This document shows positions 1 through 64,000 of a stretch of DNA of 64,000 bases, one piece after another. Source of the stretch: Chloroflexota bacterium (GTDB lineage Bacteria > Chloroflexota > Dehalococcoidia > DSTF01 > RBG-16-68-14). The stretch's first letter is position 1, and every line of letters starts with the position of its first letter. Both the position numbers and the translations under genes were made by a program. The notes beneath the pieces are model-generated. The model was not told the DNA's origin. It did not search any database and was given only the letters and a program-made list of their open reading frames with translations. Location: positions 16,578-80,577 of the forward strand of contig QIFC01000118.1 in NCBI GenBank assembly GCA_003228685.1, in the 5' to 3' direction.

Positions 1-815
1 CGGGCTGGGAAGGGACACTCGAAGCGACCACGGCCGCCGGGCACGCCACCGAACTCGCCCGCGCCGCCGCCCAGCGTGGCATCGATGCCGTCGTCGCGTG
101 CGGCGGCGACGGCACGATGAACGAGGTCGCGAACGGCCTCGCGGGTTCGGACACGGCGATGGCTACGGTGCGAGGGGGGACGGCCAACGTCTGGGCCAAG
201 GAGATCGGCGCGCCGAAGGATGCCGGCGAGGCCGTGCGCGTGTTGGCAGACGGCGAACTGCGCAGCATGGACCTGGGGCTGGCTGGCGAGCGCCACTTCC
301 TGCTGATGGCGGGCATCGGCTTCGACGCGAGCATCGTGCGGCGCGTCTCGCCGCGGCTGAAGCGCTGGAGCGGCGCCGTCGCGTACGCGGTGCCGGCCGT
401 CCTGCGGGCGTTCGGGCACAGGTCGGTAGCCGCAGACCTGATCGTGGATGAGGAGGCGCTATCGACGCCCCTCTACTGGCTGCTGTTGGGGAACACGCGT
501 AACTACGGGGGCGTCCTCAACTTGACTCATCAGGCGAAAGCCGATGATGGCCTGCTCGATATCTGTCTGCTACAGCACGGCGGCTTGCCGCGTCTGGCCT
601 GGCTGGCCCTCTGGGCGCTACTTCGCCGCCACCAGAACCGCGCCGAGGTAGTCTATCGCACGGCCGGCTCGGTCGACGTCCGCACGCCGGGCCTTCCGGT
701 GCAACTTGACGGCGACTACTTCGGAGAGACGCCCATGACGTTTAGCGTGGCGCCCGGCGCGCTGCGCGTGCTGGTACCGCCCGGGCAGGCGAGCGCGCTA
801 TTCTCGCCAAAATAG
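1..815 (+). CDS. Diacylglycerol/lipid kinase family protein (YegS/BmrU-like), 5' end outside window
   Basis: Frame 3 is open from base 3. The translation ...GIDAVVACGGDGTMNEVANG... carries the GGDGT motif of DAGK-type lipid kinases and continues into listed ORF 117..815. Stop TAG at 813-815. Confidence 0.8.
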   Translation, partial: GWEGTLEATTAAGHATELARAAAQRGIDAVVACGGDGTMNEVANGLAGSDTAMATVRGGTANVWAKEIGAPKDAGEAVRVLADGELRSMDLGLAGERHFLLMAGIGFDASIVRRVSPRLKRWSGAVAYAVPAVLRAFGHRSVAADLIVDEEALSTPLYWLLLGNTRNYGGVLNLTHQAKADDGLLDICLLQHGGLPRLAWLALWALLRRHQNRAEVVYRTAGSVDVRTPGLPVQLDGDYFGETPMTFSVAPGALRVLVPPGQASALFSPK

Positions 816-881
816 GCTAGCCTCTTGCAACTGCCAGAGCGACAGGCGTGGCGGGCTGCCATCGGTAGTGGTTCAGTTTGC

Positions 882-1067
882 TCAGCGCCAGAGCAGGTAG
901 CCAACCAATGCAAGACTCCCGGAAATGATAAGCGCGGCTATTCCAAAGACGCCATCGTCATAGATATAGCCTTCCACGACTTGCCGGTCGATTTCAATGA
1001 ACGTCCCATAGGCAATGACGGCGAGAGCCAGCACGAATAGACCGACCGAGAGAAACTTCCTTATCAT
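882..1067 (-). CDS. Small hypothetical membrane protein (61 aa)
   Basis: Internal ATG of ORF 882..1313 gives MIRKFLSVGLFVLALAVIAYG...IAALIISGSLALVGYLLWR, with two hydrophobic helices. It lies in a lower-GC 402-bp segment bracketed by a duplicated gene end. Confidence 0.4.
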   Translation of the reverse strand: MIRKFLSVGLFVLALAVIAYGTFIEIDRQVVEGYIYDDGVFGIAALIISGSLALVGYLLWR

Positions 1068-1204
1068 ACGTTCAAGCTTAACCCTTGGCGTTCTTCGAGC
1101 AATTCCACCATCTCCTCGATGCCATCCATGAACTTGACAACGCACATGTGTGGCGCCCGGCGCGCTGCGGGTCCTTGTGTCGCGCGGGCAGGCGAGCGCG
1201 CTCT

Positions 1205-2374
1205 TTAGCTGACTGGGGCGATCACGCCCGCCGATACGCGAAACACAGCCTGCGGCGTGATGTCCTCGGTGAAGCGATCGGCGTCCGCGGACGTGATCAG
1301 CAGCTGGTCCCACTCGCCTAAGGACGTGAGTACGGCTCGACGCCGCTCCTCGTCTAGCTCCGAGAGCACGTCATCCAGCAGCAACACAGGAACGTCGCCC
1401 CTGGTATCCGCCATGAAACGCGCTTCCGCCAGCCGCAGCGCGAGCGCGGCAGTGCGCTGCTGGCCGCGTGACGCGAACGCCGCCGCCGAGACCCCATCCA
1501 GCTCGATTGACACGTCGTCGCGGTGCGGGCCCGTCAGCGTCATGCCAGCGCCGATATCACGCGGCCGGTTGCGCGCGAGCGCGCTCTGCATGGCCGGCTT
1601 CAGGCCGGCGGCCTCTTGGCGGCAACGCGAGGCGTCCCAGCCTTCCAGCCGTGGCAGATACTCGCAGGCCAGCTCCTCAAGGCCACCGCTAAGGTTGCGA
1701 TGGGCAGACGCGGCGTGCGATGCCAACGCCTGCATCGCAGTTGCGCGCATGTCGATCAGCGTCGCACCGTGGCCACTCAACTCCAAGTCCCAGAAGTCGA
1801 GTTCGTTCGCGCCGGCCTCGCCAGATTGGATCCGCTTAAGCAGCGCGTTCCGCTGTGTAACGACCTTCCCATAGCGTTGGAGCGCCTGTGTGTAGGCAGA
1901 ATCGATCTGGCTGAGCATGACGTCCAGGTAGCGCCGGCGCGTCGAAGGCGAACCGCTGATCAACTCCATGTCATCGGTGGTGAAGAGCACGGCCATCAGT
2001 TGGCCAACGACGTCCGCCTGGCGCTTGGCGACGCCGTTCACGCGCAACCGTTTGGAGGCGGGCACGCGCGCCCTCTCTCCGGGACGCGGCCTGCCCACCA
2101 GAACGATCTCCAGCTCCAGCGGGCCGTCGTTGCGCTCCACGTCCGCGGTCACGCGCGCGACGGGCTGCGCCTCGTCGAGCGCGTCCCAGTGGATCAGGCC
2201 GCCGTCGGTCGGTACGCGGTCGGAGCGGGTCGTGGCGAGAAGAAAGGCCGCCTCCAATAGATTGCTCTTGCCCTGGGCGTTATCGCCCAAGATGAGCGTG
2301 CATCCCCGCGGCAGCTCCAGTTCGAGCGATCGATAGTTGCGGAAGTGAGAGAGCGTTAACCGCCGAATCCACAT
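1205..2374 (-). CDS. recF: DNA replication and repair protein RecF
   Basis: N-terminus MWIRRLTLSHFRNYRSLELELPRGCTLILGDNAQGKSNLLEA (Walker A GxxGxGKS/N) and C-terminal LLLDDVLSELD signature typical of RecF. 389 aa. Confidence 0.93.
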   Translation of the reverse strand: MWIRRLTLSHFRNYRSLELELPRGCTLILGDNAQGKSNLLEAAFLLATTRSDRVPTDGGLIHWDALDEAQPVARVTADVERNDGPLELEIVLVGRPRPGERARVPASKRLRVNGVAKRQADVVGQLMAVLFTTDDMELISGSPSTRRRYLDVMLSQIDSAYTQALQRYGKVVTQRNALLKRIQSGEAGANELDFWDLELSGHGATLIDMRATAMQALASHAASAHRNLSGGLEELACEYLPRLEGWDASRCRQEAAGLKPAMQSALARNRPRDIGAGMTLTGPHRDDVSIELDGVSAAAFASRGQQRTAALALRLAEARFMADTRGDVPVLLLDDVLSELDEERRRAVLTSLGEWDQLLITSADADRFTEDITPQAVFRVSAGVIAPVS

Positions 2375-2408
2375 CCCGGGCGGCCATCCTTGCCGTTTCG
2401 TGCGGCGT

Positions 2409-3275
2409 TCACGCGGTAGCGCCGCTATCGGGTTCGACGAAGCGCAGGCGAAGCTTGTCCGCCTCCGGACGTGATTCCTCGATCAATAGCTGCTCGCCGG
2501 TCGCATCGCGAAGACCGTCGACGATCTGGCGAGCGGCCAAGGGCGCGTTCAGCACGACCTCCAGAGAGGCCTCGCCGTTCTTGTACGCGACAACCGAAGC
2601 GCCCTCAGTCTGGGGCAGCCCGCTCAGGGCCCGTTGGACGTCCATGAGGCCCTGGAAGCCCGGCACCGCGGCGAGGACAACGCCCATCGGCGACGCGCCA
2701 GGCCGGAACTGTGGCTCAACCGGGGTGGCCGGCGCTGGAGCAGGCGCAGCGTGCGCCGCAGCGGGCGCTGGCTGGACCGGCTGCGTACTCGCCTCGCGGA
2801 GCGCGCGAGTGATCTCGTTCATGCGGCCTTCGACGCGGCCCGCCGTTTCGGCGAGATCGGACGCGCCGTCAGAGAGCCGCTCTGCCTGCGTCGTGAGACG
2901 GTCCAGGGTACCCTCGAGGCGCTCGAACATCTCGTTGATCGTGCGCTTGAGATCGGCCACCTCCAGGGAGGCGTCGGCCCCGGACGCCACGTCCGCCTTG
3001 GCCGATTCCTGTACCTGGTTCTCAAGCGCCTCGAGCATTGACTCGAAGTGTTCCAGGGTCTGCTCAAGGTTCTCGGCCGCTTCGGCCGCGGAGTGGTCGG
3101 GCGCGGGCATCATCGATGTCGATGCCTGTCCTTCGTTCTTGGTCGTAGGCTTGGTAGTCACAACACTACCTCCGAATAACTGGCTGGCGACGCGCAGGAG
3201 TAGGCTACCGATCGAGCCACGCCGCCCGCGTGAACTCGAACGCGCCTCTACGTCCGAACCCGTCTTCTCCACCAT
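2409..3275 (-). CDS. Hypothetical protein, coiled-coil/acidic middle region
   Basis: 288-aa ORF with coding-like composition that fills the gap between recF and a divergent promoter. I recognise no family. Confidence 0.5.
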   Translation of the reverse strand: MVEKTGSDVEARSSSRGRRGSIGSLLLRVASQLFGGSVVTTKPTTKNEGQASTSMMPAPDHSAAEAAENLEQTLEHFESMLEALENQVQESAKADVASGADASLEVADLKRTINEMFERLEGTLDRLTTQAERLSDGASDLAETAGRVEGRMNEITRALREASTQPVQPAPAAAHAAPAPAPATPVEPQFRPGASPMGVVLAAVPGFQGLMDVQRALSGLPQTEGASVVAYKNGEASLEVVLNAPLAARQIVDGLRDATGEQLLIEESRPEADKLRLRFVEPDSGATA

Positions 3276-3468
3276 CGTGCATCAATCGTGGTCATGGGTG
3301 CGGAATCTCGTACGTCTAATGGAGTATCGGCAGCCACGCCACACCCCTATAACGAGACTGACTCGCCATTATAACAGAGCCCCGGCAACGGTAGCGCAGC
3401 TTGACACGCCCGACGCCCTTATCTACCATAGGCAACTCCAGTTCGTGTACAGAGAGGATCCACCGCCC

Positions 3469-3945
3469 ATGGACGAGCTAGCTAAGAAGACCGCGCTCCG
3501 AATGATCCCGTACGGGCTCTACGTTCTCGGCTCGAACGATGGCGACGGACTGAGTGCCGCGGCGATCAACTGGGTTACTCAGGCATCGTTCCAGCCGCCT
3601 CTGCTCGCCATGGGCGTCAAGGCCGATAGCACGATCTTCGAGCACCTGCGACCAAGGAGCGAATTCGCGCTGAGCGTCCTCGGCACCGGGCAGAAGGACA
3701 TTGCGTTTGCGTTTTTCAAGCCCACGGAACAGCACGGCAAGACCATCAACGGCTACGCGTACGAGACTCAAGAGAGCGGTGCGCCCATTCTCGCCGACGC
3801 GCCGGCCTGGGTAGAGGGGCGCGTGACCGACATCGTCGAGCGCGGCGATCACGCCGTGGTCGTCGCGGAGGTGTTCAACGCGGGAGTGCGGCGCGAATCC
3901 GCGGTCCTGACCTTGGCCGAGTGCGGGGTTAACTACGGCGGCTAG
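3469..3945 (+). CDS. Flavin reductase-like domain protein
   Basis: ATG at 3469 within ORF 2455..3945. MDELAKKTALRMIPYGLYVLGSNDGDGLSAAAINWVTQASFQPPLLAMGV... matches the flavin reductase (FMN-binding split barrel) pattern. The upstream part of the long ORF is antisense to gene 2409..3275. Confidence 0.8.
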   Translation: MDELAKKTALRMIPYGLYVLGSNDGDGLSAAAINWVTQASFQPPLLAMGVKADSTIFEHLRPRSEFALSVLGTGQKDIAFAFFKPTEQHGKTINGYAYETQESGAPILADAPAWVEGRVTDIVERGDHAVVVAEVFNAGVRRESAVLTLAECGVNYGG

Positions 3946-4072
3946 CGAGCCAGCAGTGCTAAGCCCAGACTAACAACCCTGCATGCCAAAGCCGGCTCGA
4001 TCCTCTATAATGCGTCGGGTTCACGAATCCAAAGAACGACGCTGTTAGCATTACCGAACCGAGGTCTGCCTT

Positions 4073-5053
4073 ATGCATCATCCACTCCACACGCCCATCT
4101 GCGACTACTTCGGCATTGAGTATCCGATCTTCCTGGCCGGCATGGGCGGCGTCTCCGCGTCCGCGCTGACGGCGGCAGTTTCGAATGCGGGCGGCCTCGG
4201 CATCCTGGGCGGCGCCACCATGGACGACGCGCTCCTCCGGGAAGAGATCAAGAAGACCAAGGAGCTGACGGACAAGCCGTTCGCCGTCGATCTGCTGGCG
4301 CCGATCCCTGACATGATCCGGTCCCAGATCGAGATCATCTTTGAAGAGGACATCCGCATCTTCGTCGCCGGGCTCGCCGTACCGGCCGAGTTCATCGAAG
4401 AGATGCACGCACGCGACATGAAGGTCGTCGTGATGTGCGGCAAGGTGCGCCACGCTGAGAAGTCGGAGGCAATGGGCGCGGACGTCGTCGCCGCGCAGGG
4501 CACGGAGGCGGGCGGCCACACCGGCGAGATTGGCGGGATGGCGCTGATCCCGCAGACGGTGGAGGCGGTCAACATCCCGGTGCTTGCGGCGGGCGGCTTG
4601 GTGAACGGCCGCGGGCTGATCGCCGCGCTCGCGCTGGGCGCGCAGGGCGCCATCTTCGGGACGCGTTTCATCGCGACTCCGGAGGCGCAGGCCGCGCCGG
4701 GCTACCAGGAAGCGCTCGTCGCCGCGAAGGACGACTCGACGGTACGTTCGCGCTCCTACACCGGCAAGCCGGCGCGCGCCCTCCGCACAGAGCGGACGGA
4801 TGAGTGGGAGGCGAAGGCCGACGAAATCCAAGCGTTCCCGATGCAGGCAGGCATCTCAGCCCGCGAAGGCGTGATGGACTACATGGGGCGCGGCGATCAC
4901 TTCGATCCGAACCGCATGTTCATGCCGTCCGGGCAAGGGGTAGGCCTGATCCACGAAATGAAGCCCGCCGCTGAGATCTTCGCCGACATCGTCAGTGAAG
5001 CAGAAGAGACGCTACTCAAGCTGACCAAGCTGGCCGCACCCGCGAAGGTGTAG
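4073..5053 (+). CDS. Nitronate monooxygenase / FabK-like FMN oxidoreductase
   Basis: ICDYFGIEYPIFLAGMGGVSASALTAAVSNAGGLGILGG and ...AQGTEAGGHTG... are NMO (2-nitropropane dioxygenase) family hallmarks. Confidence 0.85.
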   Translation: MHHPLHTPICDYFGIEYPIFLAGMGGVSASALTAAVSNAGGLGILGGATMDDALLREEIKKTKELTDKPFAVDLLAPIPDMIRSQIEIIFEEDIRIFVAGLAVPAEFIEEMHARDMKVVVMCGKVRHAEKSEAMGADVVAAQGTEAGGHTGEIGGMALIPQTVEAVNIPVLAAGGLVNGRGLIAALALGAQGAIFGTRFIATPEAQAAPGYQEALVAAKDDSTVRSRSYTGKPARALRTERTDEWEAKADEIQAFPMQAGISAREGVMDYMGRGDHFDPNRMFMPSGQGVGLIHEMKPAAEIFADIVSEAEETLLKLTKLAAPAKV

Positions 5054-5085
5054 CGAAGCGCAGTCTGACGAGAAGGACCGCGTCA

Positions 5086-5457
5086 GTGAAGTTTATGATC
5101 TCCTTCACGCATACCACCGGCGAGTGGGCGGACCGCGTGCCGCGCTGGGCAGAGCTTTCCGACGAAGAAAAGCAGGGCGTTGCCGGCCACCTCAAGGAAG
5201 CCATGGACGCGCTGGAGACCGAGCAGGGAACCACGATGGTCTTCTTCGATGCGCCCGAGAACGCGCGCACGGTGCGCATGCACAAGGACGGTTCGCTCGA
5301 TGTCGAGGAGAACGCGCTCATGAACGGTGCTGAGTTCGTGGGAGGCTACTTCATCATCGAGGTCGACTCCATGGACGAAGCGTTGGACTGGGCGAAGCGG
5401 ACCCGCTGGCTCGTGGGCTCAAACGAAGTCCGCGAGATCAAGGAGCTGCAGCTTTAG
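5086..5457 (+). CDS. YciI-like (YCII-related) domain protein
   Basis: 123 aa. The C-terminal ...GGYFIIEVDSMDEALDWAKR... is typical of the YCII family. GTG start. Confidence 0.65.
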   Translation: MKFMISFTHTTGEWADRVPRWAELSDEEKQGVAGHLKEAMDALETEQGTTMVFFDAPENARTVRMHKDGSLDVEENALMNGAEFVGGYFIIEVDSMDEALDWAKRTRWLVGSNEVREIKELQL

Positions 5458-5479
5458 AACCCGCGCTCGGGAGGCATAG

Positions 5480-6646
5480 ATGGACTTTTCTTTCAGCCCA
5501 GAGGACGAGGCGTTCCGCGAGGAGGTGCGCGCGTTCATCCGCGAGGAGCTGGGCGACCGCGACATCATCCGGGGCGGCAACCTCGATGCCTGGAAAGCGT
5601 ACCGGCAATTCATCCAGAAGCTTGCCGGCCGCGGCTGGCTAACGCTCGCGTGGCCGGAGGAGTGGGGCGGCCAGGGCGCCAGCCACATCAAGCAACTCGT
5701 ATACAACGAAGAGATGGCGCTGGCCGAAGCGCCCGCGACCGACTTGGGCAGCGACCGCGTGGGGCCGACGATCATGCTCTACGGGACCGACGATCAGAAG
5801 GAGAAGTTCCTACCGCCCATCGTGAAGGGCGAAGTGGTCTGGTGCCAGGGCTTCTCAGAGCCGGGCTCCGGCTCCGACCTCGCGTCGCTCCAGACCAAGG
5901 CGGCGCTGGACGGCGACGAGTTCGTGATCAACGGCAGCAAGATCTGGACCAGCCTGGCCCACTTCGCGGAGTGGATCATCCTGCTCGTGCGCACGGACCA
6001 GGACGCGCCGAAGCACAGGGGCATCTCCTACCTTCTCGTCGACATGAAGACGCCGGGCGTGGAAGTGCGGCCGCTGGTCGACATGCTGGGGCGCCATCAG
6101 TTCAACGAAGTCTTCTTCGACAACGTCCGTGTACCGCGCGACGCCCTCGTGGGCGAGATGAACCGCGGTTGGTACGTCGCCACCGCCACGCTCGATTTCG
6201 AGCGCTCGGGCATCGGGCGCGTGATCGGCAGCCGCAAGACATACGAACAGCTCGTCACGTACACGCGTGAGACGACGCGAGGCGGCACGGCGCTGATCGA
6301 GCACCCCCTGGTGCGAGCCAAACTGGCCGACTTGCGGATCGAGTTCGAGGTCGGCAAGAACCTCTCGTACCGCGTCGCGTGGATGCAGAACCAGAACCTG
6401 ATACCGAACTACGAGGCCTCCGTTTCGAAGATGTTCGGGTCGGAGCTATCGCAACGGCTCGCGAACGCCGGCATCGAGATCATGGGCCTGGGCGGCCAAC
6501 TCGCTCCGGGCTCCCCTTGGGCGCCGCTGGCCGGCAAGTTCGAGACGCTCTACCTCAACTCCGCCGCGCTTACCGTCGCGGCCGGCACGAGCGAGATCCA
6601 GCGCAACATCATCGCAGGCCGCGGGCTAGGCCTGCCGCGAGACTAG
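5480..6646 (+). CDS. Acyl-CoA dehydrogenase family protein
   Basis: 388 aa. WCQGFSEPGSGSDLASLQT..., ...INGSKIWTS... and C-terminal ...TSEIQRNIIA... are ACAD motifs. Confidence 0.9.
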   Translation: MDFSFSPEDEAFREEVRAFIREELGDRDIIRGGNLDAWKAYRQFIQKLAGRGWLTLAWPEEWGGQGASHIKQLVYNEEMALAEAPATDLGSDRVGPTIMLYGTDDQKEKFLPPIVKGEVVWCQGFSEPGSGSDLASLQTKAALDGDEFVINGSKIWTSLAHFAEWIILLVRTDQDAPKHRGISYLLVDMKTPGVEVRPLVDMLGRHQFNEVFFDNVRVPRDALVGEMNRGWYVATATLDFERSGIGRVIGSRKTYEQLVTYTRETTRGGTALIEHPLVRAKLADLRIEFEVGKNLSYRVAWMQNQNLIPNYEASVSKMFGSELSQRLANAGIEIMGLGGQLAPGSPWAPLAGKFETLYLNSAALTVAAGTSEIQRNIIAGRGLGLPRD

Positions 6647-6654
6647 GCCTACCA

Positions 6655-7206
6655 ACGAACGCCGACGCAGTCCGATACCGACTCGCGATCGCCTCTGACG
6701 CCCCAGCCATCGCGCACCTCCACGCCGAAAGCTGGCGCGTGGCGTACCGCGGGATGTTCCCTGACGACTTCTTCGACAACGACGCCGACGACGACCGCGC
6801 CAGGGTATGGCAGGAGCGATTCGCGGATCCGGACCGCGAGACGACAACGATCACCGTCCTCGCCGAGGGCGGTGGCGAGCTGGCCGGCTTCGCGCACTCG
6901 ATCATCGACGAGGACGCGACGCATGGGACGCTGCTCGATAACCTGCACGTGCGGCTAGACGCGCATCGGCTCGGCATTGGAAGGCGCCTGATGGCCGAGA
7001 CGGCGGAGCGCCTGGCCACACTCGGAAGGTCCACGCTGTACCTATGGGTGCTCGAAGACAACGCCACAGCGCGCGCATTCTACAAAGCCCTCCGCGGCGA
7101 GGAGTGCGGACGCGGGTCGGTCGCCGACGGACCTTCCAATCCATCGCTTCCAGCAGTTCCCAGCCTGCGGATCTGCTGGCCCTCGCTCGACCGCCTGGCT
7201 CTCTAG
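6655..7206 (+). CDS. GNAT family N-acetyltransferase (start codon not identifiable)
   Basis: VRYRLAIASDAPAIAHLHAESW...LHVRLDAHRLGIGRRLMAE...LWVLEDNATARAFYKALRG shows the GNAT fold pattern. There is no in-frame ATG/GTG/TTG between the ACAD stop (6644-6646) and the conserved N-terminal strand, so the 5' coordinate is approximate. Confidence 0.6.
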   Translation, partial: TNADAVRYRLAIASDAPAIAHLHAESWRVAYRGMFPDDFFDNDADDDRARVWQERFADPDRETTTITVLAEGGGELAGFAHSIIDEDATHGTLLDNLHVRLDAHRLGIGRRLMAETAERLATLGRSTLYLWVLEDNATARAFYKALRGEECGRGSVADGPSNPSLPAVPSLRICWPSLDRLAL

Positions 7207-7255
7207 CGCCGGCCTACTGGAGAAGTTGGTGCTATAGCAGGTATGCTCTTCGAAT

Positions 7256-8368
7256 ATGAGCCTTCCCGCCACCTCCCGGGCGATCGTCCAGACCGGCAAG
7301 CGAGCGCTGGAGCTGCGAGAGCTGCCGATCCCGAAGTCGATCGCGCCTGACGCGGGGTTGCTCCGGCTGGACGCCTGCGGCATCTGCGGCTCCGACTACG
7401 AGCAGTACCAGGGTGTCATGGGCGGCCTGCCGTTCCCGCTGATCCCCGGCCACGAGCCGGTCGGCACGATCATGGAGGCCGGCGACATCGCCGCCCAGCG
7501 CTGGGGCGTCCAGGCAGGCGACCGAGTCGCTGTCGAAACGCTGCTGCCGTGCGGCTTCTGCCGCCAGTGCAGGGGCGGCCAGTACCGGCTCTGCAGCGGC
7601 CGCCGCGGCCTCAACGGCTACGGTTATTTGGGCATCGATACGCCGCCCGGGCTATGGGGCGGGTTCGCCGAGTACATGCACCTGGACCCGCACACGATCC
7701 TCCACAAGTTGCCAGACCACGTGACACCGGAAATCGCGACGCTCTTCAACCCGCTGGGCGCGGGCATCCGCTGGGCCGTCCAGATCCCGGGCACGAAGAT
7801 CGGCGATACGGTGGTGATCCTCGGGCCCGGGCAGCGGGGCCTCGCGAGCGTGATCGCGACAACCGAGGCGGGAGCGGGATGCATCATCGTTACGGGCCTG
7901 AGCGCCGACGAGGGCAAGCTAAAGCTTGCTGAGGAGTTCGGCGCGCACCACACGATCGACGTCGAGCGCGAGGATGTCGTGCAGCGCGTCCGCGAGATCA
8001 CGGACGGCAGCATGGCAGACATCGCGATCGATGTCTCCGCGTACGCCACGGAGCCCGTGACGCAGGCGATCGACGTGGTGCGGCGAGGAGGCACCGTGGT
8101 GCTGGCCGGCATGAAGGGCCCGCGCCCCGTGGAGAACTTCTACAACGACAAGGTGATGGGCAAGGAGCTGACGATCCACGGGGCGTTCGGCGTCGATTTC
8201 CACGCGTATGAGCCGGCGATCCAGCTCATCGCGTCAGGCAAGTACCCGCTGGAGAAGATGCACACGCACACGCTGCCGCTGGATGAGGCGGAGCGAGCGA
8301 TCCAGATCCTGGCCAGAGAAGTGCCCGGAGAAGAAGCGATCCACATCGCCCTCGTGCCGCATGCCTGA
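7256..8368 (+). CDS. Zinc-dependent alcohol dehydrogenase (MDR family)
   Basis: CGICGSDYEQY..., GHEPVG, a structural-zinc Cys cluster CGFCRQCRGGQYRLC, and the GPGQRGL Rossmann motif. Confidence 0.85.
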   Translation: MSLPATSRAIVQTGKRALELRELPIPKSIAPDAGLLRLDACGICGSDYEQYQGVMGGLPFPLIPGHEPVGTIMEAGDIAAQRWGVQAGDRVAVETLLPCGFCRQCRGGQYRLCSGRRGLNGYGYLGIDTPPGLWGGFAEYMHLDPHTILHKLPDHVTPEIATLFNPLGAGIRWAVQIPGTKIGDTVVILGPGQRGLASVIATTEAGAGCIIVTGLSADEGKLKLAEEFGAHHTIDVEREDVVQRVREITDGSMADIAIDVSAYATEPVTQAIDVVRRGGTVVLAGMKGPRPVENFYNDKVMGKELTIHGAFGVDFHAYEPAIQLIASGKYPLEKMHTHTLPLDEAERAIQILAREVPGEEAIHIALVPHA

Positions 8369-8401
8369 GCATGATGCCTCGACAGGTTCGACCGGCGCAT
8401 G

Positions 8402-8449
8402 CTTCGACAAGCTCAGCATGGAGAGCAGGCCATCCTGAGCCTGTCGAAG
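8402..8449. repeat. Intergenic 20-bp-arm imperfect palindrome (REP-like)
   Basis: CTTCGACAAGCTCAGCATGG - 8 nt - CCATCCTGAGCCTGTCGAAG. 18 of 20 arm positions are complementary. It lies between the ADH and thioesterase genes. Confidence 0.7.
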
Positions 8450-8483
8450 GATGGGTCTACCAGCCACGTGACGGGAGGAGCCA

Positions 8484-8918
8484 ATGACGCTAACCGACGA
8501 GAACAAGGAGCGCATGACGAAGGTCATCGCGATGACGCCGTACATGGTGCACCTGGGGATGGAACTGGTCGACGCCAGCGACAGCTACGCGAAGCTGAAG
8601 CTGCGCTACCAAGATGAGAACTCGACGGCCGCGAAGGCGCTCCACGGCGGCGCGATCGCGTCGCTGATCGACACCACGGGCGCGATGGCTGCGTGGACAA
8701 CGGCTGAGATCGCTACGCCGAAGTACTTCGGTTCCACGGTGGGCGTCACCGTAAACTACCTCTCCGCCGTCATCGGTCAGGACTGCTTCGCCGAGGGCAC
8801 CGTGCTCAAGCGTGGCAAAGAGGTGATCTACGCCGAGGTGAAGGTCACCAACGCGGACGGAAAGCTCTGCGCGCAGGGGACCGTCATCTATCGGATAATC
8901 GAACGGGAGCCGCGCTGA
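8484..8918 (+). CDS. PaaI-family hotdog-fold thioesterase
   Basis: 144 aa. ...ALHGGAIASLIDTTGAMAAW... and ...GKEVIYAEVKVTNADGKLCAQGTVIY... are typical of PaaI/YbgC-like thioesterases. Confidence 0.8.
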   Translation: MTLTDENKERMTKVIAMTPYMVHLGMELVDASDSYAKLKLRYQDENSTAAKALHGGAIASLIDTTGAMAAWTTAEIATPKYFGSTVGVTVNYLSAVIGQDCFAEGTVLKRGKEVIYAEVKVTNADGKLCAQGTVIYRIIEREPR

Positions 8919-9476
8919 TGGCCGCCGTCACGCCTATCGAAACGCCGGACTCTCCAGAACTGCGCGAGTTCTACGATCGCATCGAGGGCACAAGCCAAGG
9001 CATGGGCGTCCTGAATGTGTTCAAGACCATGGCTCACACGCCAGACCTGATGCGATCGTGGTGCGGCATGATGGCCGTGCTCCTCGGCAGCCTCAAGCTG
9101 GAGCCCACGTTGCGCGAGCTGGCCATCCTGCGGCTCTTTCAGGTGAAACGCAGCGACTACGGCTTCGCCCACCATGTGCGCATCGCCAAGCTGATCGGGG
9201 TCAGCGACGAGCAGATCGCCGCGCTGAGCAGCCACGCGGACAGCGACCTGTTCTCCGATCTTCAGAAGGAGGTGCTGACGTACACGGACGCGGTGACGCG
9301 GCTGGAGGACGGCTCGAAGGCGCTCGCCACTCGGCCTCAGGGAGCATCTCTCCGAGCAGGAGCTGGTGGAGCTAACGTTCGTCATCGCGAACTGGAACCT
9401 GATGGCGCACTTGCTGCTGCCGCTCGAAATCGAACTAGAGGAGCCGGCGAAGGAGTTCCTGCCGGCGGACTGGTAG
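8918..9476 (+). pseudogene. Carboxymuconolactone decarboxylase (CMD/AhpD-like) family gene with a +1 frameshift
   Basis: The N-terminal 135 aa (..LRELAILRLFQVKRSDYGFAHHVRIA..YTDAVTRLEDGSKALATR) are CMD-like in frame 2. The conserved C-terminus LREHLSEQELVELTFVIANWNLMAHLLLPLEIELEEPAKEFLPADW* is in frame 0 (stop 9474-9476). The shift maps to 9297-9340. Confidence 0.7.
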
Positions 9477-9484
9477 GGCATATG

Positions 9485-9520
9485 GTCACTCTGAGTTCGC
9501 CGAAGGCGGACGAAGAGTCT
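9485..9520. repeat. GIY-YIG-associated repeat unit (long form)
   Basis: GTCACTCTGAGTTCGCCGAAGGCGGACGAAGAGTCT. It is near-identical to 10273..10308 and is the reverse complement of the 26-nt units, with 10 extra nt. Confidence 0.75.
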
Positions 9521-9536
9521 CTCTTGAGGCGATTAC

Positions 9537-9827
9537 ATGCGCGAGTTCTATGTGTACATCATGGCCAATCGCAGCAAGACGCTATACGTCGGCATGACGA
9601 ACAACCTGGAACGACGCGTGTCTGAGCACAGAGCAGGGCTATCGGCGTTCACCGCGAAGTATGCGATGAAGAAGCTTGTGTACCATGAGGCAACCAATGA
9701 TCCCCGGTCGGCGATTGCTCGCGAGAAGGAATTCAAAGGATGGCTTCGGAGCAAGAAGATCGCGTTGATCGAATCGGCCAATCCCGAGTGGGACGATCTG
9801 AGCGAGGCATGGGGACTTCGGCGATGA
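9537..9827 (+). CDS. GIY-YIG nuclease family protein (small, 96 aa)
   Basis: MREFYVYIMANRSKTLYVGMTNNLERRVSEHR... contains the GIY-(x10)-YVG motif and a conserved Arg/Glu. GC is lower than in the neighbouring genes. Confidence 0.85.
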   Translation: MREFYVYIMANRSKTLYVGMTNNLERRVSEHRAGLSAFTAKYAMKKLVYHEATNDPRSAIAREKEFKGWLRSKKIALIESANPEWDDLSEAWGLRR

Positions 9828-9918
9828 AGACTCTTCGCGGAGTTTATCCTAAGCGAAGACGAAGGGCTCAGAGTGCTAGCCAGACGCGGAGAAGACTCTT
9901 CGCTTCGCTCAGAGTGAC
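9828..9918. repeat. GIY-YIG-associated repeat units (two short-form copies, one interrupted)
   Basis: AGACTCTTCGCGG...GCGAAGACGAAGGGCTCAGAGTGC (9828-9876) and AGACTCTTCGCTTCGCTCAGAGTGAC (9893-9918). Confidence 0.65.
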
Positions 9919-9947
9919 GAGGCGGGAGTGAGGCGATCAGCACCGAC

Positions 9948-10202
9948 ATGCGTGAGTTCTATGTGTACGTCATGGCGAATCGCAGCAAGACGCTATACGT
10001 CGGCATGACGAACAGCCTGGAACGACGCGTGGCTGAGCACAGAGCAGGGCTATCGGCGTTCACCGCGAAGTATGCGATGAAGAAGCTTGTGTACCATCAG
10101 GCAACCAATAATCCCCGGTCGGCGATTGCTCGCGAGAAGGAATTCAAAGGATGGCTTCGGAGCAAGAAGATCGCGTTGATCGAATCGGCCAATCCCGAGT
10201 GA
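9948..10202 (+). CDS. GIY-YIG nuclease family protein, second tandem copy, shortened by a TGG->TGA change
   Basis: High nucleotide identity by eye (only scattered substitutions) to 9537..9827, at a 411-bp offset. It ends ...ESANPE* where copy 1 reads ...ESANPEWDDLSEAWGLRR. Confidence 0.75.
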   Translation: MREFYVYVMANRSKTLYVGMTNSLERRVAEHRAGLSAFTAKYAMKKLVYHQATNNPRSAIAREKEFKGWLRSKKIALIESANPE

Positions 10203-10237
10203 GACGATCTGAGCGAGACATGGCTGCTTGAGCAAAC

Positions 10238-10308
10238 AGACTCTTCGCTGCGCTCAGAGTGACAGTTCGATCGTCACTCTCAGTTCGCCAACGGTGAACG
10301 AAGAGTCT
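10238..10308. repeat. Inverted pair of GIY-YIG-associated repeat units (long hairpin)
   Basis: AGACTCTTCGCTGCGCTCAGAGTGAC (10238-10263), a 9-nt spacer, then GTCACTCTCAGTTCGCCAACGGTGAACGAAGAGTCT (10273-10308). Confidence 0.75.
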
Positions 10309-10363
10309 TCGTCCGCAAGAGCACCGGCCAGAGTGGCGAGGTGAGGCGAGGGTTATCTGAAGG

Positions 10364-10389
10364 AGACTCTTCGCTGCGCTCAGAGTGAC
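10364..10389. repeat. GIY-YIG-associated repeat unit (short form)
   Basis: AGACTCTTCGCTGCGCTCAGAGTGAC, identical to 10238-10263. Confidence 0.75.
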
Positions 10390-10428
10390 AGATCGTACTG
10401 ATCGGAGCTAGCTAGAAGGGAACACCGC

Positions 10429-11511
10429 ATGGAATTCGGACTGCTGTACGAAATCGAGAAGACCCAACCGTGGGACGAGAACAGCCAGCGCAATGTGTTC
10501 ATGGAGTCGCTGGAGCAGATCAAGCTGGCTGAAGAAGTCGGCTTCGATTACGTCTGGGAGGTCGAGCACCACTTTCTGGGCGAGTTCTCGATCTCGTCGG
10601 CGCCCGAGGTCTTCCTGTCAGCCGTCAGCCAGCACACCAAGACGATCCGCATCGGGCATGGCGTCGTCCTGCTGCCGTTCGGCTACAACCACCCGATCCG
10701 CGTCGCGGAGCGGGCGGCGACGCTCGATATTGTGAGCAACGGGCGGCTGGAGTTCGGCACGGGCCGCTCGGCGACAAACTTCGAGATGGAGCCGTTCGGC
10801 GTCGACCCGGAGTCGAACCGCGACGAGTGGGACGAGGCCGTGCGCATGATCCCGAAGATGTGGACGGAGGACGAGTTCTCGTGGGACAGCGAGAAGATGA
10901 AGATCCCGCCCCGCAACGTCTTCCCCAAGCCGCTGCAGAAGCCGCACCCGCCGATGTGGATGGCGGGCACGCAGCCGTCATCGGCGTTCCTCGCGGCCGA
11001 GCGCGGGCTGGGCTTTCTGCACTTCAGCTACACGGACCCCGAAGCGCTAGACGAGAAGATCACGAAGTACCGCGAGGGCATCGAGAAGAGCGAGCCCGTC
11101 GGCAGCTTCATCAACAACAAGTTCGCCGCCTTCACGCTGATGCACTGCGGACGCGACGACAAGGAGGCGCTGGCCACCGGCGGCCCCGGCGCGGAGTGGT
11201 ACGTGCGCGCGACGAACATGCTCTACTCGTTCTGGGCGCAGTCAGACACGCCGTCCTACAAGTGGTACGCGGAGCAGTTCGAGAAGGGCAAGGCAGGCGC
11301 GGACGTCAATGTGGAGCAGATGGTGGACGACTCGGTCCTCTGCATCGGCGGGCCGGAGCGCTGCGCTCAGATCGCGGGCCACTTCCGCGACCAGGGCGTC
11401 GACCAACTGATCTTCCTGGTGCAGCACGGCCCGACCAAGCACGAGGCGATCCTGGATTCGCTGCGCCGCTTCGGCGAAGAGGTGATCCCACAGTTCAAGA
11501 ACGGCGCGTAG
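10429..11511 (+). CDS. LLM-class (luciferase-like) flavin/F420-dependent oxidoreductase
   Basis: 360 aa. MEFGLLYEI..., ...AEEVGFDYVWEVEHHF..., ...IVSNGRLEFGTGRS... are luciferase-like monooxygenase family features. Confidence 0.85.
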   Translation: MEFGLLYEIEKTQPWDENSQRNVFMESLEQIKLAEEVGFDYVWEVEHHFLGEFSISSAPEVFLSAVSQHTKTIRIGHGVVLLPFGYNHPIRVAERAATLDIVSNGRLEFGTGRSATNFEMEPFGVDPESNRDEWDEAVRMIPKMWTEDEFSWDSEKMKIPPRNVFPKPLQKPHPPMWMAGTQPSSAFLAAERGLGFLHFSYTDPEALDEKITKYREGIEKSEPVGSFINNKFAAFTLMHCGRDDKEALATGGPGAEWYVRATNMLYSFWAQSDTPSYKWYAEQFEKGKAGADVNVEQMVDDSVLCIGGPERCAQIAGHFRDQGVDQLIFLVQHGPTKHEAILDSLRRFGEEVIPQFKNGA

Positions 11512-11513
11512 CG

Positions 11514-12344
11514 TTAGGCTCGCTGGGCCGTCAGCAGCGAGCGCCGCAGCAGGCCAGCCTTAATCGACGCGAGAATCACTTCGCCCTCTACGATCTTTCC
11601 CTTCAGTGTGTCCTCGCCCATCGCCTGCGCCAGCTCGTCGAAGCGGCGGCGCCTGCCTTCCAGCCAGCCTTGCGCGGTCATTCGATACTGCTTCGTCACG
11701 TCGGTCTCATGAACATCGGTGAAGCCTGCCGACTCCAGCATCTCCGACGGCGAGCGCCTGCGCGTTGTGGCGGACGGCCAGAACTTCAGAATGCGACGAT
11801 AATCGGCGTCGCTCAGGTCATGCGGCGCGTAGATCGTGTAGCAGGCGATGCGGCCTTCTGGCTTGAGAACTCGGTGACAGGCTCTCAGCACGGAGAGCTT
11901 CGCGGGCACTCAGCAGAGGACGTCGCTGTGCACCAGCGCATCGAACGAGCGCGGGCGGAACGGCAGGGTCGAGCCGCCCGCGGCGATACCTTCGCTCCTC
12001 TTGTGCACACGGTCCTTGCGCGAACGCCGCCCGGCCTCATCTAGCGCGACGAGCGGCAAGTCTGCGAGCACTACCTGGCAGCCGCTGCGCTTGGAGAGAT
12101 AGAGGCCGGGCCAACCTCGGCCGGCGCCGAGGTCGAGGAGCCGCTTACTCCGCGTCAGGTCCAGATGATCTACGAGCGCGTCCGCTTGTTCTCGCGTCGT
12201 ATAGCTGTTGGCGCCATAGTCGCCGCCAATCACTTCGCGTTCTAGGGCGACTGTCGCTCGGTTCTGACCAGTCCCGTAGCGTTCTTCGAAGCGCTGCTTG
12301 GCGTCAGCCGTTGAGCGAATATTGCTCTTGCGCGGCGACGCCAT
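11514..12344 (-). CDS. Class I SAM-dependent methyltransferase with in-frame TGA (candidate selenocysteine, Cys-Sec dyad)
   Basis: ORFs 11910..12344 and 11514..11909 share one frame and are separated only by TGA (11912..11910): ...LLDLGAGRGWPGL (motif I)...FDALVHSDVLC-TGA-VPAKLSVLRACHRVLKPEGRI (motif post-II/III). A hairpin starts 11 nt after the TGA. Confidence 0.55.
11879..11900 (-). promoter_or_regulatory. Candidate bacterial SECIS hairpin for the TGA at 11912..11910
   Basis: mRNA UGA GUGCCCGCGAA GCUCUC CGUGCU GAGAGC. A perfect 6-bp stem (11898-11893 pairs with 11886-11881) and a 6-nt loop containing GU. The loop G is about 21 nt from the U of UGA. Confidence 0.5.
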
Positions 12345-12348
12345 CCCG

Positions 12349-13131
12349 TCAGCCCTTCGTGGCGGCCAGTGTTACGCCGCGGGTGTCGAACTCCTTGGCG
12401 TCGGATTCATGCTTAGAGCCGGAAAACACGTCCACCTGCTTGCCCCAGCGAAGGCCTGTGAAGTTTGCGTGGCTCACAATCCACTCCCACTCTGCTTCCA
12501 GCAGAGCACCGGCTATTCAGCCGGACCAGAGATCGATGTCGTCTTTCGCGTCTTGGTCGACGGGCTTCTGAACGACGATGTCCGCGATCTGGAAGCGACC
12601 GCCCGGCTTGATGATGCGATAGACCTCTTGCATGACGGTCATCTTGTCCGGGGTGAGATTGATGACGCCGTTGCTGATCACGACGTCGATCGAACCATCA
12701 TCCGCGGGCAGTTCCTCCGCGTAGCCGAGCTTGGCGTCGATGTTGGTGAGGCCGAGCGTCTCAGCGCCCAGACGCGTCTTCTCCAGCATCGCCTCCGTCA
12801 TGTCGAGAGCGATCACGTGGCCCGTGGGACCGACCTGCTTCGCGGCTTGCAGCGTGTCGAAGCCTGCCCCGCAGCCGATGTCGAGCACTGCCTCGCCCTC
12901 ATGTAGCTTGCCCAAGAGGAACGGGTTGCCCGTGCCGGCGAACGATTCTATAGTCGACTCCGGCAGCGCATTCACGTCCGCCTCTGGATACTCCAGCATC
13001 GCTGCCAGCGGGCGGCCTGTGTGGAAATGAAAGCCTTGTTCGGGCTTCTTCGCCACGTCGCAGTATTTCGCCTCGATCTGGTCGCGCAGTTGTTCGCGGT
13101 CTACCTTCGATGCGACGACTTCTAACACCAT
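12349..13131 (-). CDS. ArsM-like SAM-dependent methyltransferase with in-frame TGA at the conserved C-terminal Cys position (candidate selenoprotein)
   Basis: Listed ORF 12517..13131 ends ...DDIDLWSG-TGA. The same frame continues IAGALLEAEWEWIVSHANFTGLRWGKQVDVFSGSKHESDAKEFDTRGVTLAATKG* (stop 12351..12349), 4 nt before the next gene's ATG. LDIGCGAGFD is motif I. LWxG[C/U]IAGA is the ArsM-type motif. Confidence 0.65.
12488..12508 (-). promoter_or_regulatory. Candidate bacterial SECIS hairpin for the TGA at 12519..12517
   Basis: mRNA UGA AUAGCCGG UG CUCUGCU GGA AGCAGAG UG. A 7-bp perfect stem (12506-12500 pairs with 12496-12490) plus two G.U pairs. The apical GG is about 20 nt from the U of UGA. 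Confidence 0.55.
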
Positions 13132-13151
13132 TCCTGTCTCCTTTCCTACTG

Positions 13152-14522
13152 TCAGACGGCCGGCGCGGACTCTTGCAGGTAGCCTGCTTCTTCCCAGACT
13201 CCGAACCCACCGTCCAGATTCACAAGCGTCTTGAACCCGGCACGCTCAAGGATCGAGACCCCGCTGGACGACCGCTCTCCATGTCCGCAGTATGCAACGA
13301 TGGGCCGGTCTCTCGGCAGCTCTTCGACTCGCGCCTCCAGTTGCCCGAGCGGAATGCTGATAGCCTCCGCGACGTGACCGGCCGCGAACTCATCAGGCTC
13401 GCGGACGTCGAGGGCAAGCGCGCCATCGAGCAGGGCCTTCCGCGCCTCCGTGGCACCGGCGAGCGGAATCGTCGCGAGAGGCTTGTCAGCCTTCGCCCAC
13501 GCTTCAATCCCACCCTCCAGCCAGCCCGCAAACGTTTCATAGCCCACCAGCAGCGACTCTTCCTCGATACGCTCGAGCGGTTCGTCATCACGGACGAACA
13601 GGAGCGGCGCCCCCTCGGGTGCAAGCCATCCCAGCCAGATGGCATAGCTATCGCGAAACTCGTTGCTCAGTGAGCCAGGAATGTGCCCGGCCGCGTACGC
13701 CTCGGTGGCCCGCACGTCGACAACAAACGCCGCTTGCCTGGCGTAATCGAACGCGACGGGCATGAGCGCCGGCGCCGGCGGAATCTCCTCGCGCAGTCGC
13801 GGACCAGCCTGGTTGATCGGGCGCATCCGAGAGAAGTAGGCCGGTATGGCTGGGAACGTGGTCGGGAACCAGCGCACAAACTCATGCTCGTCTTCAGTCT
13901 GCAGCGCGGCGTTGTGCTGGCGCTCGAGGCCCAGCGTGGAGGTGCGCTCGGCACCCGGCACCGCGGAACAGAACGAGCCGCCGCCGTGGGTCGGATAGAG
14001 CAGCGTCTCGTCCGGCAGCGACGAAAACGCCGTCTTCAGCGTGCGGAACAGCCAGTGTGTCTGGCGTTCGGTCATCTCGGGCGCTATCAGGTCGGTCCTT
14101 GCCGCGCCGCCGACGATGAGCGAGCCGCCGCTAAATAGTGCGGGAGGCTCCTGACCCGCGCGGAGAGCGTAGCTCATATGCTCAGGCGTATGACCGGGAG
14201 ACGCAACGGCTTCGACTTCGACGCCGCCCAGTCCGAACAGCTCACCGGCCACGACTGGCCTGTGCGGAAAGCGAACCGCTGCCTCCTTTGGAGAGTAGAT
14301 CTCCGCGCCCGAGACTTGCGCAACGTCGCGCGCGCCAGAGACGAAGTCGGCGTGCAGGTGCGTCTCCAGCACCGTCCCGATATGCCAGCCGCGATCTTCC
14401 GCGGCGCGCACATACTGGTCAACGCTCCGCAAAGGGTCGATGAGCACAGCTTCATTGGTCCCTACCACCATCAGGTAAGCGCTGTTGCCTAACCCTTCGT
14501 GGACAAAAGGAATCACATTCAT
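13152..14522 (-). CDS. MBL-fold metallo-hydrolase (persulfide-dioxygenase-like) fused to two rhodanese domains
   Basis: The N-terminal ...TVLETHLHADFVSGA... is the HxHxD(H) MBL motif. The C-terminal rhodanese has active-site loop IVAYCGHGERSS. The middle rhodanese-like domain lacks the Cys. Architecture resembles Blh/CstB. Confidence 0.85.
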   Translation of the reverse strand: MNVIPFVHEGLGNSAYLMVVGTNEAVLIDPLRSVDQYVRAAEDRGWHIGTVLETHLHADFVSGARDVAQVSGAEIYSPKEAAVRFPHRPVVAGELFGLGGVEVEAVASPGHTPEHMSYALRAGQEPPALFSGGSLIVGGAARTDLIAPEMTERQTHWLFRTLKTAFSSLPDETLLYPTHGGGSFCSAVPGAERTSTLGLERQHNAALQTEDEHEFVRWFPTTFPAIPAYFSRMRPINQAGPRLREEIPPAPALMPVAFDYARQAAFVVDVRATEAYAAGHIPGSLSNEFRDSYAIWLGWLAPEGAPLLFVRDDEPLERIEEESLLVGYETFAGWLEGGIEAWAKADKPLATIPLAGATEARKALLDGALALDVREPDEFAAGHVAEAISIPLGQLEARVEELPRDRPIVAYCGHGERSSSGVSILERAGFKTLVNLDGGFGVWEEAGYLQESAPAV

Positions 14523-15787
14523 GCCAATACCTCCTTCTGCATCGGCGCTGCTGCCGGGCGTGCCCGGCCCAGTGTCACCGTTGCTATGATAGCCGACGCG
14601 GCAGTCAGCGCCGCAACCGCATAGATCGCTTGCTCAAAGCCCAGCAGGTCGGCCACGGCTCCCGCGCCGAGCGCCCCGGCGACGAACCCACCATCACGCC
14701 AAAAGCGATAGACGCCGACGGACGCGGCGCGCTCTTCAGGGTGCACTTCATCGCCGATAGCGGCGATCAGCGTTGGGTAGACGAGCGCGGTCCCCACGCC
14801 GAGCAACACGACCGCCACCAGCCAGCTACCGAACGAGCCGGCGATCGCGACCATCGCGATGGCGACGGCCTGCAGCAGCAGGCCACCAACAATAGCAGGC
14901 TTTCGTCCCACAATGTCGCTCGCCCAGCCGGTACCGAGCTGCAGGACGCCCCAGACGAAGGGATACGCGGCTGCCAGGATGCCGATCTGACCGAGGTCCA
15001 GTCCGCGACTGAAGAAGAACAGCGGAAGGATCCCCCAAGCCAGCCCGTCGTTGAGGTTATTCACGAAGCCCCCTTGCGACGCGCCGAACAAGCGCGGGTT
15101 GCGCCATGTGACGTCGGCAAAGCTTCGCGCAAGCGAACGCGGAGGCGGCCCGGCCGCGTGTCCATCCGCCTCCAGTGCGACGAAGGGCCGCGTGTCGTGT
15201 GCCAGAGCCGTGAGCGCCAGCCCGCCCGCGACGAGAGCGATCCCCAGGTAGAACGGCTCTGGCCGCAGTCCGTACTGCTCCGCGATCACGCCGGTGAGAT
15301 AGGCAGCGGCAGCAACAGCGACATAGCCGGCCGCTTCGTTCAGCCCAACCACGAATCCACGCTGCCTGGGGCCGGCCAGGTCCATTTTCATATTGACGGT
15401 CATGGACCAGGCGAGGCCTTGGTTTACGCCAAGCAGCAAATTCGCGCCGATCACCCAGCCCCAATTCGGCGCCCAGATGAGCATCAGGGGAACAGGGGCG
15501 CCCACGAGCCATCCGGCAATCAGGACCTTGCGCCTGGTCAACTTATCGGAGAGGGTGCCGGCGAAGAGGTTGGTGATTGCCTTGGCGAGCCCGAACGTCG
15601 CGATGAACGAGACGACGGCCGTCGTCGACGAGATGCCGAACTCGGCCTTGCCCAAGAGCGGAACGACAGAGCGCTCCATGCCGATCATGCCGCCGACGAA
15701 GGCGTTGACCGCCACCAGCAGCGCGATCTGCCGCCAGTTTTCGCGCACGCCGAGGGCGATCGATTTGCCTGTCTGTCGCACGGCCAT
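14519..15787 (-). CDS. MFS transporter
   Basis: 422 aa, about 12 predicted hydrophobic helices, with an MFS loop motif ...GTLSDKLTRRKV.... Its stop overlaps the start of the downstream MBL-rhodanese gene (ATGA). Confidence 0.85.
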   Translation of the reverse strand: MAVRQTGKSIALGVRENWRQIALLVAVNAFVGGMIGMERSVVPLLGKAEFGISSTTAVVSFIATFGLAKAITNLFAGTLSDKLTRRKVLIAGWLVGAPVPLMLIWAPNWGWVIGANLLLGVNQGLAWSMTVNMKMDLAGPRQRGFVVGLNEAAGYVAVAAAAYLTGVIAEQYGLRPEPFYLGIALVAGGLALTALAHDTRPFVALEADGHAAGPPPRSLARSFADVTWRNPRLFGASQGGFVNNLNDGLAWGILPLFFFSRGLDLGQIGILAAAYPFVWGVLQLGTGWASDIVGRKPAIVGGLLLQAVAIAMVAIAGSFGSWLVAVVLLGVGTALVYPTLIAAIGDEVHPEERAASVGVYRFWRDGGFVAGALGAGAVADLLGFEQAIYAVAALTAASAIIATVTLGRARPAAAPMQKEVLA

Positions 15788-15802
15788 CAGCCCCGCCCTC
15801 TG

Positions 15803-16318
15803 TTAGGCGGCCTGCTCTTCGGCGGAACCGAACACCGTCCGGAGCGCCAGTTCGCGGTCACCGAAACAGTACTGGTAGATGAATGACGGGATGCAGAAGT
15901 GGGTGGTGCCAACAATGTATGCCACTGTCGTGAGCAGCGCCCCGAGCGCGTAACCCAGCGGAGCAACGCCCAGGTCGAACGACAACGCGATCGCGACTAC
16001 CCAGGGCGTTGCCAGCACACAAGCGAAGCGCGTAGGCGGACCGTTTAGCGGCAGTTTTCCCGTGCCGGTCAGGTGGCGCAGCCCATAGTTGTAGACGAGA
16101 TCGAGGGGATGGACCCTGAAGATCGCACCGGCTGCCGCTATCGGGACCATCGCCCAGAGCAGCGGTGTGAACGCGAATGCCGTCGCGATGCCGACGAGTG
16201 AACCGCAGAGAAGAAACGTCGTCCTGAACCAGGGCACCATCCTCAGGAATCCGGGATCGCTCGAAACGTTGTAACCCCGCACCTCCAGCCACGTTTGCAG
16301 TCTTGGTGAAAGAGCCAT
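15803..16318 (-). CDS. DUF4395-like membrane protein
   Basis: 171 aa, four hydrophobic segments. ...PTRFACVLATPWVVAI... and ...HFCIPSFIYQYCFG... resemble the DUF4395 family from memory. First gene of the minus-strand operon. Confidence 0.6.
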   Translation of the reverse strand: MALSPRLQTWLEVRGYNVSSDPGFLRMVPWFRTTFLLCGSLVGIATAFAFTPLLWAMVPIAAAGAIFRVHPLDLVYNYGLRHLTGTGKLPLNGPPTRFACVLATPWVVAIALSFDLGVAPLGYALGALLTTVAYIVGTTHFCIPSFIYQYCFGDRELALRTVFGSAEEQAA

Positions 16319-16336
16319 GATTCGGTCTCCTCTTTT

Positions 16337-16358
16337 TATTCAAGCGTTCTATTGAATA
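16337..16358. promoter_or_regulatory. Candidate ArsR operator in divergent promoter
   Basis: Perfect inverted repeat TATTCAA-N8-TTGAATA in the AT-rich 125-bp intergenic region. The half-site core TTCAAGCG recurs near 16396. Confidence 0.35.
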
Positions 16359-16443
16359 CGCCCATACTACTCCGTTGAGAGTGGCCTGTCAAATGTTCAA
16401 GCGATATCTTGCAGAATAATTTCCAAGGCTCTATACTGGCCGT

Positions 16444-17115
16444 ATGGCGCATCGAGAGTTCAAGCAGAAGATCTACGCGGAATTCGCCCGCATCGGGAAC
16501 GCGCTTGGCAGCGCGCGACGGCTGGAACTGCTGGACATCCTCGCCCAAGGACCGCGCCACGTAGAGGCGCTCGCTGCCGAGACCGATATGACGGTCGCGA
16601 ACGTCTCGCAGCATCTGCAGGTCTTGCGGCAGGCCCGCCTTGTAGAGGCGGAACGCGAGGGCACGAAGGCGCTCTACCGCCTCGCCGACAGGCACGTTCT
16701 CGATCTGTGGCTCACGCTGCGGTCGGTCGCGGAAGAACGCCTCGCCGACCTCGGCCAACTCCGGCGCGACGTCGACGTCTACGATGAGGAGTCGCCGGTG
16801 CCGAGGGACGAGCTAGAGCGACTGCTCTTGGACCGGGACGCGGTGCTGATCGACACTCGCCCGAGCCGTGAGTACGAGCACGGCCATCTTCCGGCGTCGA
16901 TCTCGATGCCCATGGAAGAGCTGCCAGAGCGGCTCCACGAGCTGCCGAGAGACCGGCCGATCATCGCCTACTGTCGTGGCGACTACTGTCTCTTCGCGGA
17001 CGAGGCCGTCACGCTCCTGCGCGAGAAGGGCTTCGAGGCCCACCGCCTAGACGGCGGCTGGCCGGAGTGGTGGGCGGAAGACCGGGCGGTCGTGGGTGAT
17101 CCCGAGATAACCTGA
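16444..17115 (+). CDS. ArsR/SmtB-family transcriptional regulator fused to a rhodanese domain
   Basis: The N-terminal ...LGSARRLELLDILAQGPRHVEALAAETDMTVANVSQHLQVLRQARLVEAEREG... is an ArsR wHTH. The C-terminal rhodanese has IIAYCRGDYCLFADEA. Confidence 0.85.
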   Translation: MAHREFKQKIYAEFARIGNALGSARRLELLDILAQGPRHVEALAAETDMTVANVSQHLQVLRQARLVEAEREGTKALYRLADRHVLDLWLTLRSVAEERLADLGQLRRDVDVYDEESPVPRDELERLLLDRDAVLIDTRPSREYEHGHLPASISMPMEELPERLHELPRDRPIIAYCRGDYCLFADEAVTLLREKGFEAHRLDGGWPEWWAEDRAVVGDPEIT

Positions 17116-17513
17116 TGGCAAAGTTCAGCATCATTACGATTGCAGCGGTGGTTGTGGCAGGCATCGTTGGCATGATCGTCTTGATGGCATTGATGATGGG
17201 CAGCATGATGGGGGGCGCCGGCAGCGATCCCTCGGGCGAGACGCCCGCCGTTGGCGTCACGGAGGTCCGGCTGGAGGACTTCGCCTTCGCGCCCGCGAAC
17301 ATCGTGATCGACGCCGGCACGACGGTCACCTGGACCAACAAGGATAACGTCGCCCACACAGTGACGAGCGACGACGGCGACGAACTCGAGAGCGAATACT
17401 TCGGCCGGGACGGCACGTTCCGCCATACGTTCGACACGCCGGGCGAATGCCGCTACAATTGCGAGCCACACCCGAACATGCACGGTCGCGTGACTGCGCG
17501 GCCTTTGTCGTAA
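17115..17513 (+). CDS. Cupredoxin (plastocyanin/amicyanin-like blue copper protein), membrane anchored
   Basis: N-terminal TM helix, then ...TVTWTNKDNVAHTVTSDDG...CEPHPNMHG with H...C..H....M type-1 Cu ligands. Its start overlaps the ArsR stop (TGATG). Confidence 0.8.
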   Translation: MAKFSIITIAAVVVAGIVGMIVLMALMMGSMMGGAGSDPSGETPAVGVTEVRLEDFAFAPANIVIDAGTTVTWTNKDNVAHTVTSDDGDELESEYFGRDGTFRHTFDTPGECRYNCEPHPNMHGRVTARPLS

Positions 17514-17608
17514 TCGCGCGCAGGAGTCAGTTTGACTCGGGCTTACGAACAGGAGTGGCCGGCCGAATGGGGGTAGTAATCCAAGCGCGATCACGGTAAC
17601 CTCCTCAT

Positions 17609-18400
17609 ATGGCGCAAGCATCACCAATCGAGTGGACCGAGGCGACCTGGAATCCGATTACCGGCTGCACCAAGGTCAGCCCGGGCTGTGCGCACTGTTA
17701 TGCGGAGACGTTCGCTGAGCGGTTTCGTGGCGTCCCCGGCCATCCCTATGAGCGGGGCTTCGATCTGCAGCTGCGGCCTGAACGGCTAGAGCAGCCACTC
17801 TCGTGGCGCAAGCCTCGGGTGATCTTCGTCAACTCGATGAGCGACCTCTTTCATGAGGACATCCCTGAGGCATACATCAGCTCAGTTTTCGACGTCATGG
17901 AGCGCGCGAGTTGGCACACGTTTCAGGTATTGACGAAGCGCTCCGAACGGCTCGCTGACATGGCTAGCCGGCTGGCTTGGCCGGACAACGTCTGGATGGG
18001 CGTCTCAGTCGAGAACCAACGCTGGACATCGAGGATCGATCACCTGCGACAGACGCCGGCCAGCGTACGCTTCCTATCTTGCGAGCCGCTGCTCGGACCG
18101 CTGGAGTTCGACCTAACCAGGATCGACTGGGTGATCGTCGGTGGCGAGAGCGGCCATCGAGCACGGCGAATGCGGCCTGAGTGGGTTCGCGCGATCCGCG
18201 CTCAGTGCCGGACACAGAATGTCGCATTCTTCTTTAAGCAATGGGGAGCTCACAACGAGGCCGGCAAGCGCGTGGGCAAAGGCAGAGCTGGGCGGGAGTT
18301 GGACGGTGGAACGTGGAATCAGAAGCCTATATCCCTAGCTCCTTCTGTCCTCCAGAAATCAGACCGAGGACGTAGCCGCGCTCGAACACATAGCGCATGA
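17609..18400 (+). CDS. Phage Gp37/Gp68 family protein (DUF5131)
   Basis: MAQASPIEWTEATWNPITGCTKVSPGCAHCYAE... (Cys-x6-Cys-x2-Cys), ...VFVNSMSDLFHE..., ...FLSCEPLLGPL..., ...VIVGGESG... and ...FFFKQWG... are all characteristic of this family. Confidence 0.8.
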   Translation: MAQASPIEWTEATWNPITGCTKVSPGCAHCYAETFAERFRGVPGHPYERGFDLQLRPERLEQPLSWRKPRVIFVNSMSDLFHEDIPEAYISSVFDVMERASWHTFQVLTKRSERLADMASRLAWPDNVWMGVSVENQRWTSRIDHLRQTPASVRFLSCEPLLGPLEFDLTRIDWVIVGGESGHRARRMRPEWVRAIRAQCRTQNVAFFFKQWGAHNEAGKRVGKGRAGRELDGGTWNQKPISLAPSVLQKSDRGRSRARTHSA

Positions 18401-19241
18401 TCTTGTCACCTGTATCGTCATCCGTGGCAAACACCAGGTGGTAGCGCTCCTGACGGCCTTGGGTCGGTGTGGGCGGCGCCAGGACGGGCTTGGTGAAAAC
18501 GTGACGGTATCCCAACTGATCTAGCCCATCCTTATACAGCTCCAGATAGTCACTCTTGGCTTCCGCCGGTGTCAGCTGACCACTAAGACGGCGTTCGTAG
18601 ATCGCTTGCCAGCGACTGTTGCCGAACGTTCGGTTGTGACGTTCCATCGCTCCCAGCTCCAGTGGCCCTCCAGTCGGGAACTGTCGAACAATGCTCATCT
18701 CCAGCGGGAACAGTATGAGAAGCTCAGGCTTCTTCCTACGCGCAGGGGTTCTTGCGATTTCAGAGATCGTGTTCCAGTGCAGTTCTGCTGCTTCAGGGTC
18801 AAGAAGACAGAAGCAGGGAGCCCTTTCAGGTACGGTCTCGCGAATTAGAGCCGGTAAGTCTCGATTAACATCGCCACGTCGGACAGTCACGCGATCCCCG
18901 AACGGCTCGGCCCTTTGTCGTAGAGTCGCCTCTTCTCGCTCCCCCATTTCCATGAAGACACGGTGCTGTAGGCCGGGCGTGTTCAGCGCGATTAGAGGCG
19001 AACCCAAGACAAACCGCGGCTCCACTTGCGCGTTTCTCACTTCGCACAAGCCGGGACCTGCCAGACCATCGACGTAAAAGCCGCCTCCAGCCTTCTTGCA
19101 TGCATCTGCGAAGCCACGGATGTAGAGAAGCAGCACCGCTAACTTCTCAAGCGTCCAGGGTCCTATCGATCTCGTGAGGAGACCATCGTCTTCGGCCCCT
19201 AGCTCCGCCAGTATCTCTTCTGAGGTAGTCCGCCGTGCCAA
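18327..19241 (-). CDS. Three-Cys-motif partner protein (TcmP-like)
   Basis: 304 aa. ...WTLEKLAVLLLYIRGF...GGGFYVDGLAGPGL...CFCLLDPEAAELHWNTI... resembles the TcmP family from memory. That family is habitually adjacent to Gp37/Gp68 genes. Confidence 0.6.
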   Translation of the reverse strand: MARRTTSEEILAELGAEDDGLLTRSIGPWTLEKLAVLLLYIRGFADACKKAGGGFYVDGLAGPGLCEVRNAQVEPRFVLGSPLIALNTPGLQHRVFMEMGEREEATLRQRAEPFGDRVTVRRGDVNRDLPALIRETVPERAPCFCLLDPEAAELHWNTISEIARTPARRKKPELLILFPLEMSIVRQFPTGGPLELGAMERHNRTFGNSRWQAIYERRLSGQLTPAEAKSDYLELYKDGLDQLGYRHVFTKPVLAPPTPTQGRQERYHLVFATDDDTGDKIMRYVFERGYVLGLISGGQKELGI

Positions 19242-19253
19242 AAAACTCCTAGC

Positions 19254-20396
19254 CTACCACTGCACCACCATGGGCATCAGCACGTGGACGAAGTCTTCTT
19301 CGCTGACGGGGCGGAGGACGCCCTGCCGGGAGGGGCCGCTCATCTCCAGCGAGACGCGGCCTCCCTCCAACACCTGCAGGTAGTCCTGCAAGTACTTGCT
19401 GTTGAACGCGATTTTGTCCGCTTCGCCTTCGATCGCGGCATCAATCTCACCGAGATTGTCGCCGATCTCCTCGGCACGGGCGGAGATGGTCATCTTGCCG
19501 GGCGCCACGTCCTCGCCCGGCGTGAACGTCAGGCGCACGATGCCACTGCCGTCGCGGGCGAAGATTGCTGCCGTGCGCGTCTCGCGCAGGAACTCGGCGA
19601 CGTCGATAACGGCCTTGCTCGTGTGGTCTTCCGGGATGATCTGGCTATAGTCCGGGAAGGTCCCCTGGATCAGTTGTGTCACCAATTCGACGTTCTTCAG
19701 CCGGAACAGCACCTGCGTCTTCGTGGAGTTGACTGAGAGTTGCACGGGATCCGACTCATCCGGCAGCAGCCTGCTCAGCTCGACGAGCGCGCGCGCCGGG
19801 ATGATGAGCTGGACCGCTTCGGAGACAGATTCCCCTAGCGTGAGGTGGCGGACCGACAAACGGAAGCCGTCCGTGGCGGCGAGCGTGAGCTGATCGCCCT
19901 CGATCGCGCAGTTCACGCCCACCAGCACAGGGCGCGAATCGTCGGTCGCGGCGGAGATCGCCACTTGTGAGATCGCCTTCTGCAGATCTTCCGGATCGAG
20001 CTGTAGCGACACACCATCTTCAACGCTCGGAATCGGGGGGAAGTCATCGGCGTCAACACCGCTCATCGTCGCCTGGCTGCGGCCGCAGACCAACTTGAGC
20101 TGGCGCGAACGCGGCGCCACCGTCATCTCGATCTTCTCGTTGGGCAGCGAGTTGACGAAGTCGGTCAGCAAGCGGGCTGGAACCGTAATGGCGCCCTCTT
20201 CTTCAACCTGAGCGCCGATCCAAGAGCTGAGGGCGATCTCCAGGTTCGTAGCCGCGAGCTTCAGGCGGCCATCTTCGGTGGAAAGGAGGACGTTTGCCGT
20301 AATCGGTAGCGTACTGCGAGCGGCAACGGCCCTGCCCACGATGCCGAGTCCTTTAGCGAGGTTTTCTTGCAGACAAGAGACGTTCATATTGTTCAC
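19254..20396 (-). CDS. dnaN: DNA polymerase III beta sliding clamp
   Basis: 380 aa. ...LQENLAKGLGIVGRAVAARSTLPITANVLLSTEDGRLKLAATNLEIA... and the C-terminal ...VLMPMVVQW are typical DnaN. Confidence 0.93.
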   Translation of the reverse strand: MNNMNVSCLQENLAKGLGIVGRAVAARSTLPITANVLLSTEDGRLKLAATNLEIALSSWIGAQVEEEGAITVPARLLTDFVNSLPNEKIEMTVAPRSRQLKLVCGRSQATMSGVDADDFPPIPSVEDGVSLQLDPEDLQKAISQVAISAATDDSRPVLVGVNCAIEGDQLTLAATDGFRLSVRHLTLGESVSEAVQLIIPARALVELSRLLPDESDPVQLSVNSTKTQVLFRLKNVELVTQLIQGTFPDYSQIIPEDHTSKAVIDVAEFLRETRTAAIFARDGSGIVRLTFTPGEDVAPGKMTISARAEEIGDNLGEIDAAIEGEADKIAFNSKYLQDYLQVLEGGRVSLEMSGPSRQGVLRPVSEEDFVHVLMPMVVQW

Positions 20397-20589
20397 CTAC
20401 GTATACGTTTAGCTGAATGGATGCAGAGCCGAGTATAACAGCACCCCCAGCGCAAGGCAACAGGCCTGTCGCACAAGGCGACGGGGCTTGCGCTAAGCTA
20501 GGAACCGTCACTCAAGAGCCATACGGGTGTCACAAGACGCGATCGCTGAACGTCTCCTCTATAGGGGTAGCACCAACAAGGAGGCCTTC

Positions 20590-21906
20590 ATGGACAGTAA
20601 CAACGGCTCACCGAGCGTCGACACGGTTGTCGTCGGAGGCGGAATGGCCGGACTCGCGGCGGCGGCCTACGTCGCCCGCGCCGGCAGGTCCGTGGTCGTG
20701 CTTGAGCGCTCGAGTCACGCCGGCGGGCGCGCGATCACCGAGGAGCGCAACGGCTACTACTTCAACCTCGGACCCCACGCTCTCTATAAGGAGGGCTCTG
20801 CGTCGCATGCCCTGAGCGAGCTTGGCGTGAACGTGAGCGGCGGCGAGCCGCCTACGTCCGGCAAAGCCGCGCTCAGCGGCGTACTGCACACCCTGCCTTC
20901 CAGCCCCATTGACGTGCTCACGACGAGCCTCCTCGGCCTCGGCGCGAAGCTGGAGATGGGCCGCATCTTCGCGACGTTCCGGCGGCAGGACGCCCAGGCC
21001 CAGGCAAATGTGAGCCTGGAGGAGTGGCTGGAATCCAAGGTCCGCCGGCCGGCAGTGCGCCAGCTGTTCGGCGCGCTCGTCCGCCTCGCCACGTACACGG
21101 ACGACCCCGCACGCATGAGCGCGGGCGTCGCTATCGGCCAGCTCCAGATGGCGCAACAGGGCGTCCTCTACCTGGACCGAGGCTGGCAGACGCTGGTCGA
21201 TGGTCTGCGAACGACGGCGGAGGAGGCCGGCGCGGTGATCCAGACGGGAGCGCCCGCCGTTGCTATCGAGGACCACGGCGCGACGAAGACGGTCCGGCTG
21301 GACGGCGGCGGCTCATACGAGGCGGCCAGCGTAATCGTCGCGACGCCGCCCAAGACCGCGGCGGAACTGCTGGGTAGGGCCGGCACCGGGCTGCTCGCCT
21401 GGTCTGAGTCGGCCGGCCCGGTACGGGCGGCCACGCTCGACATTGGCCTGAGCGAGCTGCCGCGCCCTGACGCCCGCTTCGTGCTGGGCATCGACCAGCC
21501 ACTCTACCTCTCGGTCCACTCCGGCGTCGGCGACCTCGCGCCGCCCGGCGGCACGATGCTGCACGTCGCCAAATATTTAGGCGACGACGCCTCCTCTGCG
21601 GAGGAGGTCGAGCACGAGCTTGAGGCCTTGCTCGATCTGGCCCAGCCGGGCTGGCGAGACCTGCTCGTCGAACGGCGCTTCCTGCCCAACCTGACTGTGG
21701 TGAACGCGCTGGCGACAGCGGAGGACGGCGGCCTTGAGGGCCGTCCCGATATCGCAACCGCCATGCCCGGCGTCTACCTCGCGGGCGACTGGGCGGGCTC
21801 AGAGGGCTGGCTGGCCGACGCGAGCCTGGCGAGCGCCAAGCGCGCCGCGAACGCCGCACTGGATTCGGTCAGCGCGCCAGCGTCCGTGTCGTCACTCAAT
21901 AGGTGA
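20590..21906 (+). CDS. FAD-dependent oxidoreductase (phytoene desaturase/amine oxidase superfamily)
   Basis: ATG at 20590 preceded by AAGGAGG. VVVGGGMAGLAAAAYVARAGRSVVVLERSSHAGGRA is a dinucleotide-binding motif. Confidence 0.8.
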   Translation: MDSNNGSPSVDTVVVGGGMAGLAAAAYVARAGRSVVVLERSSHAGGRAITEERNGYYFNLGPHALYKEGSASHALSELGVNVSGGEPPTSGKAALSGVLHTLPSSPIDVLTTSLLGLGAKLEMGRIFATFRRQDAQAQANVSLEEWLESKVRRPAVRQLFGALVRLATYTDDPARMSAGVAIGQLQMAQQGVLYLDRGWQTLVDGLRTTAEEAGAVIQTGAPAVAIEDHGATKTVRLDGGGSYEAASVIVATPPKTAAELLGRAGTGLLAWSESAGPVRAATLDIGLSELPRPDARFVLGIDQPLYLSVHSGVGDLAPPGGTMLHVAKYLGDDASSAEEVEHELEALLDLAQPGWRDLLVERRFLPNLTVVNALATAEDGGLEGRPDIATAMPGVYLAGDWAGSEGWLADASLASAKRAANAALDSVSAPASVSSLNR

Positions 21907-21920
21907 CCTAGGCAGGACGC

Positions 21921-21946
21921 CGTCGGGCTAAAGACCGACGCGCGAC
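21921..21946. repeat. Short post-gene hairpin repeat (family member 1)
   Basis: CGTCGGGCTAAAGACCGACGCGCGAC. Stem CGTCGG/CCGACG. Related to 24611 and 26935. Confidence 0.5.
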
Positions 21947-22023
21947 TTCGTTAAACATCGGTTAGTGTCATTCTCTTGTCACCTGGTTATCCTGGTTGAC
22001 ATGTACAAGAGATACGTTCGGCA

Positions 22024-22632
22024 ATGAGAAGGCTGCGCGCCATTAGCGAGGACGAAATGATCGCCGTCTTTCTGGCGTGTGAACTCGGCTCGTTCAGGTT
22101 TGGAGATCACTTGAGGCTGCTGCTGGAGAGGGATGGTGTTGAGTCGGCGGTGATCGAAGCGCCCGCCCTAGCGAGCGAGGAGCAGAACGGATACCGACGG
22201 CGACTCCTTGGCGAAGTGCGAGGCCTGGGTCACGATAGGGCGAACTTTCACGGCTTTCCTGATGACGTGACCTGGGAGCGATGTCTCCTGACGCCAAACG
22301 AGGTCAGCCGCATCGAGTACTGCAACTACAGCTACTGGTTGGAGCTATCGAATGGAACGCGGAAGCCCGCCGACGGAGCGGCCCGTATCAATCAGGGCGT
22401 GAAGCAGATCATGCGGCAGAGCACTGAGGGCTTCCGGCGAGGCGCCGCCGCCCTGAGAGCGGGTACAACGTTCCGAGAAATGATTCTCGCCACGCACGAT
22501 CGTAACCATCTGGTCGTCGTCGAGGGCCACCTACGGCTAACGGCCTACATGATGGAGCCGGATCTCGTACCAGACGAGCTCGAGGTACTATTGGGCTACT
22601 CCGACCGCATGACTGACTGGCGCCTTTACTGA
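22024..22632 (+). CDS. Hypothetical protein
   Basis: 202-aa ORF behind an AT-rich promoter-like region (TTGACA at about 21998). I recognise no family. Confidence 0.45.
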   Translation: MRRLRAISEDEMIAVFLACELGSFRFGDHLRLLLERDGVESAVIEAPALASEEQNGYRRRLLGEVRGLGHDRANFHGFPDDVTWERCLLTPNEVSRIEYCNYSYWLELSNGTRKPADGAARINQGVKQIMRQSTEGFRRGAAALRAGTTFREMILATHDRNHLVVVEGHLRLTAYMMEPDLVPDELEVLLGYSDRMTDWRLY

Positions 22633-22800
22633 AGGCGGCCCACGGCGACTCTACGGTCCCCCAATACGTCGTGACTCGCCATCTCCTGGTATCGTGGTGT
22701 GTAGTGACGGAGAAGGCGTGAGCACGTAGAGTACGAAACGTCATGTTGCGTCACGTGGTACTATACCGGCGTCGGTTGGGGAAGTTGGCCCGGAGGTCCC

Positions 22801-24006
22801 ATGTCGAGAACTCTGCTTGCACTGCTGGGTCCAGTCGCCGCTGCCGTAGCGCTTCTCACGCTAGTTGCGATTGGCTCAATTCTGGACAGCGAACAGGCGT
22901 CTGCTGCTGACGGCGGGCCCGAGATGGTTCTCTCAATCACGGAACCAGAGGGCGCGTGCATCGAGGGTGTCTGTGAACTGCCTGCGGGAGAGCCGTTTAC
23001 GCTGGCTGTCGAAATCGTGGAGGGCCCCGCGGAGGGTTACATCCTGGCCCAGTCGTTTATCGACTTTGGGCCTGTGCTCACGTATGAGCCCGGCGAGGAG
23101 GCGCTGGACGAGTTCGTCTGGCCTGATTGCAGGCCTGAGACGGCCGTGCGAGGGTCGCTGACCGAGCGGACATACGTCCACGGTTGCCTTACGGCACGGA
23201 TCCCGCCGCTGCCCAGCAGTTTCTACCAAGGCAATCTCATCGAGCTTTCGATGACGTGTTCGGAGGTACCCACCACCAGCCAGGTCCGGCTCCTTCCGTA
23301 CGGCGACCCGCTCGCCCGCACCAGTGGGGCGCTGTTTACCGCCGGACCTACACTTAACGTCGTGCCCAAAGTGACCGGCCTGACTGTTCACTGCCGGGCT
23401 GAGGCAGAGCACATCACTCCCGTTCCGATCCCCACGCCACGGCTGACATGGAGCGTCGAAATCGAGCCCGAGAAGCCGAGAGTTGGGGATCGCGTGAAGC
23501 TGACGTTGTTCGCGGAGGGTCCGGGCGCGATGCCACAGTATCTGCTCGTCCTAGACAGTGACGAAAGCGAGCCAGCACTTCGGTATGTCTCCGTGAATCA
23601 GCTCGGTGTTCCTGTGAGCTTTGGGCTGGACGCGGTAGCGATCGGCGAGATGAAGTTACAGCTCTCGGTGAACTACGAGGTCGTGAACTGCCCGGGCACT
23701 GGGGGCGAGGGTTGCGTGTTCTTCTTCGACACCGAACAAGGACCGGAGATCGTAGTCAGCGTAGCCGAGAGGCCGCCGGTGATTATTGCGCCGCTGCTTG
23801 GGGATGCTGACTGCAATGGCGTGGGAAACTCGAGCGATGTCGCCCTCATGTTGCAGCGAATCGCGCGGCTCGTGGACACAGTTGAGTGCGAGGACCTCGC
23901 GGACGTGAACGGCGACGGCACCCTTAATGCCATAGATGCCCTGTTGACCTTGCAGTTCATCGCTGGGTTCATCAACCTGCCGCTTGGGAGCAATCCTGGT
24001 CGGTGA
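22801..24006 (+). CDS. Secreted protein with C-terminal dockerin-type repeats
   Basis: Signal/anchor MSRTLLALLGPVAAAVALLTLVAIGS. The C-terminal GDADCNGVGNSSDVALMLQ...DVNGDGTLNAIDALLTLQ forms duplicated Ca-binding dockerin loops. Confidence 0.7.
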   Translation: MSRTLLALLGPVAAAVALLTLVAIGSILDSEQASAADGGPEMVLSITEPEGACIEGVCELPAGEPFTLAVEIVEGPAEGYILAQSFIDFGPVLTYEPGEEALDEFVWPDCRPETAVRGSLTERTYVHGCLTARIPPLPSSFYQGNLIELSMTCSEVPTTSQVRLLPYGDPLARTSGALFTAGPTLNVVPKVTGLTVHCRAEAEHITPVPIPTPRLTWSVEIEPEKPRVGDRVKLTLFAEGPGAMPQYLLVLDSDESEPALRYVSVNQLGVPVSFGLDAVAIGEMKLQLSVNYEVVNCPGTGGEGCVFFFDTEQGPEIVVSVAERPPVIIAPLLGDADCNGVGNSSDVALMLQRIARLVDTVECEDLADVNGDGTLNAIDALLTLQFIAGFINLPLGSNPGR

Positions 24007-24100
24007 CTTAGGTTGCGAGCCAGCGTGACGGGCTGGGTGATGAAGAACACACAAGCGGCTGACTAGCTGGACTATGGTGGAAGCAAGGAGGCCCAGCATT

Positions 24101-24601
24101 ATGGCAGTTACCAGCACCATCAACATCGACGCTCCGGCGGACAAGGTCTGGAGCGTGCTCGCCGATCTAGGCGGCATCTACAAGTGGAACCCCGGCGTGG
24201 CCCATTCGCATTCGACGTCCGAGCTGACGCAGGGCGAAGGAGCGACCCGGCACTGTGACTTGGACGACAAGAACTATCTGAAGGAGCGCGCCTTCGACTG
24301 GCGCGAGGGCGAGAGCTTCAAGATCGACGTCACCGAGAGCACGATGCCGCTCGAGAGCAACATCGTGACGTTCCACGTCGCACCAACTGGCGATGCCGCA
24401 CCTGATGATGCGGGCACTCGCGTGTCGGTGACGGCCGACTACAAGCTGAAGTTCGGCATTATTGGAACGCTGATGGACGTGCTCTTCGCGAAGCGCCAGG
24501 CTCAGCAGGGATTCGACGACATGATGGCGGGCCTCAAGCACTACGTCGAGACCGGCGAGGAGATCGGCGACTCGGTACGTAGGGCCGCCGTCATCGCCTA
24601 A
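24101..24601 (+). CDS. SRPBCC (START/polyketide-cyclase-like) family protein
   Basis: ATG at 24101 after AGGAGG. MAVTSTINIDAPADKVWSVLADLGGIYKWNPGV... is typical of SRPBCC. Confidence 0.75.
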   Translation: MAVTSTINIDAPADKVWSVLADLGGIYKWNPGVAHSHSTSELTQGEGATRHCDLDDKNYLKERAFDWREGESFKIDVTESTMPLESNIVTFHVAPTGDAAPDDAGTRVSVTADYKLKFGIIGTLMDVLFAKRQAQQGFDDMMAGLKHYVETGEEIGDSVRRAAVIA

Positions 24602-24610
24602 CAGTTCGCT

Positions 24611-24635
24611 GTCGGGCCGAAGCCCGACCCGCGAT
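24611..24635. repeat. Short post-gene hairpin repeat (family member 2)
   Basis: GTCGGGCCGAAGCCCGACCCGCGAT. A 7-bp stem GTCGGGC/GCCCGAC with loop CGAA, 10 nt after the SRPBCC stop. Confidence 0.55.
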
Positions 24636-24894
24636 TTCTACCGTGGGACCCGCCTGGGCAGGCCAGCACCTTGTCGAACTCTGGTACAGGCAGAACGTGC
24701 TCTTCCACGGTTCGATCGTGTCGGACGAGGTTCGCCTAGGATATTGTAGAATGGCGCCATGTCAGGGCAGGAACAGAGTTCGCGCGATTACTATCAAGGC
24801 CGGGCATGCTCGTACGACTGCCTTTCGGCAGTCGAGTTCTGCTCAAGATGCAGCCCGCCGACGGCCACCCACCGTTTGTGGATCGGCTGACGCC

Positions 24895-25551
24895 GTGCCC
24901 CGCAGGGTTTCCAGACAGACAACAAGAACCGCCTATCACCACGGCGACTTGAGGTCCGCAGCGATTTCCGGCGCGGTTGACATCATCAAGGAAGAGGGCT
25001 TGGACGCGGTTTCGATGCGGAACGTCGCCGGACGTGCCGGCGTCACGCACGGCGCGCTCTACCAGCACTTCGAGAACAAGAAGTTCCTCCTGTCGGCGGT
25101 GTCGGAACAAGGTTACGTGAGATTGGCTACCAGGATGCGTGCCGCCCAGAGGCGAGCCGGCGGCGAGCCGCTCGGAGGAATCCGGGCGTTGGCTGTCGCC
25201 TACGTCTTCTTCGCCGCGGACGAGCCGGCCCATTTTCGCGTCATGAGCGAGCTAGAACTCACGTGCGCAGAGGACGAGTATCCACCGCTCTGGGAGGCCC
25301 ACAACATCGTAGTTGGTTTGATCGTTCAGGCAGTCGAGGCGGCGCAGCGCAGCAAGACGCTACGAGCCGCCAACTCGAGGGACGTCGCGATGACGTTGTG
25401 GGCGTTCACCCACGGCTACGCGGAGACCAGCCGCACGCGGAGGGGCTTCTTCCACGAACTCGCCGATCCACCGAAGGGTAAGCCCGCCATCAAGCGCCAT
25501 TTCTTGTCCGTGCTCGAACCTGTGTTGGCCGGACTTCAGCGCGGCTCCTAA
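24895..25551 (+). CDS. TetR/AcrR family transcriptional regulator
   Basis: TAYHHGDLRSAAISGAVDIIKEEGLDAVSMRNVAGRAGVTHGALYQHFENKKFLL is a TetR HTH. The start is uncertain. I chose GTG at 24895, and the listed ORF begins at 24643. Confidence 0.7.
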   Translation: MPRRVSRQTTRTAYHHGDLRSAAISGAVDIIKEEGLDAVSMRNVAGRAGVTHGALYQHFENKKFLLSAVSEQGYVRLATRMRAAQRRAGGEPLGGIRALAVAYVFFAADEPAHFRVMSELELTCAEDEYPPLWEAHNIVVGLIVQAVEAAQRSKTLRAANSRDVAMTLWAFTHGYAETSRTRRGFFHELADPPKGKPAIKRHFLSVLEPVLAGLQRGS

Positions 25552-25585
25552 TCCCAGGCGGTTGCGCTGCTCACGCAACTATGCT

Positions 25586-25610
25586 TTAATCTGACCAGCG
25601 GTTAGATTAA
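25586..25610. promoter_or_regulatory. Candidate TetR operator
   Basis: TTAATCT-N11-AGATTAA inverted repeat abutting the start codon of the downstream PEP-mutase-family gene. Confidence 0.3.
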
Positions 25611-26431
25611 TGAAGCAAGAGAACCATGCGACCCACCACGCACATGAGCGTGCTGAGCGTTTCAGGACCCTGCATGAAGGGCCGGAAATCCTTCTACTGC
25701 CCGGTGTATGGGATGTCGTCAGCGCGCGCATTTTCGCTGCCGAGGGGTTTCCCGCCCTCGGCACGACCAGCGCAGGCATCTGCTGGAGCGTTGGACGAGA
25801 GCACGGCTGGCCGGCGTTCCTGGAGGCAAGCAAACGCATCGCGGACTCCGTGCCAATCCCGGTGTCCTTCGATATCGAGTCCGGGTTCTCAGACCAGCTT
25901 GAAGGTATCGTCGGACACGTATCGCAAGTGATCGACGCCGGTGCTTGCGGGATCAATATCGAAGACGGTTTCGCCGACGGCACCCTAGTTGATCCGCAAC
26001 GTCACGTCGAGAGGCTGGAAGCCATCCGAACTCTCTGCAAAGACCGGGACTATCCGCTCTTCATCAACGCGCGTACGGATGTGTTTCTCGGGGGGTCAGA
26101 AGACCTGGGCGAAGCGATCGATCGCTGCAATCGCTATGTCGATGCCGGCGCTGACGGCGTCTTTGTGCCAGGTCTCATGAACGGGTCAGACATCGCTGAG
26201 ATAGCGAAAGAGGTGGCAGTCCCTGTGAACATCTACGCGCTTCCCGGAGTGCCATCGCCAGCGATGCTTCTACAGATGGGCGCCAGACGCATCAGTCTAG
26301 GATGTGGGCCCCAGCAATCGGCGCTCGCTCACGTCCGCTCGCTCGCCCGGTCACTGAAGGATCATGGCGACTACCGAGCGTTCACTGATAACTGGATGTC
26401 CTATGAGGACGCGGAACAGCTTTGTAGCTGA
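25610..26431 (+). CDS. Isocitrate lyase/PEP mutase superfamily protein
   Basis: RFRTLHEGPEILLLPGVWDVVSARIFAAEGFPALGTTSAG... and ...GINIEDG... match the PEP mutase/2-methylisocitrate lyase-like pattern. Confidence 0.8.
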   Translation: MKQENHATHHAHERAERFRTLHEGPEILLLPGVWDVVSARIFAAEGFPALGTTSAGICWSVGREHGWPAFLEASKRIADSVPIPVSFDIESGFSDQLEGIVGHVSQVIDAGACGINIEDGFADGTLVDPQRHVERLEAIRTLCKDRDYPLFINARTDVFLGGSEDLGEAIDRCNRYVDAGADGVFVPGLMNGSDIAEIAKEVAVPVNIYALPGVPSPAMLLQMGARRISLGCGPQQSALAHVRSLARSLKDHGDYRAFTDNWMSYEDAEQLCS

Positions 26432-26446
26432 CGAGGAGCACCACCG

Positions 26447-26887
26447 ATGTCCACCCCAGAAGAGATCGAGCGGTTTCTGAAAACGTACACGAATTCTTGG
26501 ACTCGGAACCCTGACAGAACGACGCGGATCTTTCACGAGGGCGGCGGCGTGCAATACCCGGGTCTCCGAGAGCCGATTCAGCCGGATGTCCAGACATCCA
26601 TGACGGACCTCTTCCACGCAGCAGCGCCGGACACCAACGTCCGCCTACTCAACTGGGCGGAGCGAGACAATGTCCTATTCGCCGAGTGGGAACTGAGTTG
26701 TACGCTGGATGGCCGCCCGTTGAAGATCCACGGCGTAAACCGCTTTCATCTCGCAGGTGATCAGGCGGCCGACGCAAGTGGCTTCGTCGACAGGTTGGGG
26801 CTGCTGGAGTTCATTGAGCCGGGCGCCGAGTCGTTCGACTTGCGCGACAAGCTCCGGTCCCTCGCGAACAGAGACGAGGACGCCTGA
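26447..26887 (+). CDS. NTF2-like (SnoaL-type) family protein
   Basis: 146 aa. The size and pattern (..FHEGGGVQYPG..., ...HGVNRFHLAGDQ...) suggest a SnoaL-like fold. Weak assignment. Confidence 0.5.
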   Translation: MSTPEEIERFLKTYTNSWTRNPDRTTRIFHEGGGVQYPGLREPIQPDVQTSMTDLFHAAAPDTNVRLLNWAERDNVLFAEWELSCTLDGRPLKIHGVNRFHLAGDQAADASGFVDRLGLLEFIEPGAESFDLRDKLRSLANRDEDA

Positions 26888-26934
26888 TCCGCCGCTGCCG
26901 CACGGTAGCAGGTTCGCTCCCAGGCGGGTCGCCA

Positions 26935-26957
26935 TTGGGCTGAAGCCCGACCGCAAT
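26935..26957. repeat. Short post-gene hairpin repeat (family member 3)
   Basis: TTGGGCTGAAGCCCGACCGCAAT. Stem GGGC/GCCC with loop TGAA. It shares GAAGCCCGACC-GC-AT with 24611. Confidence 0.5.
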
Positions 26958-26960
26958 CCT

Positions 26961-27659
26961 TTAGGAGGACGTCAGATCGACGTCGCCGTTGCGCAGGTGG
27001 TGGGAGTCGTTCAGACGCTTCAGCATGCGCCGGTTCTCGAGCGAGGCGATCACGCTGATCGAGGTGTGGTCCGGCCCGAAGACGAAATCGTACGGCGACT
27101 TCACGACGTGGCTGACGTAGGCGTTGATCACGCCCGCGTGGCAAACGATGGCGATGCGCTCGGCGCGCTGCGTCCAGATCGCCTGCTCCACAGCGTTGAT
27201 CGCGCGGTTACGAAACTCGGCGCTGCCCTCTGAGTAGGGGTAGGCATCCGCCGTCTTCTCGCTGATCAGCCGCGATTGAAGCGCCCGCAGCAGTTCCCGC
27301 GTGATGTGCTTGTCCAGTGGCTGGTCGCCCGGCAGGTCGCGAAAGACCTCATGCTCGCGCAGGTCCTCGATGACTTGCGGCTCCAGGTCGTGATGCGACG
27401 TAAGGGCCAGCGCGGTATCGTGCGCGCGCTGGAGGTTGCTCGCGAACACAGCATCGAAGTGCACGCTGGCCAACGACTCACCCAACGCCTTCGCCTGCTG
27501 CCGCCCGCGCTCGCTGAGCGGCGGGTCGCGAAAGTCGGACGCGGTCTGCATGTCGCGGGTCTGCTCGCCGTGGCGAATTAGCAACACCTCCATGACCCCG
27601 TCGATCGCCAGATACATGCGGTCGAGCGGCGAAGGCCGTGGTCTCGGTTCTTCGGTCAT
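26961..27659 (-). CDS. Histidine phosphatase (phosphoglycerate mutase) family protein
   Basis: ...[10 protein letters not shown]... is the RHG catalytic motif, with a later H (..CHAGVINA..). ATG at 27659 overlaps the hemL stop (ATGA). Confidence 0.8.
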
Positions 27660-28951
27660 CTGCGCACCTCCTGGAACGCCTCCTCCGCGGCCGCGAGCGT
27701 CGTCTCGACGTCCGCATCGAGATGCGCGAACGACGTGAACCACGACTCGAACTGCGAAGGCGGCAGATAGACGCCGCGCTCGAGCATCGCGTTGAAAAAA
27801 CGCGCGTGGCGTTTCGTGTCGCAGCGCTTCGCGCTCGCGTAGTCAGTCACGGGGCTGTCGGTAAAGAAGAGTGTGAACATCGATCCCAGACGATTGATCT
27901 GCAGGTCGACCTCCGCGCGTTGCGCACGCTCGGCCAGGCCTTGGGCCAGCTTCTCCGTGAGGTCGTCGAGCGCGCGGTAGCCCGCGCCTTCCTTGAGGAT
28001 GCGCAGCGTGGCGATGCCGACGGCCATCGCCATCGGGTTGCCCGAGAGCGTTCCCGCCTGGTAGACGGGACCGGACGGGGCGATCTGCTCCATGATGTCC
28101 CGCCGCCCGCCGTAGGCGCCGACGGGCAGCCCTCCGCCGATGATCTTGCCGAGGCAGGTCAGATCCGGGCGCACGCCGTAGCGCTCCTGCGCGCCGCCCG
28201 GCCCGGCGCGGAAGCCCGTGACCACCTCATCGAAGATCAGGAGCGCGCCCGCCTCGCGCGTGATCTCGCGCAGGCCGGCGAGGAAGCTGTCCGCGGGCGG
28301 TACCACGCCCATGTTCGCGGCGACTGGTTCGACGATCAGGCAAGCGATCTCGTCCCGGTGCTGCTCGAAAACTGCGCGGACGGCATCGAGATCGTTGTAG
28401 GGAGCGAGCAGCGTCTGCTTGGCGTACGACGCCGGGACGCCGGGGCTGTCCGGCAGGCCGAGCGTCGCGACGCCGGAGCCTGCCTTCGCGAGCAGGCCGT
28501 CCGCGTGGCCGTGGTAGCCGCCTTCAAACTTCACGATCAGGTCGCGGCCTGTGAATCCGCGCGCCAGCCGCAACGCCGACATTGTCGCTTCCGTCCCTGA
28601 GTTGACGAACCGCACCATCTCGATCGATGGCACGGCGTCGACGACGAGCTGCGCCATCACAAGCTCCAGCTCGGTCGACGCGCCAAAGCTGGTGCCACGC
28701 TCGGCGGCTCGCTGGATGATCGCGATGATCGACGGATGCGCGTGGCCGAGGATCAGCGGCCCCCACGAGAGCATGTAGTCGATGTATTCGTTGCCATCGA
28801 CATCGAAGAGGCGCGCTCCCTTCCCATACGCGATGATGGGTGGCTCGCCGCCAACGGCCTGGAACGCCCGCACGGGGCTGTTCACGCCGCCCGGCATCAC
28901 TTCCTGCGCGGCGGCGAAGATCTTACGAGAGCGCGTACGATCGTCACTCAT
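27656..28951 (-). CDS. hemL: Glutamate-1-semialdehyde 2,1-aminomutase
   Basis: From ATG 28951: [38 protein letters not shown]...  matches the HemL N-terminus. Class III aminotransferase. The upstream 66 codons of the listed ORF look non-coding. Confidence 0.93.
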
Positions 28952-29007
28952 AGCTAGCACAGCTTCGCACAGATGGCGGCACGGCGCGAGGTGGAAGCTA
29001 GAGAAAT

Positions 29008-29724
29008 CTAGCCGACGAGCGAAACCAGATCGGTGAGCGACGTGATTGTGTGCTGTGGTGGCTCGATGTCGTCCGGCCAGGCCGCGTCGTGGCGATTGAT
29101 CCAGGCCTGGCCCATGCCGGCATTCCGTGAACCCTCGACGTCGGCCCACGGTGTGTCGCCGACATAGAGCGCCTCTGACGGCTGAATGCCCATGCGTTCG
29201 CAGGTCTCGCGAAAGATCGAGACGTGTGGCTTGTAGACGTTCAGTTCTTCGGAAGAAACCACGGTCTCGAACGTCAGGCCGTTCTTAGCGATACTGCCCT
29301 GCAAGAAGGCATCGTCTGCGTTTGAGAGGACGGCTAGCCGGCAGGAGCGGCCCAACTTCCGCAGCGTGTCGCGAACTTCGGGGTAGAGTTCCGCTTCGAT
29401 GTGGAGGGCGGTGTAGGCGTCTGCCCCTAGCTCACCTCCGGCTTCAACACCCCAGAATTGAAACAGTTCGCCGAATCGCTCACGCCAAGAGTCCCAGAAA
29501 GTGCGGAACTCGAACGGCTCGCCATCGGTTGCGGGTCTGGCGTTATGGCTGACGCCAAACCGTAGGTTCCAGTCACCCGACGTGTGCTCGATCCACTGCT
29601 GGTACGCCTCGCCGGGCGCTAGCTGATGACCAACATCGCGCGCGATACCGTCGAACATTCGCTGGCGCGGCGGCTCATGCAGCTGTGCCAACGTTTCGTA
29701 GTAGTCGAAGATGATGGCTCTCAT
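29008..29724 (-). CDS. HAD-superfamily hydrolase
   Basis: [12 protein letters not shown] (DxYxT variant of motif I)...VLSNAD...[12 protein letters not shown] (motif IV). Confidence 0.8.
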
Positions 29725-29730
29725 GGCGGC

Positions 29731-29770
29731 CACAGACGAACACAGATTGGCACAGATTGACGCAGATGAA
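29731..29770 (+). repeat. Four tandem decamers CACAGAYNNN (left island boundary)
   Basis: CACAGACGAA CACAGATTGG CACAGATTGA CGCAGATGAA. Confidence 0.85.
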
Positions 29771-29801
29771 TACTCCTTGAGGGAAGTGAAATTCTAGATA
29801 G

Positions 29802-30074
29802 CTACTCGACGAGCTTACTCGCCTCCCTGTAGATCGAACTCCTCGGGCCTACGAGTCGGACGACGAGTTCGTCCGGGTTGCCATCGTAAGTGTAGATTAT
29901 GCGATACCCGCCAATGCGCCTCTTGTAGAAGTCACCGAGATTCCCTTCAAGTGGATGATGAACAATTTCCGTGCGGTGCTTCCATATCCAGTCCGCCTTG
30001 TCCAAAATTCTCTTGACATCTTTGGAAGGAATGCCGCTTAGCGCGTCCTCGTGGATAAGCGGCTGTGTGCTCAT
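29802..30074 (-). CDS. RelE/ParE-family type II toxin
   Basis: ...HHPLEGNLGDFYKRRIGGYRIIYTYDGNPDELVVRLVGPRSSIY... is the canonical RelE/ParE C-terminal pattern. Its ATG overlaps the upstream gene's TGA (TGATG). Confidence 0.8.
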   Translation of the reverse strand: MSTQPLIHEDALSGIPSKDVKRILDKADWIWKHRTEIVHHPLEGNLGDFYKRRIGGYRIIYTYDGNPDELVVRLVGPRSSIYREASKLVE

Positions 30075-30799
30075 CAAGCAGTTGAATTCTTCCTGGCCTC
30101 ATCAAGAGACAAGAGCTTGCCTGTCTTCATTGACGCCTGAAGCCTCTCAGCAGTTTCTGGCCGAAGCTCCAAGTTCTCATCAGGGTCAGGCATCTTCTCT
30201 TCAAGTTCCTCGATGACGAGATGAAGCCTGTGCACCTCCTGCCGCAACGTAGGTATTTCTGCAAGACTGGTCGTTCTTGCTGACAGAATAAAGTCGTACT
30301 GATCCTTTGGAAAGTCATCCATCGCCTGGTAGCTGCCTTCGTATCCGACGGGTGCCGGCTCATCAAGCGACTGAAACTCAACAGTGAAGAACGGAGTGCC
30401 GAGGCTTAGGGTAATGGGTTCTGGCCCAACATTTAGCAGACTCAATGTGAGTCTGCCTTCGTAACCGGGATCAATTTGGGGGCCTCCGAAGGAGTTCATC
30501 CCCTTTCGAGCGAACTCTGAGCGAATCCCAATTTTGCCACAGATGCTCAATGGAAGTTGTACGCGTTCCTGAGAAATCGCAGCGACCATCTGGCCAGACT
30601 GCACCTTGTAGCTTGGGCTGTTGTCATTCAACTCAATCACAGCCCCGAGGATGTCTTGGCTTAGCGGACTTGCGAGAATTTTGGGGCCAAGAAGAAGATC
30701 GTAGCTGGCGGGCTGAACGAGGTCTTGGTCAAACGGCGACAGCACTAACTCGCCTGATTCGACCAAGCGGCGAATCTGCGAACCTGAGAGCATCCCCAT
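30074..30799 (-). CDS. dCTP deaminase/dUTPase-fold protein with about 80-aa coiled-coil/antitoxin-like C-terminal extension
   Basis: ATG at 30799 lies 6 nt after AAGGAGG. MGMLSGSQIRRLVESGELVLSPFDQDLVQPASYDLLLG...GIRSEFARKG...QIDPGYEGRLTLSLLNVGPEPITL...GSYQ align by eye with Dcd. The C-terminus reads ...LRQEVHRLHLVIEELEEKMPDPDENLELRPETAERLQASMKTGKLLSLDEARK. Confidence 0.75.
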   Translation of the reverse strand: MGMLSGSQIRRLVESGELVLSPFDQDLVQPASYDLLLGPKILASPLSQDILGAVIELNDNSPSYKVQSGQMVAAISQERVQLPLSICGKIGIRSEFARKGMNSFGGPQIDPGYEGRLTLSLLNVGPEPITLSLGTPFFTVEFQSLDEPAPVGYEGSYQAMDDFPKDQYDFILSARTTSLAEIPTLRQEVHRLHLVIEELEEKMPDPDENLELRPETAERLQASMKTGKLLSLDEARKNSTA

Positions 30800-30811
30800 C
30801 TCTAGCCTCCT

Positions 30812-30846
30812 TTGACAAAACAGCCCTAGGGCTGTACCCTGGTCAA
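30812..30846. promoter_or_regulatory. Nested palindrome upstream of the Dcd-like/RelE pair (candidate operator)
   Basis: TTGAC-AAA-ACAGCCCTAGGGCTGT-ACCCTG-GTCAA. The inner 16-bp perfect palindrome is at 30820-30835. It sits directly upstream of the RBS. Confidence 0.4.
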
Positions 30847-30945
30847 TGGAAACGACATAAATCCCCATTGGGTGCGGGGTAAAGCCCCAAGGCAGTGCCT
30901 ACCGGCCAGGGTAGGCATTTCGCTTTGTCTATCGGTAGTCTAACA

Positions 30946-31164
30946 CTAAGCAACCCGCCTGGTACAAGCTCTCAACGATTCGTAGTCTCCAACACGCATT
31001 TGCGCGAAGGCCTCCGCCTGCATCACCAGAACGCCAGTTAAGCAGAGCAACGAGATTTTCGCAAGCCCGCGACGGCAGCGCTGGCCGAGCTGATTGTGAA
31101 CTTCAAACGCTGAACCAACGATCTCACGAGTCAGCTCTTGATGTGGATACTTCTCCACCGCCAT
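30946..31164 (-). pseudogene. Degenerate GxxExxY-family (PD-(D/E)XK-like) gene remnant
   Basis: The N-terminus MAVEKYPHQELTREIVGSAFEVHNQLG matches the GxxExxY family start. After that, similarity jumps between frames (..CENLVALL.. in +2, ..VGDYESL.. in the original) and the ORF is only about 72 aa, against the ~125 aa I recall for the family. Confidence 0.5.
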
Positions 31165-31194
31165 ATTATCTGTGTCCATCTGTGAGAATCTGTG
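31165..31194 (-). repeat. Three tandem decamers CACAGATNNN (right island boundary, inverted relative to 29731..29770)
   Basis: The minus strand reads CACAGATTCT CACAGATGGA CACAGATAAT. Confidence 0.85.
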
Positions 31195-31206
31195 GCGAAG
31201 TTCAGC

Positions 31207-31440
31207 CTACGCTTCGAGGCCGAGGAATTCCTTCATCGCGCCGCGCAATTGCGCCCGATGCTCCGGCATGCCCAGGTTGAGGCCGTGGTGGTTGATGAGG
31301 TTGCCGGACATGGCGCGCCACTCGCCCCAGCAATCGGTGCAGATCGTCTCTACGATCTTCTCGCCGAGGGGGCCGCCCATCGGCGCTTCATCGATCTGCT
31401 CTTTGTCGTTGGCGCAGCGGTCACACTTGATAGTGGCCAT
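31207..31440 (-). CDS. yggX: Fe(II)-trafficking / oxidative-damage protection protein (YggX family)
   Basis: 77 aa. MATIKCDRCANDKEQIDEAPMGGPLGEKIVETICTDCWGEWRAMSGNLINHHGLNLGMPEHRAQL... parallels YggX (..W..W......LINE..LN......R..L). Confidence 0.7.
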   Translation of the reverse strand: MATIKCDRCANDKEQIDEAPMGGPLGEKIVETICTDCWGEWRAMSGNLINHHGLNLGMPEHRAQLRGAMKEFLGLEA

Positions 31441-31452
31441 GTAATCTCCTTC

Positions 31453-32466
31453 TTACGCGGAATGTTCCGCGGGATCGTCCGAAAGCCAGCGAGCGGCTTC
31501 CTTCGCGTGATAGGTGATGATGATGTCCGCGCCGGCGCGCTTGATCGACATGAGTATCTCCAGCACGACCCGGGATCCGTCCAGCCAGCCGTTACGCGCG
31601 GCCGCGTGGACCATGGAGTACTCGCCGCTGACGTTGTACGCGGCGAGCGGCAAGTCGAAGCTCTGACGCGCCCGCGAGAGCACGTCCAGGTACGCGAGCG
31701 CCGGCTTCACCATGACGATGTCCGCGCCCTCAGCGATGTCCGTCTCGATCTCCCGCAGCGCCTCGCGGACATTTGGCGGGTCCATCTGATAGCTGCGGCG
31801 GTCGCCGAACTGCGGCGCAGAATCGGCGGCCTCGCGGAACGGCCCATAGAACGCCGACGCGTACTTCGCGGAGTAGGCCATGATCGGCGTGCTGTCGAAG
31901 TTCCCGTCGTCTAGCGCGGAGCGGATGGCCGCGACGCGGCCGTCCATCATGTCCGACGGCGCGATGACGTCCGCGCCGGCTCGCGCGTGCGAGACCGCGG
32001 TGCGCGAGAGCAGGTCGAGCGAGCTGTCGTTGTCGATTTCGCCGTCGACGACCACGCCGCAGTGGCCGTAGGACGTGTACTCACAGAGGCAAACGTCCGT
32101 CATCACGACCAGGCCGCGGTCGGCGGCCTTCAGCGTGCGGACGGCCTCCTGGACGATGCCGCCGTCCGCGTAGGCCTCGCTGCCCTGTTCGTCCTTGGCG
32201 GCGGGGAGGCCGAACAGCAGGACGGCCGGCACGCCGAGTTCGCGTAGCTCCTCCGCCTCGCCGGCCAGCCGGTCGAGCGAGAGGTGGTACTGGCCGGGCA
32301 TCGATGGGATCTCTTCGCGCACGTTCTGCCCGTGCGTGACGAACAGCGGATAGACGAAGTCGTCCGGCCGCAGCGCCGTCTCGCGCACGAGCCGGCGCAA
32401 CCCTTCGCTGCCACGCAGGCGGCGGAAGCGCTCGATCGGAGGGTTCGTTGTGATGTCGACTGTCAT
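31453..32466 (-). CDS. hemB: Porphobilinogen synthase (delta-aminolevulinate dehydratase)
   Basis: 337 aa. ...[29 protein letters not shown]..., ...[14 protein letters not shown]... (Zn-Cys motif) and ...VKPA.... Confidence 0.93.
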
Positions 32467-32468
32467 GC

Positions 32469-33347
32469 CTATTCCTGCCGCTGCTGCCGGAGATACGCCT
32501 CCAGGTCACCCATCAGATCGCCGGCCGGCGGCAGGTCCGGCGTTCCAGCACCGATGACGCCACTGTCGATGCGCTGCTCCAGCTCGGTCAGGTACATGCG
32601 CATGTCGTCGTTTTCGACGAGCGCGTCGTCGACCTGCTTTACGAAATCGCGGCTGGCTTCTTCCGCCTTGGCAAGATCCGGCGCGAACGCAAACAGCTTG
32701 TCCAGTTCTTGCAGGAGCGCGAGCGCCCCTTGTGGGTTGACCGCTTCGCCCAGGTACGGCGGCAGCCCCACCCAGAGGCTCGCGGCGGCGAGGTCATTGC
32801 GACGCCAGGCATCGTGCAGCGCGCCAACGATACCTGTCGGGCCCTCGTACTTGGTCCGGCTGATGGTAAGGCCGTCCAACCGCTTCGCCAGCTCCTCTTC
32901 CGTGCTGAAGCCCGTCACCGGCGGCGGTCGTCGGTGTGTCGTCGCGGCGACGAGCGCGCCCAGCGTCAGCAGGCGGCTCCCATCCAGCCGCTCGTAGAGG
33001 CTGCGGACCGTGTCAGAGAACGTCCGCCACTTGAGGTGTGGCTCCGTGCCGATGAACAGCACAACGTCCTCACCGTCGCCGTCATGCTTGTGGTAGTAGA
33101 ACCGGTTCTTGGGCCAGCGGATGTCGCGCTGGCCCTCCTCGGTGAGGCGGATCTGCGGACGCGTCACCGTGAAGTCGAAGAACTCCTCCGGGTCGATCGA
33201 AGCGAAGAGCTTGGCGTCCCAACTCCTGACGAGGTGGCGTACGGCGGCCGTCGCCGCCCTGCCCGCGTCGTTCCAACCACGAAACGCGACGATGAACGTC
33301 GGCTTCCGCAGCTCCGGCAGGTCACCCTCTAGCTCTAGGTATTCCAT
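32469..33347 (-). CDS. PAC2 (proteasome assembly chaperone 2-like) family protein
   Basis: From ATG 33347: [40 protein letters not shown]..., as in bacterial PAC2-family proteins. It lies 2 nt upstream of hemB. Confidence 0.65.
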
Positions 33348-33378
33348 AGACTCATTATAAACGCCGGGCTTACCGGCG

Positions 33379-34914
33379 TCAGTCGCTTCCGCTATCAGCG
33401 AACGACTCCAGCGCTCGCACCAAGCCGGCAATCGTATGCTCTTCCGCTACCACGTCGGGCGGCCGTCCGAGCACCTCTTCCGCCGTAGCAGCCGTGATCG
33501 GCCCGATGCAGGCGATCCGGCAGCGCTTGAGCGCCTCGATATCGTCTCTGAGCAGGCCCGCGAGGTTTGTCACCGATGACGAGCTAGCGAACGTTGCGAT
33601 GTCGATGTCGCCGCTGCGCAGGCGGCGCAAGCCCTCGGCCAGCTCAGGCGACTGATCTTCGCCCGGTGGTTCGGCCACGTAGAGCGTCACTTCGTTAACG
33701 TCCGCGCCGCGTACTTTCAACTCGTCCGCGAGCACGGCTCGCGTCCCTTCCGCGCACGGCACGAGGACGCGCCGATCGCTCATGTCCGCGTCGAGCGCGT
33801 CTAGCAGCCCCTCCGCTGTGTAGCGCTCCGGAGAGACGTCGACGGCGATGCCGTGGCGCTTGAGCGCCTGCGCCGTCGCGGGGCCGATCGCGGCCACCGA
33901 CGCGCGAACGCTCCGAGCGTCCAGGCACTTCTTCTCCAGAACATCGAAGAAAATGTCGACGGCGTTTGTGCTCGTGAAGATGAGCCAGGTATAGGCGCCT
34001 GCATTGAGTGCATCTACTGCTGCTGACAACTGCGCTTCGTCGTAGCGCTCCTTGATCGCGATCGTCGGCAGTTCGATCGCCTCCGCGCCGGCCTCGTTGA
34101 GCGCCCGCGAAAGTTCGCTCGCTTGCTGCCGCGTGCGCGTGACGAGGACGCGCTGGCCGTAAAGCGGCCGCGACTCGAACCAGTTCAGCGTGTCGCGTAG
34201 AACGACAACGTCACCTACGACGATGAGCGCCGGAGAGCCGAGCCCAGCATCTGCAACCTTTGCCGCAATCGTGCTCAGCTTGGCGGTGATGGTGCGCTGG
34301 CGGGGGTGCGTCCCCCACTCGACGGCGGCAACGGGCGTGTTTCCGGGCCGGCCCGCGGCGATCAGGCGCTCCGCGATCCGATCGAGCTGCCCAACGCCCA
34401 TCATCAGCACAAGCGTATCGACGGCTGTGGCCAGCTTCTCCCAATCGACGTCCCGCTCGCCTTTCGCCGGGTCTTCGTGCCCGGTCACGAACGCGACCGA
34501 CGCCGCCAGGCCACGATGCGTGACGGGAATGCCCGCATAGGCCGCGGCCGCGATGGCAGACGTCACGCCCGGCACGACCTCGAAGCGCACGCCCGCCTCG
34601 ACGAGCGCCTGCGCCTCCTCGCCGCCGCGTCCGAACACGAACGGGTCGCCGCCTTTCAGACGGACAACGCTTCCTCCCTGTTTGGCGCGCGCGACGAGCA
34701 ACGCGTTGATCTCTTCTTGCTTCATCGTGTGCCGGCCGGGCTGTTTGCCAACGTAGACACGCTCCGCGTCCGCGGGAGCGAGGTCGAGCAGGCGCTCGTT
34801 CACGAGCCGGTCGTAGACCACAACGTCGGCCCGCGCCAACGCCCGCGTAGCGGCGACGGTAATCAGGCCGGGATCTCCCGGGCCCGCGCCCACCAGAAAC
34901 ACACGGCCGCTCAT
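33379..34914 (-). CDS. cobA/hemD: Bifunctional uroporphyrinogen-III C-methyltransferase / uroporphyrinogen-III synthase
   Basis: The N-terminal VFLVGAGPGDPGLITVAATRALARADVVVYD is a CobA/SUMT motif. The C-terminal half has the HemD-like two-lobed pattern. Its ATG overlaps the hemC stop. Confidence 0.9.
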   Translation of the reverse strand: MSGRVFLVGAGPGDPGLITVAATRALARADVVVYDRLVNERLLDLAPADAERVYVGKQPGRHTMKQEEINALLVARAKQGGSVVRLKGGDPFVFGRGGEEAQALVEAGVRFEVVPGVTSAIAAAAYAGIPVTHRGLAASVAFVTGHEDPAKGERDVDWEKLATAVDTLVLMMGVGQLDRIAERLIAAGRPGNTPVAAVEWGTHPRQRTITAKLSTIAAKVADAGLGSPALIVVGDVVVLRDTLNWFESRPLYGQRVLVTRTRQQASELSRALNEAGAEAIELPTIAIKERYDEAQLSAAVDALNAGAYTWLIFTSTNAVDIFFDVLEKKCLDARSVRASVAAIGPATAQALKRHGIAVDVSPERYTAEGLLDALDADMSDRRVLVPCAEGTRAVLADELKVRGADVNEVTLYVAEPPGEDQSPELAEGLRRLRSGDIDIATFASSSSVTNLAGLLRDDIEALKRCRIACIGPITAATAEEVLGRPPDVVAEEHTIAGLVRALESFADSGSD

Positions 34915-35843
34915 GAGGCCTCCGCGGCCGCCATGAACTCGGCCGCACCCTCGTTGAGCAGCCGCTCCGCGAGCTGGCGGCCAGCAGTCGCCGCCTCGTT
35001 CACTGGCACCCGCAGTTCGCCACGCAGGAAACGGTGGCCTTCATCATCGGCGACGAAGCCTCTGATCCTCAGGGAACCGCCTTCGACTTCAGCATAGGCG
35101 CCAAACGGCAACTGGCAACTGCCGCCCAGACGCGCCATGAACGCGCGCTCGGCCTCACAGGCAAGGCGCGTCGCGTCGTGGCTGATCGACTCCAACAGCG
35201 CGAGCACGTCCGCATCGCCCGCTCGGGCCTCGATGACGAGCGCTCCCTGGCCGACGGCCGGCAACAGCTCCCCGGCGTCGAACACCTGAGACGCGCGCTC
35301 CGCCAGGCCGAGCCGCTCAAGGCCGGCTTGGGCAAGCACGGCCGCAGCATATTCGCCTTCGTCCACCTTTCGAATTCGCGTATCAACGTTGCCGCGAATG
35401 TCTAAGGGCTCGATATCGTCACGGAGCGCGAGGAGTTGCACGGCCCTCCGGCGGCTGCCCATGCCGATCCGCGCCCCCGCGGGCAGCTCCGCGAGCGTCT
35501 TGCCATCGCGTGAGACGAGCGTGTCTCGAGGGTCGGCGCGTTCAGGAAATGCGGCGAGCGTGAGGCCTGCTGCGATCTCCGACGGCACGTCCTTCAGGCT
35601 GTGGACGGCCACGTCGATGTCGCCCGCCAGGATAGCCGCCTCCAACTCCTTGACGAACACGCCTTGGCCGCCGATCTTTGTCAGCGAAGCGCGCTGATCG
35701 CGGTCGCCCTGCGTCTTGATCTGCTTGATCTCGATCTGGACATCGGGATCCTGGGCGCGCAGCGAGGCCACAATGAGTTCCGTCTGGCGCAGGGCCAGCC
35801 GGCTTCCGCGCGTGCCGACAGTGATCGAGAGCCGAGAGCCCAT
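34911..35843 (-). CDS. hemC: Hydroxymethylbilane synthase (porphobilinogen deaminase)
   Basis: ...ITVGTRGSRLALRQTELI...IKTQGD... and ...GGCQLPFGAYAE... (cofactor Cys). Confidence 0.93.
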   Translation of the reverse strand: MGSRLSITVGTRGSRLALRQTELIVASLRAQDPDVQIEIKQIKTQGDRDQRASLTKIGGQGVFVKELEAAILAGDIDVAVHSLKDVPSEIAAGLTLAAFPERADPRDTLVSRDGKTLAELPAGARIGMGSRRRAVQLLALRDDIEPLDIRGNVDTRIRKVDEGEYAAAVLAQAGLERLGLAERASQVFDAGELLPAVGQGALVIEARAGDADVLALLESISHDATRLACEAERAFMARLGGSCQLPFGAYAEVEGGSLRIRGFVADDEGHRFLRGELRVPVNEAATAGRQLAERLLNEGAAEFMAAAEAS

Positions 35844-35855
35844 GCTATTTGTCGT

Positions 35856-37118
35856 CTAGTCGTCTGGGTGAGCGTCCTGGTCCTGCTCTTCGTCCAGGCT
35901 GAACAGCTCACGGATGGGGACGACGTAGCGTTCGCCGTCATCGCTCTTGAGGCGAACGATCAGCTCGTGGAGGAGCTTCTTGACAAGTGCGGAGGACATC
36001 GCCTCAATGCTGCGCCGCTGTTTCTCCGTGAGATCGCCGAGGCGTTGGAACGTCTTCTCCAACTCCGCCCGCCGCGCCGAGTCGGCGCGCTCTCGGAGTT
36101 CGGCCACGGTTGGCACGACGCCACGGTCCCGTACCCATGTCCGGAAGCGGTCGATCCCTTCCTCGACGATCCGTTCGACGTTGGCTACTTCCTGCTTGCG
36201 CGCGCTCCGCCCTTGCTCCACGAGCGCCTGGAGGTCGTCCATGTCGTAGAGTTCGACGTTGAACACGCCGCGGACCGCCGGGTCCACGTCGCGCGGCACG
36301 GCGATGTCGATCAGCAGCAGCGGCCGGCCGTTGCGGTTCGCCGTCGCCTCTTGCACTTCAGCCTGACCGATCAGGAAGTCCGGCGCGGCGCTGGACGTGA
36401 TCACGATGTCGGAGTTGGCCATGGTCGCGCCCAGTTTGTTGAACGGCACCGGCCTGCCTCCCAGGTCATTGGCCAGCTCTTTCGCGCGTGCCGGCGTCCG
36501 GCTCGTCACCAGCAGCTTCGTGACGCCACGCTCTGCCAGACTGCGTGCCGTGAGCTTGCCGGCCTCGCCTGCGCTCACCACCAACACGCTTCGTGAGGGC
36601 AGATCGCCCAGGGTCCGTTCAGCGAGCTTCGTCGCGGTGGAGCTGATGGACACGGCGTGGCGGCCGATGCCGGTCTCGCTGCGCGCCTTGCGGCCCACGC
36701 GGATCGCGGTGTGGAACAGTTGCGAAAGCACCGCATTGTGGGTATTCGCTGCCGTGGCGGCGGAGAACGCGGAGCGTACCTGCCCGAGGATTTCCGATTC
36801 ACCCAGCACCATGGATTCGATCCCGGCGGAGACGCGGAACAGGTGCCGGGCCGCATCAAGACCAGTCTTGTGATAGAAGACGTCGTCCGGCGCCTCCACG
36901 TCGCTCTTCAGGTCGCGAAGCACGGCGATCACTGGCCCTGGTGTGATCGCGTGGTGCGCGATCATATAGACCTCCGTGCGGTTGCACGTCGAGACGAGCA
37001 CGGCAGCGCCCCCGAACTTCGGCAGCGCCTCCGGCAGTTCGTCGGCAGCGAACGCGAAACGCTCGCGCACAGCTACAGGCGCCGTCTTGTGGCTGATGCC
37101 GACGAGCGTGATGTGCAT
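35856..37118 (-). CDS. hemA: Glutamyl-tRNA reductase
   Basis: From ATG 37118: MHITLVGISHKTAPVAVRERFAF...STCNRTEVY (catalytic Cys). The NADPH domain has VLVVSAGEAGK. Confidence 0.9.
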   Translation of the reverse strand: MHITLVGISHKTAPVAVRERFAFAADELPEALPKFGGAAVLVSTCNRTEVYMIAHHAITPGPVIAVLRDLKSDVEAPDDVFYHKTGLDAARHLFRVSAGIESMVLGESEILGQVRSAFSAATAANTHNAVLSQLFHTAIRVGRKARSETGIGRHAVSISSTATKLAERTLGDLPSRSVLVVSAGEAGKLTARSLAERGVTKLLVTSRTPARAKELANDLGGRPVPFNKLGATMANSDIVITSSAAPDFLIGQAEVQEATANRNGRPLLLIDIAVPRDVDPAVRGVFNVELYDMDDLQALVEQGRSARKQEVANVERIVEEGIDRFRTWVRDRGVVPTVAELRERADSARRAELEKTFQRLGDLTEKQRRSIEAMSSALVKKLLHELIVRLKSDDGERYVVPIRELFSLDEEQDQDAHPDD

Positions 37119-37122
37119 GGTC

Positions 37123-37794
37123 CTAGGCGCTCTCTCCATTCGAGGAGCCCACCAACTCCGGCACGAGTTCCTCCGCGCCGAGCGACGTCAGCAGCCGCAC
37201 CTTTGCCTGGCGGTACTTGCGCTGTGCCAGCAGTACGCGCAGGTCTTCGTCAATCGCCTGCTGCCAGCGTTCCGCTTCGGGCACGATGGCGCGCGAGCGG
37301 AGTTCACCGCGGACCTCCTTAAGTAGGTCCGCAAGCGCGGGCATCTCTTCGGTCAGGTAGGCTTCCAACTCCTCTCGCAGGCGGCGGGCCAGCGCCGGAC
37401 TGCCACCGCCGGTCGACGCGGCGAGCGTGATCGCGCCGCGGCGGATCACCGAGGGCAGGATGAAGTCACAATTCGGAATGTCGTCGGCGGCGTTGACCCA
37501 GATGCGCTTGCGCCGGCCCTCGGCGCTGATCTCGTCGTTCACGGCGCCATCGTCCGTCGCGACCATGACAATGTGAAAGTCGTCGATGTCGCCTTCTTCG
37601 TACTCGCGCTGAATGCAGTCGATCTCGCCGTCGGCCAGCATCTTCTGCAGCGGCTGCGTGAGCTTGGGCGCCACAACGGTCACCTTTGCCTCGCCGCCCA
37701 GCAGCCCTTCAGCTTTGCGCTGCGCCTCCCGCCCACCACCGACCACAAGGCAGGGACGGTCTCGCAACTCCACAAAAATCGGGTAATATGCCAT
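37123..37794 (-). CDS. Precorrin-2 dehydrogenase / sirohydrochlorin ferrochelatase (SirC/CysG N-terminal type)
   Basis: MAYYPIFVELRDRPCLVVGGGREAQRKAEGLL... is the typical sirohaem synthase N-terminal domain start. Confidence 0.8.
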   Translation of the reverse strand: MAYYPIFVELRDRPCLVVGGGREAQRKAEGLLGGEAKVTVVAPKLTQPLQKMLADGEIDCIQREYEEGDIDDFHIVMVATDDGAVNDEISAEGRRKRIWVNAADDIPNCDFILPSVIRRGAITLAASTGGGSPALARRLREELEAYLTEEMPALADLLKEVRGELRSRAIVPEAERWQQAIDEDLRVLLAQRKYRQAKVRLLTSLGAEELVPELVGSSNGESA

Positions 37795-37797
37795 CTA

Positions 37798-37983
37798 CTA
37801 TCGCTCCGTAATCATCCTGCGCGCCGCCTCCCGGCGAACAGCGCCCCTCTGCTCCGCGTCAGAAAGGTCTACCTCCGGTAGCTCCCCTTCCGGCTCTTTG
37901 CGCGATACGCGAAACATCCTGCGTACCGAGAACTCCAACTCTCGCAGCCGGATCGTCCAGCCGTTACCGCCGAGCCAATCCAT
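37798..37983 (-). CDS. Small hypothetical protein (61 aa), translationally coupled between the regulator and the sirC-like gene
   Basis: Its ATG overlaps the upstream TGA (TGATG) and its stop lies 3 nt before the sirC-like ATG. No family recognised. Confidence 0.4.
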   Translation of the reverse strand: MDWLGGNGWTIRLRELEFSVRRMFRVSRKEPEGELPEVDLSDAEQRGAVRREAARRMITER

Positions 37984-38648
37984 CAGCGCTTCACCTTCTT
38001 GCGGACCTTCGGCGGCTCTTCGTACGCTTCCGTCAGGCCGATGAGAACCTGGTCCGCAACAGCATTCACCTGCTCGCAGGCGCCCAGCGCCTCTCCGGCC
38101 GAAAGTCCGTGGCGCTGGCTGGCCTGCTTCGTCGAGTCGTCAAGGCTCCGGCGGAAGAAGATGAACGCCTCCACGGCCTGCGCGAGCGGCAGCCCACTCG
38201 CCGCCAGCTCGCGTCCGTAGTCCTTGCCCAGTTCCCGCGCCGTCTCCAGCAGTACGGTGCGCCGCGTGCGGCGGCCCAAGTAGTCGGCAGCAAGGCTCGC
38301 CAGTTGACGCCCGAGGGGCCGCAGGCGGCTTCGCATCTTTTCATCGACGGTCGCGTACCAGGGTGCCTCCTGGACGGGGCGCCGGTGTAGCTGCCGCCGG
38401 ATGCGCGTGACCGCCATGTCGCCCAGCTCTCGATAGCTATCGCCATCACGGTCGCGGCCCGAAACCAGCTCCTGGATGTCCGTCTCGACGAAGCGGCGAT
38501 GGCCGCCTGGCGTGCGAAACGCCCGAATGTGGCCGCTGTCCGCCCAGCGGCGCAGCGTCGATTCGTCGACGCCCAGCGCACGGCAGGCTTTGCCCAGCGT
38601 CAGCCAGCGGACATCTTCAGGTGCTGATGCGACCGTCTTTGCAGCCAT
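37983..38648 (-). CDS. Excisionase/MerR-type HTH DNA-binding protein with C-terminal helical domain
   Basis: ...RWLTLGKACRALGVDESTLRRWADSGHIRAFRTPGGHRRF... is an excisionase-family HTH. First gene of the hem operon. Confidence 0.7.
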   Translation of the reverse strand: MAAKTVASAPEDVRWLTLGKACRALGVDESTLRRWADSGHIRAFRTPGGHRRFVETDIQELVSGRDRDGDSYRELGDMAVTRIRRQLHRRPVQEAPWYATVDEKMRSRLRPLGRQLASLAADYLGRRTRRTVLLETARELGKDYGRELAASGLPLAQAVEAFIFFRRSLDDSTKQASQRHGLSAGEALGACEQVNAVADQVLIGLTEAYEEPPKVRKKVKR

Positions 38649-38723
38649 AGAATCTATATAAACCTAGGTAAGCTTCAGGCTTACCACCCCATACGTAGAT
38701 TCTATGAAGTGCCGCCGCCTATG

Positions 38724-39527
38724 TCAATGAGAGGAATTTTCTAAGCCAAAGAGCGTAGCCAGGCCGCGCACCAGCTCCTTGCGGTGGATCACTTCACGCG
38801 TCGCGAGCAGGACGCCGGGGATAAACGAATCGCGGCCCGTGGTGTCGTGTCTGATGGACAACGTCTGACCTTGGCCGCCGAAGAGCACTTCCTGATGCGC
38901 CACGAGCCCGGGCAGCCGTACGCTATGAACGGTGATGCCATCTTGCGCGGCAGCCCGGCTGCTGGCCAGGGTCTCTTTCTCCGGCACGTTGCGGTCGAAC
39001 GGCTTGCCGCGCGCGGCCAGCATCTCCCGCACCGTCATCATCGCCGTCCCGGAGGGAGCGTCGACCTTCTTGTCATGGTGCAGTTCGATGATCTCTGCCG
39101 AGTCGAAGAAGCGTCCAGCCAGCTTTGCCATGTGGATCATCAACACGGCGCCGATGGCGAAGTTTGGAGCGACGACGACGCCGACTCCACGCTCGCTGCA
39201 GCGCTTGCCAAGAATTTCGAGCCACTCCTCCGACAGACCAGTGGTGCCGATGACGAGCCGTACACCGCGTTCGAGCGCGGCGTCAGCCACGAGCGGCGTC
39301 CACTCCAGGTTGGAGAAATCGATGACGACGTCCGGCTTCGTCGCGTCCAACAACGCGCCGGGGTCGTCGCTCTGCGGGACGGCGCCCCCGCCGGGGAGAG
39401 CTGCCTCCTTCTCAGGGGACAGCTTCTCCAACACCCCCACCGGCACCATGTCCTCAGCCTGAACGACGCCGGCCAGGACCTCCCGTCCCATGTTTCCGGT
39501 GCCGCTCACCACTACGCGAATCGTCAT
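38724..39527 (-). CDS. dapB: 4-hydroxy-tetrahydrodipicolinate reductase
   Basis: MTIRVVVSGTGNMGREV..., ...VIDFS..., ...ELHHDKKVDAPSGTA... (DapB signature). Confidence 0.9.
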   Translation of the reverse strand: MTIRVVVSGTGNMGREVLAGVVQAEDMVPVGVLEKLSPEKEAALPGGGAVPQSDDPGALLDATKPDVVIDFSNLEWTPLVADAALERGVRLVIGTTGLSEEWLEILGKRCSERGVGVVVAPNFAIGAVLMIHMAKLAGRFFDSAEIIELHHDKKVDAPSGTAMMTVREMLAARGKPFDRNVPEKETLASSRAAAQDGITVHSVRLPGLVAHQEVLFGGQGQTLSIRHDTTGRDSFIPGVLLATREVIHRKELVRGLATLFGLENSSH

Positions 39528-39613
39528 CGTACGCCCAGCCTACACGTTTTCTTGGGAGAAATGAAAACGCCCCCGGTCTTCCGGGGGCGCATTCACGTTA
39601 TCTAGCTTGGGGC

Positions 39614-42031
39614 CTAGCTCTTGATCGGCCCTGGGCCGGTGCCCATCGTCGGCGGCCTGTTCGATGGCCCGCTTCCGTAGCCACCACTGCGCTGCCTTCG
39701 ACTACCTCCACCGCCGCCGCCGTTACCGCCGCCTCGCGGTCCACGTCCACCACCGCCACCACCGTAGCTTCCTCGGCCGCCGCGGTCACCACCGCCGCCA
39801 CCACCTCGGCGGGGGCCTCCACGGTCTCCGCCGCCTCGGCCACCACGGTCTCCGCCACCACCACCACGGCCTCCGAAGCCACCCCGGCCGCCGCCTTCAC
39901 GATCGCGTGGCGGGGGCGGCGGCGCGGCGGCCACGAGCGCGGTATCGGCCTCGTTCTCTTCGTCTGACAGCAGGATCTTCCGCGAGAGGTTAATGCGGCC
40001 CATCGAGTCGATCTCGAGGACCTTCACCTTTACCTCGTCGCCAACGTCGAGAATATCCTCGACGCGCCCAACATGCATGTTGGCCAATTCGCTGATGCGG
40101 ATCAGGCCATCCTTGCCACCGGGGATCTCGACGAAGGCGCCGAAGTCCATGAGGCGTACCACCTTGCCGGTGTACTCGGCCCCGACCTCCACGTCTTTCG
40201 TCAGGCCCTCGATGATCTCGATCGCCTTGTTCGCTCCTTCGGCGCTCGTGGAGCCGATGGTCACCGTGCCATCGTCCTCGACATCGATGCTGCAGCCCGT
40301 CTCCTCGATAATGGAGCGGATGATCCGTCCGCCGGGGCCGATCAGGCTGCCGATCTTCTCGACGGGGATTTGGACGCGCTGCATGCGCGGCGCCCATTGC
40401 GATAGCTCCGGGCGGTGCTCCGGCAGCGTTGCCTTTATGACGTCGAGAATCTCCAGCCGCGCTTCCTTCGCCTGGGCCAACGCTTCTTTCATGACATCGA
40501 TCGTGATGCCCTTGACCTTGATATCCATTTGGAGAGCCGTAATGCCTTCCGCCGTCCCAGCGACCTTGAAGTCCATGTCGCCCAGCGCATCTTCGACTCC
40601 CGCGATGTCTGTGAGGACCGCGTGCTTGCCATCCTCGCCCATGATCAGGCCCATCGCGATGCCGCCGACGGGCGCCTCGATCGGCACGCCTGCGTCCATC
40701 AACGCCAACGTGGTGCCACAAACGCTGGCCATGGACGTGCTGCCATTGCTGGAGAGCACTTCCGACACAACGCGCAGCGTATACGGGAAGTCATCGTCAT
40801 TGGGAAGGACGGCCTCAATGGCGCGTTCGGCCAACGCGCCATGTCCGGTCTCACGCCGAGACGTGCCTCGCAATGGGCGAGCCTCGCCGACGGAGAATGG
40901 CGGGAAGTTGTAGTGGTGCATGAACCGCCTGCGCTCTTCAGGCGAAAGGTTGTCCAACCGCTGCTGGTCGCCAAGGGAGCCGAGCGTTGCGATGCTGAGC
41001 ACTTGCGTCTCGCCTCGCTGGAACAGCCCTGAGCCGTGCGTGCGCGGCAAGATGCCAACCTTCGCGGAGAGCTGGCGGATCTCAGCCGGCTTGCGCCCAT
41101 CCGGACGGACGCCACGCTCCAAGATCGACTCGCGGACGGCTTCCTTCACGACCTCATCAAGCGCAGCTCCGACGTCCTTGTCGCCGAACTCGTCGGCGAA
41201 GCGCTCCAGCAACTCCTGCCGGCGCGCCTCCAGGCCGCCCTGCCGCTCGCTTCTTACTTCGGCAAGAATCGCTTCCAAATGGCCCTCGGTCGCCGCCTTG
41301 ACAGCGTCCTTCAATTGCGTGGGCAGGCCGGCCCTTTCGAATTCGATCTGAGGCACCCCGACCTTCGCGATGAGTTCGTCCTGCATATCCAGGATCTCCT
41401 GGTTGGCCTTCTGGCCGAACTCGATCGCTTGCAGCACCGTGTCTTCCGGCACCTGCAGGGCGCCCGCCTCCACCATCATGACCGCGTCGTGCGTGCCGGC
41501 GACGATCAGGTCCAACTCGCTCTCCTGGAGGTCGTCGTACGACGGATTGAGAACGAACTCCTCGCCTACGTATCCGACGCGAACGGAACTGACGGGCCCC
41601 GCGAACGGAGCGCCCGAGATGGACAGCGCCGCGGAGGCGCCAACCGTCCCGAGGACGTCTGGGATGTTCTGCCGGTCCGTGGAGAGCACCGTGATGATCA
41701 CCTGGACATCGTTCCGGAAGCCCTTCGGAAAGAGCGGCCGGATCGGCCTGTCCGTCAGCCGGCATGAGAGGATTGCGTCCGTGCCCGGGCGACCCTCTCG
41801 CCGGAAGAAGCTGCCCGGGATCTTGCCGATCGCGTACAGGCGCTCCTCAAAGTCCACTGTGAGCGGGAAGAAGTCCATCCCTTCACGCGGTTTATCGCTG
41901 ACGCAGGCCGTAGCCAGCAACACCGTATCTCCATATCGCACGGTGACGGCGCCGCTTGCTAGCCCCGCTAGCTCGCCAACCTCTAGGATCAGCGTTTCGT
42001 TTCCTACTTTGCGTTCAAATGATTCCGCCAT
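39614..42031 (-). CDS. pnp: Polyribonucleotide nucleotidyltransferase (PNPase) with Arg/Gly-rich C-terminal tail
   Basis: 805 aa with two RNase PH domains, KH and S1 (..GKVVRLMDFGAFVEI..). The last 120 aa or so follow the S1 domain and are dominated by RGG/GGG repeats. Confidence 0.95.
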   Translation of the reverse strand: MAESFERKVGNETLILEVGELAGLASGAVTVRYGDTVLLATACVSDKPREGMDFFPLTVDFEERLYAIGKIPGSFFRREGRPGTDAILSCRLTDRPIRPLFPKGFRNDVQVIITVLSTDRQNIPDVLGTVGASAALSISGAPFAGPVSSVRVGYVGEEFVLNPSYDDLQESELDLIVAGTHDAVMMVEAGALQVPEDTVLQAIEFGQKANQEILDMQDELIAKVGVPQIEFERAGLPTQLKDAVKAATEGHLEAILAEVRSERQGGLEARRQELLERFADEFGDKDVGAALDEVVKEAVRESILERGVRPDGRKPAEIRQLSAKVGILPRTHGSGLFQRGETQVLSIATLGSLGDQQRLDNLSPEERRRFMHHYNFPPFSVGEARPLRGTSRRETGHGALAERAIEAVLPNDDDFPYTLRVVSEVLSSNGSTSMASVCGTTLALMDAGVPIEAPVGGIAMGLIMGEDGKHAVLTDIAGVEDALGDMDFKVAGTAEGITALQMDIKVKGITIDVMKEALAQAKEARLEILDVIKATLPEHRPELSQWAPRMQRVQIPVEKIGSLIGPGGRIIRSIIEETGCSIDVEDDGTVTIGSTSAEGANKAIEIIEGLTKDVEVGAEYTGKVVRLMDFGAFVEIPGGKDGLIRISELANMHVGRVEDILDVGDEVKVKVLEIDSMGRINLSRKILLSDEENEADTALVAAAPPPPPRDREGGGRGGFGGRGGGGGDRGGRGGGDRGGPRRGGGGGGDRGGRGSYGGGGGGRGPRGGGNGGGGGGSRRQRSGGYGSGPSNRPPTMGTGPGPIKS

Positions 42032-42210
42032 GACATCTCCTATCTACTAATCGAATCGACGAGGCCTCGCGTACCCATACATAGGAAATACGGCGAGAGC
42101 GCTCGCGATGCCTATTGTTGCTACCCGTGGAATTGAATCGACCTGAGGATTGCCGTACTGGGCGCGGTCTCCGCCCTAATTCCTTCTACTCCTCCCCTAC
42201 ATCCTGCATA

Positions 42211-42240
42211 CAGAAAGGCCCCCGTTTACTTCCGGAGGCC
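42211..42240 (-). terminator. rpsO terminator/attenuator hairpin
   Basis: The minus strand reads GGCCUCCG-gaaguaaa-CGGGGGCC followed by UUUCUG. The rpsO stop codon lies in the loop. This is the classic position of the rpsO-pnp intergenic terminator. Confidence 0.5.
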
Positions 42241-42492
42241 AAGTTTGCTGATGATGTCACGGTATCGCTGGACGTCTGTCCTGTTTAGATAGGCCAGATG
42301 CCGGCGCCGCTGTCCCACCAGCTTGAGCAATCCACGCTCCGAGTGGTAGTCATGCTTGTGCTCACGCATGTGCACGGTGAGCTGGTTAATGCGCTCCGTC
42401 AGGATCGCAACCTGCACTTCAGAAGAGCCGGTATCGCCCGCTGAGCGGGCGTGCTCTTTGACAATGCTCTCTTTGATTTCCTTCGTTATCAT
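42226..42492 (-). CDS. rpsO: 30S ribosomal protein S15
   Basis: 88 aa. ...[51 protein letters not shown].... Confidence 0.95.
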
Positions 42493-42592
42493 GTAGTATC
42501 GGCCAGGAGGGATCCGATGCTTTCGTCCCTCGGCTCACACGGACACTGTATCACGCGACTAATTATTGGTGCAACCGGAGGGCGCACACGTC

Positions 42593-43450
42593 ATGAAGCG
42601 CGTCGCCATCATTACGGATAGCACCGCCTGCATTCCTCTGGAACTCGCAGCCACCTACGACATCCGGCTCATACCGCTCTTCCTTGAATTCGAAGACACC
42701 GTGTACGAGGACGGCATGGAGGGGAGCGCGGCGGCGTTCTATCAGACGCTGGCGGAGGCCAAGCAGCCACCCACCACGGCGGCGCCCGCGCCGGGCGTCT
42801 ACGCGGAAGCGATGCTCCGCGCGGGAGAACACGCATCCGCCGTCCTCGCGATCACGGTGTCGCGTCAGTTCAGCGCCATGTTCGACGCCGCCTCCCAGGG
42901 CATGGCGCTGGCCAAGGAGCAGGCGCCTAACCTGGACGTGCGCGTGCTGGATTCCGGAGCTGCGGCGATGGCGCAGGGGTTCGTCGTGCTGGAGGCCGCC
43001 CGGGCGGCTCGGGAGGGAAACGCCATCGATGGCGTGATCAGCCGGGCTGAAGCGCTCAGGCCTCGCGTCCAGCTTCTCGTAGCGCTGGACACGCTGACCT
43101 ACTTGGGACGCAGCGGGCGCGTGCCACGGCTGCTGGCCTGGGCGGCCTCGCCTCTACAGGTGAAACCCGTCGTCGCGTTCGAAAAGGGCAGCTACCGGCC
43201 AATCGGACTTGCGCGCTCCATGTCCGGCGCGTCCGCGCGGCTGTTTCAAGCGCTGAAGCAGCGGCGGACCGGGCCGCGAATGCATGTGGCCGTCCAGCAC
43301 ACGAACACGCCCGATGAGGCGGGCCGGCTTGCCGGCCTTGTCCGAAACGAACTGGACCCGGCGGAGCTGTTCGTCACGGAGTTCACGCAGGTGATGGGCG
43401 TCCACACCGGGCCCGGCCTGCTCGGGTTCGCGTTCTATAGCGAAGCCTAG
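42593..43450 (+). CDS. DegV family (fatty-acid-binding) protein
   Basis: MKRVAIITDSTACIP.ELAATYDIRLIPL... and ...VMGVHTGPGLLGFAFY are DegV hallmarks. Confidence 0.85.
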   Translation: MKRVAIITDSTACIPLELAATYDIRLIPLFLEFEDTVYEDGMEGSAAAFYQTLAEAKQPPTTAAPAPGVYAEAMLRAGEHASAVLAITVSRQFSAMFDAASQGMALAKEQAPNLDVRVLDSGAAAMAQGFVVLEAARAAREGNAIDGVISRAEALRPRVQLLVALDTLTYLGRSGRVPRLLAWAASPLQVKPVVAFEKGSYRPIGLARSMSGASARLFQALKQRRTGPRMHVAVQHTNTPDEAGRLAGLVRNELDPAELFVTEFTQVMGVHTGPGLLGFAFYSEA

Positions 43451-43526
43451 TCCAGCGTCTTGGTGCCTAGGAAGCCACTCGGTCTATACTTATGTTCGAT
43501 ACCAGCCCTGACGATCGGAAAATGGC

Positions 43527-44273
43527 ATGAGCAGAGAGCGCAGACGAAAAGGGAGTACACGTAAGCGGCGAAGGTCGGCCGCATTGTCCAGCGGGCGCGG
43601 CCGGTCGATTCCAACGGCGCCGGTCGTGGCCGCAGCCGGCGTGGTGGCAGTTGCAGCCCTTATCGGCTACCTGATTTGGCAAGTAACAAACGAGCCATTA
43701 AGCGGCCTCGTCAAAGCCGCGGAGGTCGAGCGCGACCCGGCACCCGACCTGCCCGGCGAGCATGTCAACCTGCCAGAACTCTACGCGGATGAACGCGGCC
43801 CGGCCACCTACCGCTCCAACGGCAGTGTCCCGAACACCGCCAAGCACGTCGCGGCAGACGTGGACTATGAAGCCGCTGGCAACTCTAACCCACCCGCTGG
43901 CGGCCCGATGTGGAGCGGCGACTGTGGGAGAGACGCAGAGTCTTCGCCTGATGTCTGCGGGCCGGCCCCCTGGGGCGTCTTCCGCACGCCTTGGAGGCCA
44001 GAGACGCTGAACCACAACATGGAGCACGGCGGGGTGGTTATCTGGTACAACACGGCCGACCAGGAGATCATCGACGACCTGGAGGACTTCGTCGAAGACC
44101 TCTTCCCGGTCGTCCTCACGCCGTATCCGGATATGGAAGACGAATACGTTGCCGTCACCACATGGGGACGCATCGACAAATTCCCGGTGAGCGAGTACAC
44201 CCGAGAGCGCCTTGAGGAGTTCAACGACGCGCACAACTGCCACTTCAGACCGGAGGGCATGTCGGACTGCTAG
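43527..44273 (+). CDS. DUF3105 domain membrane-anchored protein (paralogue 1)
   Basis: Arg/Lys-rich N-terminus, one TM helix, then ...HNMEHGGVVIWYNT... and conserved Cys pairs. Confidence 0.8.
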   Translation: MSRERRRKGSTRKRRRSAALSSGRGRSIPTAPVVAAAGVVAVAALIGYLIWQVTNEPLSGLVKAAEVERDPAPDLPGEHVNLPELYADERGPATYRSNGSVPNTAKHVAADVDYEAAGNSNPPAGGPMWSGDCGRDAESSPDVCGPAPWGVFRTPWRPETLNHNMEHGGVVIWYNTADQEIIDDLEDFVEDLFPVVLTPYPDMEDEYVAVTTWGRIDKFPVSEYTRERLEEFNDAHNCHFRPEGMSDC

Positions 44274-44297
44274 CCCGGCTTGCGACGAGCCGCGACT

Positions 44298-44435
44298 GCA
44301 CGTGGCCGTCCAGCACACGAACGCGGCCTTGTCCGAAACGAACTGAACCCGGCGGAGCTATTCGTCACGGAGTTCACGCAGGTGATGGGCGTCCACACCG
44401 GGCCCGGCCTGCTCGGGTTCGCGTTCTATAGCTAA
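44298..44435 (+). pseudogene. Duplicated 3' fragment of degV
   Basis: 44298-44435 repeats 43282-43450 nearly base for base, with a roughly 24-bp deletion. It ends ...FYS* where the parent reads ...FYSEA*. Confidence 0.75.
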
Positions 44436-44517
44436 GCCTAGTCCAGCGTCTTGGTGCCTAGGAAGCCACTCGGTCTATACTTATGTCGATACCCGTTAAT
44501 AACGATCAGGAGACGGC

Positions 44518-45255
44518 ATGAGCAGAGAGAAGAGACGGCGAGGCAGCACACGGAGCCGGCGGACGCCGGCCGCATCGCCCGGTGGGAGCGGCCCGTCGAT
44601 TCCGACCATACCTATCGTCATCGCGGTAGGCGTAATTGCCGTTGTCGCTCTGATTGGCTTTCTGATCTGGCAGAACGGCAAAGAGGCGAGTCCGGCCAAC
44701 GCGAGTGCTGCCGCGCACGAACGAGACCCGGCGCCTGATAAGGCTGGTGAGCACGTCAACTTGCCCGAGATCTACCAGGATGAACGCGGGCTGGCCAGTT
44801 ACTCAGGTGGCGATGTACCCAACACAGCACCACATGTCAACGAGGTCGTCGACTACAGCGACCAAGGGCTGCCGCCCGCAGGCGGGCCCCACTGGTCCGG
44901 CGGCTGTGGGGACGACCCCGTGGAGGCACCGCAGTTCTGCGGCCCGGCGCCCTGGGGCATTTACCGGGAGCCATGGGTAGCGTCCACGTTGATCCATAAT
45001 ATGGAGCATGGTGGCACGGTCATTTGGTACAACACGACCGATCAAGAGGTTATCGACGACCTCGAGGATTTCGTCAGCGGCAACAGCGACAAGTTGTTAG
45101 TGCTGGCTCCCTACCCGGAGATGGAAGAGGAACAGGTAGCGATCACCGTCTGGGCTCGCCGCGGCCTGATCCCTGCTGGCGAATACTCGCGAGAGTTTAT
45201 CGACGACTTCATGGATGACTGGTACTGCGAGTTCGACCCCGAGGGCTTCTGCTAA
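44518..45255 (+). CDS. DUF3105 domain membrane-anchored protein (paralogue 2)
   Basis: Same architecture as paralogue 1. ...HNMEHGGTVIWYNTTDQEVIDDLEDFV.... Confidence 0.8.
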   Translation: MSREKRRRGSTRSRRTPAASPGGSGPSIPTIPIVIAVGVIAVVALIGFLIWQNGKEASPANASAAAHERDPAPDKAGEHVNLPEIYQDERGLASYSGGDVPNTAPHVNEVVDYSDQGLPPAGGPHWSGGCGDDPVEAPQFCGPAPWGIYREPWVASTLIHNMEHGGTVIWYNTTDQEVIDDLEDFVSGNSDKLLVLAPYPEMEEEQVAITVWARRGLIPAGEYSREFIDDFMDDWYCEFDPEGFC

Positions 45256-45608
45256 CGCCGACCCGCGTAGCACTCGGCCCGGAGGGAATGTCGGACTGCC
45301 AGGCGGGCTTGGGGCGATGGAATCGCTGACAGGAACCCCGTTTGCGGATGCCGGGGATAAGGTCAGGGGCGGCGTCCAAGGATCAGCTAACCGGGACAGA
45401 GTGTTGCGTGTCAGGACACGTACGATATCCCGCGCAGGAGCAGGCACAAGTCAACGTAGGCGCGGCGCGCGGGCATCTGGTAGACTTCCTGCGGGATGAC
45501 TTCGAGGACGTTTTCACGCCGGTTATCCCCGGAAGACTGAGCGTACTGTTCGAGACCCGCTGACGCCGTTTCGCGCACAGCAGGCCCGAGCAAGAAGATC
45601 CAGGAGCA

Positions 45609-46313
45609 ATGGGCAGACGCAGACGCCGAACAGGAAGCGACTGGAGCAGCAAGGCGGGCGGCGGGCCGAGCATTCCGACGGTACCGTTGGTGATCGTCAT
45701 CGGCGTCGCCGTCGTCGCCGGCCTCGTGGCCTACTTGGTCTGGCAGCAGGGCCAGGGAGGAGGCGACGGTCCCGGCGACTACGCCCGCATCGAAGGAGAC
45801 ATGCCCACGGACAAGCCGGGGGAACATGTCGATCTACAAGGCATCTACGACGGCTTCTATGGCAACCGGAATGGCAACAACACGGAGCCTCACGTAACTG
45901 GCAAGGTGGACTTTTCTGAGCAAGGCCTGCCGCCGGCCGGCGGTCCCATGTGGGGCGGCGGCTGTGGGAGAGACGCAGAGTCTTCGCCTGCTGTCTGCGG
46001 GCCGGCCCCGTGGGGCATCTTCCGCACGCCTTGGAGGCCGGAGACGCTGAACCACAACATGGAGGCCGGCGGTACCGTCATCTGGTACAACACGACCGAT
46101 CAGGACGTCGTCGGCGACCTCGAGGATTTCGTCGGCGATAACAGCGATAAACTATTGGTGCTGGCTCCCTACCCGGAGATGGAAGAGGAACGAATAGCTA
46201 TCACCGTCTGGGCTCACCGCGACAAGTTTCCTGTGAGCGTGTACAGCCGGTCCCGGCTTGAAGACTTCATGGATGCCTTCTACTGCAAGTTCGATCCCGA
46301 AGGCAACTGTTAA
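45609..46313 (+). CDS. DUF3105 domain membrane-anchored protein (paralogue 3)
   Basis: Same architecture as paralogue 1. ...HNMEAGGTVIWYNTTDQDVVGDLEDFV.... Confidence 0.8.
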   Translation: MGRRRRRTGSDWSSKAGGGPSIPTVPLVIVIGVAVVAGLVAYLVWQQGQGGGDGPGDYARIEGDMPTDKPGEHVDLQGIYDGFYGNRNGNNTEPHVTGKVDFSEQGLPPAGGPMWGGGCGRDAESSPAVCGPAPWGIFRTPWRPETLNHNMEAGGTVIWYNTTDQDVVGDLEDFVGDNSDKLLVLAPYPEMEEERIAITVWAHRDKFPVSVYSRSRLEDFMDAFYCKFDPEGNC

Positions 46314-46352
46314 CCCGCGCGTAGCACTCAGCCCGGAGGGAATGTCGGACTG

Positions 46353-47222
46353 CTAGCCCGGCACGGGCGGCGCCAGCCGGTTGACCAACTTCTGGAAGCC
46401 GGCGTAGCCCCACCTCTGGAGCGCCATCGCGATCAGCAGCCCCATCAGCGCCACCACGACGCCGGCCATCGCGTCGATGATGTAGTGGTTGGCCGTAAAC
46501 AGGATCGCCGCGAACTGCGCGACCGGCAGGAACACGGCCAGCGCCCGGACCAGCGGGTTCTTCGTCGTCCAGAACAATACACCGCCAACCAGCACCGCCC
46601 ATCCGTAGTGCAAGCTGGGGACGGCCGCGTACGGGTTGACGAAGAACTCGGTCGATTGCGCCTGATACGCCAGGTTGTTGTACTCGCTCAGCGTATCGAC
46701 GAATCCGAACTCCGGCGGCAGCAGCCGCGGCGGGGCTACCGGGTAGACATAGTAGACGACGAGCGCGAGCGCGCCTGACGCGAGCAACGCATCGCGAGCG
46801 ACCGTGTACTGATGGCGGTGACCGAAGAAATACATCCAGAGGCCGATGCCGACGATGAGCGGGAAGTCCATCCAGAAGTAGATCGCGTTGAAGAGTTGGG
46901 TCAGGGCTCCGTAGTCCAGGATCGCCGCGTTGATTTCCGGCTCCCAGAAGAAGCCCAGCGTTCGCTGCAGATCGATGATGTCGGCGGCGTTGCGTTGGGC
47001 CGCCTCCTCGCGCTGGACGACACCGCCACGGACGATGAAATAGGCGAGGAACGCGATCGCCACCAGGGCGATCTCGTAGACGTGCCGGAAGATGGGCCTC
47101 CGTCCGACGGTGTCGATGAGCCTGCGGGACGCGTTCGCAATATCGACTGACACGATGACCTCTGTTGCGCACCATAGCCCATGCGGGCGCCATGCGCCCG
47201 TGCGAGATGACCGCGCGGCCAC
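46353..47222 (-). CDS. PAP2-superfamily membrane phosphatase/transferase
   Basis: Multi-pass membrane protein. ...[14 protein letters not shown]... and ...[12 protein letters not shown]... resemble the PAP2_C / sphingolipid-synthase-like motifs. The start is uncertain. Confidence 0.65.
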
Positions 47223-47265
47223 CTCGTTGCGTCTCTATCTGTTCGCGACGTATCATGGCCTCGCC

Positions 47266-47676
47266 ATGCCAACTCCCCCGCGGCGTCGGAACATCTCCAG
47301 CGCATCACCATACGAAGACGTGATCGGCTTCTCGCGTGCCGTGCGCATCGGCCCTCATATTCACGTCTCCGGCACGACGGCCATGGGCGACGACGGAGAG
47401 CTGATCGGCGTCCACGATGTGCATGGACAAGCTGTCCAAGTGCTGCGGAACATCGAGGTTGCGCTGCAGGAGGCAGGGGCATCGCTGGCCGACGTGGTCC
47501 GGACGCGCATCTACGTCCGTAACATCGAGCACTGGAAACGGGTGGCGGAAGCCCACAGCGAAGCGTTCGGCGACGTCCGGCCAGCCGCGACTTTGGTAGA
47601 AGTGAGCCGGTTCGTCGACCCGCGTATGCTGATCGAGATCGACGCCGACGCGTACGTCGGCACACCTGAAGCGTAG
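47266..47676 (+). CDS. RidA/YjgF family protein
   Basis: From ATG 47266. ...[15 protein letters not shown]..., ...RTRIYV... and ...LIEIDADA... match the RidA pattern. Confidence 0.8.
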
Positions 47677-47692
47677 ACCGAGAGGAGCGACC

Positions 47693-49195
47693 ATGGAGAT
47701 CCGTGCCGAGCAGGGAGACATCGTCCAGCAGAAGGTTGACGCCATCATCGTCAACCTGTTTGAAGGCGTCGAATCGCCGGGAGGCGCCACCGGTGCCGTG
47801 GATCAAGCCCTGGACGGCGCGATCTCCCAGGTAATCAAGGACGGTGGGTGTCGCGGCAAGGACGGCGAGTTCACGCTGATCCACACGCTCGGCAAGTTGC
47901 CGGCGCCCCGCGTCGTCGTCGCCGGCCTTGGCAAGCAGGAAGATTTCACGCTGGACAAGGTGCGCAACATCGCGGCCGGCGCGGCGCGCTTCTTGCGAAC
48001 CGCGCGCTGTGTATCTGGCGCGACCATCACCCACGGCGCCGGCATCGGGGGCTTGGATCCGCGCGATTGCGCACAGGCGCTGACGGAAGGCACGCTGCTG
48101 GGCCTCTATACGTTCGACCGGCACAAGAAGCCGAAGGACGACGCCGTCGAGCTCGAACAGCTCACGGTCGTCGAGTCCGACGATTCGCGGCTGGACGCCG
48201 TACGGCGGGGCGTCGACCGCGGGACCGTACTGGGCGAGGCGGCGAACTTCGCGCGAGACCTGGCTAACGAGCCGGGCAACAAGCTCACGCCGACCGACCT
48301 TGCCGAGCGCGCCCGGGCGATGGCCTCCGACGCCGGCCTCGAGTGCGAAGTGTACGACCAGCCCTGGATGGAGGAGCAGGGCATGGGCGCGCTGCTGAGC
48401 GTCGCGGCGGGCAGCCAGCAGCCGCCGAAGTTCATCGTGCTGCGCTATCACGGCGGCGGTTCTTCGCATCTCGGGTTCGTGGGGAAGGGGATCACGTTCG
48501 ACACCGGCGGCATCTCGATCAAGCCAGCGGCCGGCATGGAGCATATGAAGGGCGACATGTCCGGCGCGGCCGCCGTAATCGCCGCCATGGGCGCGATCGC
48601 GCGGCTGAAGCCGGAGATCGACGTCACCATGTGCGTCCCCGCGACCGAGAACATGCCGGGCGGCAACGCGACCAAGCCCGGCGACGTGGTCACCGCGATG
48701 ACGGGCAAGACGATCGAGGTGATCAACACGGACGCCGAAGGCCGCCTGATCCTATCGGACGGCCTGGGCTACGTGAATGCGCTGAAGCCTGATGCGCTGG
48801 TCGACGTGGCGACGCTGACGGGTGCGATCTCGATCGCGCTGGGCGACGTGGCGATGGGCGCGATGGGCAACAGCGACGCCCTCTACGACCGCCTCCAGCG
48901 CGCCGCCGAGGCCGCCGGGGAGAAGGTCTGGCAGCTCCCGATGTACGACGAGTACAAGGAGCAGATCAAGAGCAACGTCGCGGACATGAAGAACACGGGC
49001 GGCCGCAACGCCGGCTCCATCACAGCCGCCATGCTCCTGCAAGAGTTCGTCGACGACACGCCCTGGATCCACATCGACATGGCAGGCGTCGACGTCTACG
49101 ACAAGGTGAAGGGCACGACCGTGAAGGGCGCCAGCGGCATCCCCGTCCGCACGCTCGTCCACCTAGCCTTCATCCTGGCAGACGACCCGCTGTAG
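47693..49195 (+). CDS. pepA: Leucyl aminopeptidase (M17)
   Basis: 500 aa. ...VGKGITFDTGGISIKP... and ...NTDAEGRLILSD... are M17 signatures. Confidence 0.92.
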   Translation: MEIRAEQGDIVQQKVDAIIVNLFEGVESPGGATGAVDQALDGAISQVIKDGGCRGKDGEFTLIHTLGKLPAPRVVVAGLGKQEDFTLDKVRNIAAGAARFLRTARCVSGATITHGAGIGGLDPRDCAQALTEGTLLGLYTFDRHKKPKDDAVELEQLTVVESDDSRLDAVRRGVDRGTVLGEAANFARDLANEPGNKLTPTDLAERARAMASDAGLECEVYDQPWMEEQGMGALLSVAAGSQQPPKFIVLRYHGGGSSHLGFVGKGITFDTGGISIKPAAGMEHMKGDMSGAAAVIAAMGAIARLKPEIDVTMCVPATENMPGGNATKPGDVVTAMTGKTIEVINTDAEGRLILSDGLGYVNALKPDALVDVATLTGAISIALGDVAMGAMGNSDALYDRLQRAAEAAGEKVWQLPMYDEYKEQIKSNVADMKNTGGRNAGSITAAMLLQEFVDDTPWIHIDMAGVDVYDKVKGTTVKGASGIPVRTLVHLAFILADDPL

Positions 49196-49201
49196 CCAAA
49201 A

Positions 49202-49289
49202 CGATACCTAAGTTGCACACCGCACTTAGTTTCGATACTTTGCAATTGTAAAGTATCGAAGTACCATTCAGGTTGCTACTTAGGTATCG
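49202..49289. promoter_or_regulatory. 88-bp nested palindrome upstream of fic (candidate operator or cruciform)
   Basis: The outer 12-bp arms are CGATACCTAAGT (49202) and ACTTAGGTATCG (49278). The inner element is TCGATACTTT-GCAATTGT-AAAGTATCGA (49232-49259). Both are centred on CAATTG in an AT-rich stretch. Confidence 0.4.
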
Positions 49290-49298
49290 AACGGAGCG

Positions 49299-50477
49299 GT
49301 GATGGCAAGCAAGGCTAGTCCTGCTGGGCAGTGGGAGCGATCGCTAGAAGGTTACGAAACGTTCGTGCCGAACCCGCTGCCGCGCCAGCTAGAACTCGAT
49401 TCATCCCTCGTCTACCTACTTGACAACGCTTCCCGCTCCGTGTCGGTCCTAGCTGGTATCGGTGAGACATTGCCTAATCCCTACCTCCTCATCCGGCCAT
49501 TCATTCGCCGCGAAGCCGTGCTCTCTTCACGGATCGAAGGAACCCAAGCTTCACTGTCCGACTTGTTTAAGTACGAGATCTCAGACAAAGCACGAGACCC
49601 CACTAGCGACGTCCGCGAAGTCGCAAACTACGTCATCGCCCTTGAATACGGCCTGCAGCGTCTGGAAGAACTCCCGATTAGTGTTCGTCTCATGAACGAG
49701 CTACATGGGAAGCTTCTTGAGGGTGTGCGCGGTGAAGACAAGATGCCAGGCCAGCTGCGAAATCGCCAAGTATGGATCGGCGAAGAGGGAACGACCGTAG
49801 AAGAGGCTCGTTTTGTTCCACCCCCTGCGAACATGGTTCCGGACCTACTGGCTGATCTGGAGAGATTTCTGAACGAGGAGTTCGAAATGCCTCCTCTCAT
49901 AAGGGCGGCTCTCATGCACTACCAATTCGAGACGATTCATCCATATATGGATGGCAATGGCCGCATCGGGCGACTGCTAATGGTACTTTACCTCTGCGCT
50001 ACTGGTGTGCTTCCAACGCCCTTGCTTTACCTCAGCGCGTACCTTGAGCGACTTCGCGACGACTACTACGATCACCTCTTGCAAGTGAGCAACACGGGTG
50101 ACTGGCGAAACTGGTTGCGGTTCTTTCTACGCGGAGTGGACCTCCAAGCGCGGGACGGAGCGGTTCGCTCTCGTCGACTCCGAGCGCTTCTTGAGGACTA
50201 CCGGACTCGTCTGCAAGGCGTTCGATCTGCGAACGCACACACACTGCTGGACGAGGTATTAGCGTCGCCGTTCCTTACGGCTCAACGTGCAGCGACTGTT
50301 CTAGGCGTAACTCTCCGATCTGCGCGGAAGTTACTCGAACGGTTTGTGGGCCTGGGCATTCTTATAGAAGATCGAGCAGCACGTCCTCGCCTATACATTG
50401 CCAGCGAGCTTCTACTGGAGATTGAGCGGCCTATGGCGGCTGAGCAAGGAGATCAGTTGCCCTTGTTACGGACCTAG
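49299..50477 (+). CDS. Fic family protein (AMPylase-type) with N-terminal Fic_N and C-terminal wHTH
   Basis: HPYMDGNGRIGRLL is the HxFx(D/E)GNGRxxR Fic motif. The upstream SSRIEGT matches the (S/T)xxxE(G/N) inhibitory helix. Confidence 0.88.
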   Translation: MMASKASPAGQWERSLEGYETFVPNPLPRQLELDSSLVYLLDNASRSVSVLAGIGETLPNPYLLIRPFIRREAVLSSRIEGTQASLSDLFKYEISDKARDPTSDVREVANYVIALEYGLQRLEELPISVRLMNELHGKLLEGVRGEDKMPGQLRNRQVWIGEEGTTVEEARFVPPPANMVPDLLADLERFLNEEFEMPPLIRAALMHYQFETIHPYMDGNGRIGRLLMVLYLCATGVLPTPLLYLSAYLERLRDDYYDHLLQVSNTGDWRNWLRFFLRGVDLQARDGAVRSRRLRALLEDYRTRLQGVRSANAHTLLDEVLASPFLTAQRAATVLGVTLRSARKLLERFVGLGILIEDRAARPRLYIASELLLEIERPMAAEQGDQLPLLRT

Positions 50478-50524
50478 CTCAAGCAGAGCCGACCCGCTGT
50501 AGCTAGGAAGCATTGGCGAGCGAC

Positions 50525-50743
50525 TCAGGCCACCTGACGCCTGCCCCACCAGCGGCGCAGCGCGACAACAGACCAGATCGCCTCGATCGCCGCGAACGGC
50601 CAAGCCTCGATCAGGAAGCCGTAGGCCGCGGCGGCCGCGCTCGCGACCGCGAACCCGAGTACGAACCAGTGTGAGCGGTCCTCCAGCGCGTACATCACGA
50701 GCATCGCGCTGACAGCCACGATCCCGAACAGCAGCAACACCAT
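50525..50743 (-). CDS. Small hypothetical membrane protein
   Basis: MVLLLFGIVAVSAMLVMYALEDRSHWFVLGFAVASAAAAAYGFLIEAWPFAAIEAIWSVVALRRWW has two or three hydrophobic helices. The start is uncertain, and the listed ORF extends to 50851. Confidence 0.4.
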   Translation of the reverse strand: MVLLLFGIVAVSAMLVMYALEDRSHWFVLGFAVASAAAAAYGFLIEAWPFAAIEAIWSVVALRRWWGRRQVA

Positions 50744-50827
50744 GCTGCCCAGGATAGCCAATGCGCCGTAAAGCGGCGCACCTGTGCGCTGACCGAAGCC
50801 CCCTGTGCTAAAGTCCCCTCGTCTCAC

Positions 50828-52054
50828 ATGTTCAAGCTGGAGCCCTGGCAACGCACGCTGTACGCCGTCGCGATAGCTCAGTTCATCGCGCTGGGCGGCG
50901 GCAACCTCGTCTTCCCGTTCATCCCGTTCTATGTCGAAGACCTGGGCGTCACTGGGGAGAGTTCCATCGCACTCTGGTCCGGCCTGCTCACGACGGCCAC
51001 CGGTTCCATGCTGTTCATCTTTTCGCCCATCTGGGGCAACCTGGCCGACCGCTTCGGCCGCAAGCCGCTGCTGCTGCGCGCCTACGTTGGCGCGATGTTC
51101 ACCATGACGCTCCAGGGGCTCGCCCAGAACGTCTGGCAGTTCTTGGCGCTGCGGGCGCTCCAGGGCATGTTCGTCGGGACGATCCCCGCCGCGACGGCGC
51201 TCGTCGCCGCAAGCGTGCCGAAGGAGCGCGTCGCGTATGCGATGGGCGTGCTACAGATGGCGCTCTTCTCGTCGCAGTTCATCGGGCCGCTGGTCGGCGG
51301 CACGCTCGCGGCGTCGATCGGCATCCGGCCCACGTTCATCGGCGCCAGCGCGTTCTACCTGCTCGCGTTTCTGCTCGTGTTCTTCGCGGTTGAGGAGCAT
51401 TTCGAGCGCCCGACGGCCGAAGAGCGCGGCAGCTTGATCAGGAACATCAGGCTCGTGCTCGGCATCCGCCCGCTCGCCATCCTGATCGGCGTCGTCTTCT
51501 TCCTGAACGCGGGCCCGGCGTTCGTCCGGCCGATTATTCCCTTGTTGGTCGCTTCGTTCGACACGGCGGCGAGCGCCGAAGCGCTCTCGGGCGTCGCGTT
51601 CGCGGCCATGGCGATCACCAGCGCCGTCGCCGCGCTCTCCGCCGGCCGCATTGCCGATCGATTTGGCCGGCGCAACGCGCTCGCGCTCGTGACCTTCGGG
51701 GCGGGCGTCGCGTATCTGCCACTCGCGTTCGCGACGAACGCCCCGGTCGCGCTGCTGCTGTTCGCCGGGGTCGGCCTCTTCAGCGGCGCCATGCTGCCGA
51801 CTGCCAACGCCCTCATCGATCACCATGCACCGCCGGGCATGCAGGCGTCCGTATTTGGACTGGCCGGAAGCTCGTTTGCGCTGGCGATTGCGCTGGGCCC
51901 GCTCTCGGGCGGGGCCGTCGCGTCTGCCGCGGGGATACCGGCCAGCTTCCTCGTCATCGGCGCGGTGATGATCGGCGTAAGCATCGCCGTGCTCGCCCTC
52001 GTTCAGGAAGGGCCCGCGTTCGAGGCCCACAAAGAAACGACAGCGGAGGAGTAG
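50828..52054 (+). CDS. MFS transporter
   Basis: 408 aa with about 12 helices. ...GNLADRFGRKPLL... is the MFS loop 2-3 motif. Confidence 0.85.
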   Translation: MFKLEPWQRTLYAVAIAQFIALGGGNLVFPFIPFYVEDLGVTGESSIALWSGLLTTATGSMLFIFSPIWGNLADRFGRKPLLLRAYVGAMFTMTLQGLAQNVWQFLALRALQGMFVGTIPAATALVAASVPKERVAYAMGVLQMALFSSQFIGPLVGGTLAASIGIRPTFIGASAFYLLAFLLVFFAVEEHFERPTAEERGSLIRNIRLVLGIRPLAILIGVVFFLNAGPAFVRPIIPLLVASFDTAASAEALSGVAFAAMAITSAVAALSAGRIADRFGRRNALALVTFGAGVAYLPLAFATNAPVALLLFAGVGLFSGAMLPTANALIDHHAPPGMQASVFGLAGSSFALAIALGPLSGGAVASAAGIPASFLVIGAVMIGVSIAVLALVQEGPAFEAHKETTAEE

Positions 52055-52058
52055 GGGC

Positions 52059-52799
52059 TTGCGCATTGTGTCCTGGAACATCCGCGCGGGGGGCGGCCGG
52101 CGCGTCGAACAGATCGCCAGCCAGCTCAGGCGCTGGCGTCTCGATGTCGTGGCGCTCTCAGAGTTCCGCGGCACGCCGCCCAGCCAGCAGCTAGCATCGC
52201 GCCTACACACCTCAGGCCTCGTGCACCAACGCAACACAGCCGACCCGGCGCACGCGACCGCTAACCGCCTTCTCCTGGCCTCTCGCTGGCCTTTGCGCCG
52301 CGTCCGCGTACGCGGACGCGGGCCGGAGGCCGGGCGCTGGCTGCTCGCGCGCGTCGACGCGCCCCAGCGCGTTGCGCTCGGGACGCTGCATGTGCCGAAC
52401 ATGGTCTCCGGCCGCAAGTACCCGTTTCTCGCGGCCGTGCTGCGGATCTCCAAGCGCTGGAGCGCCGGGCCGGCGCTCTTCGCCGGCGACACGAACAGCG
52501 GCCGCACGGGCATCGACGAGGAGTCGCCCGCGTTCACTGCGCGTGAAGAGCGCTGGATCGATGAGATGGAGCATGCTGGTTGGCCTGACGCTTTCCGCCT
52601 GCTCCACCCCAGAGCGCGAGCCTACACCTGGTACTCTCCGAACGGGGGCAACGGCTTCCGCCTAGACCAAGCATTCGTCAACCCTGGGCTACTGCCGCGC
52701 CTGAGAGGTGTCCGCTACGTCTGGGGCACGACCGCGAATGCGGAGCGGAGAGACGCGCTGAGCGATCACGCCGCCATGATCGTGGACCTGAACGACTAG
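52059..52799 (+). CDS. Endonuclease/exonuclease/phosphatase (EEP) family protein
   Basis: MRIVSWNIRAGGG...ALSEF...GDTNSG...LSDHAAMIV are EEP motifs. Confidence 0.8.
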   Translation: MRIVSWNIRAGGGRRVEQIASQLRRWRLDVVALSEFRGTPPSQQLASRLHTSGLVHQRNTADPAHATANRLLLASRWPLRRVRVRGRGPEAGRWLLARVDAPQRVALGTLHVPNMVSGRKYPFLAAVLRISKRWSAGPALFAGDTNSGRTGIDEESPAFTAREERWIDEMEHAGWPDAFRLLHPRARAYTWYSPNGGNGFRLDQAFVNPGLLPRLRGVRYVWGTTANAERRDALSDHAAMIVDLND

Positions 52800-52958
52800 G
52801 CGGTGTGGCACATCACTCGAAATAGAAACCGGAACGTACGCGGCTTCAACCAAACCATTCGTGGCCAAGGGTGGTTGAAATATCTCGCCGGATACATTAT
52901 GTTTGATTGCTGCTCGGGCGACCGGGCCTTTTGGCGAAGGAGGAGCATTTTGCCAACT

Positions 52959-53552
52959 ATGTTGGCAGTTGCCGTTGGTGTCTTTGGTCTGACCGCTACG
53001 GCGGTTGGGCTGGCCGCCGCAGTCCAACAGCTTTGGGGCGTGTATCGGAAACGAGTTCCGGCCAAGATTTCCTGGCGCAAAATCGAGCAGGGCGTTGAAG
53101 AAATCATTAGGCAACTGCGCGCGGCCAACTACGTGCCGGACGTAATCATCGCGCTGGGCCGAAGCGGCGCAATTCTTGGCGGACTGATTGCGGGCAATAT
53201 GGGCAACCTCCCCCTCGCTCTGCTTGACCGGCAGTTTTCTTGGGACGAGCGTCGTCGCGAGCATATCCAGAGCAAGTTTACGGACGTCCATATCGGACCG
53301 GAGACTCAGCGTGTACTCCTGGTGGTCGGTGAGGTGTATACGGGCCAGACGCTGATCACGTCCTTGGCGAAACTCAAGGGAGCGCTTGCCGGCAAGCAGG
53401 TCCAGACTTGCTCCCTTGTGATAAGCAGGACAGCGCCGTTTCGGGTGGACTACTCTTTCCTCACGGTAGACAAGACTGTCCGGCCAGCTTGGGTGATAGC
53501 AGATGAGTACCTGCGGTTCGAGAGCCCCTTGGACAAGACCGGGGGTGTTTAG
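52959..53552 (+). CDS. Phosphoribosyltransferase-domain protein with N-terminal TM helix
   Basis: ATG at 52959 after GGAGGAG. ...VIIALGRSGAILGG... and ...VLLVVGEVYTGQTL... (PRPP-binding loop). Lower-GC 5' region. Confidence 0.6.
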   Translation: MLAVAVGVFGLTATAVGLAAAVQQLWGVYRKRVPAKISWRKIEQGVEEIIRQLRAANYVPDVIIALGRSGAILGGLIAGNMGNLPLALLDRQFSWDERRREHIQSKFTDVHIGPETQRVLLVVGEVYTGQTLITSLAKLKGALAGKQVQTCSLVISRTAPFRVDYSFLTVDKTVRPAWVIADEYLRFESPLDKTGGV

Positions 53553-54748
53553 GCGCTGCGGCGTTCGCGCAGGAGCGGAACGACCCGGTCGAGGATGCGG
53601 TGTGCCACTTCGTACTTGGGCAGCAGCGGAATTTGTTCGATCTCTCCGTCCGTGTCGATAATCGATACCTGGTTGGTGTCGGTCCCGAAGCCCACGCCCG
53701 GCAGCGTGACATCGTTCGCGGCGATCAGGTCCAGGTTCTTCGCCTGCAGCTTCATCTTCGCGTTCGCGAGCAGGTCGCCCGTTTCCGCGGCGAAGCCGAC
53801 CTTGACCAGCTTCCCTTCGATCTCGAGCAGGAAGTCATCGTTCTTCACCAACTCCAACGCCTTGCTCTGCGGCCCCTTCTTGACCTTCTCGCCCGCGCGC
53901 TGCGCCGGACGGTAGTCCGACACGGCGGCAGCCATAATCAGGGCGCTAGCGTCCTCACAGGCCTTGAGCACCGCTTCTCGCATGTCAGCCACGGTCTCCA
54001 CGCGCACCAGCTCGACGCCGTAGGGGCAGGGCAGCGCCGTCACCGTGGAGACGAGCGTCACATCGGCGCCGCGGTCGCGCGCGGCCTCCGCGAGCGCGTA
54101 CCCCATCTTGCCCGACGAGTAGTTGCTGATGAAGCGCACCGGGTCGATCGGCTCGCGGGTGCCGCCGGCGGAGATGATGACGCGCTCGCCGGCCAGGTCT
54201 CCCGTGCGGCCAATCGCCTGCTTGATCGCGCCCACCAGTGCGTCGGTCTCCACCAGACGCCCCAGGCCCATGCGGCCTGTCGCCAGCCGCCCTTCGGCAG
54301 GCCCCACGATGGTGAAGCCACGCTCCCGCAGCGTCTCAATGTTTGCTTGCGTGGCGGCGTCCTCATACATCTGGTTGTCCATCGCCGGCGCGATCAGCCG
54401 CGGCGCCTCGGTCGCCAGCATGGTGAGCGAAACGACATCGTCCGCGAGTCCCTGAGCGAGCCGCGCGATCGTCGTCGCGCTCGCGGGCGCTACGATCGCG
54501 ACATCCGCCCGCCTGGCAATCTCTACGTGCTCCTCGGCCATCTTGGAATCAGCATCGAACATGTCGAGGAACACGGGCCGGCCGGTCAGGCTGCGGAGCG
54601 TAAGCGGTGTGATGAACCGCGTCGCGCTGGCCGTCATCAGCACGTCGACGAGCGCGCCGCCTTGCGTCAGCTTGCTAGCGAGATCCGCGGCTTTGTATGC
54701 GGCAATGCTGCCCGTGATGCCGAGTGCGACGTGACGGTCCGTAAGCAT
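53549..54748 (-). CDS. coaBC: Bifunctional phosphopantothenoylcysteine decarboxylase / phosphopantothenate-cysteine ligase
   Basis: 399 aa. ...VALGITGSIAAYKAADLASKL... (flavoprotein) and ...ISNYSSGKMGYALAEAA... (CoaB). Confidence 0.93.
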   Translation of the reverse strand: MLTDRHVALGITGSIAAYKAADLASKLTQGGALVDVLMTASATRFITPLTLRSLTGRPVFLDMFDADSKMAEEHVEIARRADVAIVAPASATTIARLAQGLADDVVSLTMLATEAPRLIAPAMDNQMYEDAATQANIETLRERGFTIVGPAEGRLATGRMGLGRLVETDALVGAIKQAIGRTGDLAGERVIISAGGTREPIDPVRFISNYSSGKMGYALAEAARDRGADVTLVSTVTALPCPYGVELVRVETVADMREAVLKACEDASALIMAAAVSDYRPAQRAGEKVKKGPQSKALELVKNDDFLLEIEGKLVKVGFAAETGDLLANAKMKLQAKNLDLIAANDVTLPGVGFGTDTNQVSIIDTDGEIEQIPLLPKYEVAHRILDRVVPLLRERRSA

Positions 54749-54750
54749 GG

Positions 54751-55521
54751 CTACTCCCTGTTGGCCTCGTAGATCAGGCGCACCCCGTGGAGCGTCAGGT
54801 CCGGATCCACCTCATCGAACACGTCCGTCTCCCGCGCAATCATCTCCGCCCAGCCGCCTGTCCCAATCACGGTCGCGGCGCCGCCCAACTCCTCCTTGAA
54901 CCGGGCGACCATCCCCTCGATCAGGCCGATGTAGCCGAAAAGAAGCCCGGACTGGAGCGCGTTGACCGTGTTCTTACCGATCGCGCTTGGAGGCCTCGTG
55001 AGCTCAACCGGGTACAGCTTGGCGGCGCGCTCCGTCAGCGCTTCCGCCGCGATGTGGATCCCGGGCGCCAGCGCGCCGCCCAAGTAGTCGCCCTCTTTCG
55101 AGACAGCATCGAACACAAGCGCGGTGCCGAGATCGACGATAATCAGCGGTGGAGGCCCGTAGCGTTGGACGGCGGCGACCACATCCGCAATCCGGTCCGC
55201 GCCCACGTCTCTGGGGCTGTCGTAGAGAATGCGGACGCCGGTGCGCGTGCCTGTGCCGACGACGAGTGGGGAGACCTTCAGGTGCTCTTGGAACAGCGTT
55301 TCGAAGACCGGCACCAGGTCCGGCACCACGCTGACCAACGCGGCGTCATCAACCTCGCCGACCTCGATCCCGCGGACATTCAGCAGGCCCATCAGGATGA
55401 CCGCGTACTCGTCAGCCAGCCGTTCGTGGTCTGTGGCGATGCGCCAGGTAGCGCGCAACTCGTCGCCCTCAAAGAGACCGATCGTGATCGTTGTGTTGCC
55501 AACATCGATCACTAACAGCAT
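54751..55521 (-). CDS. coaX: Type III pantothenate kinase
   Basis: MLLVIDVGNTTITIGLF... and ...IIVDLGTA... match CoaX. Confidence 0.9.
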   Translation of the reverse strand: MLLVIDVGNTTITIGLFEGDELRATWRIATDHERLADEYAVILMGLLNVRGIEVGEVDDAALVSVVPDLVPVFETLFQEHLKVSPLVVGTGTRTGVRILYDSPRDVGADRIADVVAAVQRYGPPPLIIVDLGTALVFDAVSKEGDYLGGALAPGIHIAAEALTERAAKLYPVELTRPPSAIGKNTVNALQSGLLFGYIGLIEGMVARFKEELGGAATVIGTGGWAEMIARETDVFDEVDPDLTLHGVRLIYEANRE

Positions 55522-55536
55522 GCGCGGCCGGCCAGT

Positions 55537-55545
55537 TTATCCACA
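55537..55545 (+). promoter_or_regulatory. Perfect DnaA box TTATCCACA
   Basis: An exact 9-mer in the coaX-dnaA intergenic region. Weaker 2-mismatch copies lie at about 55655 (TGATCCCCA) and about 55769 (TTTTTCACA). Confidence 0.5.
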
Positions 55546-55744
55546 GCGAACTCAATTATAGGCGGCGCCCCGCGGGCGCTGCAACCGGGCTCATGTCGTT
55601 TAGGGAAGGCCAACTTTATTTTCGCGATTTCAGGCGAAGTCGTCATAAAAGGCTTGATCCCCACACTGTGTATCGTGCTATATTCACCTTCGCCTGGGGG
55701 CTTCTTGCGGAAGAGATAGGGGCGCACGAAACGCCGCTCCGCGA

Positions 55745-55773
55745 GCCCCAGCGGACAACCGCCGGGGCTTTTT
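55745..55773 (+). terminator. Orphan intrinsic terminator-like hairpin upstream of dnaA
   Basis: GCCCCAGCGG-ACAA-CCGCCGGGGC (9 of 10 bp paired) followed by TTTTT. There is no plus-strand gene upstream. Confidence 0.45.
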
Positions 55774-55902
55774 CACAGAGGCCCCGGGCACGTTCAATCT
55801 ACACTAGCGTGCAGTAGACGCATGCCTGACATAAGTCGGGGTGGCTTTTAGCACCCTCGGTTTCCGCCGACAAAGCATGCCTGCTGCTTGAGGAGACACC
55901 AG

Positions 55903-57240
55903 GTGCCGGACCGCACACCGCAAGCTCTCTGGGAGGCCGCTCTGGGCCAGCTGGAGCTTCAGGTCACCAGGCCCAACTTCGATACATGGCTCCGCGACAC
56001 GGTCGGCATTCGCGTCGACGAAGGCCAGTTTGTCGTCGGCGTGCCGTCGGACTTCGCCGTCGAGTGGCTGCGTTCTCGGATGAACGTCGTCATCGGCAAG
56101 ACCGTCTCACAGCTCCTGGGCGACCCTGTGTCCATCCAATTTCAAGTACTTGGTGCACCAGAGATACCGGCCACGCCAGCGGAGAGCGACCGCGCGCCGC
56201 TTCGGGCCACGCGACCGCCCGCCGACCTCGACCCCCACCTTACGTTCGAGTCGTTCACGGTTACCGACGGCAACCGGCTGGCGTACCGAGCAGCCACCAA
56301 GATCGCTGAGCGCGCGGCGACCTACAATCCGCTCGTTCTTTACGGCGCTCCCGGACTGGGCAAGACGCACTTGCTGCATGCCATCGGCCACCGCGCCGCA
56401 AAGGCCGGACGCAGAGTCCTCGCACTCACGGCCGAAGCGTTCGTTGACCGTTACGGGAGGGCCGTGCGCACGGGCAAGCCACACACCTTCCGGGACCCGT
56501 TTCGCCAGTGCGATCTGCTGCTGTTAGACGACCTCCGCTTCCTTGCAACCAGGTCCGCTTCGCAGGAGCAGTTCTTCCACATTTTCAACGGCCTCCACTC
56601 CAGCGGCGGACTGCTCGTCCTCACCGTGGACGCAAACCTGGATTCTCTCCCCGGCCTTTCGGAGCGCCTGCTGTCTAGGTTGGGCGCCGGCCTTGCACTC
56701 GAACTCGAAGCGCTCTCGGCAGAAGACCGCCGTAGCATCCTTGGGGCCAAGGCGGCCAAGCTCGACAACGCGCTGCCGCAGACCATCATCGACGTCATCG
56801 CGAAGCAGCCCTACGAAACCGTCCGCGACCTAGAGGGAGCGCTGAACCGCGCGACCGCGTTCGCGGACCTCTCTGAGAACGCCCTCTCCCCCGGCGCGGC
56901 ACTTAAGGCGCTGTACCCGCTTTCTCCTACATCCGACCTTGAACTATCGTCCGCCGCGGTTCTTGAGGCCGTCTGTCGCCAGTTCACCGTATCGCTCTCC
57001 CAAATCAAGGGATCATCCCGGGCACGCGATATCACATACGCTCGCCACATCGCGATGTACCTCCTGCGCCAGCATGGCTCGCGGTCACTCGTCGAAGTCG
57101 GCCAGCTCTTGGGCGGCCGCGACCATTCCACCGTGCTCCATGCCTGCCGCCGCATAACGAAGGAGCACAAGGCCCTACCGCAGACCCGAGCCGATGTCGA
57201 GCAGCTCATCGCCACACTCAAGACGTCCTCTGCCGCCTAG
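55903..57240 (+). CDS. dnaA: Chromosomal replication initiator protein DnaA
   Basis: GTG at 55903, 8 nt after GAGGAG (an in-frame TTG at 55888 is an alternative). ...LWEAALGQLELQVTRPNFDTWL..., Walker A GAPGLGKTHLL, and C-terminal ...ITYARHIAMYLLR...GGRDHSTVLHA. Confidence 0.93.
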   Translation: MPDRTPQALWEAALGQLELQVTRPNFDTWLRDTVGIRVDEGQFVVGVPSDFAVEWLRSRMNVVIGKTVSQLLGDPVSIQFQVLGAPEIPATPAESDRAPLRATRPPADLDPHLTFESFTVTDGNRLAYRAATKIAERAATYNPLVLYGAPGLGKTHLLHAIGHRAAKAGRRVLALTAEAFVDRYGRAVRTGKPHTFRDPFRQCDLLLLDDLRFLATRSASQEQFFHIFNGLHSSGGLLVLTVDANLDSLPGLSERLLSRLGAGLALELEALSAEDRRSILGAKAAKLDNALPQTIIDVIAKQPYETVRDLEGALNRATAFADLSENALSPGAALKALYPLSPTSDLELSSAAVLEAVCRQFTVSLSQIKGSSRARDITYARHIAMYLLRQHGSRSLVEVGQLLGGRDHSTVLHACRRITKEHKALPQTRADVEQLIATLKTSSAA

Positions 57241-57294
57241 CGGCACAATTTCTTTCCCTTTTTTCTCCCCAGTATCAACACACATCACAGACTG

Positions 57295-58581
57295 ATGAGT
57301 ATGATTAAGTCTGATCTAAATATGCTGGATGAAGTTTCTCTTATTGTCATCGCGGGCAACGGCGGCAACGGCGTTGTGAGTTTCCGCAGGGAACGCTTTG
57401 TCCCGAAGGGTGGGCCCGACGGCGGTGACGGTGGCAACGGCGGAAGCGTGTGGGTGCAGGCGACAACGGGCGTGCTCGTGCTCGATGACCTGCGTCGAAA
57501 ACGAACGGCGCGAGCAAAGAACGGCGTACCCGGTGGAAAGCAGAAGCGTCATGGGAAGAACGCGCAGGACATCGTGTTGGAGGTACCCGTGGGTACGATC
57601 ATCTGGGGTGACGGGGGTAGCCAGGCCGCGGACCTGAACGTAGCAGGCATGAGAAGGCGGGTCGTGAAGGGTGGCGCCGGAGGTAAAGGAAACGCTAGGT
57701 TCGCGACACCGACAAGAAAGGCGCCGCGTTTTGCCGAGCGTGGTCTGCCCGGGGAGACGAAACAACTACGGCTGGAGTTGCGACTTCTCGCGGAGGTAGG
57801 ACTAGTGGGGCTGCCAAATGCGGGGAAGTCGTCTCTGCTGCGGGCGATCTCGAAGGCGCGCCCGAAAGTTGGTGCATATCCATTCACAACGCTAGAGCCA
57901 AGCTTAGGCATAGCGGAATTGAACTACGAAACGATCGTGGTCGCGGACGTGCCGGGGCTAATTGAGGGCGCTCATGGGGGGGCCGGGCTAGGCACGCAAT
58001 TCCTCCAACACATCCGTAGAACAACAACACTCCTGCACGTTGTGGATATCTCCAGCGACGACCCAATCCGCGATATCGAGAGGGTGCGTAGCGAGCTAGA
58101 GGAGTTTGGCGAGGGCCTTATCGATAAGCGGTGGCTGGTGGCGCTGAACAAGATCGATCTTGAAGGGACCCAGGAGAGGTGTGCTGAAGTTGAGGCGGAG
58201 TTGGGGCGGCGGGGCCTCGAGACGTTCCCGATATCTGCGCTTGGTGGTGAGGGCGTGGATCAGCTGGTCAACGCCCTCTTTCGCGTCGTCGTGGAAGAGC
58301 GCGAGGCTGCGGCCGGCGAGAAGGCGGAGGACATCCCACCGCTCGTGCCTGTGGTGGTCGAACAGGCGATCCAGATCCGGAAACTGCGTGGGACATTCGT
58401 CGTCAGTGGCAAGCGGCCGGAGGAAGCCACGCTGCGTCTTGGTGTAGAATCGGAAGAGGTACGCGCGGAACTTGCCAGGAGGCTCGCAAGAATGGGCGTC
58501 AAGAGTGCGTTGAGGAAGGCCGGCATTGCGGACGGTGATAAGGTGCGCATTGCGGGCGAGGAGTTGCGGTGGCCGCTATGA
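57295..58581 (+). CDS. obg: GTPase Obg/CgtA
   Basis: ...IAGNGGNGVVSFRRERFVPKGGPDGGDGGNGGSV... (Obg fold) and G domain GLPNAGKSSLL...DVPGLIEGA...NKID. By homology the true start is probably ATG 57322. Confidence 0.92.
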   Translation: MSMIKSDLNMLDEVSLIVIAGNGGNGVVSFRRERFVPKGGPDGGDGGNGGSVWVQATTGVLVLDDLRRKRTARAKNGVPGGKQKRHGKNAQDIVLEVPVGTIIWGDGGSQAADLNVAGMRRRVVKGGAGGKGNARFATPTRKAPRFAERGLPGETKQLRLELRLLAEVGLVGLPNAGKSSLLRAISKARPKVGAYPFTTLEPSLGIAELNYETIVVADVPGLIEGAHGGAGLGTQFLQHIRRTTTLLHVVDISSDDPIRDIERVRSELEEFGEGLIDKRWLVALNKIDLEGTQERCAEVEAELGRRGLETFPISALGGEGVDQLVNALFRVVVEEREAAAGEKAEDIPPLVPVVVEQAIQIRKLRGTFVVSGKRPEEATLRLGVESEEVRAELARRLARMGVKSALRKAGIADGDKVRIAGEELRWPL

Positions 58582-59177
58582 AGCGTGGAATCCTTGGTGG
58601 CACGTTCGACCCCGTCCACAGGGCGCATGTGGAGTTGGCTGAATGCGCGCTGGAGCAGCTTGCTCTCGATGGCGTCGTGTGGATACCGGCCGGAGATCCG
58701 TGGAGAAAGAAAGGCCGTACGATCGCGGCTGCCGAGGATCGCCTCGCGATGGTGCGGCTGACTGTGGCGAATGAGCCGAGGTGGTCGGTGAGCACAGTCG
58801 AGTTGGAGCGGAAGGGCCCGACCTACACCGTGGATACGCTGGAGGAGTTGCGCGAGCAGTATGAAGACGACAGCTTTACACTCGTGCTTGGCCAGGACGC
58901 GCTAGAGGACCTGCCGAACTGGCACGAGCCGGAGCGATTGATCCGGCTCGCAGAGTTAGCCGTTGCCGAGCGCGGCGAAGGGAAGCAGACTAACCCCGAA
59001 CTGGAAGCGATCCTCCCGGGTCTGAGCAAGCGGGTCACCTGGCTGGACATGCCTCAACTGCCCTTCAGCGCGACGCAGGTCCGAACGCTGGCATCGAAAG
59101 GCACGCCACTAGTAGGGTTCGTGCCGCCTGGCGTGGAAGCCTACATCCGCGAACATCGCCTCTACGGGGCGCGCTAA
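58578..59177 (+). CDS. nadD: Nicotinate-nucleotide adenylyltransferase
   Basis: MKRGILGGTFDPVHRAH... is the (T/H)xGH motif. Its ATG overlaps the obg TGA (ATGA). Confidence 0.9.
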   Translation: MKRGILGGTFDPVHRAHVELAECALEQLALDGVVWIPAGDPWRKKGRTIAAAEDRLAMVRLTVANEPRWSVSTVELERKGPTYTVDTLEELREQYEDDSFTLVLGQDALEDLPNWHEPERLIRLAELAVAERGEGKQTNPELEAILPGLSKRVTWLDMPQLPFSATQVRTLASKGTPLVGFVPPGVEAYIREHRLYGAR

Positions 59178-59196
59178 CCGCCACGCGGCGGTTTTT
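59176..59196 (+). terminator. Intrinsic terminator after nadD
   Basis: AACCGCC-ACGC-GGCGGTT followed by TTT, immediately after the nadD stop. Confidence 0.6.
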
Positions 59197-59256
59197 CGAC
59201 TAGGCGGCAGGTGCTATCCTTGAACTTGCCCGGAGTTCGTTCACGCCACAGGGAGG

Positions 59257-60009
59257 ATGAAACTGCGATTCGTCGCACTGATTGTGCTCGCCGCCATGGT
59301 CGTTGGGGTGGTCGTTACTGCTGCCTTTGGCAGCGACGACCCCGGGCCCTCTGGCGTGAAGGTCGAATGGATCCCCAACGCCGCCGGAAGCGCGACCGCC
59401 ACCGCGACGAATTCGCCCGCTGATACTCCGGAACCGAGACCTCAGATAGACGTCACCGGCCTCGTGTTCCCGATCGAAGATGGCTGCCTCCCTGAGGATG
59501 ACAACCTGATGCCCGGCGCGCCGCGAGAATACCGGGATGGCACACATGAGGGTGTTGATATCTACGATTCAGACAACTGCGCGTTCGTTGGATGGAACAC
59601 GGAGGTGCTATCCGCGAAGGCGGGCACCGTGGTCAGGGCTGACTGGGAATATGAGGAGCTAACTCAGGTAACGCTAGCGGAGCTTGAGGCGATCATCGAA
59701 GAGAGCGGACCCTCGCCCACGGTAGAGGACACGTTCCGGGGCCGGCAGGTGTGGATAGAACACGCAGACGGGACCCTGACGAGATACGCGCACCTGGAGG
59801 ACATCGCGGAGGATGTGGACATAGGGTTAGAAGTTGCTCAAGGCGAGCTCATCGCCTATGTGGGCGAATCGGGGACGCCGGAGTCCGTGACGAACCCGGG
59901 CACGCAGGTGCACCTGCATTTCGAGATTCGAATCGGCGAAAGCTACCTCGGCGCCGGTCTCGATGCGGATGTGTCACGTGCCCTCTATCAGGCGGCGTTC
60001 TCGCCGTAG
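59257..60009 (+). CDS. M23 family metallopeptidase
   Basis: RBS AGGGAGG. N-terminal TM helix. ...HEGVDI... and ...VHLHFEIR... are M23 zinc motifs. Confidence 0.8.
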   Translation: MKLRFVALIVLAAMVVGVVVTAAFGSDDPGPSGVKVEWIPNAAGSATATATNSPADTPEPRPQIDVTGLVFPIEDGCLPEDDNLMPGAPREYRDGTHEGVDIYDSDNCAFVGWNTEVLSAKAGTVVRADWEYEELTQVTLAELEAIIEESGPSPTVEDTFRGRQVWIEHADGTLTRYAHLEDIAEDVDIGLEVAQGELIAYVGESGTPESVTNPGTQVHLHFEIRIGESYLGAGLDADVSRALYQAAFSP

Positions 60010-60012
60010 CGA

Positions 60013-60672
60013 ATGGACAACATGGAAGAAACCAACGGCGACGCGCCGGATGCGCGGTCGCGCTGGATCGGCGCGGCGCAGGGCCTCATCCTGCCGTTGG
60101 GCCTGCTCGCCGTGATCCTAGGTGGTTTGTGGTACTGGGACTCGCGTGGAGAGGGCGGCAGCGGGCCGAACAACGCCTACGGCGTCGTCGAACTGCCTGA
60201 GGCCAAGAACGCCACGGGCCGTTCACCCGCGCCTGAGGCCGGACGCGCCGGGCCGGACTTCTTGCTGGAGCGGCCGGAGGGCGGAACGCTCCGGCTGAGC
60301 GACATCCAAGGACAGCCGGTCGTCCTCAATTTCTGGGCCACGTGGTGCCCCCCTTGCCGCGCGGAGATGCCGGAGCTGGTGGCGGCGTATACGCGGTATC
60401 GTGGTCAAGGCCTCGAGATCGTGGGCGTGAACCTCCAGGAGACGAACGACCAAGTGCTCGATTTTGCGGAGGAGTTTGGCATCGAGTTCCCGCTGGTGAT
60501 CGACCGCGACGGCGAGTTGACCGGCGTCTGGCGCCTGGGTGGCCCTATCGACGGCATCCCAACGAGCTATTTTATCGATGAGGCTGGCGTGCTCCAGGAC
60601 ATTACCTATGGGCCGCTGACCGATGGAATGCTTACTGCGCGGATTGGGCCGCTCGTGGCAGGCACGGACTGA
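60013..60672 (+). CDS. TlpA/ResA-type thiol:disulfide oxidoreductase
   Basis: ...VVLNFWATWCPPCRAEMPEL... is a thioredoxin-fold CxxC motif. Membrane anchor present. Confidence 0.85.
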   Translation: MDNMEETNGDAPDARSRWIGAAQGLILPLGLLAVILGGLWYWDSRGEGGSGPNNAYGVVELPEAKNATGRSPAPEAGRAGPDFLLERPEGGTLRLSDIQGQPVVLNFWATWCPPCRAEMPELVAAYTRYRGQGLEIVGVNLQETNDQVLDFAEEFGIEFPLVIDRDGELTGVWRLGGPIDGIPTSYFIDEAGVLQDITYGPLTDGMLTARIGPLVAGTD

Positions 60673-62327
60673 TGGCGCAGGTGGAATCGGCCGAGCACGC
60701 CTCGCGGCCCGTCCGCGGCGCGGAGTTGCTCGTTCTGCTGTGGCGGCTGTTCGCGTCCGCGCAGTTCGCGATCACTGTGATCCTGTTCCTGGCTGTTGCT
60801 GGAACCCTGGCAGTCGTGTTGCCCCAGATCCCGCTCGCCATTCAGGGGAACCCGGCCGCCGTGGACGCGTGGCTCGAATCGGAGCGCGGGAATTTCGGCT
60901 TCATGACGGAGCCGATGCATCGCGTCGGGCTGTTCACCGTCGTGCGGTCATGGTGGTTCATTACTGTGCTGGGCTTGACGGCCGTGGCGATTGGCGTCTA
61001 TGTGATCGATCGCTTCCTTGATATTTGGCGCAACGTCACCAAGCCGCGCGAACAGCTCCCAGATAGCTTCTTCGAGCGGGCCGCGAACCGTGTCGCGTTT
61101 GTAGCGCCCGATGCCGCCGCCGCACCGATAGAGCGGCGCCTGGAGGCGCTGCTCAGCGCCAGGCGCTACAAGGTCCGGCGCACGGTGGAAGGCGAGACGA
61201 CGTACCTGTTCGCCGATCGGTTCGCCTGGGACATCGCGCTCGTCCTCTTCCTGGTCGGCGGCCTCATATCGCAGTTCGGGGGGTTCACGAATGGGCTGCT
61301 GATCGCCGAGGGCACCACCAAGGCGGTCTTCGCCGTCAGCGACCCGAACCAGATGCAGATCGAGGTGATCGATGCGGTAGGCCTCTTCAGTCAGGGTGGG
61401 CTGCCCACGGACTATCGGACGGAGATGGTGATCTACCAGGGTGGCGAGGAGGTGGCCCGAGGCTTTACGACGGTCAACGATCCCATGTCATACGGTGGCT
61501 ATCGATTTCATCAGTCAGGCTACTTCGGCGAAGGCGCCGCCTTGCGGATCAGTGACGCGGGGACGGGAAACACCACGTACAGCGAGGTGCTGGCGTTGAA
61601 CGAACTTACCCCCGGTCCGCTTATCGTCGTGCGCGACGAGGCAGGCGCTGTGTTGCTCAACGACGTCATCGTCCCGACAGACATCATCGAGGAGGCGAAC
61701 GGCACGCTTATCACGGTGCCGGGTACGGACCGCGATTTCTGGGTTGGCATTCTCCCAAACGCAGTGGACGAGACGTGGAGCCTGGCCGTCTTCGAACGCG
61801 ACGACAACGAGGCGAGTTTCATCGTACCGATGGGGGAGCCGCACCAGGCCGGCGGCCTGGAGTGGACGCTGGAGGCCGTAAACGGCCTGCCGTCTATCGT
61901 GTCGGAGGGCATCGCCGGCGAAGGCCGGGCGCTGACGGTGCTTTCGGAGACGCCGAAGGGCGAGCCCTACTTGACGATCGTAGGCGACTTCGGAGGCCAG
62001 GCGCTCACACTGCTGCCCGGCGAGCCCGCAACCATAGGCGATCGAGAGTACCTCTTTGAGGGCAAGCGCGAGTTCGCCGGCATCGAGGTCAGGAAAGACC
62101 CTGGCGCGAAGTTCATTTGGATCGCGTCGGGCTTGCTGCTCGTTGGCCTCTTGGCGACGTTTTACGTGCCGCGGCTGCGCCTTTGGGCGCGGATCAGGGG
62201 CGGCGAAGTAGTGCTTGCGAGCCTGGCGGAGCGTCGTGGAGTGTTCCAGTCCGAAATCAGACACTTGCTGGAAGCGCTGGATGCTGCGAGGATAGAGCCG
62301 GAGGGAGGTACGAAGAATAGTGATTAA
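60672..62327 (+). CDS. resB: Cytochrome c biogenesis protein ResB/Ccs1
   Basis: 551 aa. N-terminal ...LLWRLFASAQFAITVILFLAVAGTLAVVLPQ..., a large extracytoplasmic domain, and a C-terminal TM with ..VRKDPG.. typical of ResB. Its start overlaps the upstream stop. Confidence 0.85.
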   Translation: MAQVESAEHASRPVRGAELLVLLWRLFASAQFAITVILFLAVAGTLAVVLPQIPLAIQGNPAAVDAWLESERGNFGFMTEPMHRVGLFTVVRSWWFITVLGLTAVAIGVYVIDRFLDIWRNVTKPREQLPDSFFERAANRVAFVAPDAAAAPIERRLEALLSARRYKVRRTVEGETTYLFADRFAWDIALVLFLVGGLISQFGGFTNGLLIAEGTTKAVFAVSDPNQMQIEVIDAVGLFSQGGLPTDYRTEMVIYQGGEEVARGFTTVNDPMSYGGYRFHQSGYFGEGAALRISDAGTGNTTYSEVLALNELTPGPLIVVRDEAGAVLLNDVIVPTDIIEEANGTLITVPGTDRDFWVGILPNAVDETWSLAVFERDDNEASFIVPMGEPHQAGGLEWTLEAVNGLPSIVSEGIAGEGRALTVLSETPKGEPYLTIVGDFGGQALTLLPGEPATIGDREYLFEGKREFAGIEVRKDPGAKFIWIASGLLLVGLLATFYVPRLRLWARIRGGEVVLASLAERRGVFQSEIRHLLEALDAARIEPEGGTKNSD

Positions 62328-63228
62328 CACACTGGCGTTGCTTGCTATCGAGATCGATATCGACCCGGAGATCTGGGAGTTCGGCGATCTGCTACTGACC
62401 TGGCACGGCGTGTTCACCGCGTTGGGCATCGCCGGGGGCGTGTACGTGGCCGTGCTATTAGCGAGGCGGCTTGGCTTTATCGACGACGACGTCTACAGCG
62501 TTGCGCTGATCGCAATCCCGGCGGGCATCATCGGCGCGCGCGCCCTGTGGGCGGTCGAGCGCTGGGGCGATCCCGGTATCGATAGCGCGATCGACATCCT
62601 TCGCGTGAACGAGGGTGGCATCTCGATCTTTGGCGCCATCATCGGCGGGATCGTAGGCGGCCTCATCTACGGCTGGGTCCGCAAGTTCCCGATCCGCCGG
62701 GCACTGGATATCGCCGGCGCCGGGGCACTCGTCGGCATGGCGATCGGCCGCATCGGCGACCTGATCAACGGAGAGCACTTCGCTGAGGTGTCCAGCCTGC
62801 CGTGGGCCGTGAAGTACGTCAACGACAACAATCCGAGCTTCGCGAGCCACCCCCAGTGCTCTGTAGACCCGCTCCTGTTCAGCTTCGGCGATACCAGTGC
62901 GATCTGCGCCCAACACCCTGCCGTGGGCTACGAGCTGCTGGGCGACCTAGTGATCGTTGGTCTGATGCTGGGCGCGATCTTCCTCCTGCGTAAGGACGGA
63001 GTTGCGTTCTTCGGTGCCGTACTGCTGTACTCGCTGATGCGGCTCGGGCTCAGCGAGTTGCGAATCGACAGCAGAGAGATCATTTGGGGTCTCACAACGC
63101 CCCAGGTGACGGCGCTCTTCCTCATCCCCGTTGGCGTGCTTGGCCTCGTCTACGCGTTGCGTCAGCCGCGGCGCGAGCTAGAAGAGGAGGCGAGAGCGGC
63201 GCCGCCCACTGCGGAAGCTCCCGCCTGA
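62320..63228 (+). CDS. lgt: Prolipoprotein diacylglyceryl transferase
   Basis: ...LTWHGVFTALGIAGG..., ...GARALWAV..., ...GGISIFGAIIGG... and ...GRIGDLINGEHFA... are Lgt motifs. Confidence 0.85.
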   Translation: MINTLALLAIEIDIDPEIWEFGDLLLTWHGVFTALGIAGGVYVAVLLARRLGFIDDDVYSVALIAIPAGIIGARALWAVERWGDPGIDSAIDILRVNEGGISIFGAIIGGIVGGLIYGWVRKFPIRRALDIAGAGALVGMAIGRIGDLINGEHFAEVSSLPWAVKYVNDNNPSFASHPQCSVDPLLFSFGDTSAICAQHPAVGYELLGDLVIVGLMLGAIFLLRKDGVAFFGAVLLYSLMRLGLSELRIDSREIIWGLTTPQVTALFLIPVGVLGLVYALRQPRRELEEEARAAPPTAEAPA

Positions 63229-63251
63229 GGGAGCTAGCCTGAACGAAATCG

Positions 63252-63283
63252 AACGGCCGGTCGCAAGACCGGCCGTTTCGTTC
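63252..63283. terminator. Bidirectional terminator between convergent genes
   Basis: AACGGCCGGTC-GCAA-GACCGGCCGTT is an 11-bp perfect stem flanked by T-rich runs on both strands. Confidence 0.65.
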
Positions 63284-63301
63284 TGCTTGAGGGGATCGCG
63301 T

Positions 63302-64000
63302 CTACTGGATGATGGTGATGTCGCTGTAGACTCCGCCGATCATTGACTGCCAGGCCCAACCCTCGGCCGGGCTATAGAACCAGATATCGACCCAGGTCGC
63401 GGATATAGCGCCACGGTCCAGGCACGTGTAGACGGTGCGTGCGGGGTCGGCGTTCAGGAAAAAGCGCGTCCCAAAGGCCAGGTTCGTGCTGCAGGCGGCT
63501 GCCCCTGGGAAGACCTGCTGTCCGTTGGCCATGGCGCCGCAGAAGCCGCCTCCAGCGCAGGTGTAGAACGTGGCGCGAGCGCCTGGGATCACCGTGCCGG
63601 CTTCGATAACCGGCGGCTGGAAGGCGGCCAGATAGGTTGGTGTGGCTGCGATGGTAGCTTGCTGCTGGGCCACCGCCGACTGCCAGGCTTCGACGTTCCC
63701 CTTGATGATCGCGGTGCCGTTCAGGTACGGCAGCACCATCTGCAAGCCGACGTCCTGGATGTATTCGCCGACGCTCGCCTCGCGCGCGCGTACGACGAAG
63801 CGCTCGGGCGCGGATGTGATTCCTCCCGAGGCGCCCCCTGCCGTGGCGCCCAGCGCGCGTGACTGCTGTACGAATGGTATGCCGCCCAAGAACGTCGCGG
63901 CGCTCAGGTCCGCGACGCGCGTCCCAGCGGTTCCGGTAACGCCGGCGGAGCTGTGGACGGTGCCGAGCCGCGACGATGAGGCCTCAGGTTGAAACGCCGC
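63302..64000 (-). CDS. RlpA-like/3D-domain (double-psi beta-barrel) secreted protein, 5' end probably outside window
   Basis: The C-terminal ...ATFYTCAGGGFCGAMANGQQV...GTRFFLNADPARTVYTCLDRGAISATWVDIWF... is DPBB-like. The frame stays open to base 64000 upstream of the listed TTG start at 63889. Confidence 0.6.
   Translation of the reverse strand, partial: AAFQPEASSSRLGTVHSSAGVTGTAGTRVADLSAATFLGGIPFVQQSRALGATAGGASGGITSAPERFVVRAREASVGEYIQDVGLQMVLPYLNGTAIIKGNVEAWQSAVAQQQATIAATPTYLAAFQPPVIEAGTVIPGARATFYTCAGGGFCGAMANGQQVFPGAAACSTNLAFGTRFFLNADPARTVYTCLDRGAISATWVDIWFYSPAEGWAWQSMIGGVYSDITIIQ

Follow-up and report, generated by a model that had tools for sequence, protein, structure and literature searches.

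Organization of the locus

The window, that is, the whole 64-kb stretch of DNA that was analysed, contained a minus-strand gene cluster and a divergent regulator gene on the plus strand (Table 1). The gene of interest, here called the CU-methyltransferase gene, consisted of 276 codons and a stop in the minus-strand frame from 12344 to 11514, with one internal stop, a TGA at codon 145. In the first-pass annotation, the open reading frames 11910..12344 and 11514..11909 were described as one frame parted solely by this TGA, and both the sequence and the translation agreed with that description. The text quoted there was also reproduced in the translation of 11514..12344, namely FDALVHSDVLC before the TGA, VPAKLSVLRACHRVLKPEGRI after it, and LLDLGAGRGWPGLYL for motif I. 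The joined frames had been taken for a single class I SAM methyltransferase of 276 aa, and the Pfam domains Methyltransf_11/25/23/12/31 covered residues 63–212, bridging the TGA; Methyltransf_11 scored 56 bits against a cut-off of 21 bits. In the family alignment, G73, G75, G77, W78, P79 and G80 of motif I were invariant, and so was D95, the acidic residue that ends beta-2; G73, G75 and G77 are the glycines of GxGxG. Public gene callers had made two proteins of the gene, one of 144 and one of 131 aa, and annotation leaves such ORFs unnamed or calls each a truncated "class I SAM-dependent methyltransferase".

Table 1. Coordinates of the CU-methyltransferase gene, its internal features and the neighbouring genes in the window.
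Feature	Position	Strand	Remarks
Recoded methyltransferase CDS, 276 aa	11514..12344	minus	ATG 12344, TAA 11516..11514; single frame; predicted Sec codon 145
Bacterial SECIS core hairpin, predicted	11881..11898	minus	GCUCUC 11898..11893, loop CGUGCU 11892..11887, GAGAGC 11886..11881
In-frame UGA, predicted Sec codon U145	11910..11912	minus	Cys column in homologues; recurrent TGA
TGC, Cys144	11913..11915	minus	First residue of the Cys-Cys/Cys-Sec dyad; Cys in 119/120 Cys-form homologues
SAM-binding motif I, LLDLGAGRGWPGL	12105..12143	minus	Residues 68-80; family alignment, Pfam domains
ArsM-like SAM methyltransferase, upstream partner	12349..13131	minus	Own in-frame TGA 12519..12517, ...DLWSG-U-IAGA...
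Metallo-beta-lactamase (MBL) + rhodanese fusion	13152..14522	minus	GloB-like N-terminus, rhodanese/GlpE-like C-terminus
MFS transporter	14519..15787	minus	4-nt overlap with next gene
DUF4395 membrane protein	15803..16318	minus	PF14340; first gene of minus-strand cluster
ArsR/SmtB-type HTH regulator + rhodanese fusion	16444..17115	plus, divergent	NF033788, 75.8 bits (cut-off 55)

The stop of the ArsM-like gene lay 4 nt ahead of the ATG of the CU-methyltransferase gene, and an 8-bp hairpin was found 9 nt past its own TGA. The earlier statement that two adjacent methyltransferases each carry one TGA followed by a hairpin at near-equal spacing (9 nt versus 11 nt) was correct. An ArsM-like partner was present at 42/163 flanked loci of the CU-methyltransferase, and 32 of the 34 alignable partners had a stop at their Cys column. 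The MBL-rhodanese family was again found beside the methyltransferase at other loci, the same MFS family was close to it at 23–33 loci, and the ArsR-rhodanese fusion was near it at 17 loci and also near one Cys form (L219). This fusion is likely the regulator of the minus-strand cluster. Other recurrent neighbours were a glyoxalase-like protein and a DsrE-like protein, and the neighbourhoods of the Cys forms were heterogeneous, with purine genes, peroxiredoxin and others. For the clustering of neighbours, ORFs were GC3-filtered against spurious high-GC ORFs. A tblastn search of the PLSDB plasmids gave no match.

Cysteine at the TGA position and recurrence of the TGA

Of 120 full-length homologues, 119 had Cys in the TGA column, and the preceding column was likewise Cys in 119/120, which answered the earlier question of whether homologues carry Cys at this position. 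These 120 homologues were single chains of about 270 aa, so the two halves are not normally separate genes. The motif around the TGA column was an invariant H-x-D-V-L-C-C...K, giving the constellation H139/C144/C145/K149. The Cys144 column was invariant in the 61-sequence alignment A2; in the orthologues L220-L222, which have U-C and tandem U-U dyads, the codon at this position was swapped for TGA. The hallmark of the family is a dyad that reads Cys-Cys in the Cys forms and C-U, U-C or U-U in the predicted Sec forms.

A scan with the pattern F-D-A-x-[VI]-H-x-D-V-L-C-TGA recovered at least 120 metagenome contigs and 89 loci in species-representative genomes of at least 6 phyla. The 89 loci comprised about 44 Actinomycetota, 13 Gemmatimonadota, 11 Acidobacteriota and 7 Chloroflexota, together with Dormibacterota and KSB1; the Actinomycetota included Pseudonocardia adelaidensis JCM 18302, which is in culture. 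Downstream of the TGA, about 130 homologous codons were open at more than 200 loci, and the frame was open in every case. When the N-terminal half was searched against proteins, almost all of the 120 best-scoring matches listed were ORFs of 133–145 aa, and 102 of them stopped exactly at ...D-V-L-C. In L157, an orthologue with 84% identity, the TGA was retained; 3' of it, this gene and that of the window differed by 29 synonymous and 35 non-synonymous codons, and on this comparison the non-synonymous changes are fewer than neutral drift predicts.

At its other sites in the window, TGA behaved as a normal stop: it ended 19 of 59 GC3-filtered ORFs (the two internal methyltransferase TGAs included), among them the two genes immediately upstream; global reassignment of UGA was therefore rejected. 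A scan of the window for genes split by TGA gave no credible case apart from the two methyltransferases, and a further match at 26429 was just two neighbouring genes sharing a frame.

The hairpin downstream of the TGA

The spacer between the TGA and the hairpin was 11 nt (11909..11899). The stem was a perfect 6 bp and the loop 6 nt; the hairpin was part of the MFE fold, had a dG of -7.8 kcal/mol when folded alone, and encoded (K)LSVLR(A). The coordinates and the MFE fold agreed with the first-pass reading of GCUCUC-CGUGCU-GAGAGC as a 6-bp stem 11 nt past the UGA, and the loop G, placed there about 21 nt from the UGA, was counted as the 19th nucleotide after it, which is acceptable.

Bacterial SECIS elements are described as having a loop of 3–9 nt, a stem of 4–16 bp, a G at loop position 1 or 2, 16–37 nt from UGA to loop and an MFE of -7.5 kcal/mol or lower (PMC13188914). 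The hairpin fell within these ranges, with a 6-nt loop, G and then U at loop positions 2–3, a spacing of 17 nt and a 6-bp stem; its -7.8 kcal/mol passed the -7.5 limit narrowly. Compared with shuffled sequences, the single-sequence fold had a z of -1.18 and 21/200 shuffles were equally stable, in DNA of 64% GC. The hairpin is regarded as beyond chance because of the comparative data and not because of its fold energy.

Among 188 unique Sec-form regions, the hairpin codons AAG CTC TCC GTG CTG AGA were near-fixed, and at invariant residues outside the hairpin the synonymous sites varied freely. The Arg codon of the hairpin was the rare AGA in 153/186, whereas at three further Arg sites AGA did not rank among the five most frequent codons. 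All six base pairs were intact in 140 of 175 unique sequences. Of the stem cells, 94.9% were paired, and a U:A to G:C double change occurred in 10/101 sequences, which was matched by 0/500 shuffles; as the element hardly varies, this pair was the only one with covariation. The Cys-form genes compared (n = 7) encoded similar amino acids with other codons, and most were without the hairpin; KLSVLR was identical only in P0001/L211, and one Cys form, L217, was able to form a similar hairpin. These patterns indicate that the hairpin is under selection at the RNA level in the Sec forms. The SECIS model that had been suggested for this segment is thus supported by the published constraints, by synonymous-site conservation in the Sec forms and by one compensatory pair.

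Selenocysteine machinery

No selA, selB, selC or selD was found in the 64-kb window by a six-frame SelB/SelD motif scan, ARAGORN and Rfam; the six-frame translation of the window contained no SelB or SelD signature motif. Rfam at gathering thresholds and ARAGORN gave no RNA family match and no tRNA in the window, which is neutral for the Sec question. Because the window holds no sel genes, the Sec competence of the source genome was inferred from relatives. Dehalococcoidia are rich in selenoproteins (PMC13326102), and two actinobacterial orthologue loci contained sel genes next to the methyltransferase pair. In L074, selD and selC-selA-selB were followed, after a gap of about 1.1 kb, by the CU-methyltransferase and the ArsM-like gene. 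The order in L190 was selB (C-terminal part), CU-methyltransferase, Sec ArsM-like gene, DsrE-like gene, selC and selD. A tRNA-Sec gene was present in both loci, and their SelA, SelB and SelD exceeded the NCBIfam cut-offs.

Interpretation of the in-frame TGA

One alternative to recoding is a pseudogene, whose TGA arose by nonsense mutation or by an error of assembly or sequencing (TGC/TGT to TGA). A single substitution indeed separates the TGA from the Cys codons of the homologues, and no Sec machinery was found in the window. However, a separately assembled Logan contig (L210) carried an identical copy of the 831-nt gene, TGA included, which speaks against an assembly error, and the same C-TGA recurred at no fewer than 209 other loci in at least 6 phyla with the downstream frame always intact. 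The synonymous-site selection on the downstream hairpin and the same phenomenon in the adjacent ArsM-like gene also stand against a pseudogene. Two independent nonsense mutations, which the first-pass annotation had considered a poor explanation, are hard to reconcile with the recurrence data and with the stops at the Cys column of the ArsM-like partners. Because of the recurrence data, the pseudogene explanation is effectively refuted, and its probability is next to nil.

Genuine termination at the UGA would imply a split methyltransferase with its second half reinitiated at the GTG after the TGA. Such a GTG lies directly 3' of the TGA in the window, and the public gene callers list the halves separately. 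In the Sec-form regions, however, the codon after the TGA was mostly CTG, ATC, ATT or CTC, and GTG was found in only about 14 of 188. The cut would also fall between beta-4 and the next helix of the Rossmann fold, precisely where the active-site motif is invariant; the Cys forms are without exception single chains, and the break is confined to one of two adjacent Cys codons (C-U, U-C, U-U). A break fixed at either Cys codon of the dyad corresponds to the predicted exchange of Sec and Cys and not to gene fission, and a split enzyme is highly improbable. Downstream hairpins can stimulate stop-codon read-through generally, and the UGA might be read without selenium, by near-cognate insertion of Trp or Cys or by a suppressor tRNA. 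In favour of such a reading, the Sec competence of the source genome is predicted from relatives; against it, the recoded position is always a Cys position in homologues, and the hairpin, with its loop G-U, fits the model of bacterial SECIS elements. Moreover, selD, selC and selB (selA also in L074) adjoin orthologues at two loci, and the partner gene is of the ArsM type, a group with recognised Sec forms. Selenium-free read-through was accordingly given a very small probability.

It is therefore very probable, as far as sequence comparison can tell, that 11514..12344 is one intact gene whose UGA at codon 145 is decoded as selenocysteine. This level of confidence covers the recoding (one gene, UGA read as Sec); the proposal on the substrate, given below, lies outside it.

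Predicted fold and active site

The dyad was located by sequence alignment to PMT structures and on an AF2 model of the Cys-form homologue P0001 (50% identical, pLDDT 94.9), in which it lay in the loop after beta-4. The nearest structures were TleD, PMTs, RebM, AtmM and MitM, with Foldseek TM-scores of 0.72–0.80 (E about 1e-20); profile matches to this group ranged from 1e-22 to 1e-27 at an identity of about 21–26%. U145 was aligned with the His of 'ILHIQDK' in plant AtPMT2, which corresponds to His129 of PvPMT. In PvPMT, His129 is 4.8 A from the SAM methyl (PMC4357015). The predicted Sec145 is thus, according to the alignment, at the position of the PMT active-site His and would lie close to the SAM methyl. 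The first-pass annotation had placed the TGA residue at a substrate-facing position that reads ...LxH(V/I)P... in many methyltransferases, and the alignment with the PMT His upholds this.

Comparison with known systems

CU-methyltransferase shared with PMT, RebM, AtmM, MitM and TleD the helical-cap class I fold and a D-x-x-x-[H]-x-x-x-K segment after beta-4. Membership in the PMT/RebM type was rejected, as the catalytic His (PvPMT His129) was replaced by Cys/Sec and the preceding residue was Cys; only the fold is in common. It is unlikely that the substrates of these enzymes (phosphobases, sugars, indolactams) are also those of CU-methyltransferase.

The ArsM group (UxxG; NF041536, NF041537, NF047649) likewise consists of class I SAM methyltransferases with Sec in place of a conserved Cys and a hairpin just past the UGA, and one member is the adjacent co-directional gene here, a recurrent pairing. 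However, the Sec of ArsM is C-terminal to the Rossmann core (W-x-G-U-x-x-G-A) and is not part of a vicinal dyad, whereas that of CU-methyltransferase would be in the loop after beta-4; the structural neighbours of CU-methyltransferase are PMT, RebM, MitM and TleD and not ArsM. The ArsM model NF008823 scored 33.2 bits against a cut-off of 263 bits, with the conserved Cys at other positions. MduS is also a Sec protein with a methyltransferase domain, predicted by comparative genomics, but its motif is CxxU and its model of 338 positions includes two Sec, in contrast to the C-U dyad after beta-4; NF045649 (MduS) scored 28.7 bits against a cut-off of 380 bits. Together, the known Sec-methyltransferase models (NF045649, UXPK-star NF047649, NF041536 and NF041537) gave 24–31 bits against cut-offs of 380–575. 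The best NCBIfam match was the DVU_1556 family (NF045667) with 64.7 versus 155 bits, which is a distant relative only. On these scores, assignment of the protein to ArsM, MduS or the DVU_1556 family was rejected.

Selenoproteins with a CU dyad include HgcA, the MerB-like SaoL, SaoC, MbdU, KCU-star and the Csac_0668 2Fe-2S protein (PMC13188914 Table 1). These families have the vicinal Cys-Sec and, mostly, soft-metal or organometallic chemistry in common, but have folds unrelated to that of CU-methyltransferase, and no SAM methyltransferase is among them. The family of CU-methyltransferase, which is widespread and mostly from soil bacteria, was absent from a catalogue of 2026 that covers 119 families of prokaryotic selenoproteins; no dedicated NCBIfam model for it was found. 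Adjacent Sec-Sec (U-U) had no entry among the 119 known families, and a literature search on adjacent or tandem Sec codons gave nothing relevant.

The GCUG motif of mammalian thioredoxin reductase is a vicinal Cys-Sec pair able to form a selenenylsulfide. That motif is the tail of a eukaryotic flavoenzyme, has a 3'-UTR SECIS and acts as an electron relay, unlike CU-methyltransferase, and its likeness to the C144-U145 dyad is only a chemical analogy. For the hairpin, the SECIS of E. coli fdhF offers a comparison: it is a hairpin within the CDS that starts 11 nt past the UGA and has G-U in the apical loop. The hairpin of CU-methyltransferase differs from it in sequence and has a short, perfect 6-bp stem without the bulged U. 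Orthologues apparently use one and the same hairpin for UGAs at 11-nt and 14-nt spacing, tandem UGAs included.

Proposed mechanism and function

In the proposed mechanism, the hairpin 11 nt past the UGA would act as a SECIS and recruit SelB-GTP-Sec-tRNA(Sec), so that Sec would be inserted instead of termination. In the product, Cys144 and Sec145 would form a vicinal dyad within the catalytic loop after beta-4. It is conceivable, although rather unlikely in our estimate, that this dichalcogen dyad binds or activates a soft, thiophilic acceptor of the methyl group and holds it in place for the transfer. Candidate acceptors would be the metalloids As, Sb, Se and Te, or reactive sulfur and selenium species; this proposal was derived from the gene neighbourhood and from Cys/Sec dyad chemistry. 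The partners would be the co-transcribed Sec ArsM-like methyltransferase, the MBL-rhodanese and the MFS exporter, all under the control of the ArsR-rhodanese regulator.

Taken together, the data can be read, tentatively and with a little less than even confidence, as a large, uncatalogued and mostly soil-bacterial selenoprotein family (Actinomycetota, Gemmatimonadota, Acidobacteriota, Chloroflexota) whose catalytic dyad toggles between C-C, C-U, U-C and U-U, with U-U encoded by two consecutive UGAs and apparently one SECIS. With its Sec ArsM-like partner, the family may be a main reason for the retention of the Sec machinery in some aerobic soil lineages, and may carry out an undescribed methylation of metalloids or of reactive sulfur or selenium species. 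A role of the pair in retaining the machinery is suggested because sel genes adjoin the pair at two loci. Because public annotation splits the gene, the whole predicted family of selenoproteins escapes notice in soil metagenome studies and goes uncounted when the use of selenium on land is estimated.

CU-methyltransferase would represent a second, structurally distinct type of Sec methyltransferase beside Sec-ArsM. With the predicted Sec at the position of the catalytic His, it may provide a natural system for the role of selenium in methyl transfer or in the handling of metalloids and chalcogens. Pseudonocardia adelaidensis JCM 18302 would offer experimental access as a cultured carrier, and the U-C and tandem U-U orthologues would permit a direct test of how strict the spacing from UGA to SECIS is in bacteria.

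An interrupted methyltransferase gene probably encoding a single enzyme

The window gene termed here the CU-methyltransferase was predicted to carry selenocysteine (Sec, U) at codon 145. Sequence and translation agreed that its two ORFs form one frame with only the TGA between them; the read-through product was 276 aa, and the Pfam matches Methyltransf_11, 25, 23, 12, and 31 covered residues 63–212, spanning the TGA. Frame, TGA, hairpin, and the neighbor's own TGA with its following hairpin were all found as described, so the first-pass account was accurate.

Positions of the features in the window and in related loci (L-numbers) fetched from genomes and metagenomes
Feature	Source	Coordinates	Strand	Remarks
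CU-methyltransferase frame	window	ATG 12344 to TAA 11516..11514	minus	one TGA the sole interruption
In-frame TGA	window	11912..11910	minus	codon 145, directly after TGC (Cys144)
Hairpin	window	11898..11881	minus	GCTCTC-CGTGCT-GAGAGC; perfect 6-bp stem, 6-nt loop, 11 nt after TGA
ArsM-like gene	window	12349..13131	minus	one in-frame TGA (12519..12517), then 8-bp hairpin
Tandem small ORFs	window	9537..9827; 9948..10202	plus	
U-C dyad	L221 (Logan ERR14790936)	1348..1353		HTDTL-TGA-TGC
Adjacent U-U dyad	L220 (Logan SRR32799304)	2220..2225		...L-TGA-TGA
Adjacent U-U dyad	L222 (JGI Ga0075324_1001027)	1434..1439		...L-TGA-TGA
sel cluster	L074	2446..6685		actinobacterial
sel cluster	L190	2889..6832		actinobacterial; selB is the C-terminal part
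DsrE-like gene	L190	4110..4475		also L205, L035, L017, L187, and others
1-Cys peroxiredoxin	L183 (Pseudonocardia adelaidensis)	5292..6185		actinobacterial locus
1-Cys peroxiredoxin	L213	5309..5962		actinobacterial locus
Cys form P0086	L217	3001..3819		
tblastn match	L132	6616..7401		

The halves could be separate genes, or the TGA an assembly error or a reassigned codon. When about 5.8 billion proteins were queried with the read-through product, the matches listed were 120 homologues, each a single chain of about 270 aa, which shows that the halves are not normally separate genes; the top match (50% identity) came from a Dehalococcoidia MAG. The identical 831-nt gene, TGA included, was present on an independent Logan assembly, which argues against an assembly error. 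Many window genes, including two just upstream of the CU-methyltransferase, stop at TGA as normal; the code is thus not reassigned. The TGA column was Cys in 119 of 120 aligned homologues, as was the residue before it, both lying within the motif F-D-A-V-V-H-T-D-V-L-C-C-L-x-P-K, and His139, Cys144, Cys145, and Lys149 were invariant in a 61-sequence alignment. This Cys pairing, the recurrence of the TGA, and the conservation of the hairpin supported the Sec interpretation of the first-pass annotation, and the UGA of codon 145 very probably encodes Sec within a single 276-aa enzyme.

Distribution of the TGA form and variants of the dyad

DNA was scanned for codons of F-D-A-x-[VI]-H-x-D-V-L-C followed by TGA. 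The pattern occurred in at least 120 JGI metagenome contigs, mostly from soils, and at 89 loci of the GTDB representatives (one genome per species). Among the 80 listed of these 89 matches, about 44 were Actinomycetota (the cultured Pseudonocardia adelaidensis JCM 18302 among them), 13 Gemmatimonadota, 11 Acidobacteriota, 7 Chloroflexota, 1 Dormibacterota, and 1 KSB1. Wherever a locus extended far enough, the frame stayed open for about 130 homologous codons past the TGA. L157 (a Chloroflexota MAG), the nearest relative, showed 84% DNA identity across both methyltransferase genes and kept both TGAs. With the N-terminal half as query, the best 120 listed matches were nearly all ORFs of 133–145 aa, and 102 ended exactly at ...D-V-L-C; public records give such ORFs no name or label each as a truncated "class I SAM-dependent methyltransferase".

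About 13 of these 120 matches stopped one residue sooner, at ...HTDTL or ...HSDML. DNA of three (L220, L221, and L222) was inspected and showed U-C or U-U dyads, with the downstream frame open and the same hairpin 14 nt past the first UGA. The L222 protein was 67% identical to the window protein, and L220 and L221 were syntenic with the Cys-Cys form P0001. These variants and the synteny indicate that both dyad positions are interchangeable S/Se sites.

Two paralogous Sec-form copies (L180 and L182) lay on one chromosome, OZ250139.1 (Vicinamibacterales), with 98% identity over about 800 nt and TGA and hairpin in both. The match in L132 (38.7% identity) had Thr aligned at the Sec column and contained an internal stop and a gap; it may be either a separate, degenerate second copy or the Sec-form gene misaligned.

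The hairpin as a candidate SECIS element

The hairpin belonged to the MFE fold and alone had a dG of -7.8 kcal/mol; by itself it was statistically ordinary for 64% GC DNA (z = -1.18). It fell within all the constraints reported for bacterial SECIS elements, namely a loop of 3–9 nt, a stem of 4–16 bp, a UGA-to-loop distance of 16–37 nt, a G within the first two loop positions, and an MFE of -7.5 or lower (PMC13188914).

In 188 unique Sec-form regions, the hairpin's six codons were near-fixed: AAG (178/188), CTC (185/188), TCC (173 of 176 Ser), GTG (184/185), CTG or TTG, and AGA (153 of 186 Arg). Equally invariant residues outside the hairpin used all synonymous codons, and AGA ranked outside the five commonest codons at three further Arg sites in these genes. 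The stem paired fully in 140 of 175 unique sequences. In a 101-sequence alignment, 94.9% of stem cells were paired, a U:A to G:C swap (TCC to GCC with AGA to CGA) occurred in 10 sequences, and none of 500 shuffles equaled this. Judged from these sequences, selection acts on the hairpin at the RNA level.

The seven Cys-form genes had similar residues at the hairpin positions in other codons (e.g., CTG TCG GTG CTG CGG), KLSVLR being identical only in P0001/L211, and mostly lacked the hairpin. In L217 a hairpin (GUUCGC-CGUCCU-GCGAAC) was still possible at the SECIS position; chance may account for it, or it may be the relic of a SECIS that outlasted a Sec-to-Cys switch.

Sec machinery

The 64-kb window contained no tRNA, Rfam match, or SelB/SelD signatures; sel clusters were found in two orthologous loci. 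ARAGORN, run on all fetched loci, detected tRNA-Sec genes in L074 and L190. The order in L074 was selD/selC-selA-selB, a gap of about 1.1 kb, the CU-methyltransferase, and the ArsM-like gene; that in L190 (a Sporichthyaceae MAG) was selB, the CU-methyltransferase, the Sec ArsM-like gene, the DsrE-like gene, selC, and selD. SelA, SelB, and SelD scored 398, 275, and 395 bits, each exceeding its NCBIfam cut-off. The adjacency of sel genes suggests that the methyltransferase pair are among the principal Sec-system clients in these loci. BSepDB ranks Dehalococcoidia among the selenoprotein-richest bacteria (PMC13326102), and we infer that the window's own genome is Sec-competent.

Fold and family assignment

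The AF2 model of P0001 (pLDDT 94.9) showed a Rossmann methyltransferase capped by helices at its C-terminus and placed the dyad in the loop directly after beta-4. Foldseek and profile searches gave TleD, plant and Plasmodium phosphoethanolamine N-methyltransferases, RebM, AtmM, and MitM as nearest relatives. Profile alignment of D-V-L-C-C-l-r-p-K with D-T-I-L-H-I-Q-D-K of AtPMT2 matched residue 145 to the AtPMT2 His, itself aligned with PvPMT His129, which belongs to a putative catalytic dyad and lies 4.8 Å from the SAM methyl (PMC4357015). The proposed placement of Sec in a substrate-facing loop was strengthened by this correspondence.

A 2026 review tabulates 119 prokaryotic selenoprotein families, with ArsM (UxxG), O6-methylguanine methyltransferase, MduS (CxxU), UXPK-star methyltransferase, and ArsM fusions as methyltransferases (PMC13188914). 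Unlike ArsM and MduS, the CU-methyltransferase carries a C-U dyad; neither a C-U class I methyltransferase of this type nor an adjacent U-U motif appears in that table. No model in NCBIfam release 20 matched, the top score being 64.7 bits to the DVU_1556 family (cut-off 155 bits). The CU-methyltransferase thus adds a family to the well-known class of bacterial Sec/Cys enzymes with an in-ORF SECIS, and the principle is not new.

Genomic neighborhood and proposed role

The CU-methyltransferase was last in a minus-strand cluster after DUF4395, MFS transporter, MBL-rhodanese, and Sec ArsM-like methyltransferase genes, divergent from an ArsR-rhodanese regulator and a cupredoxin. Of 163 loci flanked by 1 kb or more, 42 had the ArsM-like partner, and 32 of the 34 partners that could be aligned had a stop at their Cys column. 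Recurrent neighbors were MFS, ArsR-rhodanese, MBL-rhodanese, glyoxalase-like, and DsrE-like genes, and part of this module also surrounded one Cys form (L219). Elsewhere, purine genes or a 1-Cys peroxiredoxin were close by.

The partner scored 214 bits, below all NCBIfam ArsM cut-offs (263), and reads VISNGVINL where canonical ArsM has an As-binding Cys, so the partner is possibly not a genuine arsenite methyltransferase. Tentatively, the dyad would hold a thiophilic metalloid or a reactive S/Se species, which the CU-methyltransferase might then methylate.

In about 11 loci a DsrE-like protein of 121 aa, bearing CEGC and CPIC motifs, was encoded beside the two methyltransferases, and the 1-Cys peroxiredoxin (AhpC/TSA + 1-cysPrx_C) directly adjoined the methyltransferase in one Sec-form and one Cys-form locus (L183 and L213). 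The window also contained two tandem, near-identical small ORFs about 120 nt apart (MREFYVY[IV]MANRSKTLYVGMTN...) resembling GIY-YIG-type proteins, a pair that could reflect local duplication or repetition of a mobile element.

Follow-up and report, generated by a model that had tools for sequence, protein, structure and literature searches.

The locus lies in a 64,000-nucleotide stretch of Chloroflexota DNA, which is called the window here. It consists of two sets of genes that diverge from a short control region (Table 1). Leftward, a small DUF4395 membrane protein and an MFS transporter are followed by a CstB-like enzyme and two SAM methyltransferases (MT1 and MT2), and rightward a regulator is followed by a copper protein. 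All genes, coordinates and junctions given in the first-pass annotation were borne out when the sequence was read again. The start of MT1 is preceded by the ribosome binding site AAGGAG at a distance of 8 nt, and the gap between MT1 and MT2 is 4 nt.

Table 1. Genes and sequence features of the divergent locus (positions refer to the window).
Feature	Position	Strand	Remarks
MT2	11514..12344	-	class I SAM methyltransferase of 276 aa; motif HSDVLCU, with Sec as residue 145
MT2 UGA (Sec) codon	11910..11912	-	
MT2 SECIS-type hairpin	11881..11898	-	GCUCUC-CGUGCU-GAGAGC, 11 nt after UGA
MT1	12349..13131	-	260-aa ArsM-fold SAM methyltransferase, single Sec at residue 205, WSGUIAGAL
MT1 UGA (Sec) codon	12517..12519	-	
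MT1 SECIS-type hairpin	12489..12507	-	GCUCUGC(U)-loop-(A)GCAGAGU, 9 nt after UGA
CstB-like enzyme, MBL fold and 2 rhodanese domains	13152..14522	-	active loop YCGHGERS
MFS transporter	14519..15787	-	translationally coupled to CstB-like gene by an ATGA overlap
DUF4395 small membrane protein	15803..16318	-	leftward operon, gene 1
Divergent control region	16319..16443	.	43% GC
Operator 1 (predicted)	16339..16356	.	perfect TTCAA-N8-TTGAA, just downstream of leftward -10
Operator 2 (predicted)	16396..16413	.	TTCAA-N8-TTGCA, 1 mismatch; abuts leftward -35, overlaps the regulator's own -35 region
ArsR-type wHTH fused to rhodanese domain	16444..17115	+	loop YCRGDYC
Membrane-anchored type-1 copper protein	17115..17513	+	coupled to regulator gene by a TGATG overlap

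The control region (16319-16443) is 125 bp long and AT-rich, with a GC content of 43% compared to 64% for the whole window. The perfect inverted repeat TATTCAA-N8-TTGAATA reported for this promoter is present exactly as described and at the correct coordinates (16337-16358). A "second half-site" had also been reported; the site exists, but it is a second, imperfect palindrome, TTCAAGCGATATCTTGCA (16396-16413), and not a half-site. Allowing one mismatch at most, TTCAA-N8-TTGAA matches twice in the 64 kb, both times inside the 125-bp region, with 0.44 matches expected per window. The TCAA-N8-TTGA core was found upstream of the regulator gene in nearly all of 12 related promoters examined and is absent in L016. 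Judged from this comparison, the palindrome is a conserved operator across the related loci. A promoter scan revealed a leftward promoter-like sequence, TTGACA (16392-16387) separated by 17 nt from TAGTAT (16369-16364), which is flanked by the two predicted operators. In the rightward direction, a TATACT read from the sequence (16431-16436) is located 7 nt before the ATG of the regulator, which suggests that the mRNA of the regulator is near-leaderless.

The gene order of the core, an ArsR-rhodanese gene divergent from (DUF4395)-MFS-MBL/2x rhodanese, recurs in 17 further distinct loci. As far as gene order and promoter sequences indicate, the conserved divergent unit is made up of the regulator, the two TCAA-N8-TTGA operators and the DUF4395, MFS and MBL/2x rhodanese genes. 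A co-conserved locus had been proposed for the complete gene set; gene neighbourhoods confirm it for the four genes that encode the regulator, DUF4395, the MFS protein and the MBL-rhodanese enzyme, but the conserved unit is smaller than proposed. MT1 keeps its proposed place as a recurrent member across loci: it is present in 7 of the 13 loci that were not found through a methyltransferase, and the regulator lies beside three of four MT1 homologues on long contigs, which were chosen solely for their length. For MT2 the proposal fails in the 13 loci to which the MBL or regulator genes led, none of which carries the gene, and it holds insofar as MT2 recurs sporadically in three other loci: after the regulator, with MT1 also there (L086), after the same MFS family (L087), and after MT1 (L089). 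In most cases MT2 shows no linkage to the module, and marine MT2 genes adjoin a gene for a triple-rhodanese protein. No cupredoxin homologue was found in any related locus examined, and this gene is specific to the genome.

This distribution raises the question whether the regulator-DUF4395-MFS-MBL/rhodanese core alone is the functional unit, with MT2, the cupredoxin and possibly MT1 as unrelated neighbours that do no more than share transcripts. The absence of both MT2 and the cupredoxin from the 13 independently found loci would fit, as would the Cys homologues of MT2, which lie in unrelated contexts on three long contigs, a close relative (L126) in which MT1 stands alone, adjoining dnaN, and the variability of the segment from dnaN to MT1. 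However, the 4-nt gap between the methyltransferase genes and the TGATG overlap of regulator and cupredoxin imply co-transcription, MT1 is found repeatedly in the operon and in three different places among the related loci, and each of the three loci mentioned above again joins MT2 to the regulator, to the same MFS family or to MT1. We regard this reading as unlikely. Several relatives carry additional genes, namely TusA-DsrE directly ahead of MT1 (L008, L010 and L128) and SQR-like flavoproteins (L006/7, L009, L125 and L128), and because of these additions the theme of the loci seems to be sulfane sulfur and not metalloids. For the metalloid and selenium substrates suggested earlier nothing specific was found.

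The regulator combines an HTH_5 and a Rhodanese domain (Pfam) and is assigned to the ArsR/SmtB family. The pairing of an ArsR wHTH with a palindromic operator inside the promoter under control is also the arrangement of BigR/Blh in Xylella and Agrobacterium and of SqrR in Rhodobacter, where ArsR wHTH repressors act on palindromic operators in the promoter of an MBL/rhodanese sulfur enzyme. In contrast to BigR and SqrR, the ArsR core lacks the Cys pair for the polysulfide bridge, and the only conserved cysteines form a C-x4-C in the fused rhodanese domain, within a conserved YCRGxYC loop. C177 and C182 (YCRGDYC) are the only cysteines of the protein and are conserved in 96% and 88% of 124 diverse family representatives, among which no conserved Cys was found in the HTH domain. 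Residues 1-105 are free of Cys, likewise in 87 of 125 family members. The NCBIfam BigR model gives 36.8 bits (cut-off 155), and the alpha-5 metal site, as read from the sequence, is incomplete and unconserved.

Among solved structures, 2kko/3gw2 comes closest to the HTH domain (72.5 bits over residues 7-100); it is the wHTH fragment of Mycobacterium bovis Mb0332 / M. tuberculosis Rv0324, described as a "possible ArsR-family regulator". The full-length mycobacterial protein presumably has a C-terminal rhodanese domain, too. In the literature we found no description of a ligand, an operator or a sulfur link for Rv0324/Mb0332 and no paper that mentions Rv0324 together with rhodanese; Rv0324 has been studied at the network level only (e.g., PMC4916473). 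The combination of genes had been put forward as a candidate undescribed system. Our literature search returned no paper characterising the ArsR-rhodanese architecture, but the architecture itself is abundant in databases, with 4,492 clusters.

The CstB-like enzyme contains a Lactamase_B domain and two rhodanese stretches (Pfam) and can be aligned from end to end with the PDB entries 3tp9 (2.5e-77) and 3r2u (4.9e-52), the latter of which we take to be CstB. It shows the MBL domain fused to a rhodanese with catalytic Cys known from persulfide dioxygenase-sulfurtransferases: YCGHGERS and GSFC are invariant within its clade, and with them the cysteines of the rhodanese loop and of GSFC. Both rhodanese loops of the locus, as read from the sequence, are of the 6-residue sulfurtransferase type and not of the C-X5-R reductase type. 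Persulfide dioxygenases are defined by a 2-His-1-Asp iron site, with H79, H135 and D154 presumably being the iron ligands in ETHE1. Both His motifs are kept here, but the Asp of the [ST]GD motif is replaced by Gly in the window and in the whole Chloroflexota/Actinomycetota clade; TGD is kept in homologues from Verrucomicrobia/Planctomycetes. The NCBIfam Blh model (NF040641) gives 36 bits at a cut-off of 625. The "Blh/CstB-like persulfide module" of the first-pass annotation is thus correct as to architecture but not as to the metal-ligand Asp, and because the MBL domain lacks this residue, the analogy to cst may not extend to its oxidative half.

The similarity to the cst operon of Staphylococcus aureus (CstR, CstA, CstB, SQR and a TauE-type exporter) extends beyond this enzyme with its MBL, rhodanese and rhodanese domains to a membrane exporter, a thiol-based repressor (here proposed) and, in relatives, SQR-like genes beside the module. 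Differences are the ArsR-rhodanese regulator instead of the CsoR-like CstR, MFS and DUF4395 partners instead of TauE, and methyltransferases within the operon. The MFS protein scores 146 bits with MFS_1 (Pfam), and no related locus of sufficient length lacks its gene. DUF4395 (45 bits, Pfam) is kept in most related loci; L129 has it as a fusion with a rhodanese domain. The cupredoxin has a hydrophobic N-terminus, scores 41.7 bits with Copper-bind (Pfam, threshold 21.2) and possesses the copper ligands C-E-P-H-P-N-M, which align together with AHTV with amicyanin and the cupredoxin domains of nitrite reductase, in agreement with the His, Cys, His and Met ligand set of type-1 copper proteins. The proposed copper protein with its TGATG overlap is real, but not part of a conserved unit.

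MT1 matches Methyltransf_31 (Pfam) with 114 bits and shares fold and sequence family with ArsM and its Sec form (UxxG; NF008823), including U-I-A-G at the C224 position and a SECIS hairpin. Its scores remain below the cut-offs of the arsenite methyltransferase family NF008823 (214 bits, cut-off 263) and of the Sec-ArsM fusion families (207-220 bits, cut-offs 460-575). Selenoprotein lists already include an ArsM family with Sec (UxxG; PMC13188914). Arsenic is bound in ArsM by C72, C174 and C224 (CmArsM numbering), and an alignment to the solved ArsM structures 5evj and 4fr0 places Thr, Gly and Sec at these positions in MT1. The same Thr and Gly occur in all 120 closest homologues, and with two of the three arsenic-binding cysteines missing the earlier label "ArsM-type" is not borne out by the cysteines. 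In contrast to ArsM, the genes of MT1 are located in sulfur-relay operons and not in ars operons.

MT2 passes the Pfam methyltransferase thresholds and reaches no family cut-off in NCBIfam. Its best curated selenoprotein match is DVU_1556 (64.7 bits, cut-off 155), and MduS gives 28.7 bits (cut-off 380), which places MT2 outside the listed methyltransferase selenoprotein families (MduS, UXPK-star, ArsM fusions and DVU_1556). A CU-motif methyltransferase is also absent from the tables of PMC13188914 and PMC9312934. Going by these comparisons, MT2 is a member of a selenoprotein family that is missing from the curated lists checked.

In both methyltransferase genes the in-frame TGA aligns with a Cys of the homologues and is followed by a SECIS-type hairpin. 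U145 of MT2 corresponds to the second Cys of an invariant DVLCC (26 full-length homologues, in which C89 and C144 are invariant as well), the codon is TGA in all 18 distinct Sec-form sequences including that of the window, and the reading frame continues past the TGA to the conserved C-terminus. All six stem pairs of the hairpin are present in 18 of 18 distinct Sec forms and the hairpin in none of seven Cys forms, though these encode the same K-L-S/A-V-L-R peptide. Among the 120 closest homologues of MT1, 93 have Cys at the Sec site and 26 sequences end exactly at ...IDLWSG; the codon is TGC in L008-L011 and L086, and TGA in L012, L013 and L089. The MT1 hairpin occurs with the same stem and a varying loop in the window, L012 and L013 and is missing from five Cys forms. 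Taken alone, neither post-UGA hairpin is significantly more stable than shuffled sequence (z of -0.8 and -0.7), and the hairpin evidence is comparative. No tRNA or Rfam match was found within the window, and Sec machinery was not seen there. Based on the Cys alignment, the open frame downstream and the restriction of the hairpin to TGA forms, both TGAs are genuine Sec codons, as had been proposed, and both methyltransferases are true selenoproteins.

With slightly more than even confidence we assume that in this locus of a Dehalococcoidia-like Chloroflexota bacterium reactive sulfur (sulfane sulfur, persulfide) is sensed and removed as in cst and BigR/Blh, with different parts. Seen in this way, it is a reactive-sulfur locus of the cst/BigR type in a new form, to which a methylation branch probably belongs; the substrates are inferred. 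A repressor dimer would occupy both operators, one just downstream of the leftward promoter and the other over the regulator's own promoter, and would be released when Cys177 of the rhodanese loop is persulfidated and Cys182 resolves it into a di- or polysulfide. Such a switch would place the sensing thiol pair in the fused rhodanese domain, whereas in BigR/SqrR the pair belongs to the ArsR core. Once repression is lifted, the CstB-like sulfurtransferase enzyme would be made, and the MFS pump and DUF4395 would carry the sulfur product across the membrane. The two SAM methyltransferases may provide a second outlet. MT1, with its single selenol at the ArsM C224 position, would receive and methylate a sulfane sulfur delivered by rhodanese, TusA or DsrE-type carriers, or might methylate H2S or a thiol directly, with a volatile methyl-sulfur product in either case. 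MT2 would have a MitM/PMT-like fold whose substrate pocket holds a Cys-Sec pair together with one more invariant Cys, and may act on a related soft nucleophile. The cupredoxin could be a genome-specific add-on in the slot held by an SQR-like flavoprotein in relatives.

A role of this kind for MT1 and MT2 would resemble that of MddH, MddM1/MddM2 and MddA, which use SAM as well and for which detoxification of reduced sulfur has been proposed or shown. Soluble SAM-dependent H2S/methanethiol methyltransferases (MddH, MddM1/2) are known in bacteria including Chloroflexota (PMC11445057, PMC12904073), and MddM homologues occur in Chloroflexota (PMC12904073). Compared by description only, MddH and MddM (about 205 aa) and the membrane protein MddA differ from MT1 (260 aa) and MT2 (276 aa), and none of them has been reported with a catalytic Cys/Sec or in the present gene context. 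More tentatively, the regulator might represent a new class of persulfide sensor with its cysteines in the fused rhodanese loop, and MT1, sometimes with MT2, an undescribed methylation route for protein-bound sulfane sulfur (or selenium), which would lead from TusA, DsrE or rhodanese to the single selenol or thiol of the ArsM-fold enzyme and, after methylation, to a volatile methyl-chalcogen. If this is true, many "arsM" genes of Chloroflexota would be sulfur or selenium methyltransferases, and MT2 would define a new selenoprotein family that is largely marine.

It seems unlikely to us that selenium is the true substrate, with perselenide/selenide sensed by the rhodanese loop, volatilised by two-step methylation and exported by the MFS protein. 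Rhodanese-type cysteines and ArsM-fold or thiol methyltransferases are able in principle to handle selenium, tandem methyltransferases would suit mono- and then di-methylation, and the triple-rhodanese protein next to marine MT2 genes would fit as well. However, a catalytic Sec is uninformative on the substrate, the TusA, DsrE and SQR-like genes of the relatives are classic parts of sulfur oxidation and sulfur relay, and no selenium-metabolism gene of the selD or ygfK/yqeB type was seen in the window or the loci examined.

In an unusual ars-type operon, a repressor of the ArsR type would cooperate with an ArsM-like methyltransferase, with an MFS efflux pump for methylated arsenic, antimony or tellurium and with rhodaneses as reductases. 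Arsenite methyltransferases are the best named matches of MT1, the regulator belongs to the ArsR/SmtB family, and the three invariant cysteines of MT2, one of them replaced by Sec, would suit a soft-metalloid site, too. We nevertheless consider this quite improbable, as all 120 homologues of MT1 lack C72 and C174 equivalents, the regulator has neither Cys in its DNA-binding domain nor a complete, conserved alpha-5 metal site, the rhodanese loops are not of the C-X5-R type, the MFS protein has no match to any arsenical-efflux family of NCBIfam, and arsB, acr3, arsC and arsH are absent from all related loci examined. Finally, that the TGAs are nonsense mutations in an otherwise ordinary sulfide locus is effectively refuted, because both TGAs coincide precisely with a Cys that is conserved in homologues, both frames continue open and conserved as far as the usual C-terminus, and the same TGA recurs in many independent lineages together with a hairpin missing from the Cys forms, even though gene callers truncate both proteins, which has led to 204-aa database entries.

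Re-reading of the window reproduced all seven open reading frames of the first-pass annotation with their coordinates, and the ATGA, 4-nt gap, AAGGAG and TGATG junctions are all exact. Pfam assigns class I methyltransferase domains to MT1 and MT2, the two leftward genes with in-frame TGA, an MBL fold and two rhodanese stretches to the CstB-like protein, MFS_1 and DUF4395 to the remaining leftward genes, HTH_5 and rhodanese to the divergent regulator and a plastocyanin/azurin-type copper domain to the cupredoxin. The overall observation was confirmed, and its interpretation as sensing, methylation and export of sulfur, selenium or metalloid species is supported in part. The best-supported reading, which we consider somewhat more probable than an even chance, is a locus for reactive-sulfur sensing and disposal analogous to cst and BigR/Blh. 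With every functional step being one that we infer, a repressor fused to rhodanese would be joined by an atypical CstB-like enzyme and by MFS and DUF4395 as a membrane pair, and the selenoenzymes MT1 and MT2 would methylate putative substrates as a further branch.

Positions of the features discussed, in the window and in numbered related loci from the genome and metagenome scans
Feature	Locus	Position	Strand	Remark
MT2	window	11514-12344	minus	one in-frame TGA, read through to full-length product
MT1	window	12349-13131	minus	one in-frame TGA, read through to full-length product
CstB-like protein, [ST]GG clade	window	13152-14522		also L006-L018, L023, L026, L028, L050, L058, L079, L122-L125
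First palindrome	window	16337-16358		perfect
Second palindrome	window	16396-16413		
Regulator	window	16444-17115	plus	
Cupredoxin	window	17115-17513	plus	
TusA-DsrE/DUF1059 genes by MT1	L008	6577-7374		
TusA-DsrE/DUF1059 genes by MT1	L010			
TusA-DsrE/DUF1059 genes by MT1	L012	897-1064		
TusA-DsrE/DUF1059 genes by MT1	L128	6336-6973		
Third methyltransferase	L012	1374-2207		
DUF4395-rhodanese fusion	L129	3073-3852		first operon gene
Three-rhodanese protein	L095	6267-7928		553 aa, marine
Three-rhodanese protein	L110	3972-5633		553 aa, marine
dnaN-MT1 region	L126	6694-8777		
dnaN-MT1 region	window	12349-20396		
Luciferase-like monooxygenase	L123/L124	7713-8582		after regulator
Luciferase-like monooxygenase	window	10429-11511		adjoins MT2, convergent
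DUF5131 gene	window	17609-18400		
304-aa ORF	window	18327-19241		
CMD/AhpD-like ORF	window	8918-9625		
Tandem GIY-YIG ORFs	window	9537-9827, 9948-10202		
Tandem paralogous ORFs	window	43527-44273, 44518-45255, 45609-46313		

The regulator is an ArsR/SmtB winged-helix protein (75.8 bits against a subfamily cut-off of 55) and not BigR, whose model scores 36.8 against a cut-off of 155. Its only cysteines, C177 and C182, are located in the rhodanese active-site loop, and the DNA-binding domain is free of cysteine. The family comprises 4,492 clusters at 90% identity (E up to 1e-10) and 320 at 50% identity (E up to 1e-30); among 124 diverse representatives C177 is conserved in 96% and C182 in 88% (YCRGxYC), and no cysteine of the HTH domain is conserved. 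It seems feasible that sensing would proceed by persulfidation of the loop cysteine, with the second cysteine resolving it. An SmtB-like alpha-5 metal site was rejected because, as read from the sequences, D-x-H is not conserved in the orthologues. Among solved structures, the HTH domain is matched best by 2kko/3gw2, a "possible ArsR-family" fragment of mycobacterial origin. We take it to be Mb0332/Rv0324, whose full-length protein would include a rhodanese domain, and the ArsR-rhodanese family may reach into Mycobacterium. Literature searches returned no paper on a characterised ArsR-rhodanese sensor and nothing relevant on Rv0324 together with rhodanese.

The 125-bp intergenic region has a GC content of 43% compared with 64% for the window. 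The perfect inverted repeat described there is present, whereas the supposed additional half-site turned out to be a second palindrome. TTCAA-N8-TTGAA with at most one mismatch matches twice in 64 kb, at exactly these palindromes (0.44 expected), and the TCAA-N8-TTGA core recurs ahead of the regulator, in the corresponding place, in nearly all of 12 related promoters examined, being kept in the distant L086 and missing from L016. A promoter-like TTGACA-17-TAGTAT reads leftward between both palindromes, and TATACT is located 7 nt before the regulator ATG, a position suggesting that the regulator transcript may be near-leaderless and autoregulated. Conservation of the operator, of the regulon and of the C-x4-C loop makes this candidate persulfide-sensor design, which would be new, directly testable.

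Scanning genomes with the MBL-rhodanese protein yielded 80 loci, and the relatives found assign the window to Chloroflexota/Dehalococcoidia; exact-match look-ups of the regulator and of the truncated MT1 protein gave no record. All seven window proteins were mapped onto these loci and onto those reached via the regulator, MT1 and MT2. This analysis revealed a recurrent core, the ArsR-rhodanese gene with (DUF4395)-MFS-MBL/2x rhodanese transcribed divergently from it. The core is present in 17 further distinct loci, for the most part Chloroflexota/Dehalococcoidia and one Actinophytocola. Counting only loci not found via a methyltransferase, MT1 lies within or beside the core in 7 of 13 and MT2 in none. 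The regulator also adjoins three of four MT1 homologues picked solely for long contigs (L128, L129, L130), the fourth (L126) standing alone after dnaN. Cys homologues of MT2 on three long contigs are not linked to the module; MT2 directly follows the ArsR-rhodanese gene in L086, where MT1 is divergent, and it follows the same MFS family in L087 and MT1 in L089. Co-conservation, which the first-pass annotation had left to neighbourhood analysis, holds for the core, with MT1 as a frequent member, is sporadic for MT2 and fails for the cupredoxin, which occurs in no other mapped locus. L094 was rejected as a further link between MT2 and the regulator, since the adjacent ArsR lacks a rhodanese domain and is paired with an SRPBCC-like gene.

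The accessory genes share a common thread, which is sulfane-sulfur trafficking. In L008, L010 and L128 MT1 is directly preceded by a TusA-DsrE pair. The operon begins with a small DUF1059 gene in L008 and L012, and SQR-like flavoproteins are found in L006/7, L009, L125 and L128. In the marine loci L095 and L110 a Sec-form MT2 is located immediately downstream of a protein with three rhodanese domains. The DUF4395-rhodanese fusion of L129 hints at a role for DUF4395 in sulfur transfer on the membrane side; a literature search on DUF4395 function found nothing relevant. The third methyltransferase, ahead of MT1 in L012, is unrelated. A luciferase-like monooxygenase was rejected as a member of the unit: the window gene is convergent and only 26% identical to that of L123/L124, and its presence in both is probably coincidence.

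The CstB-like protein can be aligned over its whole length with 3tp9 and 3r2u, two MBL-rhodanese structures, and retains HxHxDF and PGHTPEH as well as the GSFC and rhodanese cysteines. The assignment as a CstB-like module fits in architecture but not in one defining catalytic feature: in the window protein (Gly133) and the whole Chloroflexota/Actinomycetota clade the Asp of [ST]GD is replaced by Gly, with all other motifs invariant, whereas homologues from Verrucomicrobia and Planctomycetes retain it. This Asp is a metal ligand in persulfide dioxygenases (the third iron ligand) and in glyoxalase II, and a clade without it raises the question of which chemistry is performed.

MddA, MddH and MddM are the enzymes behind microbial methanethiol and dimethylsulfide production, and MT1 and MT2 would be additions to this short list if they methylate reduced sulfur. 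A branch of this kind has its precedent in the SAM-dependent H2S/methanethiol methyltransferases of bacteria (PMC11445057, PMC12904073). A selenium-specific reading of the locus appears unlikely to us, and a metalloid reading is distinctly improbable. The ArsM-like nature claimed for MT1 stands for the fold, but its score is below the ArsM family cut-off and two of the three arsenic-binding cysteines are replaced, by Thr at the C72 and Gly at the C174 position (CmArsM numbering) in 120 of 120 homologues, leaving only the C224 position as Cys or Sec. Against metalloids also speak the Cys-free ArsR core of the regulator, rhodanese loops of the sulfurtransferase type and the absence of ars genes. 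MT1-type genes, although located in sulfur-relay operons, carry the annotation "arsenite methyltransferase" or are hit by arsM models, and environmental counts of arsM may overestimate arsenic methylation in Chloroflexota. The sensor design, the reassignment of this "arsM" clade, MT2 as a selenoprotein family outside the lists checked and the CstB-like clade without the canonical Asp are four novelties that can each be tested separately.

Both TGAs had been proposed as Sec codons, and homologue alignment together with comparative hairpins bears this out. In 26 aligned full-length MT2 homologues the motif DVLCC is invariant and its second Cys is opposite the TGA; C89 and C144 are invariant too. 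A metagenome scan with MT2 gave 36 related loci, and of those covering the site most have TGA in precisely this place. At a distance of 11 nt downstream of the UGA, 18 of 18 distinct Sec-form sequences, window included, have a 6-bp hairpin (GCUCUC-CGUGCU-GAGAGC), compared with 0 of 7 distinct Cys forms, although the encoded peptide is the same. Of the MT1 orthologues within this operon, those of L008-L011 and L086 have TGC at the site and those of L012, L013 and L089 have TGA; a GCUCUGC-loop-GCAGAGU hairpin is common to the window, L012 and L013, differs in L089 and is found in none of five Cys forms. Of the 120 closest MT1 homologues in the database, Cys is present in 93, and 26 end exactly at ...IDLWSG, the signature of miscalled Sec genes. 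In single-sequence folding the energy of the post-UGA regions is not distinguishable from shuffles, so the hairpin case rests on the comparative evidence, which leaves little room for nonsense mutations in pseudogenes, an explanation we regard as hardly credible. Rfam and ARAGORN scans of the 64-kb window found no SECIS family and no tRNA-Sec, and no Sec machinery is encoded within it.

MT2 resembles MitM/PMT-type small-molecule methyltransferases and reaches no NCBIfam cut-off; its C-U pair lies past the ArsM C174 position by 3-4 residues, in the substrate-pocket segment after strand 4. It is well supported that MT2 is a selenoprotein family with a nearly invariant predicted SECIS, and the family is common in marine contigs. 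The family is missing from the selenoprotein tables of two reviews checked (PMC13188914, PMC9312934), and a Sec-ArsM family with the UxxG motif, the same as MT1, is already listed (PMC13188914).

L126 is a close relative of the window (dnaN 85% identical) with a Sec-form MT1 directly after dnaN, which makes the ArsR-rhodanese module, the cupredoxin and the DUF5131 pair a presence/absence difference between dnaN and MT1. This pair, between cupredoxin and dnaN, consists of a phage Gp37/Gp68-like DUF5131 gene (362 bits) overlapping tail to tail with a 304-aa ORF without Pfam match. Elsewhere in the window, two tandem GIY-YIG ORFs have near-identical N-termini. The C-terminal tail of a CMD/AhpD-like ORF is atypical and overlaps the first of these two, as if the end of the CMD/AhpD-like gene had been disrupted by an insertion. 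Furthermore, in three tandem paralogous ORFs the N-terminus is rich in Arg and a hydrophobic segment comes after it.

Follow-up and report, generated by a model that had tools for sequence, protein, structure and literature searches.

MT1, an ArsM-like gene in the 64,000-nucleotide stretch of DNA analysed here (the window), is a selenoprotein gene that has been miscalled as a 204-aa protein, and its in-frame TGA almost certainly specifies selenocysteine (Sec). The whole of 13131..12349 on the minus strand very probably encodes one 260-residue, SECIS-recoded selenoprotein with an ArsM fold and a single Sec; a function linked to sulfane sulfur or selenium is proposed for it tentatively (Table 1). 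Directly downstream lies MT2, a second methyltransferase gene with an in-frame TGA of its own.

Table 1. Features of the MT1 locus, in coordinates of the window
Feature	Position	Strand	Basis or remark
MT1, 260-codon CDS, ArsM-like SAM-dependent methyltransferase selenoprotein	13131..12349	-	ATG 13131; true stop TGA 12351..12349
Sec codon UGA, residue 205, UxxG motif (U-IAG)	12519..12517	-	position of ArsM Cys224
55-codon C-terminal extension past Sec, IAGALLEAEW...HESDA.EF.TRG...	12352..12516	-	conservation, pN/pS, model
MT1 bSECIS-type hairpin, 8-bp stem GCUCUGCU/AGCAGAGU, apical loop GGA	12489..12507	-	MFE, conservation, frozen codons
MT2, class I methyltransferase with in-frame TGA 11912..11910	11514..12344	-	TGA = second Cys of invariant HTDVL-CC pair
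MT2 bSECIS-type hairpin, GCUCUC, loop CGUGCU, GAGAGC	11881..11898	-	11 nt past UGA
Metallo-beta-lactamase fold with two rhodanese domains, upstream operon gene	13152..14522	-	Pfam; PDB relatives
MFS transporter, operon gene	14519..15787	-	Pfam MFS_1, E = 1e-42
DUF4395 membrane protein, operon gene	15803..16318	-	Pfam
ArsR-family HTH regulator fused to rhodanese, divergent	16444..17115	+	Pfam HTH_5 and Rhodanese

The listed MT1 ORF (13131..12517) ends with ...KDDIDLWSG at the first TGA. Beyond it the same frame runs on for 55 codons (IAGALLEAEWEWIVSHANFTGLRWGKQVDVFSGSKHESDAKEFDTRGVTLAATKG) until a second TGA, which is followed after 4 nt by the ATG of MT2; the initial annotation had described both the reopened frame and the short spacer, and its coordinates for them are confirmed. 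Read through, the product spans the site as ...DLWSG-U-IAGALLEAEWEWIVSHANFTGLR. Relatives of 74–100% identity are without exception called as 204 aa and end at the same TGA, and those of 58–70% identity are 260–265 aa long, carry Cys at the TGA column, conserve the extension and cover 100% of MT1. Cys occupies this column in 17/17 aligned full-length homologues (context LWS[NS]C-IAGAL) and in 24/24 sequences of a second alignment (A5), and in solved ArsM structures (5evj and 4fr0) its counterpart is the Cys of GEC-LAGAL, as expected from the earlier proposal that the TGA falls on the family's conserved C-terminal Cys.

Of the 53 best species-representative loci, 51 have TGA at the Sec column and just two (L017 and L039) have TGC. 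The TGA-bearing loci span Chloroflexota, Gemmatimonadota, Acidobacteriota, Actinobacteriota, Proteobacteria and Neomarinimicrobiota, and a further, weaker match in an NC10 locus (L078) has TGA too, making Sec the predominant form of the MT1 subfamily in many phyla. Among 12 diverse loci checked, the frame closes 56–58 codons past the TGA in all. In MT1 an in-frame UGA stands where homologues that are not selenoproteins have Cys, selected coding sequence continues past it, and orthologues in other organisms carry the TGA too. Two comparative checks had been proposed with the initial reading of the TGA as Sec. The first, alignment of Cys homologues across the TGA together with a conserved extension, is answered by the relatives of 58–70% identity; the second, conservation in relatives, by the persistence of TGA, extension and hairpin in related and distant genomes. 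Comparative and SECIS evidence together support that reading.

MT1 matches Pfam Methyltransf_31 (E = 5e-33) as well as Methyltransf_25 and Methyltransf_11. An AF2 model of its Cys homologue P0018 is confident along the whole length (overall pLDDT 93), and in Foldseek the top 13 matches of this model are ArsM/AS3MT (TM 0.62–0.71), which assigns MT1 an ArsM-type class I SAM-binding fold. The equipment of this fold with cysteines differs from that of ArsM. FAGTGNP of MT1 aligns with FWGCGNP, and ISNGVINL with ISNCVINL, so that, relative to solved ArsM structures, Cys72 is exchanged for Thr and Cys174 for Gly; GFHFHTG probably takes the place of the two cysteines near the N-terminus of bacterial ArsM. 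Of the four ArsM cysteines just the last is kept, and this holds for the whole subfamily (FAGTGNP, ISNGV.N, LW.G-U-IAG), which bears out the initial description of a protein lacking the other ArsM cysteines and left with a single selenol. A published filter for ArsM demands at least three of the four conserved Cys (CmArsM 44, 72, 174 and 224) (PMC5552862); MT1 has the 224 equivalent alone, as Sec. Against the NCBIfam arsenite methyltransferase model NF008823 it scores 214.1 bits, below the cut-off of 263, and PRK11873 matches with E = 2.5e-63, such that naming by CDD/PRK11873 would label MT1 an ArsM.

The genes around MT1 were compared across 62 loci. The best PDB relatives of the upstream metallo-beta-lactamase–rhodanese protein are 3tp9 (E = 2.5e-77) and 3r2u, followed by BpPRF (5ve3) and ETHE1 (4chl); 3r2u is, we presume, the persulfide dioxygenase-sulfurtransferase CstB. 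This gene recurs near MT1 in 13/62 loci, an MFS gene lies within 6 kb in 17/62, and the ArsR–rhodanese gene adjoins MT1 in 19/62 loci from several phyla, an association that is recurrent and not universal. A DUF4395 gene also stands beside Cys-form MT1 in two loci (L086 and L017). TusA, DsrE and 1-Cys Prx are neighbours at related loci. The HTH part of the divergent regulator is devoid of Cys, and its rhodanese loop reads CRGDYC. The ArsR–rhodanese regulator, the CstB-like protein, the MFS transporter and the TusA/DsrE/Prx neighbours point away from classical As(III) detoxification and towards species of sulfane sulfur or selenium.

These observations bear on the possibility that MT1 is a canonical ArsM with Sec in place of Cys224, methylating As(III)/MAs(III) in company with an ArsR repressor and an MFS arsenical exporter. 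Its best solved relatives are ArsM/AS3MT, its best NCBIfam matches are ArsM-type models, an ArsM with Sec at UxxG is a catalogued selenoprotein, an ArsR-family regulator and an MFS gene adjoin MT1, and ArsR, ArsM and MFS also make up a classical ars layout. We nevertheless regard this as improbable, given the loss of three of the four defining Cys, the sub-cut-off score, a regulator with a rhodanese domain in lieu of HTH cysteines, and CstB-like, TusA, DsrE, Prx and rhodanese neighbours, with no arsC or acr3 seen among the genes scanned around MT1. Arsenite is doubtful as a substrate because MT1 has one of the four ArsM Cys, scores below the cut-off and is surrounded by sulfane-sulfur genes.

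A SECIS-like hairpin after the UGA, which the initial annotation had pointed out, is recovered. It begins 9 nt past the UGA, with GCUCUGCU at 12507..12500, GGA at 12499..12497 and AGCAGAGU at 12496..12489, giving a UGA-to-loop spacing of 17 nt, and it folds with an MFE of −10.3 kcal/mol (z = −3.1; 2/200 shuffles fold as well). The consensus model of the bacterial SECIS, as summarised in PMC13188914 (Fig. [quoted passage not shown] As in the consensus, the hairpin is inside the coding region, directly past the UGA, with a G early in the apical loop. Its sequence, by comparison, is family-specific: a scan of the whole window at the gathering threshold, and of 11400..13300 at E up to 10, returned neither SECIS nor any other relevant Rfam family, and recruitment of SelB is putative.

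A perfect hairpin of at least 7 bp, 6–14 nt downstream and with a G in the loop, follows 8 of the 1641 TGA trinucleotides in the window. Taken by itself the MT1 hairpin is an event of about 0.5% by chance, and the comparative data make the case far stronger. In 30 loci of the Sec form, pairing holds in 94% of cells, and three pairs show compensatory changes (L050, L056 and L037); this covariation is limited, the signal being mostly conservation, with only 5 cells altered on both sides. The hairpin codons have a pS of 0.19, versus 0.55–0.65 elsewhere, and the wobble positions of the stem are frozen whereas those just upstream vary freely. The hairpin was not found in the four Cys-form genes examined. 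A separate CCGGCU/AGCCGG mini-hairpin around the UGA was set aside, as it is not conserved in L001.

MT2 is annotated as two split ORFs, and its family is common in metagenomic contigs. As an independent instance within one operon, it also speaks for Sec decoding of MT1. Across its Sec site it reads ...HSDVLC-U-VPAK (a 'CU' motif), and in metagenome loci the two codons are C-TGA in 57 cases, TGA-TGA in 11, TGA-TGC in 4 and TGC-TGC in 6. The downstream hairpin has an MFE of −7.8 kcal/mol; in 67 distinct Sec-form sequences its stem pairs are 93–100% paired and its wobble positions frozen, with one compensatory change from U-A to G-C, and six Cys forms have other codons at the hairpin. The genomic context of the Cys form P0121 shows no link to the module described below. 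Given the 4-nt spacer, MT2 is probably translationally coupled to MT1. MT2 was not found among the NCBIfam selenoprotein models or in the 119-family catalogue of 2026. Like MduS (NF045649; 338 aa, CxxU motif, two Sec), it is a class I methyltransferase domain with Sec, but it scores 28.7 bits against that model's cut-off of 380, has about 275 aa and carries its CU/UU/UC pair past beta-4.

UGA reassignments exist in some bacteria, and MT1 could in principle be completed by read-through, or by UGA coding for Trp, Gly or Cys, with no Sec machinery involved. The one observation in favour is that selA, selB, selC and selD were not seen in the 64 kb of the window or in the 1.2 Mb of flanking sequence retrieved. 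ARAGORN, which may miss tRNASec of the 8/4 type, detected no tRNA at all in the window, nor a tRNASec in the 1.2 Mb of loci; phmmer with approximate E. coli SelD and SelA queries gave no match in any ORF of the window or loci; and NCBIfam identified no sel genes among ten large unassigned ORFs of the window. The literature reports both tRNASec (8/4 type) and selenoproteins in Chloroflexi. TGA is the stop of 22/60 predicted genes in the window, and MT1 and MT2 are the only convincing same-frame coding pairs split by TGA, which indicates that the code is not reassigned. Two further same-frame pairs, at 44805 and 21315, were rejected for being antisense to better ORFs. At each of the two interrupted sites the homologues have an invariant Cys, and each site is followed by a hairpin at SECIS spacing, with synonymous sites there frozen in the TGA forms alone. 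Decoding of this UGA as anything other than Sec is accordingly a very remote prospect.

Relative to 19 Chloroflexota orthologues (NG86), the extension has a pN of 0.23 and a pS of 0.65, and the sequence upstream of the TGA 0.19 and 0.55; the extension evolves like coding sequence, under purifying selection and in the same regime as the part upstream. A nonsense pseudogene or a genuine 204-aa protein, with the 55 codons left over as decaying sequence or forming a small ORF of their own, is scarcely credible and already contradicted by the data: gene callers do give 204 aa, a GTG-initiated ORF (12477..12349) is possible within the extension, one locus (L004) has a separate 42-aa ORF and one relative (L013) an extra TAA inside the extension, but more than 50 independent assemblies from different phyla have the same TGA, purifying selection acts on the extension, the P0018 model folds it with confidence as part of the domain itself (helix, strand, helix, strand; ten-residue-block mean pLDDT 85–97), and the next gene begins 4 nt past the second stop.

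In the preferred reading, that of a recoded 260-residue selenoenzyme, the hairpin would recruit SelB and Sec-tRNASec, by analogy with established bacterial Sec decoding; UGA-205 would be read as selenocysteine and the ribosome would continue to the stop at 12349. By homology with ArsM Cys224, the selenolate probably binds a soft metalloid or chalcogen substrate for methylation from SAM, although such a methyltransferase function is assigned here with low certainty. Tentatively, MT1 and MT2 might form an unrecognised two-selenoenzyme methylation module acting on sulfane sulfur or selenium, controlled by the ArsR–rhodanese regulator, coupled to CstB-like, TusA, DsrE and MFS proteins, and selenium-gated; we consider this possible rather than likely. 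Such a module could, for example, methylate persulfide or selenide stepwise to volatile or exportable species, and, if it exists, the two UGA codons would make the output of full-length MT1 and MT2 depend on selenium supply.

MT1 and many of its orthologues are deposited as 204-aa 'methyltransferase domain-containing proteins', an annotation that the Sec reading corrects, and recognising both MT1 and MT2 as selenoproteins does the same for a widespread gene pair. Labelling of MT1-like proteins in metagenomes as ArsM by similarity may lead to arsenic-methylation potential being overstated. The Sec-dominated MT1 and the CU/UU MT2 family also enlarge the small set of non-redox selenoenzymes, and provide a concrete enzyme pair for testing chalcogen or metalloid methylation.

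Selenoproteins of the MT1 kind are already known, both from catalogues (since 2007–2008) and from NCBIfam, and the novelty attributed in the initial annotation to a Sec enzyme of the ArsM family was overestimated. ArsM with Sec at UxxG, the very position at which MT1 has U-I-A-G in place of the conserved C-terminal Cys, appears in the catalogues of Zhang & Gladyshev 2008 (PMC2398784) and of Peng et al. 2016 (PMC5029168), and a 2026 review (PMC13188914) lists an arsenite methyltransferase selenoprotein as 'experimentally verified'. MT1 resembles the catalogued Sec-ArsM (NF008823/PRK11873; WP_011987699.1) in fold, Sec position and recoding logic, and differs in the three missing Cys, the length of about 260 aa, the sub-cut-off score and the sulfur-trafficking neighbours; this comparison was made by family and motif, and the two may belong to the same subfamily. 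The best NCBIfam models over the methyltransferase domain are NF041537 (ArsM/AhpD), NF041536 (ArsM/DUF2284) and NF047649 (methyltransferase/UXPK-star), families for which the review cites Haft & Tolstoy 2025. They share the UxxG Sec motif with MT1, which scores 207–220 bits against cut-offs of 460–575 and lacks a fused AhpD or DUF2284 domain, a second Sec and the UXPK C-terminus; the MT1 family ends instead in ...[AR]KP-x-stop.

At the level of the locus, the closest likeness is to the CstR–CstB and BigR–Blh persulfide-response operons, with which the MT1 locus has in common a metallo-beta-lactamase protein with two rhodanese domains, an ArsR-family regulator and a transporter, and related MT1 loci also TusA, DsrE and Prx. 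BigR carries a Cys pair, where the regulator of the MT1 locus has a rhodanese domain instead. To our knowledge, the known operons of this type contain neither methyltransferases nor selenoproteins.

MT1, the ArsM-like methyltransferase gene, starts at an ATG with GGAAAGGAG just 5' of it, and its first ORF ends at ...KDDIDLWSG with a TGA; past this the frame stays open for 55 further codons and closes at a second TGA, 4 nt short of the start codon of the following methyltransferase gene, MT2, as the initial annotation described. The read-through product was searched, with Cys substituted for Sec, against 5.8 billion proteins. Relatives at 74–100% identity were all annotated as 204 aa, ending at the same TGA site, and those at 58–70% identity were 260–265 aa with full query coverage. 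Every aligned full-length homologue carries Cys at the TGA column (LWS[NS]C-IAGAL), followed by the strongly conserved extension (EW, RWG, DV[FY]SGS.HESDA.EF.TRG) that the initial annotation had anticipated. The AlphaFold2 model of P0018, a Cys homologue 69% identical to the MT1 product, has a mean pLDDT of 93. Beyond Cys205 the chain forms a helix, a strand, a second helix and a second strand, and the 13 top-ranked PDB hits of the model are all ArsM/AS3MT (TM 0.62–0.71).

A scan using one genome per species returned 80 MT1 loci, of which the best 53 span 46–74% identity and carry TGA at the Sec column in 51 cases and TGC in 2 (L017, L039). By record titles, the loci derive from Chloroflexota, Gemmatimonadota, Acidobacteriota, Actinobacteriota (Rubrobacter, Ilumatobacter, Acidimicrobium), Proteobacteria and Neomarinimicrobiota; an additional weaker match from NC10 (L078) has TGA too. 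The frame closes 56–58 codons past the TGA in 12/12 diverse loci inspected, with TGA, TAA or TAG as stop. Comparing the window with 19 Chloroflexota orthologues by Nei-Gojobori counts gave pN 0.19 and pS 0.55 for the 120 codons 5' of the TGA, and pN 0.23 and pS 0.65 for codons +12 to +50 past it (dN/dS 0.03–0.35). These extension values, together with retention of TGA and extension in distant phyla and in L001 (74% identical, in another neighbourhood, after dnaN), argue against a nonsense pseudogene. One Dehalococcoidia orthologue (L013:10613-10790), in which a TAA follows the Sec TGA 37 codons on, within the conserved HESDA motif, is either truncated or decaying, or else reflects misassembly.

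The MT1 hairpin, GCUCUGCU-GGA-AGCAGAGU, begins 9 nt 3' of the first UGA (MFE -10.3 kcal/mol, z = -3.1). With a spacing of 17 nt, it lies within all published bSECIS constraints: a loop of 3–9 nt with G among the first two, a stem of 4–16 bp, a spacing of 16–37 nt and MFE <= -7.5 kcal/mol (PMC13188914). By itself it is uncommon and not decisive, because perfect hairpins (at least 7 bp, G in the loop, 6–14 nt downstream) stand behind 8 of the window's 1641 TGA trinucleotides. Those behind the four TGAs tabulated below are probably terminators or chance matches. The element recurs in 30 Sec-form MT1 loci as UGA, 9 nt, an 8-bp stem and a loop of GGA or UG[GU]A[ACU]. Stem cells are paired in 94%, versus 26–58% with 3' partners slid, and two-sided changes occur at three stem pairs (L050, G-C to C-G; L056, G-C to A-U and C-G to U-A; L037). 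In-stem wobble positions (alignment columns 15, 18, 27, 30) are 93–97% conserved (28–29/30 sequences) and column 21, just within the loop, at least 90%; the three codons preceding the stem vary freely at their wobble positions (columns 6, 9, 12). Among the 19 orthologues, pS is 0.19 across the hairpin codons versus 0.55–0.65 elsewhere. The four Cys-form genes examined have no such hairpin and use different codons in the same region. The proposed bSECIS-like character is thus borne out, and the Cys column, the 51/53 TGA count, the pN/pS values and the hairpin together make it very probable that the original reading of the MT1 TGA as Sec is right.

In nearly all MT1 Sec forms the residue before UGA is Gly, or Ala (LW.G-U), and the base 3' of it is A without exception (alignments A1, A2; L006-L058); in most Cys forms the preceding residue is Asn or Ser (LWS[NS]-C; A1, A2). 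Codon context acting on recoding could explain this, as could structural adaptation to Sec. HESDA (residues 241-245), past Sec in the extension, is invariant (A1, A5); with GFHFHTG (residues 33-39) and Sec205 it may make up a new site for a metal or the substrate.

UGA is very unlikely to be reassigned here: TGA ends 22 of the 60 predicted genes in the window, and of all cases where a single TGA divides two same-frame ORFs, MT1 and MT2 alone are coding-type in composition on both sides and not antisense to a better gene. No tRNASec, selA, selB or selD was found within the 64-kb window or the fetched flanks; tRNASec and selenoproteins are known from Chloroflexi in the literature, including an 8/4 tRNASec form that may escape standard tRNA finders.

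MT2 reads ...HSDVLC-TGA-VPAKLSVLRACHRVLKPEGR at its site, and the motif in its full-length homologues (38–50% identity) is H[TS]DVLCC, in which the first Cys never varies and the second is at least 90% conserved. Across 81 loci (80 from the metagenome scan plus L088), the site is TGY-TGA (CU) in 57, TGA-TGA (UU) in 11, TGA-TGC (UC) in 4 and TGC-TGC (CC) in 6, with 3 unmatched by the search pattern; Sec-type thus stands against CC at 72 to 6. In 67 distinct Sec-form sequences the hairpin stem is 93–100% paired with frozen wobble positions, and 2 carry a compensatory U-A to G-C change; the six Cys-form genes use different codons across this region. Loci bearing on the family are L004, L005 and L089-L168. 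MT1-type genes accompany MT2 at 13/81 loci, and MFS, ArsR-rhodanese and CstB-like genes co-occur with it too.

Positions of features in the window
Feature	Position	Strand	Remark
MT1	12349..13131	-	ATG 13131; 260 codons
MT1 candidate Sec TGA	12519..12517	-	
MT1 hairpin	12507..12489	-	
MT1 second TGA	12351..12349	-	
MT2	11514..12344	-	
MT2 in-frame TGA	11912..11910	-	
MT2 hairpin, GCUCUC-CGUG(C/U)U-GAGAGC	11898..11881	-	11 nt past UGA; near-invariant in Sec forms
TGAs before perfect hairpins	63240, 27994	+	8–10 bp
TGAs before perfect hairpins	49270, 40853	-	8–10 bp
dnaN and haem-biosynthesis cluster	19254..20396 and 27656..37139		near MT1
CMD/AhpD-like ORF	8918..9625		3' half non-coding in appearance
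GIY-YIG ORFs	9537..9827 and 9948..10202		region 8918..10202
Tandem paralogous ORFs	43527..44273, 44518..45255, 45609..46313	+	

The operon runs DUF4395, MFS, MBL-rhodanese-rhodanese, MT1, MT2, and a gene for an ArsR-rhodanese regulator is oriented divergently from it. The MBL-rhodanese protein has as closest PDB relatives 3tp9 and 3r2u, the latter presumably CstB, and next BpPRF (5ve3) and ETHE1 (4chl). Within 6 kb of MT1, ArsR-rhodanese genes occur at 19/62 loci, MFS at 17/62 and a CstB-like gene at 13/62; at the Cys-form loci L086 and L087 there are also genes for 1-Cys Prx, TusA, DsrE and a single rhodanese. Such surroundings match the handling of sulfane sulfur or chalcogens better than they match an ars operon. 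TusA, DsrE, 1-Cys peroxiredoxin and single-domain rhodanese genes occur in the MT1 flanks at L086, L087, L017 and L007 (several Cys-form, one Sec-form), with the ArsR-rhodanese regulator on one side of them and the CstB-like and MFS genes on the other, in what looks like a recurrent sulfane-sulfur module. The window's haem cluster comprises hemL and ORFs read as hemA, hemC, a hemD-type methylase and hemB from size and synteny with L001, where MT1 immediately follows dnaN and sulfur-module genes are absent.

Elsewhere, the two small GIY-YIG ORFs are nearly identical and adjoin the CMD/AhpD-like ORF; they may be a mobile insertion, since the CMD gene is intact in syntenic L004. The three tandem paralogues have Arg-rich N-termini (MSRE[KR]RR.GS.R) and Cys-containing C-termini (C.F.PEG..C).

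Compared with solved ArsM structures, MT1 has FAGTGNP for FWGCGNP, ISNGVINL for ISNCVINL and SG-U-IAGAL for GEC-LAGAL, and GFHFHTG stands where bacterial ArsM has its N-terminal Cys pair. With T, G and GFHFHTG at the other positions, MT1 therefore keeps one of four ArsM cysteines, as Sec, consistent with the single-selenol divergent paralogue initially envisaged; FAG[TV]GNP and ISNG[VA].N are kept in all best 53 of 80 loci. A published ArsM filter demands at least 3 of 4 cysteines (PMC5552862), and MT1 scores 214 bits against the NCBIfam arsenite methyltransferase model (cut-off 263) and 207–220 bits against the ArsM-type selenoprotein models (cut-offs 460–575). The ArsM label is doubtful for this cysteine-poor subfamily. 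MT2 is claimed by no NCBIfam model, selenoprotein ones included, and an MT2-like methyltransferase is not among the 119 prokaryotic selenoprotein families of the 2026 catalogue (PMC13188914). ArsM-family selenoproteins with Sec at the same UxxG motif have been catalogued since 2007–2008 and are marked experimentally verified in that review (PMC13188914), and related ArsM-type fusion selenoprotein families are present in NCBIfam. As its kind is already known, MT1 is a new, mis-annotated member; greater novelty attaches to the neighbouring MT2 family and to the recurrent two-selenoenzyme module.
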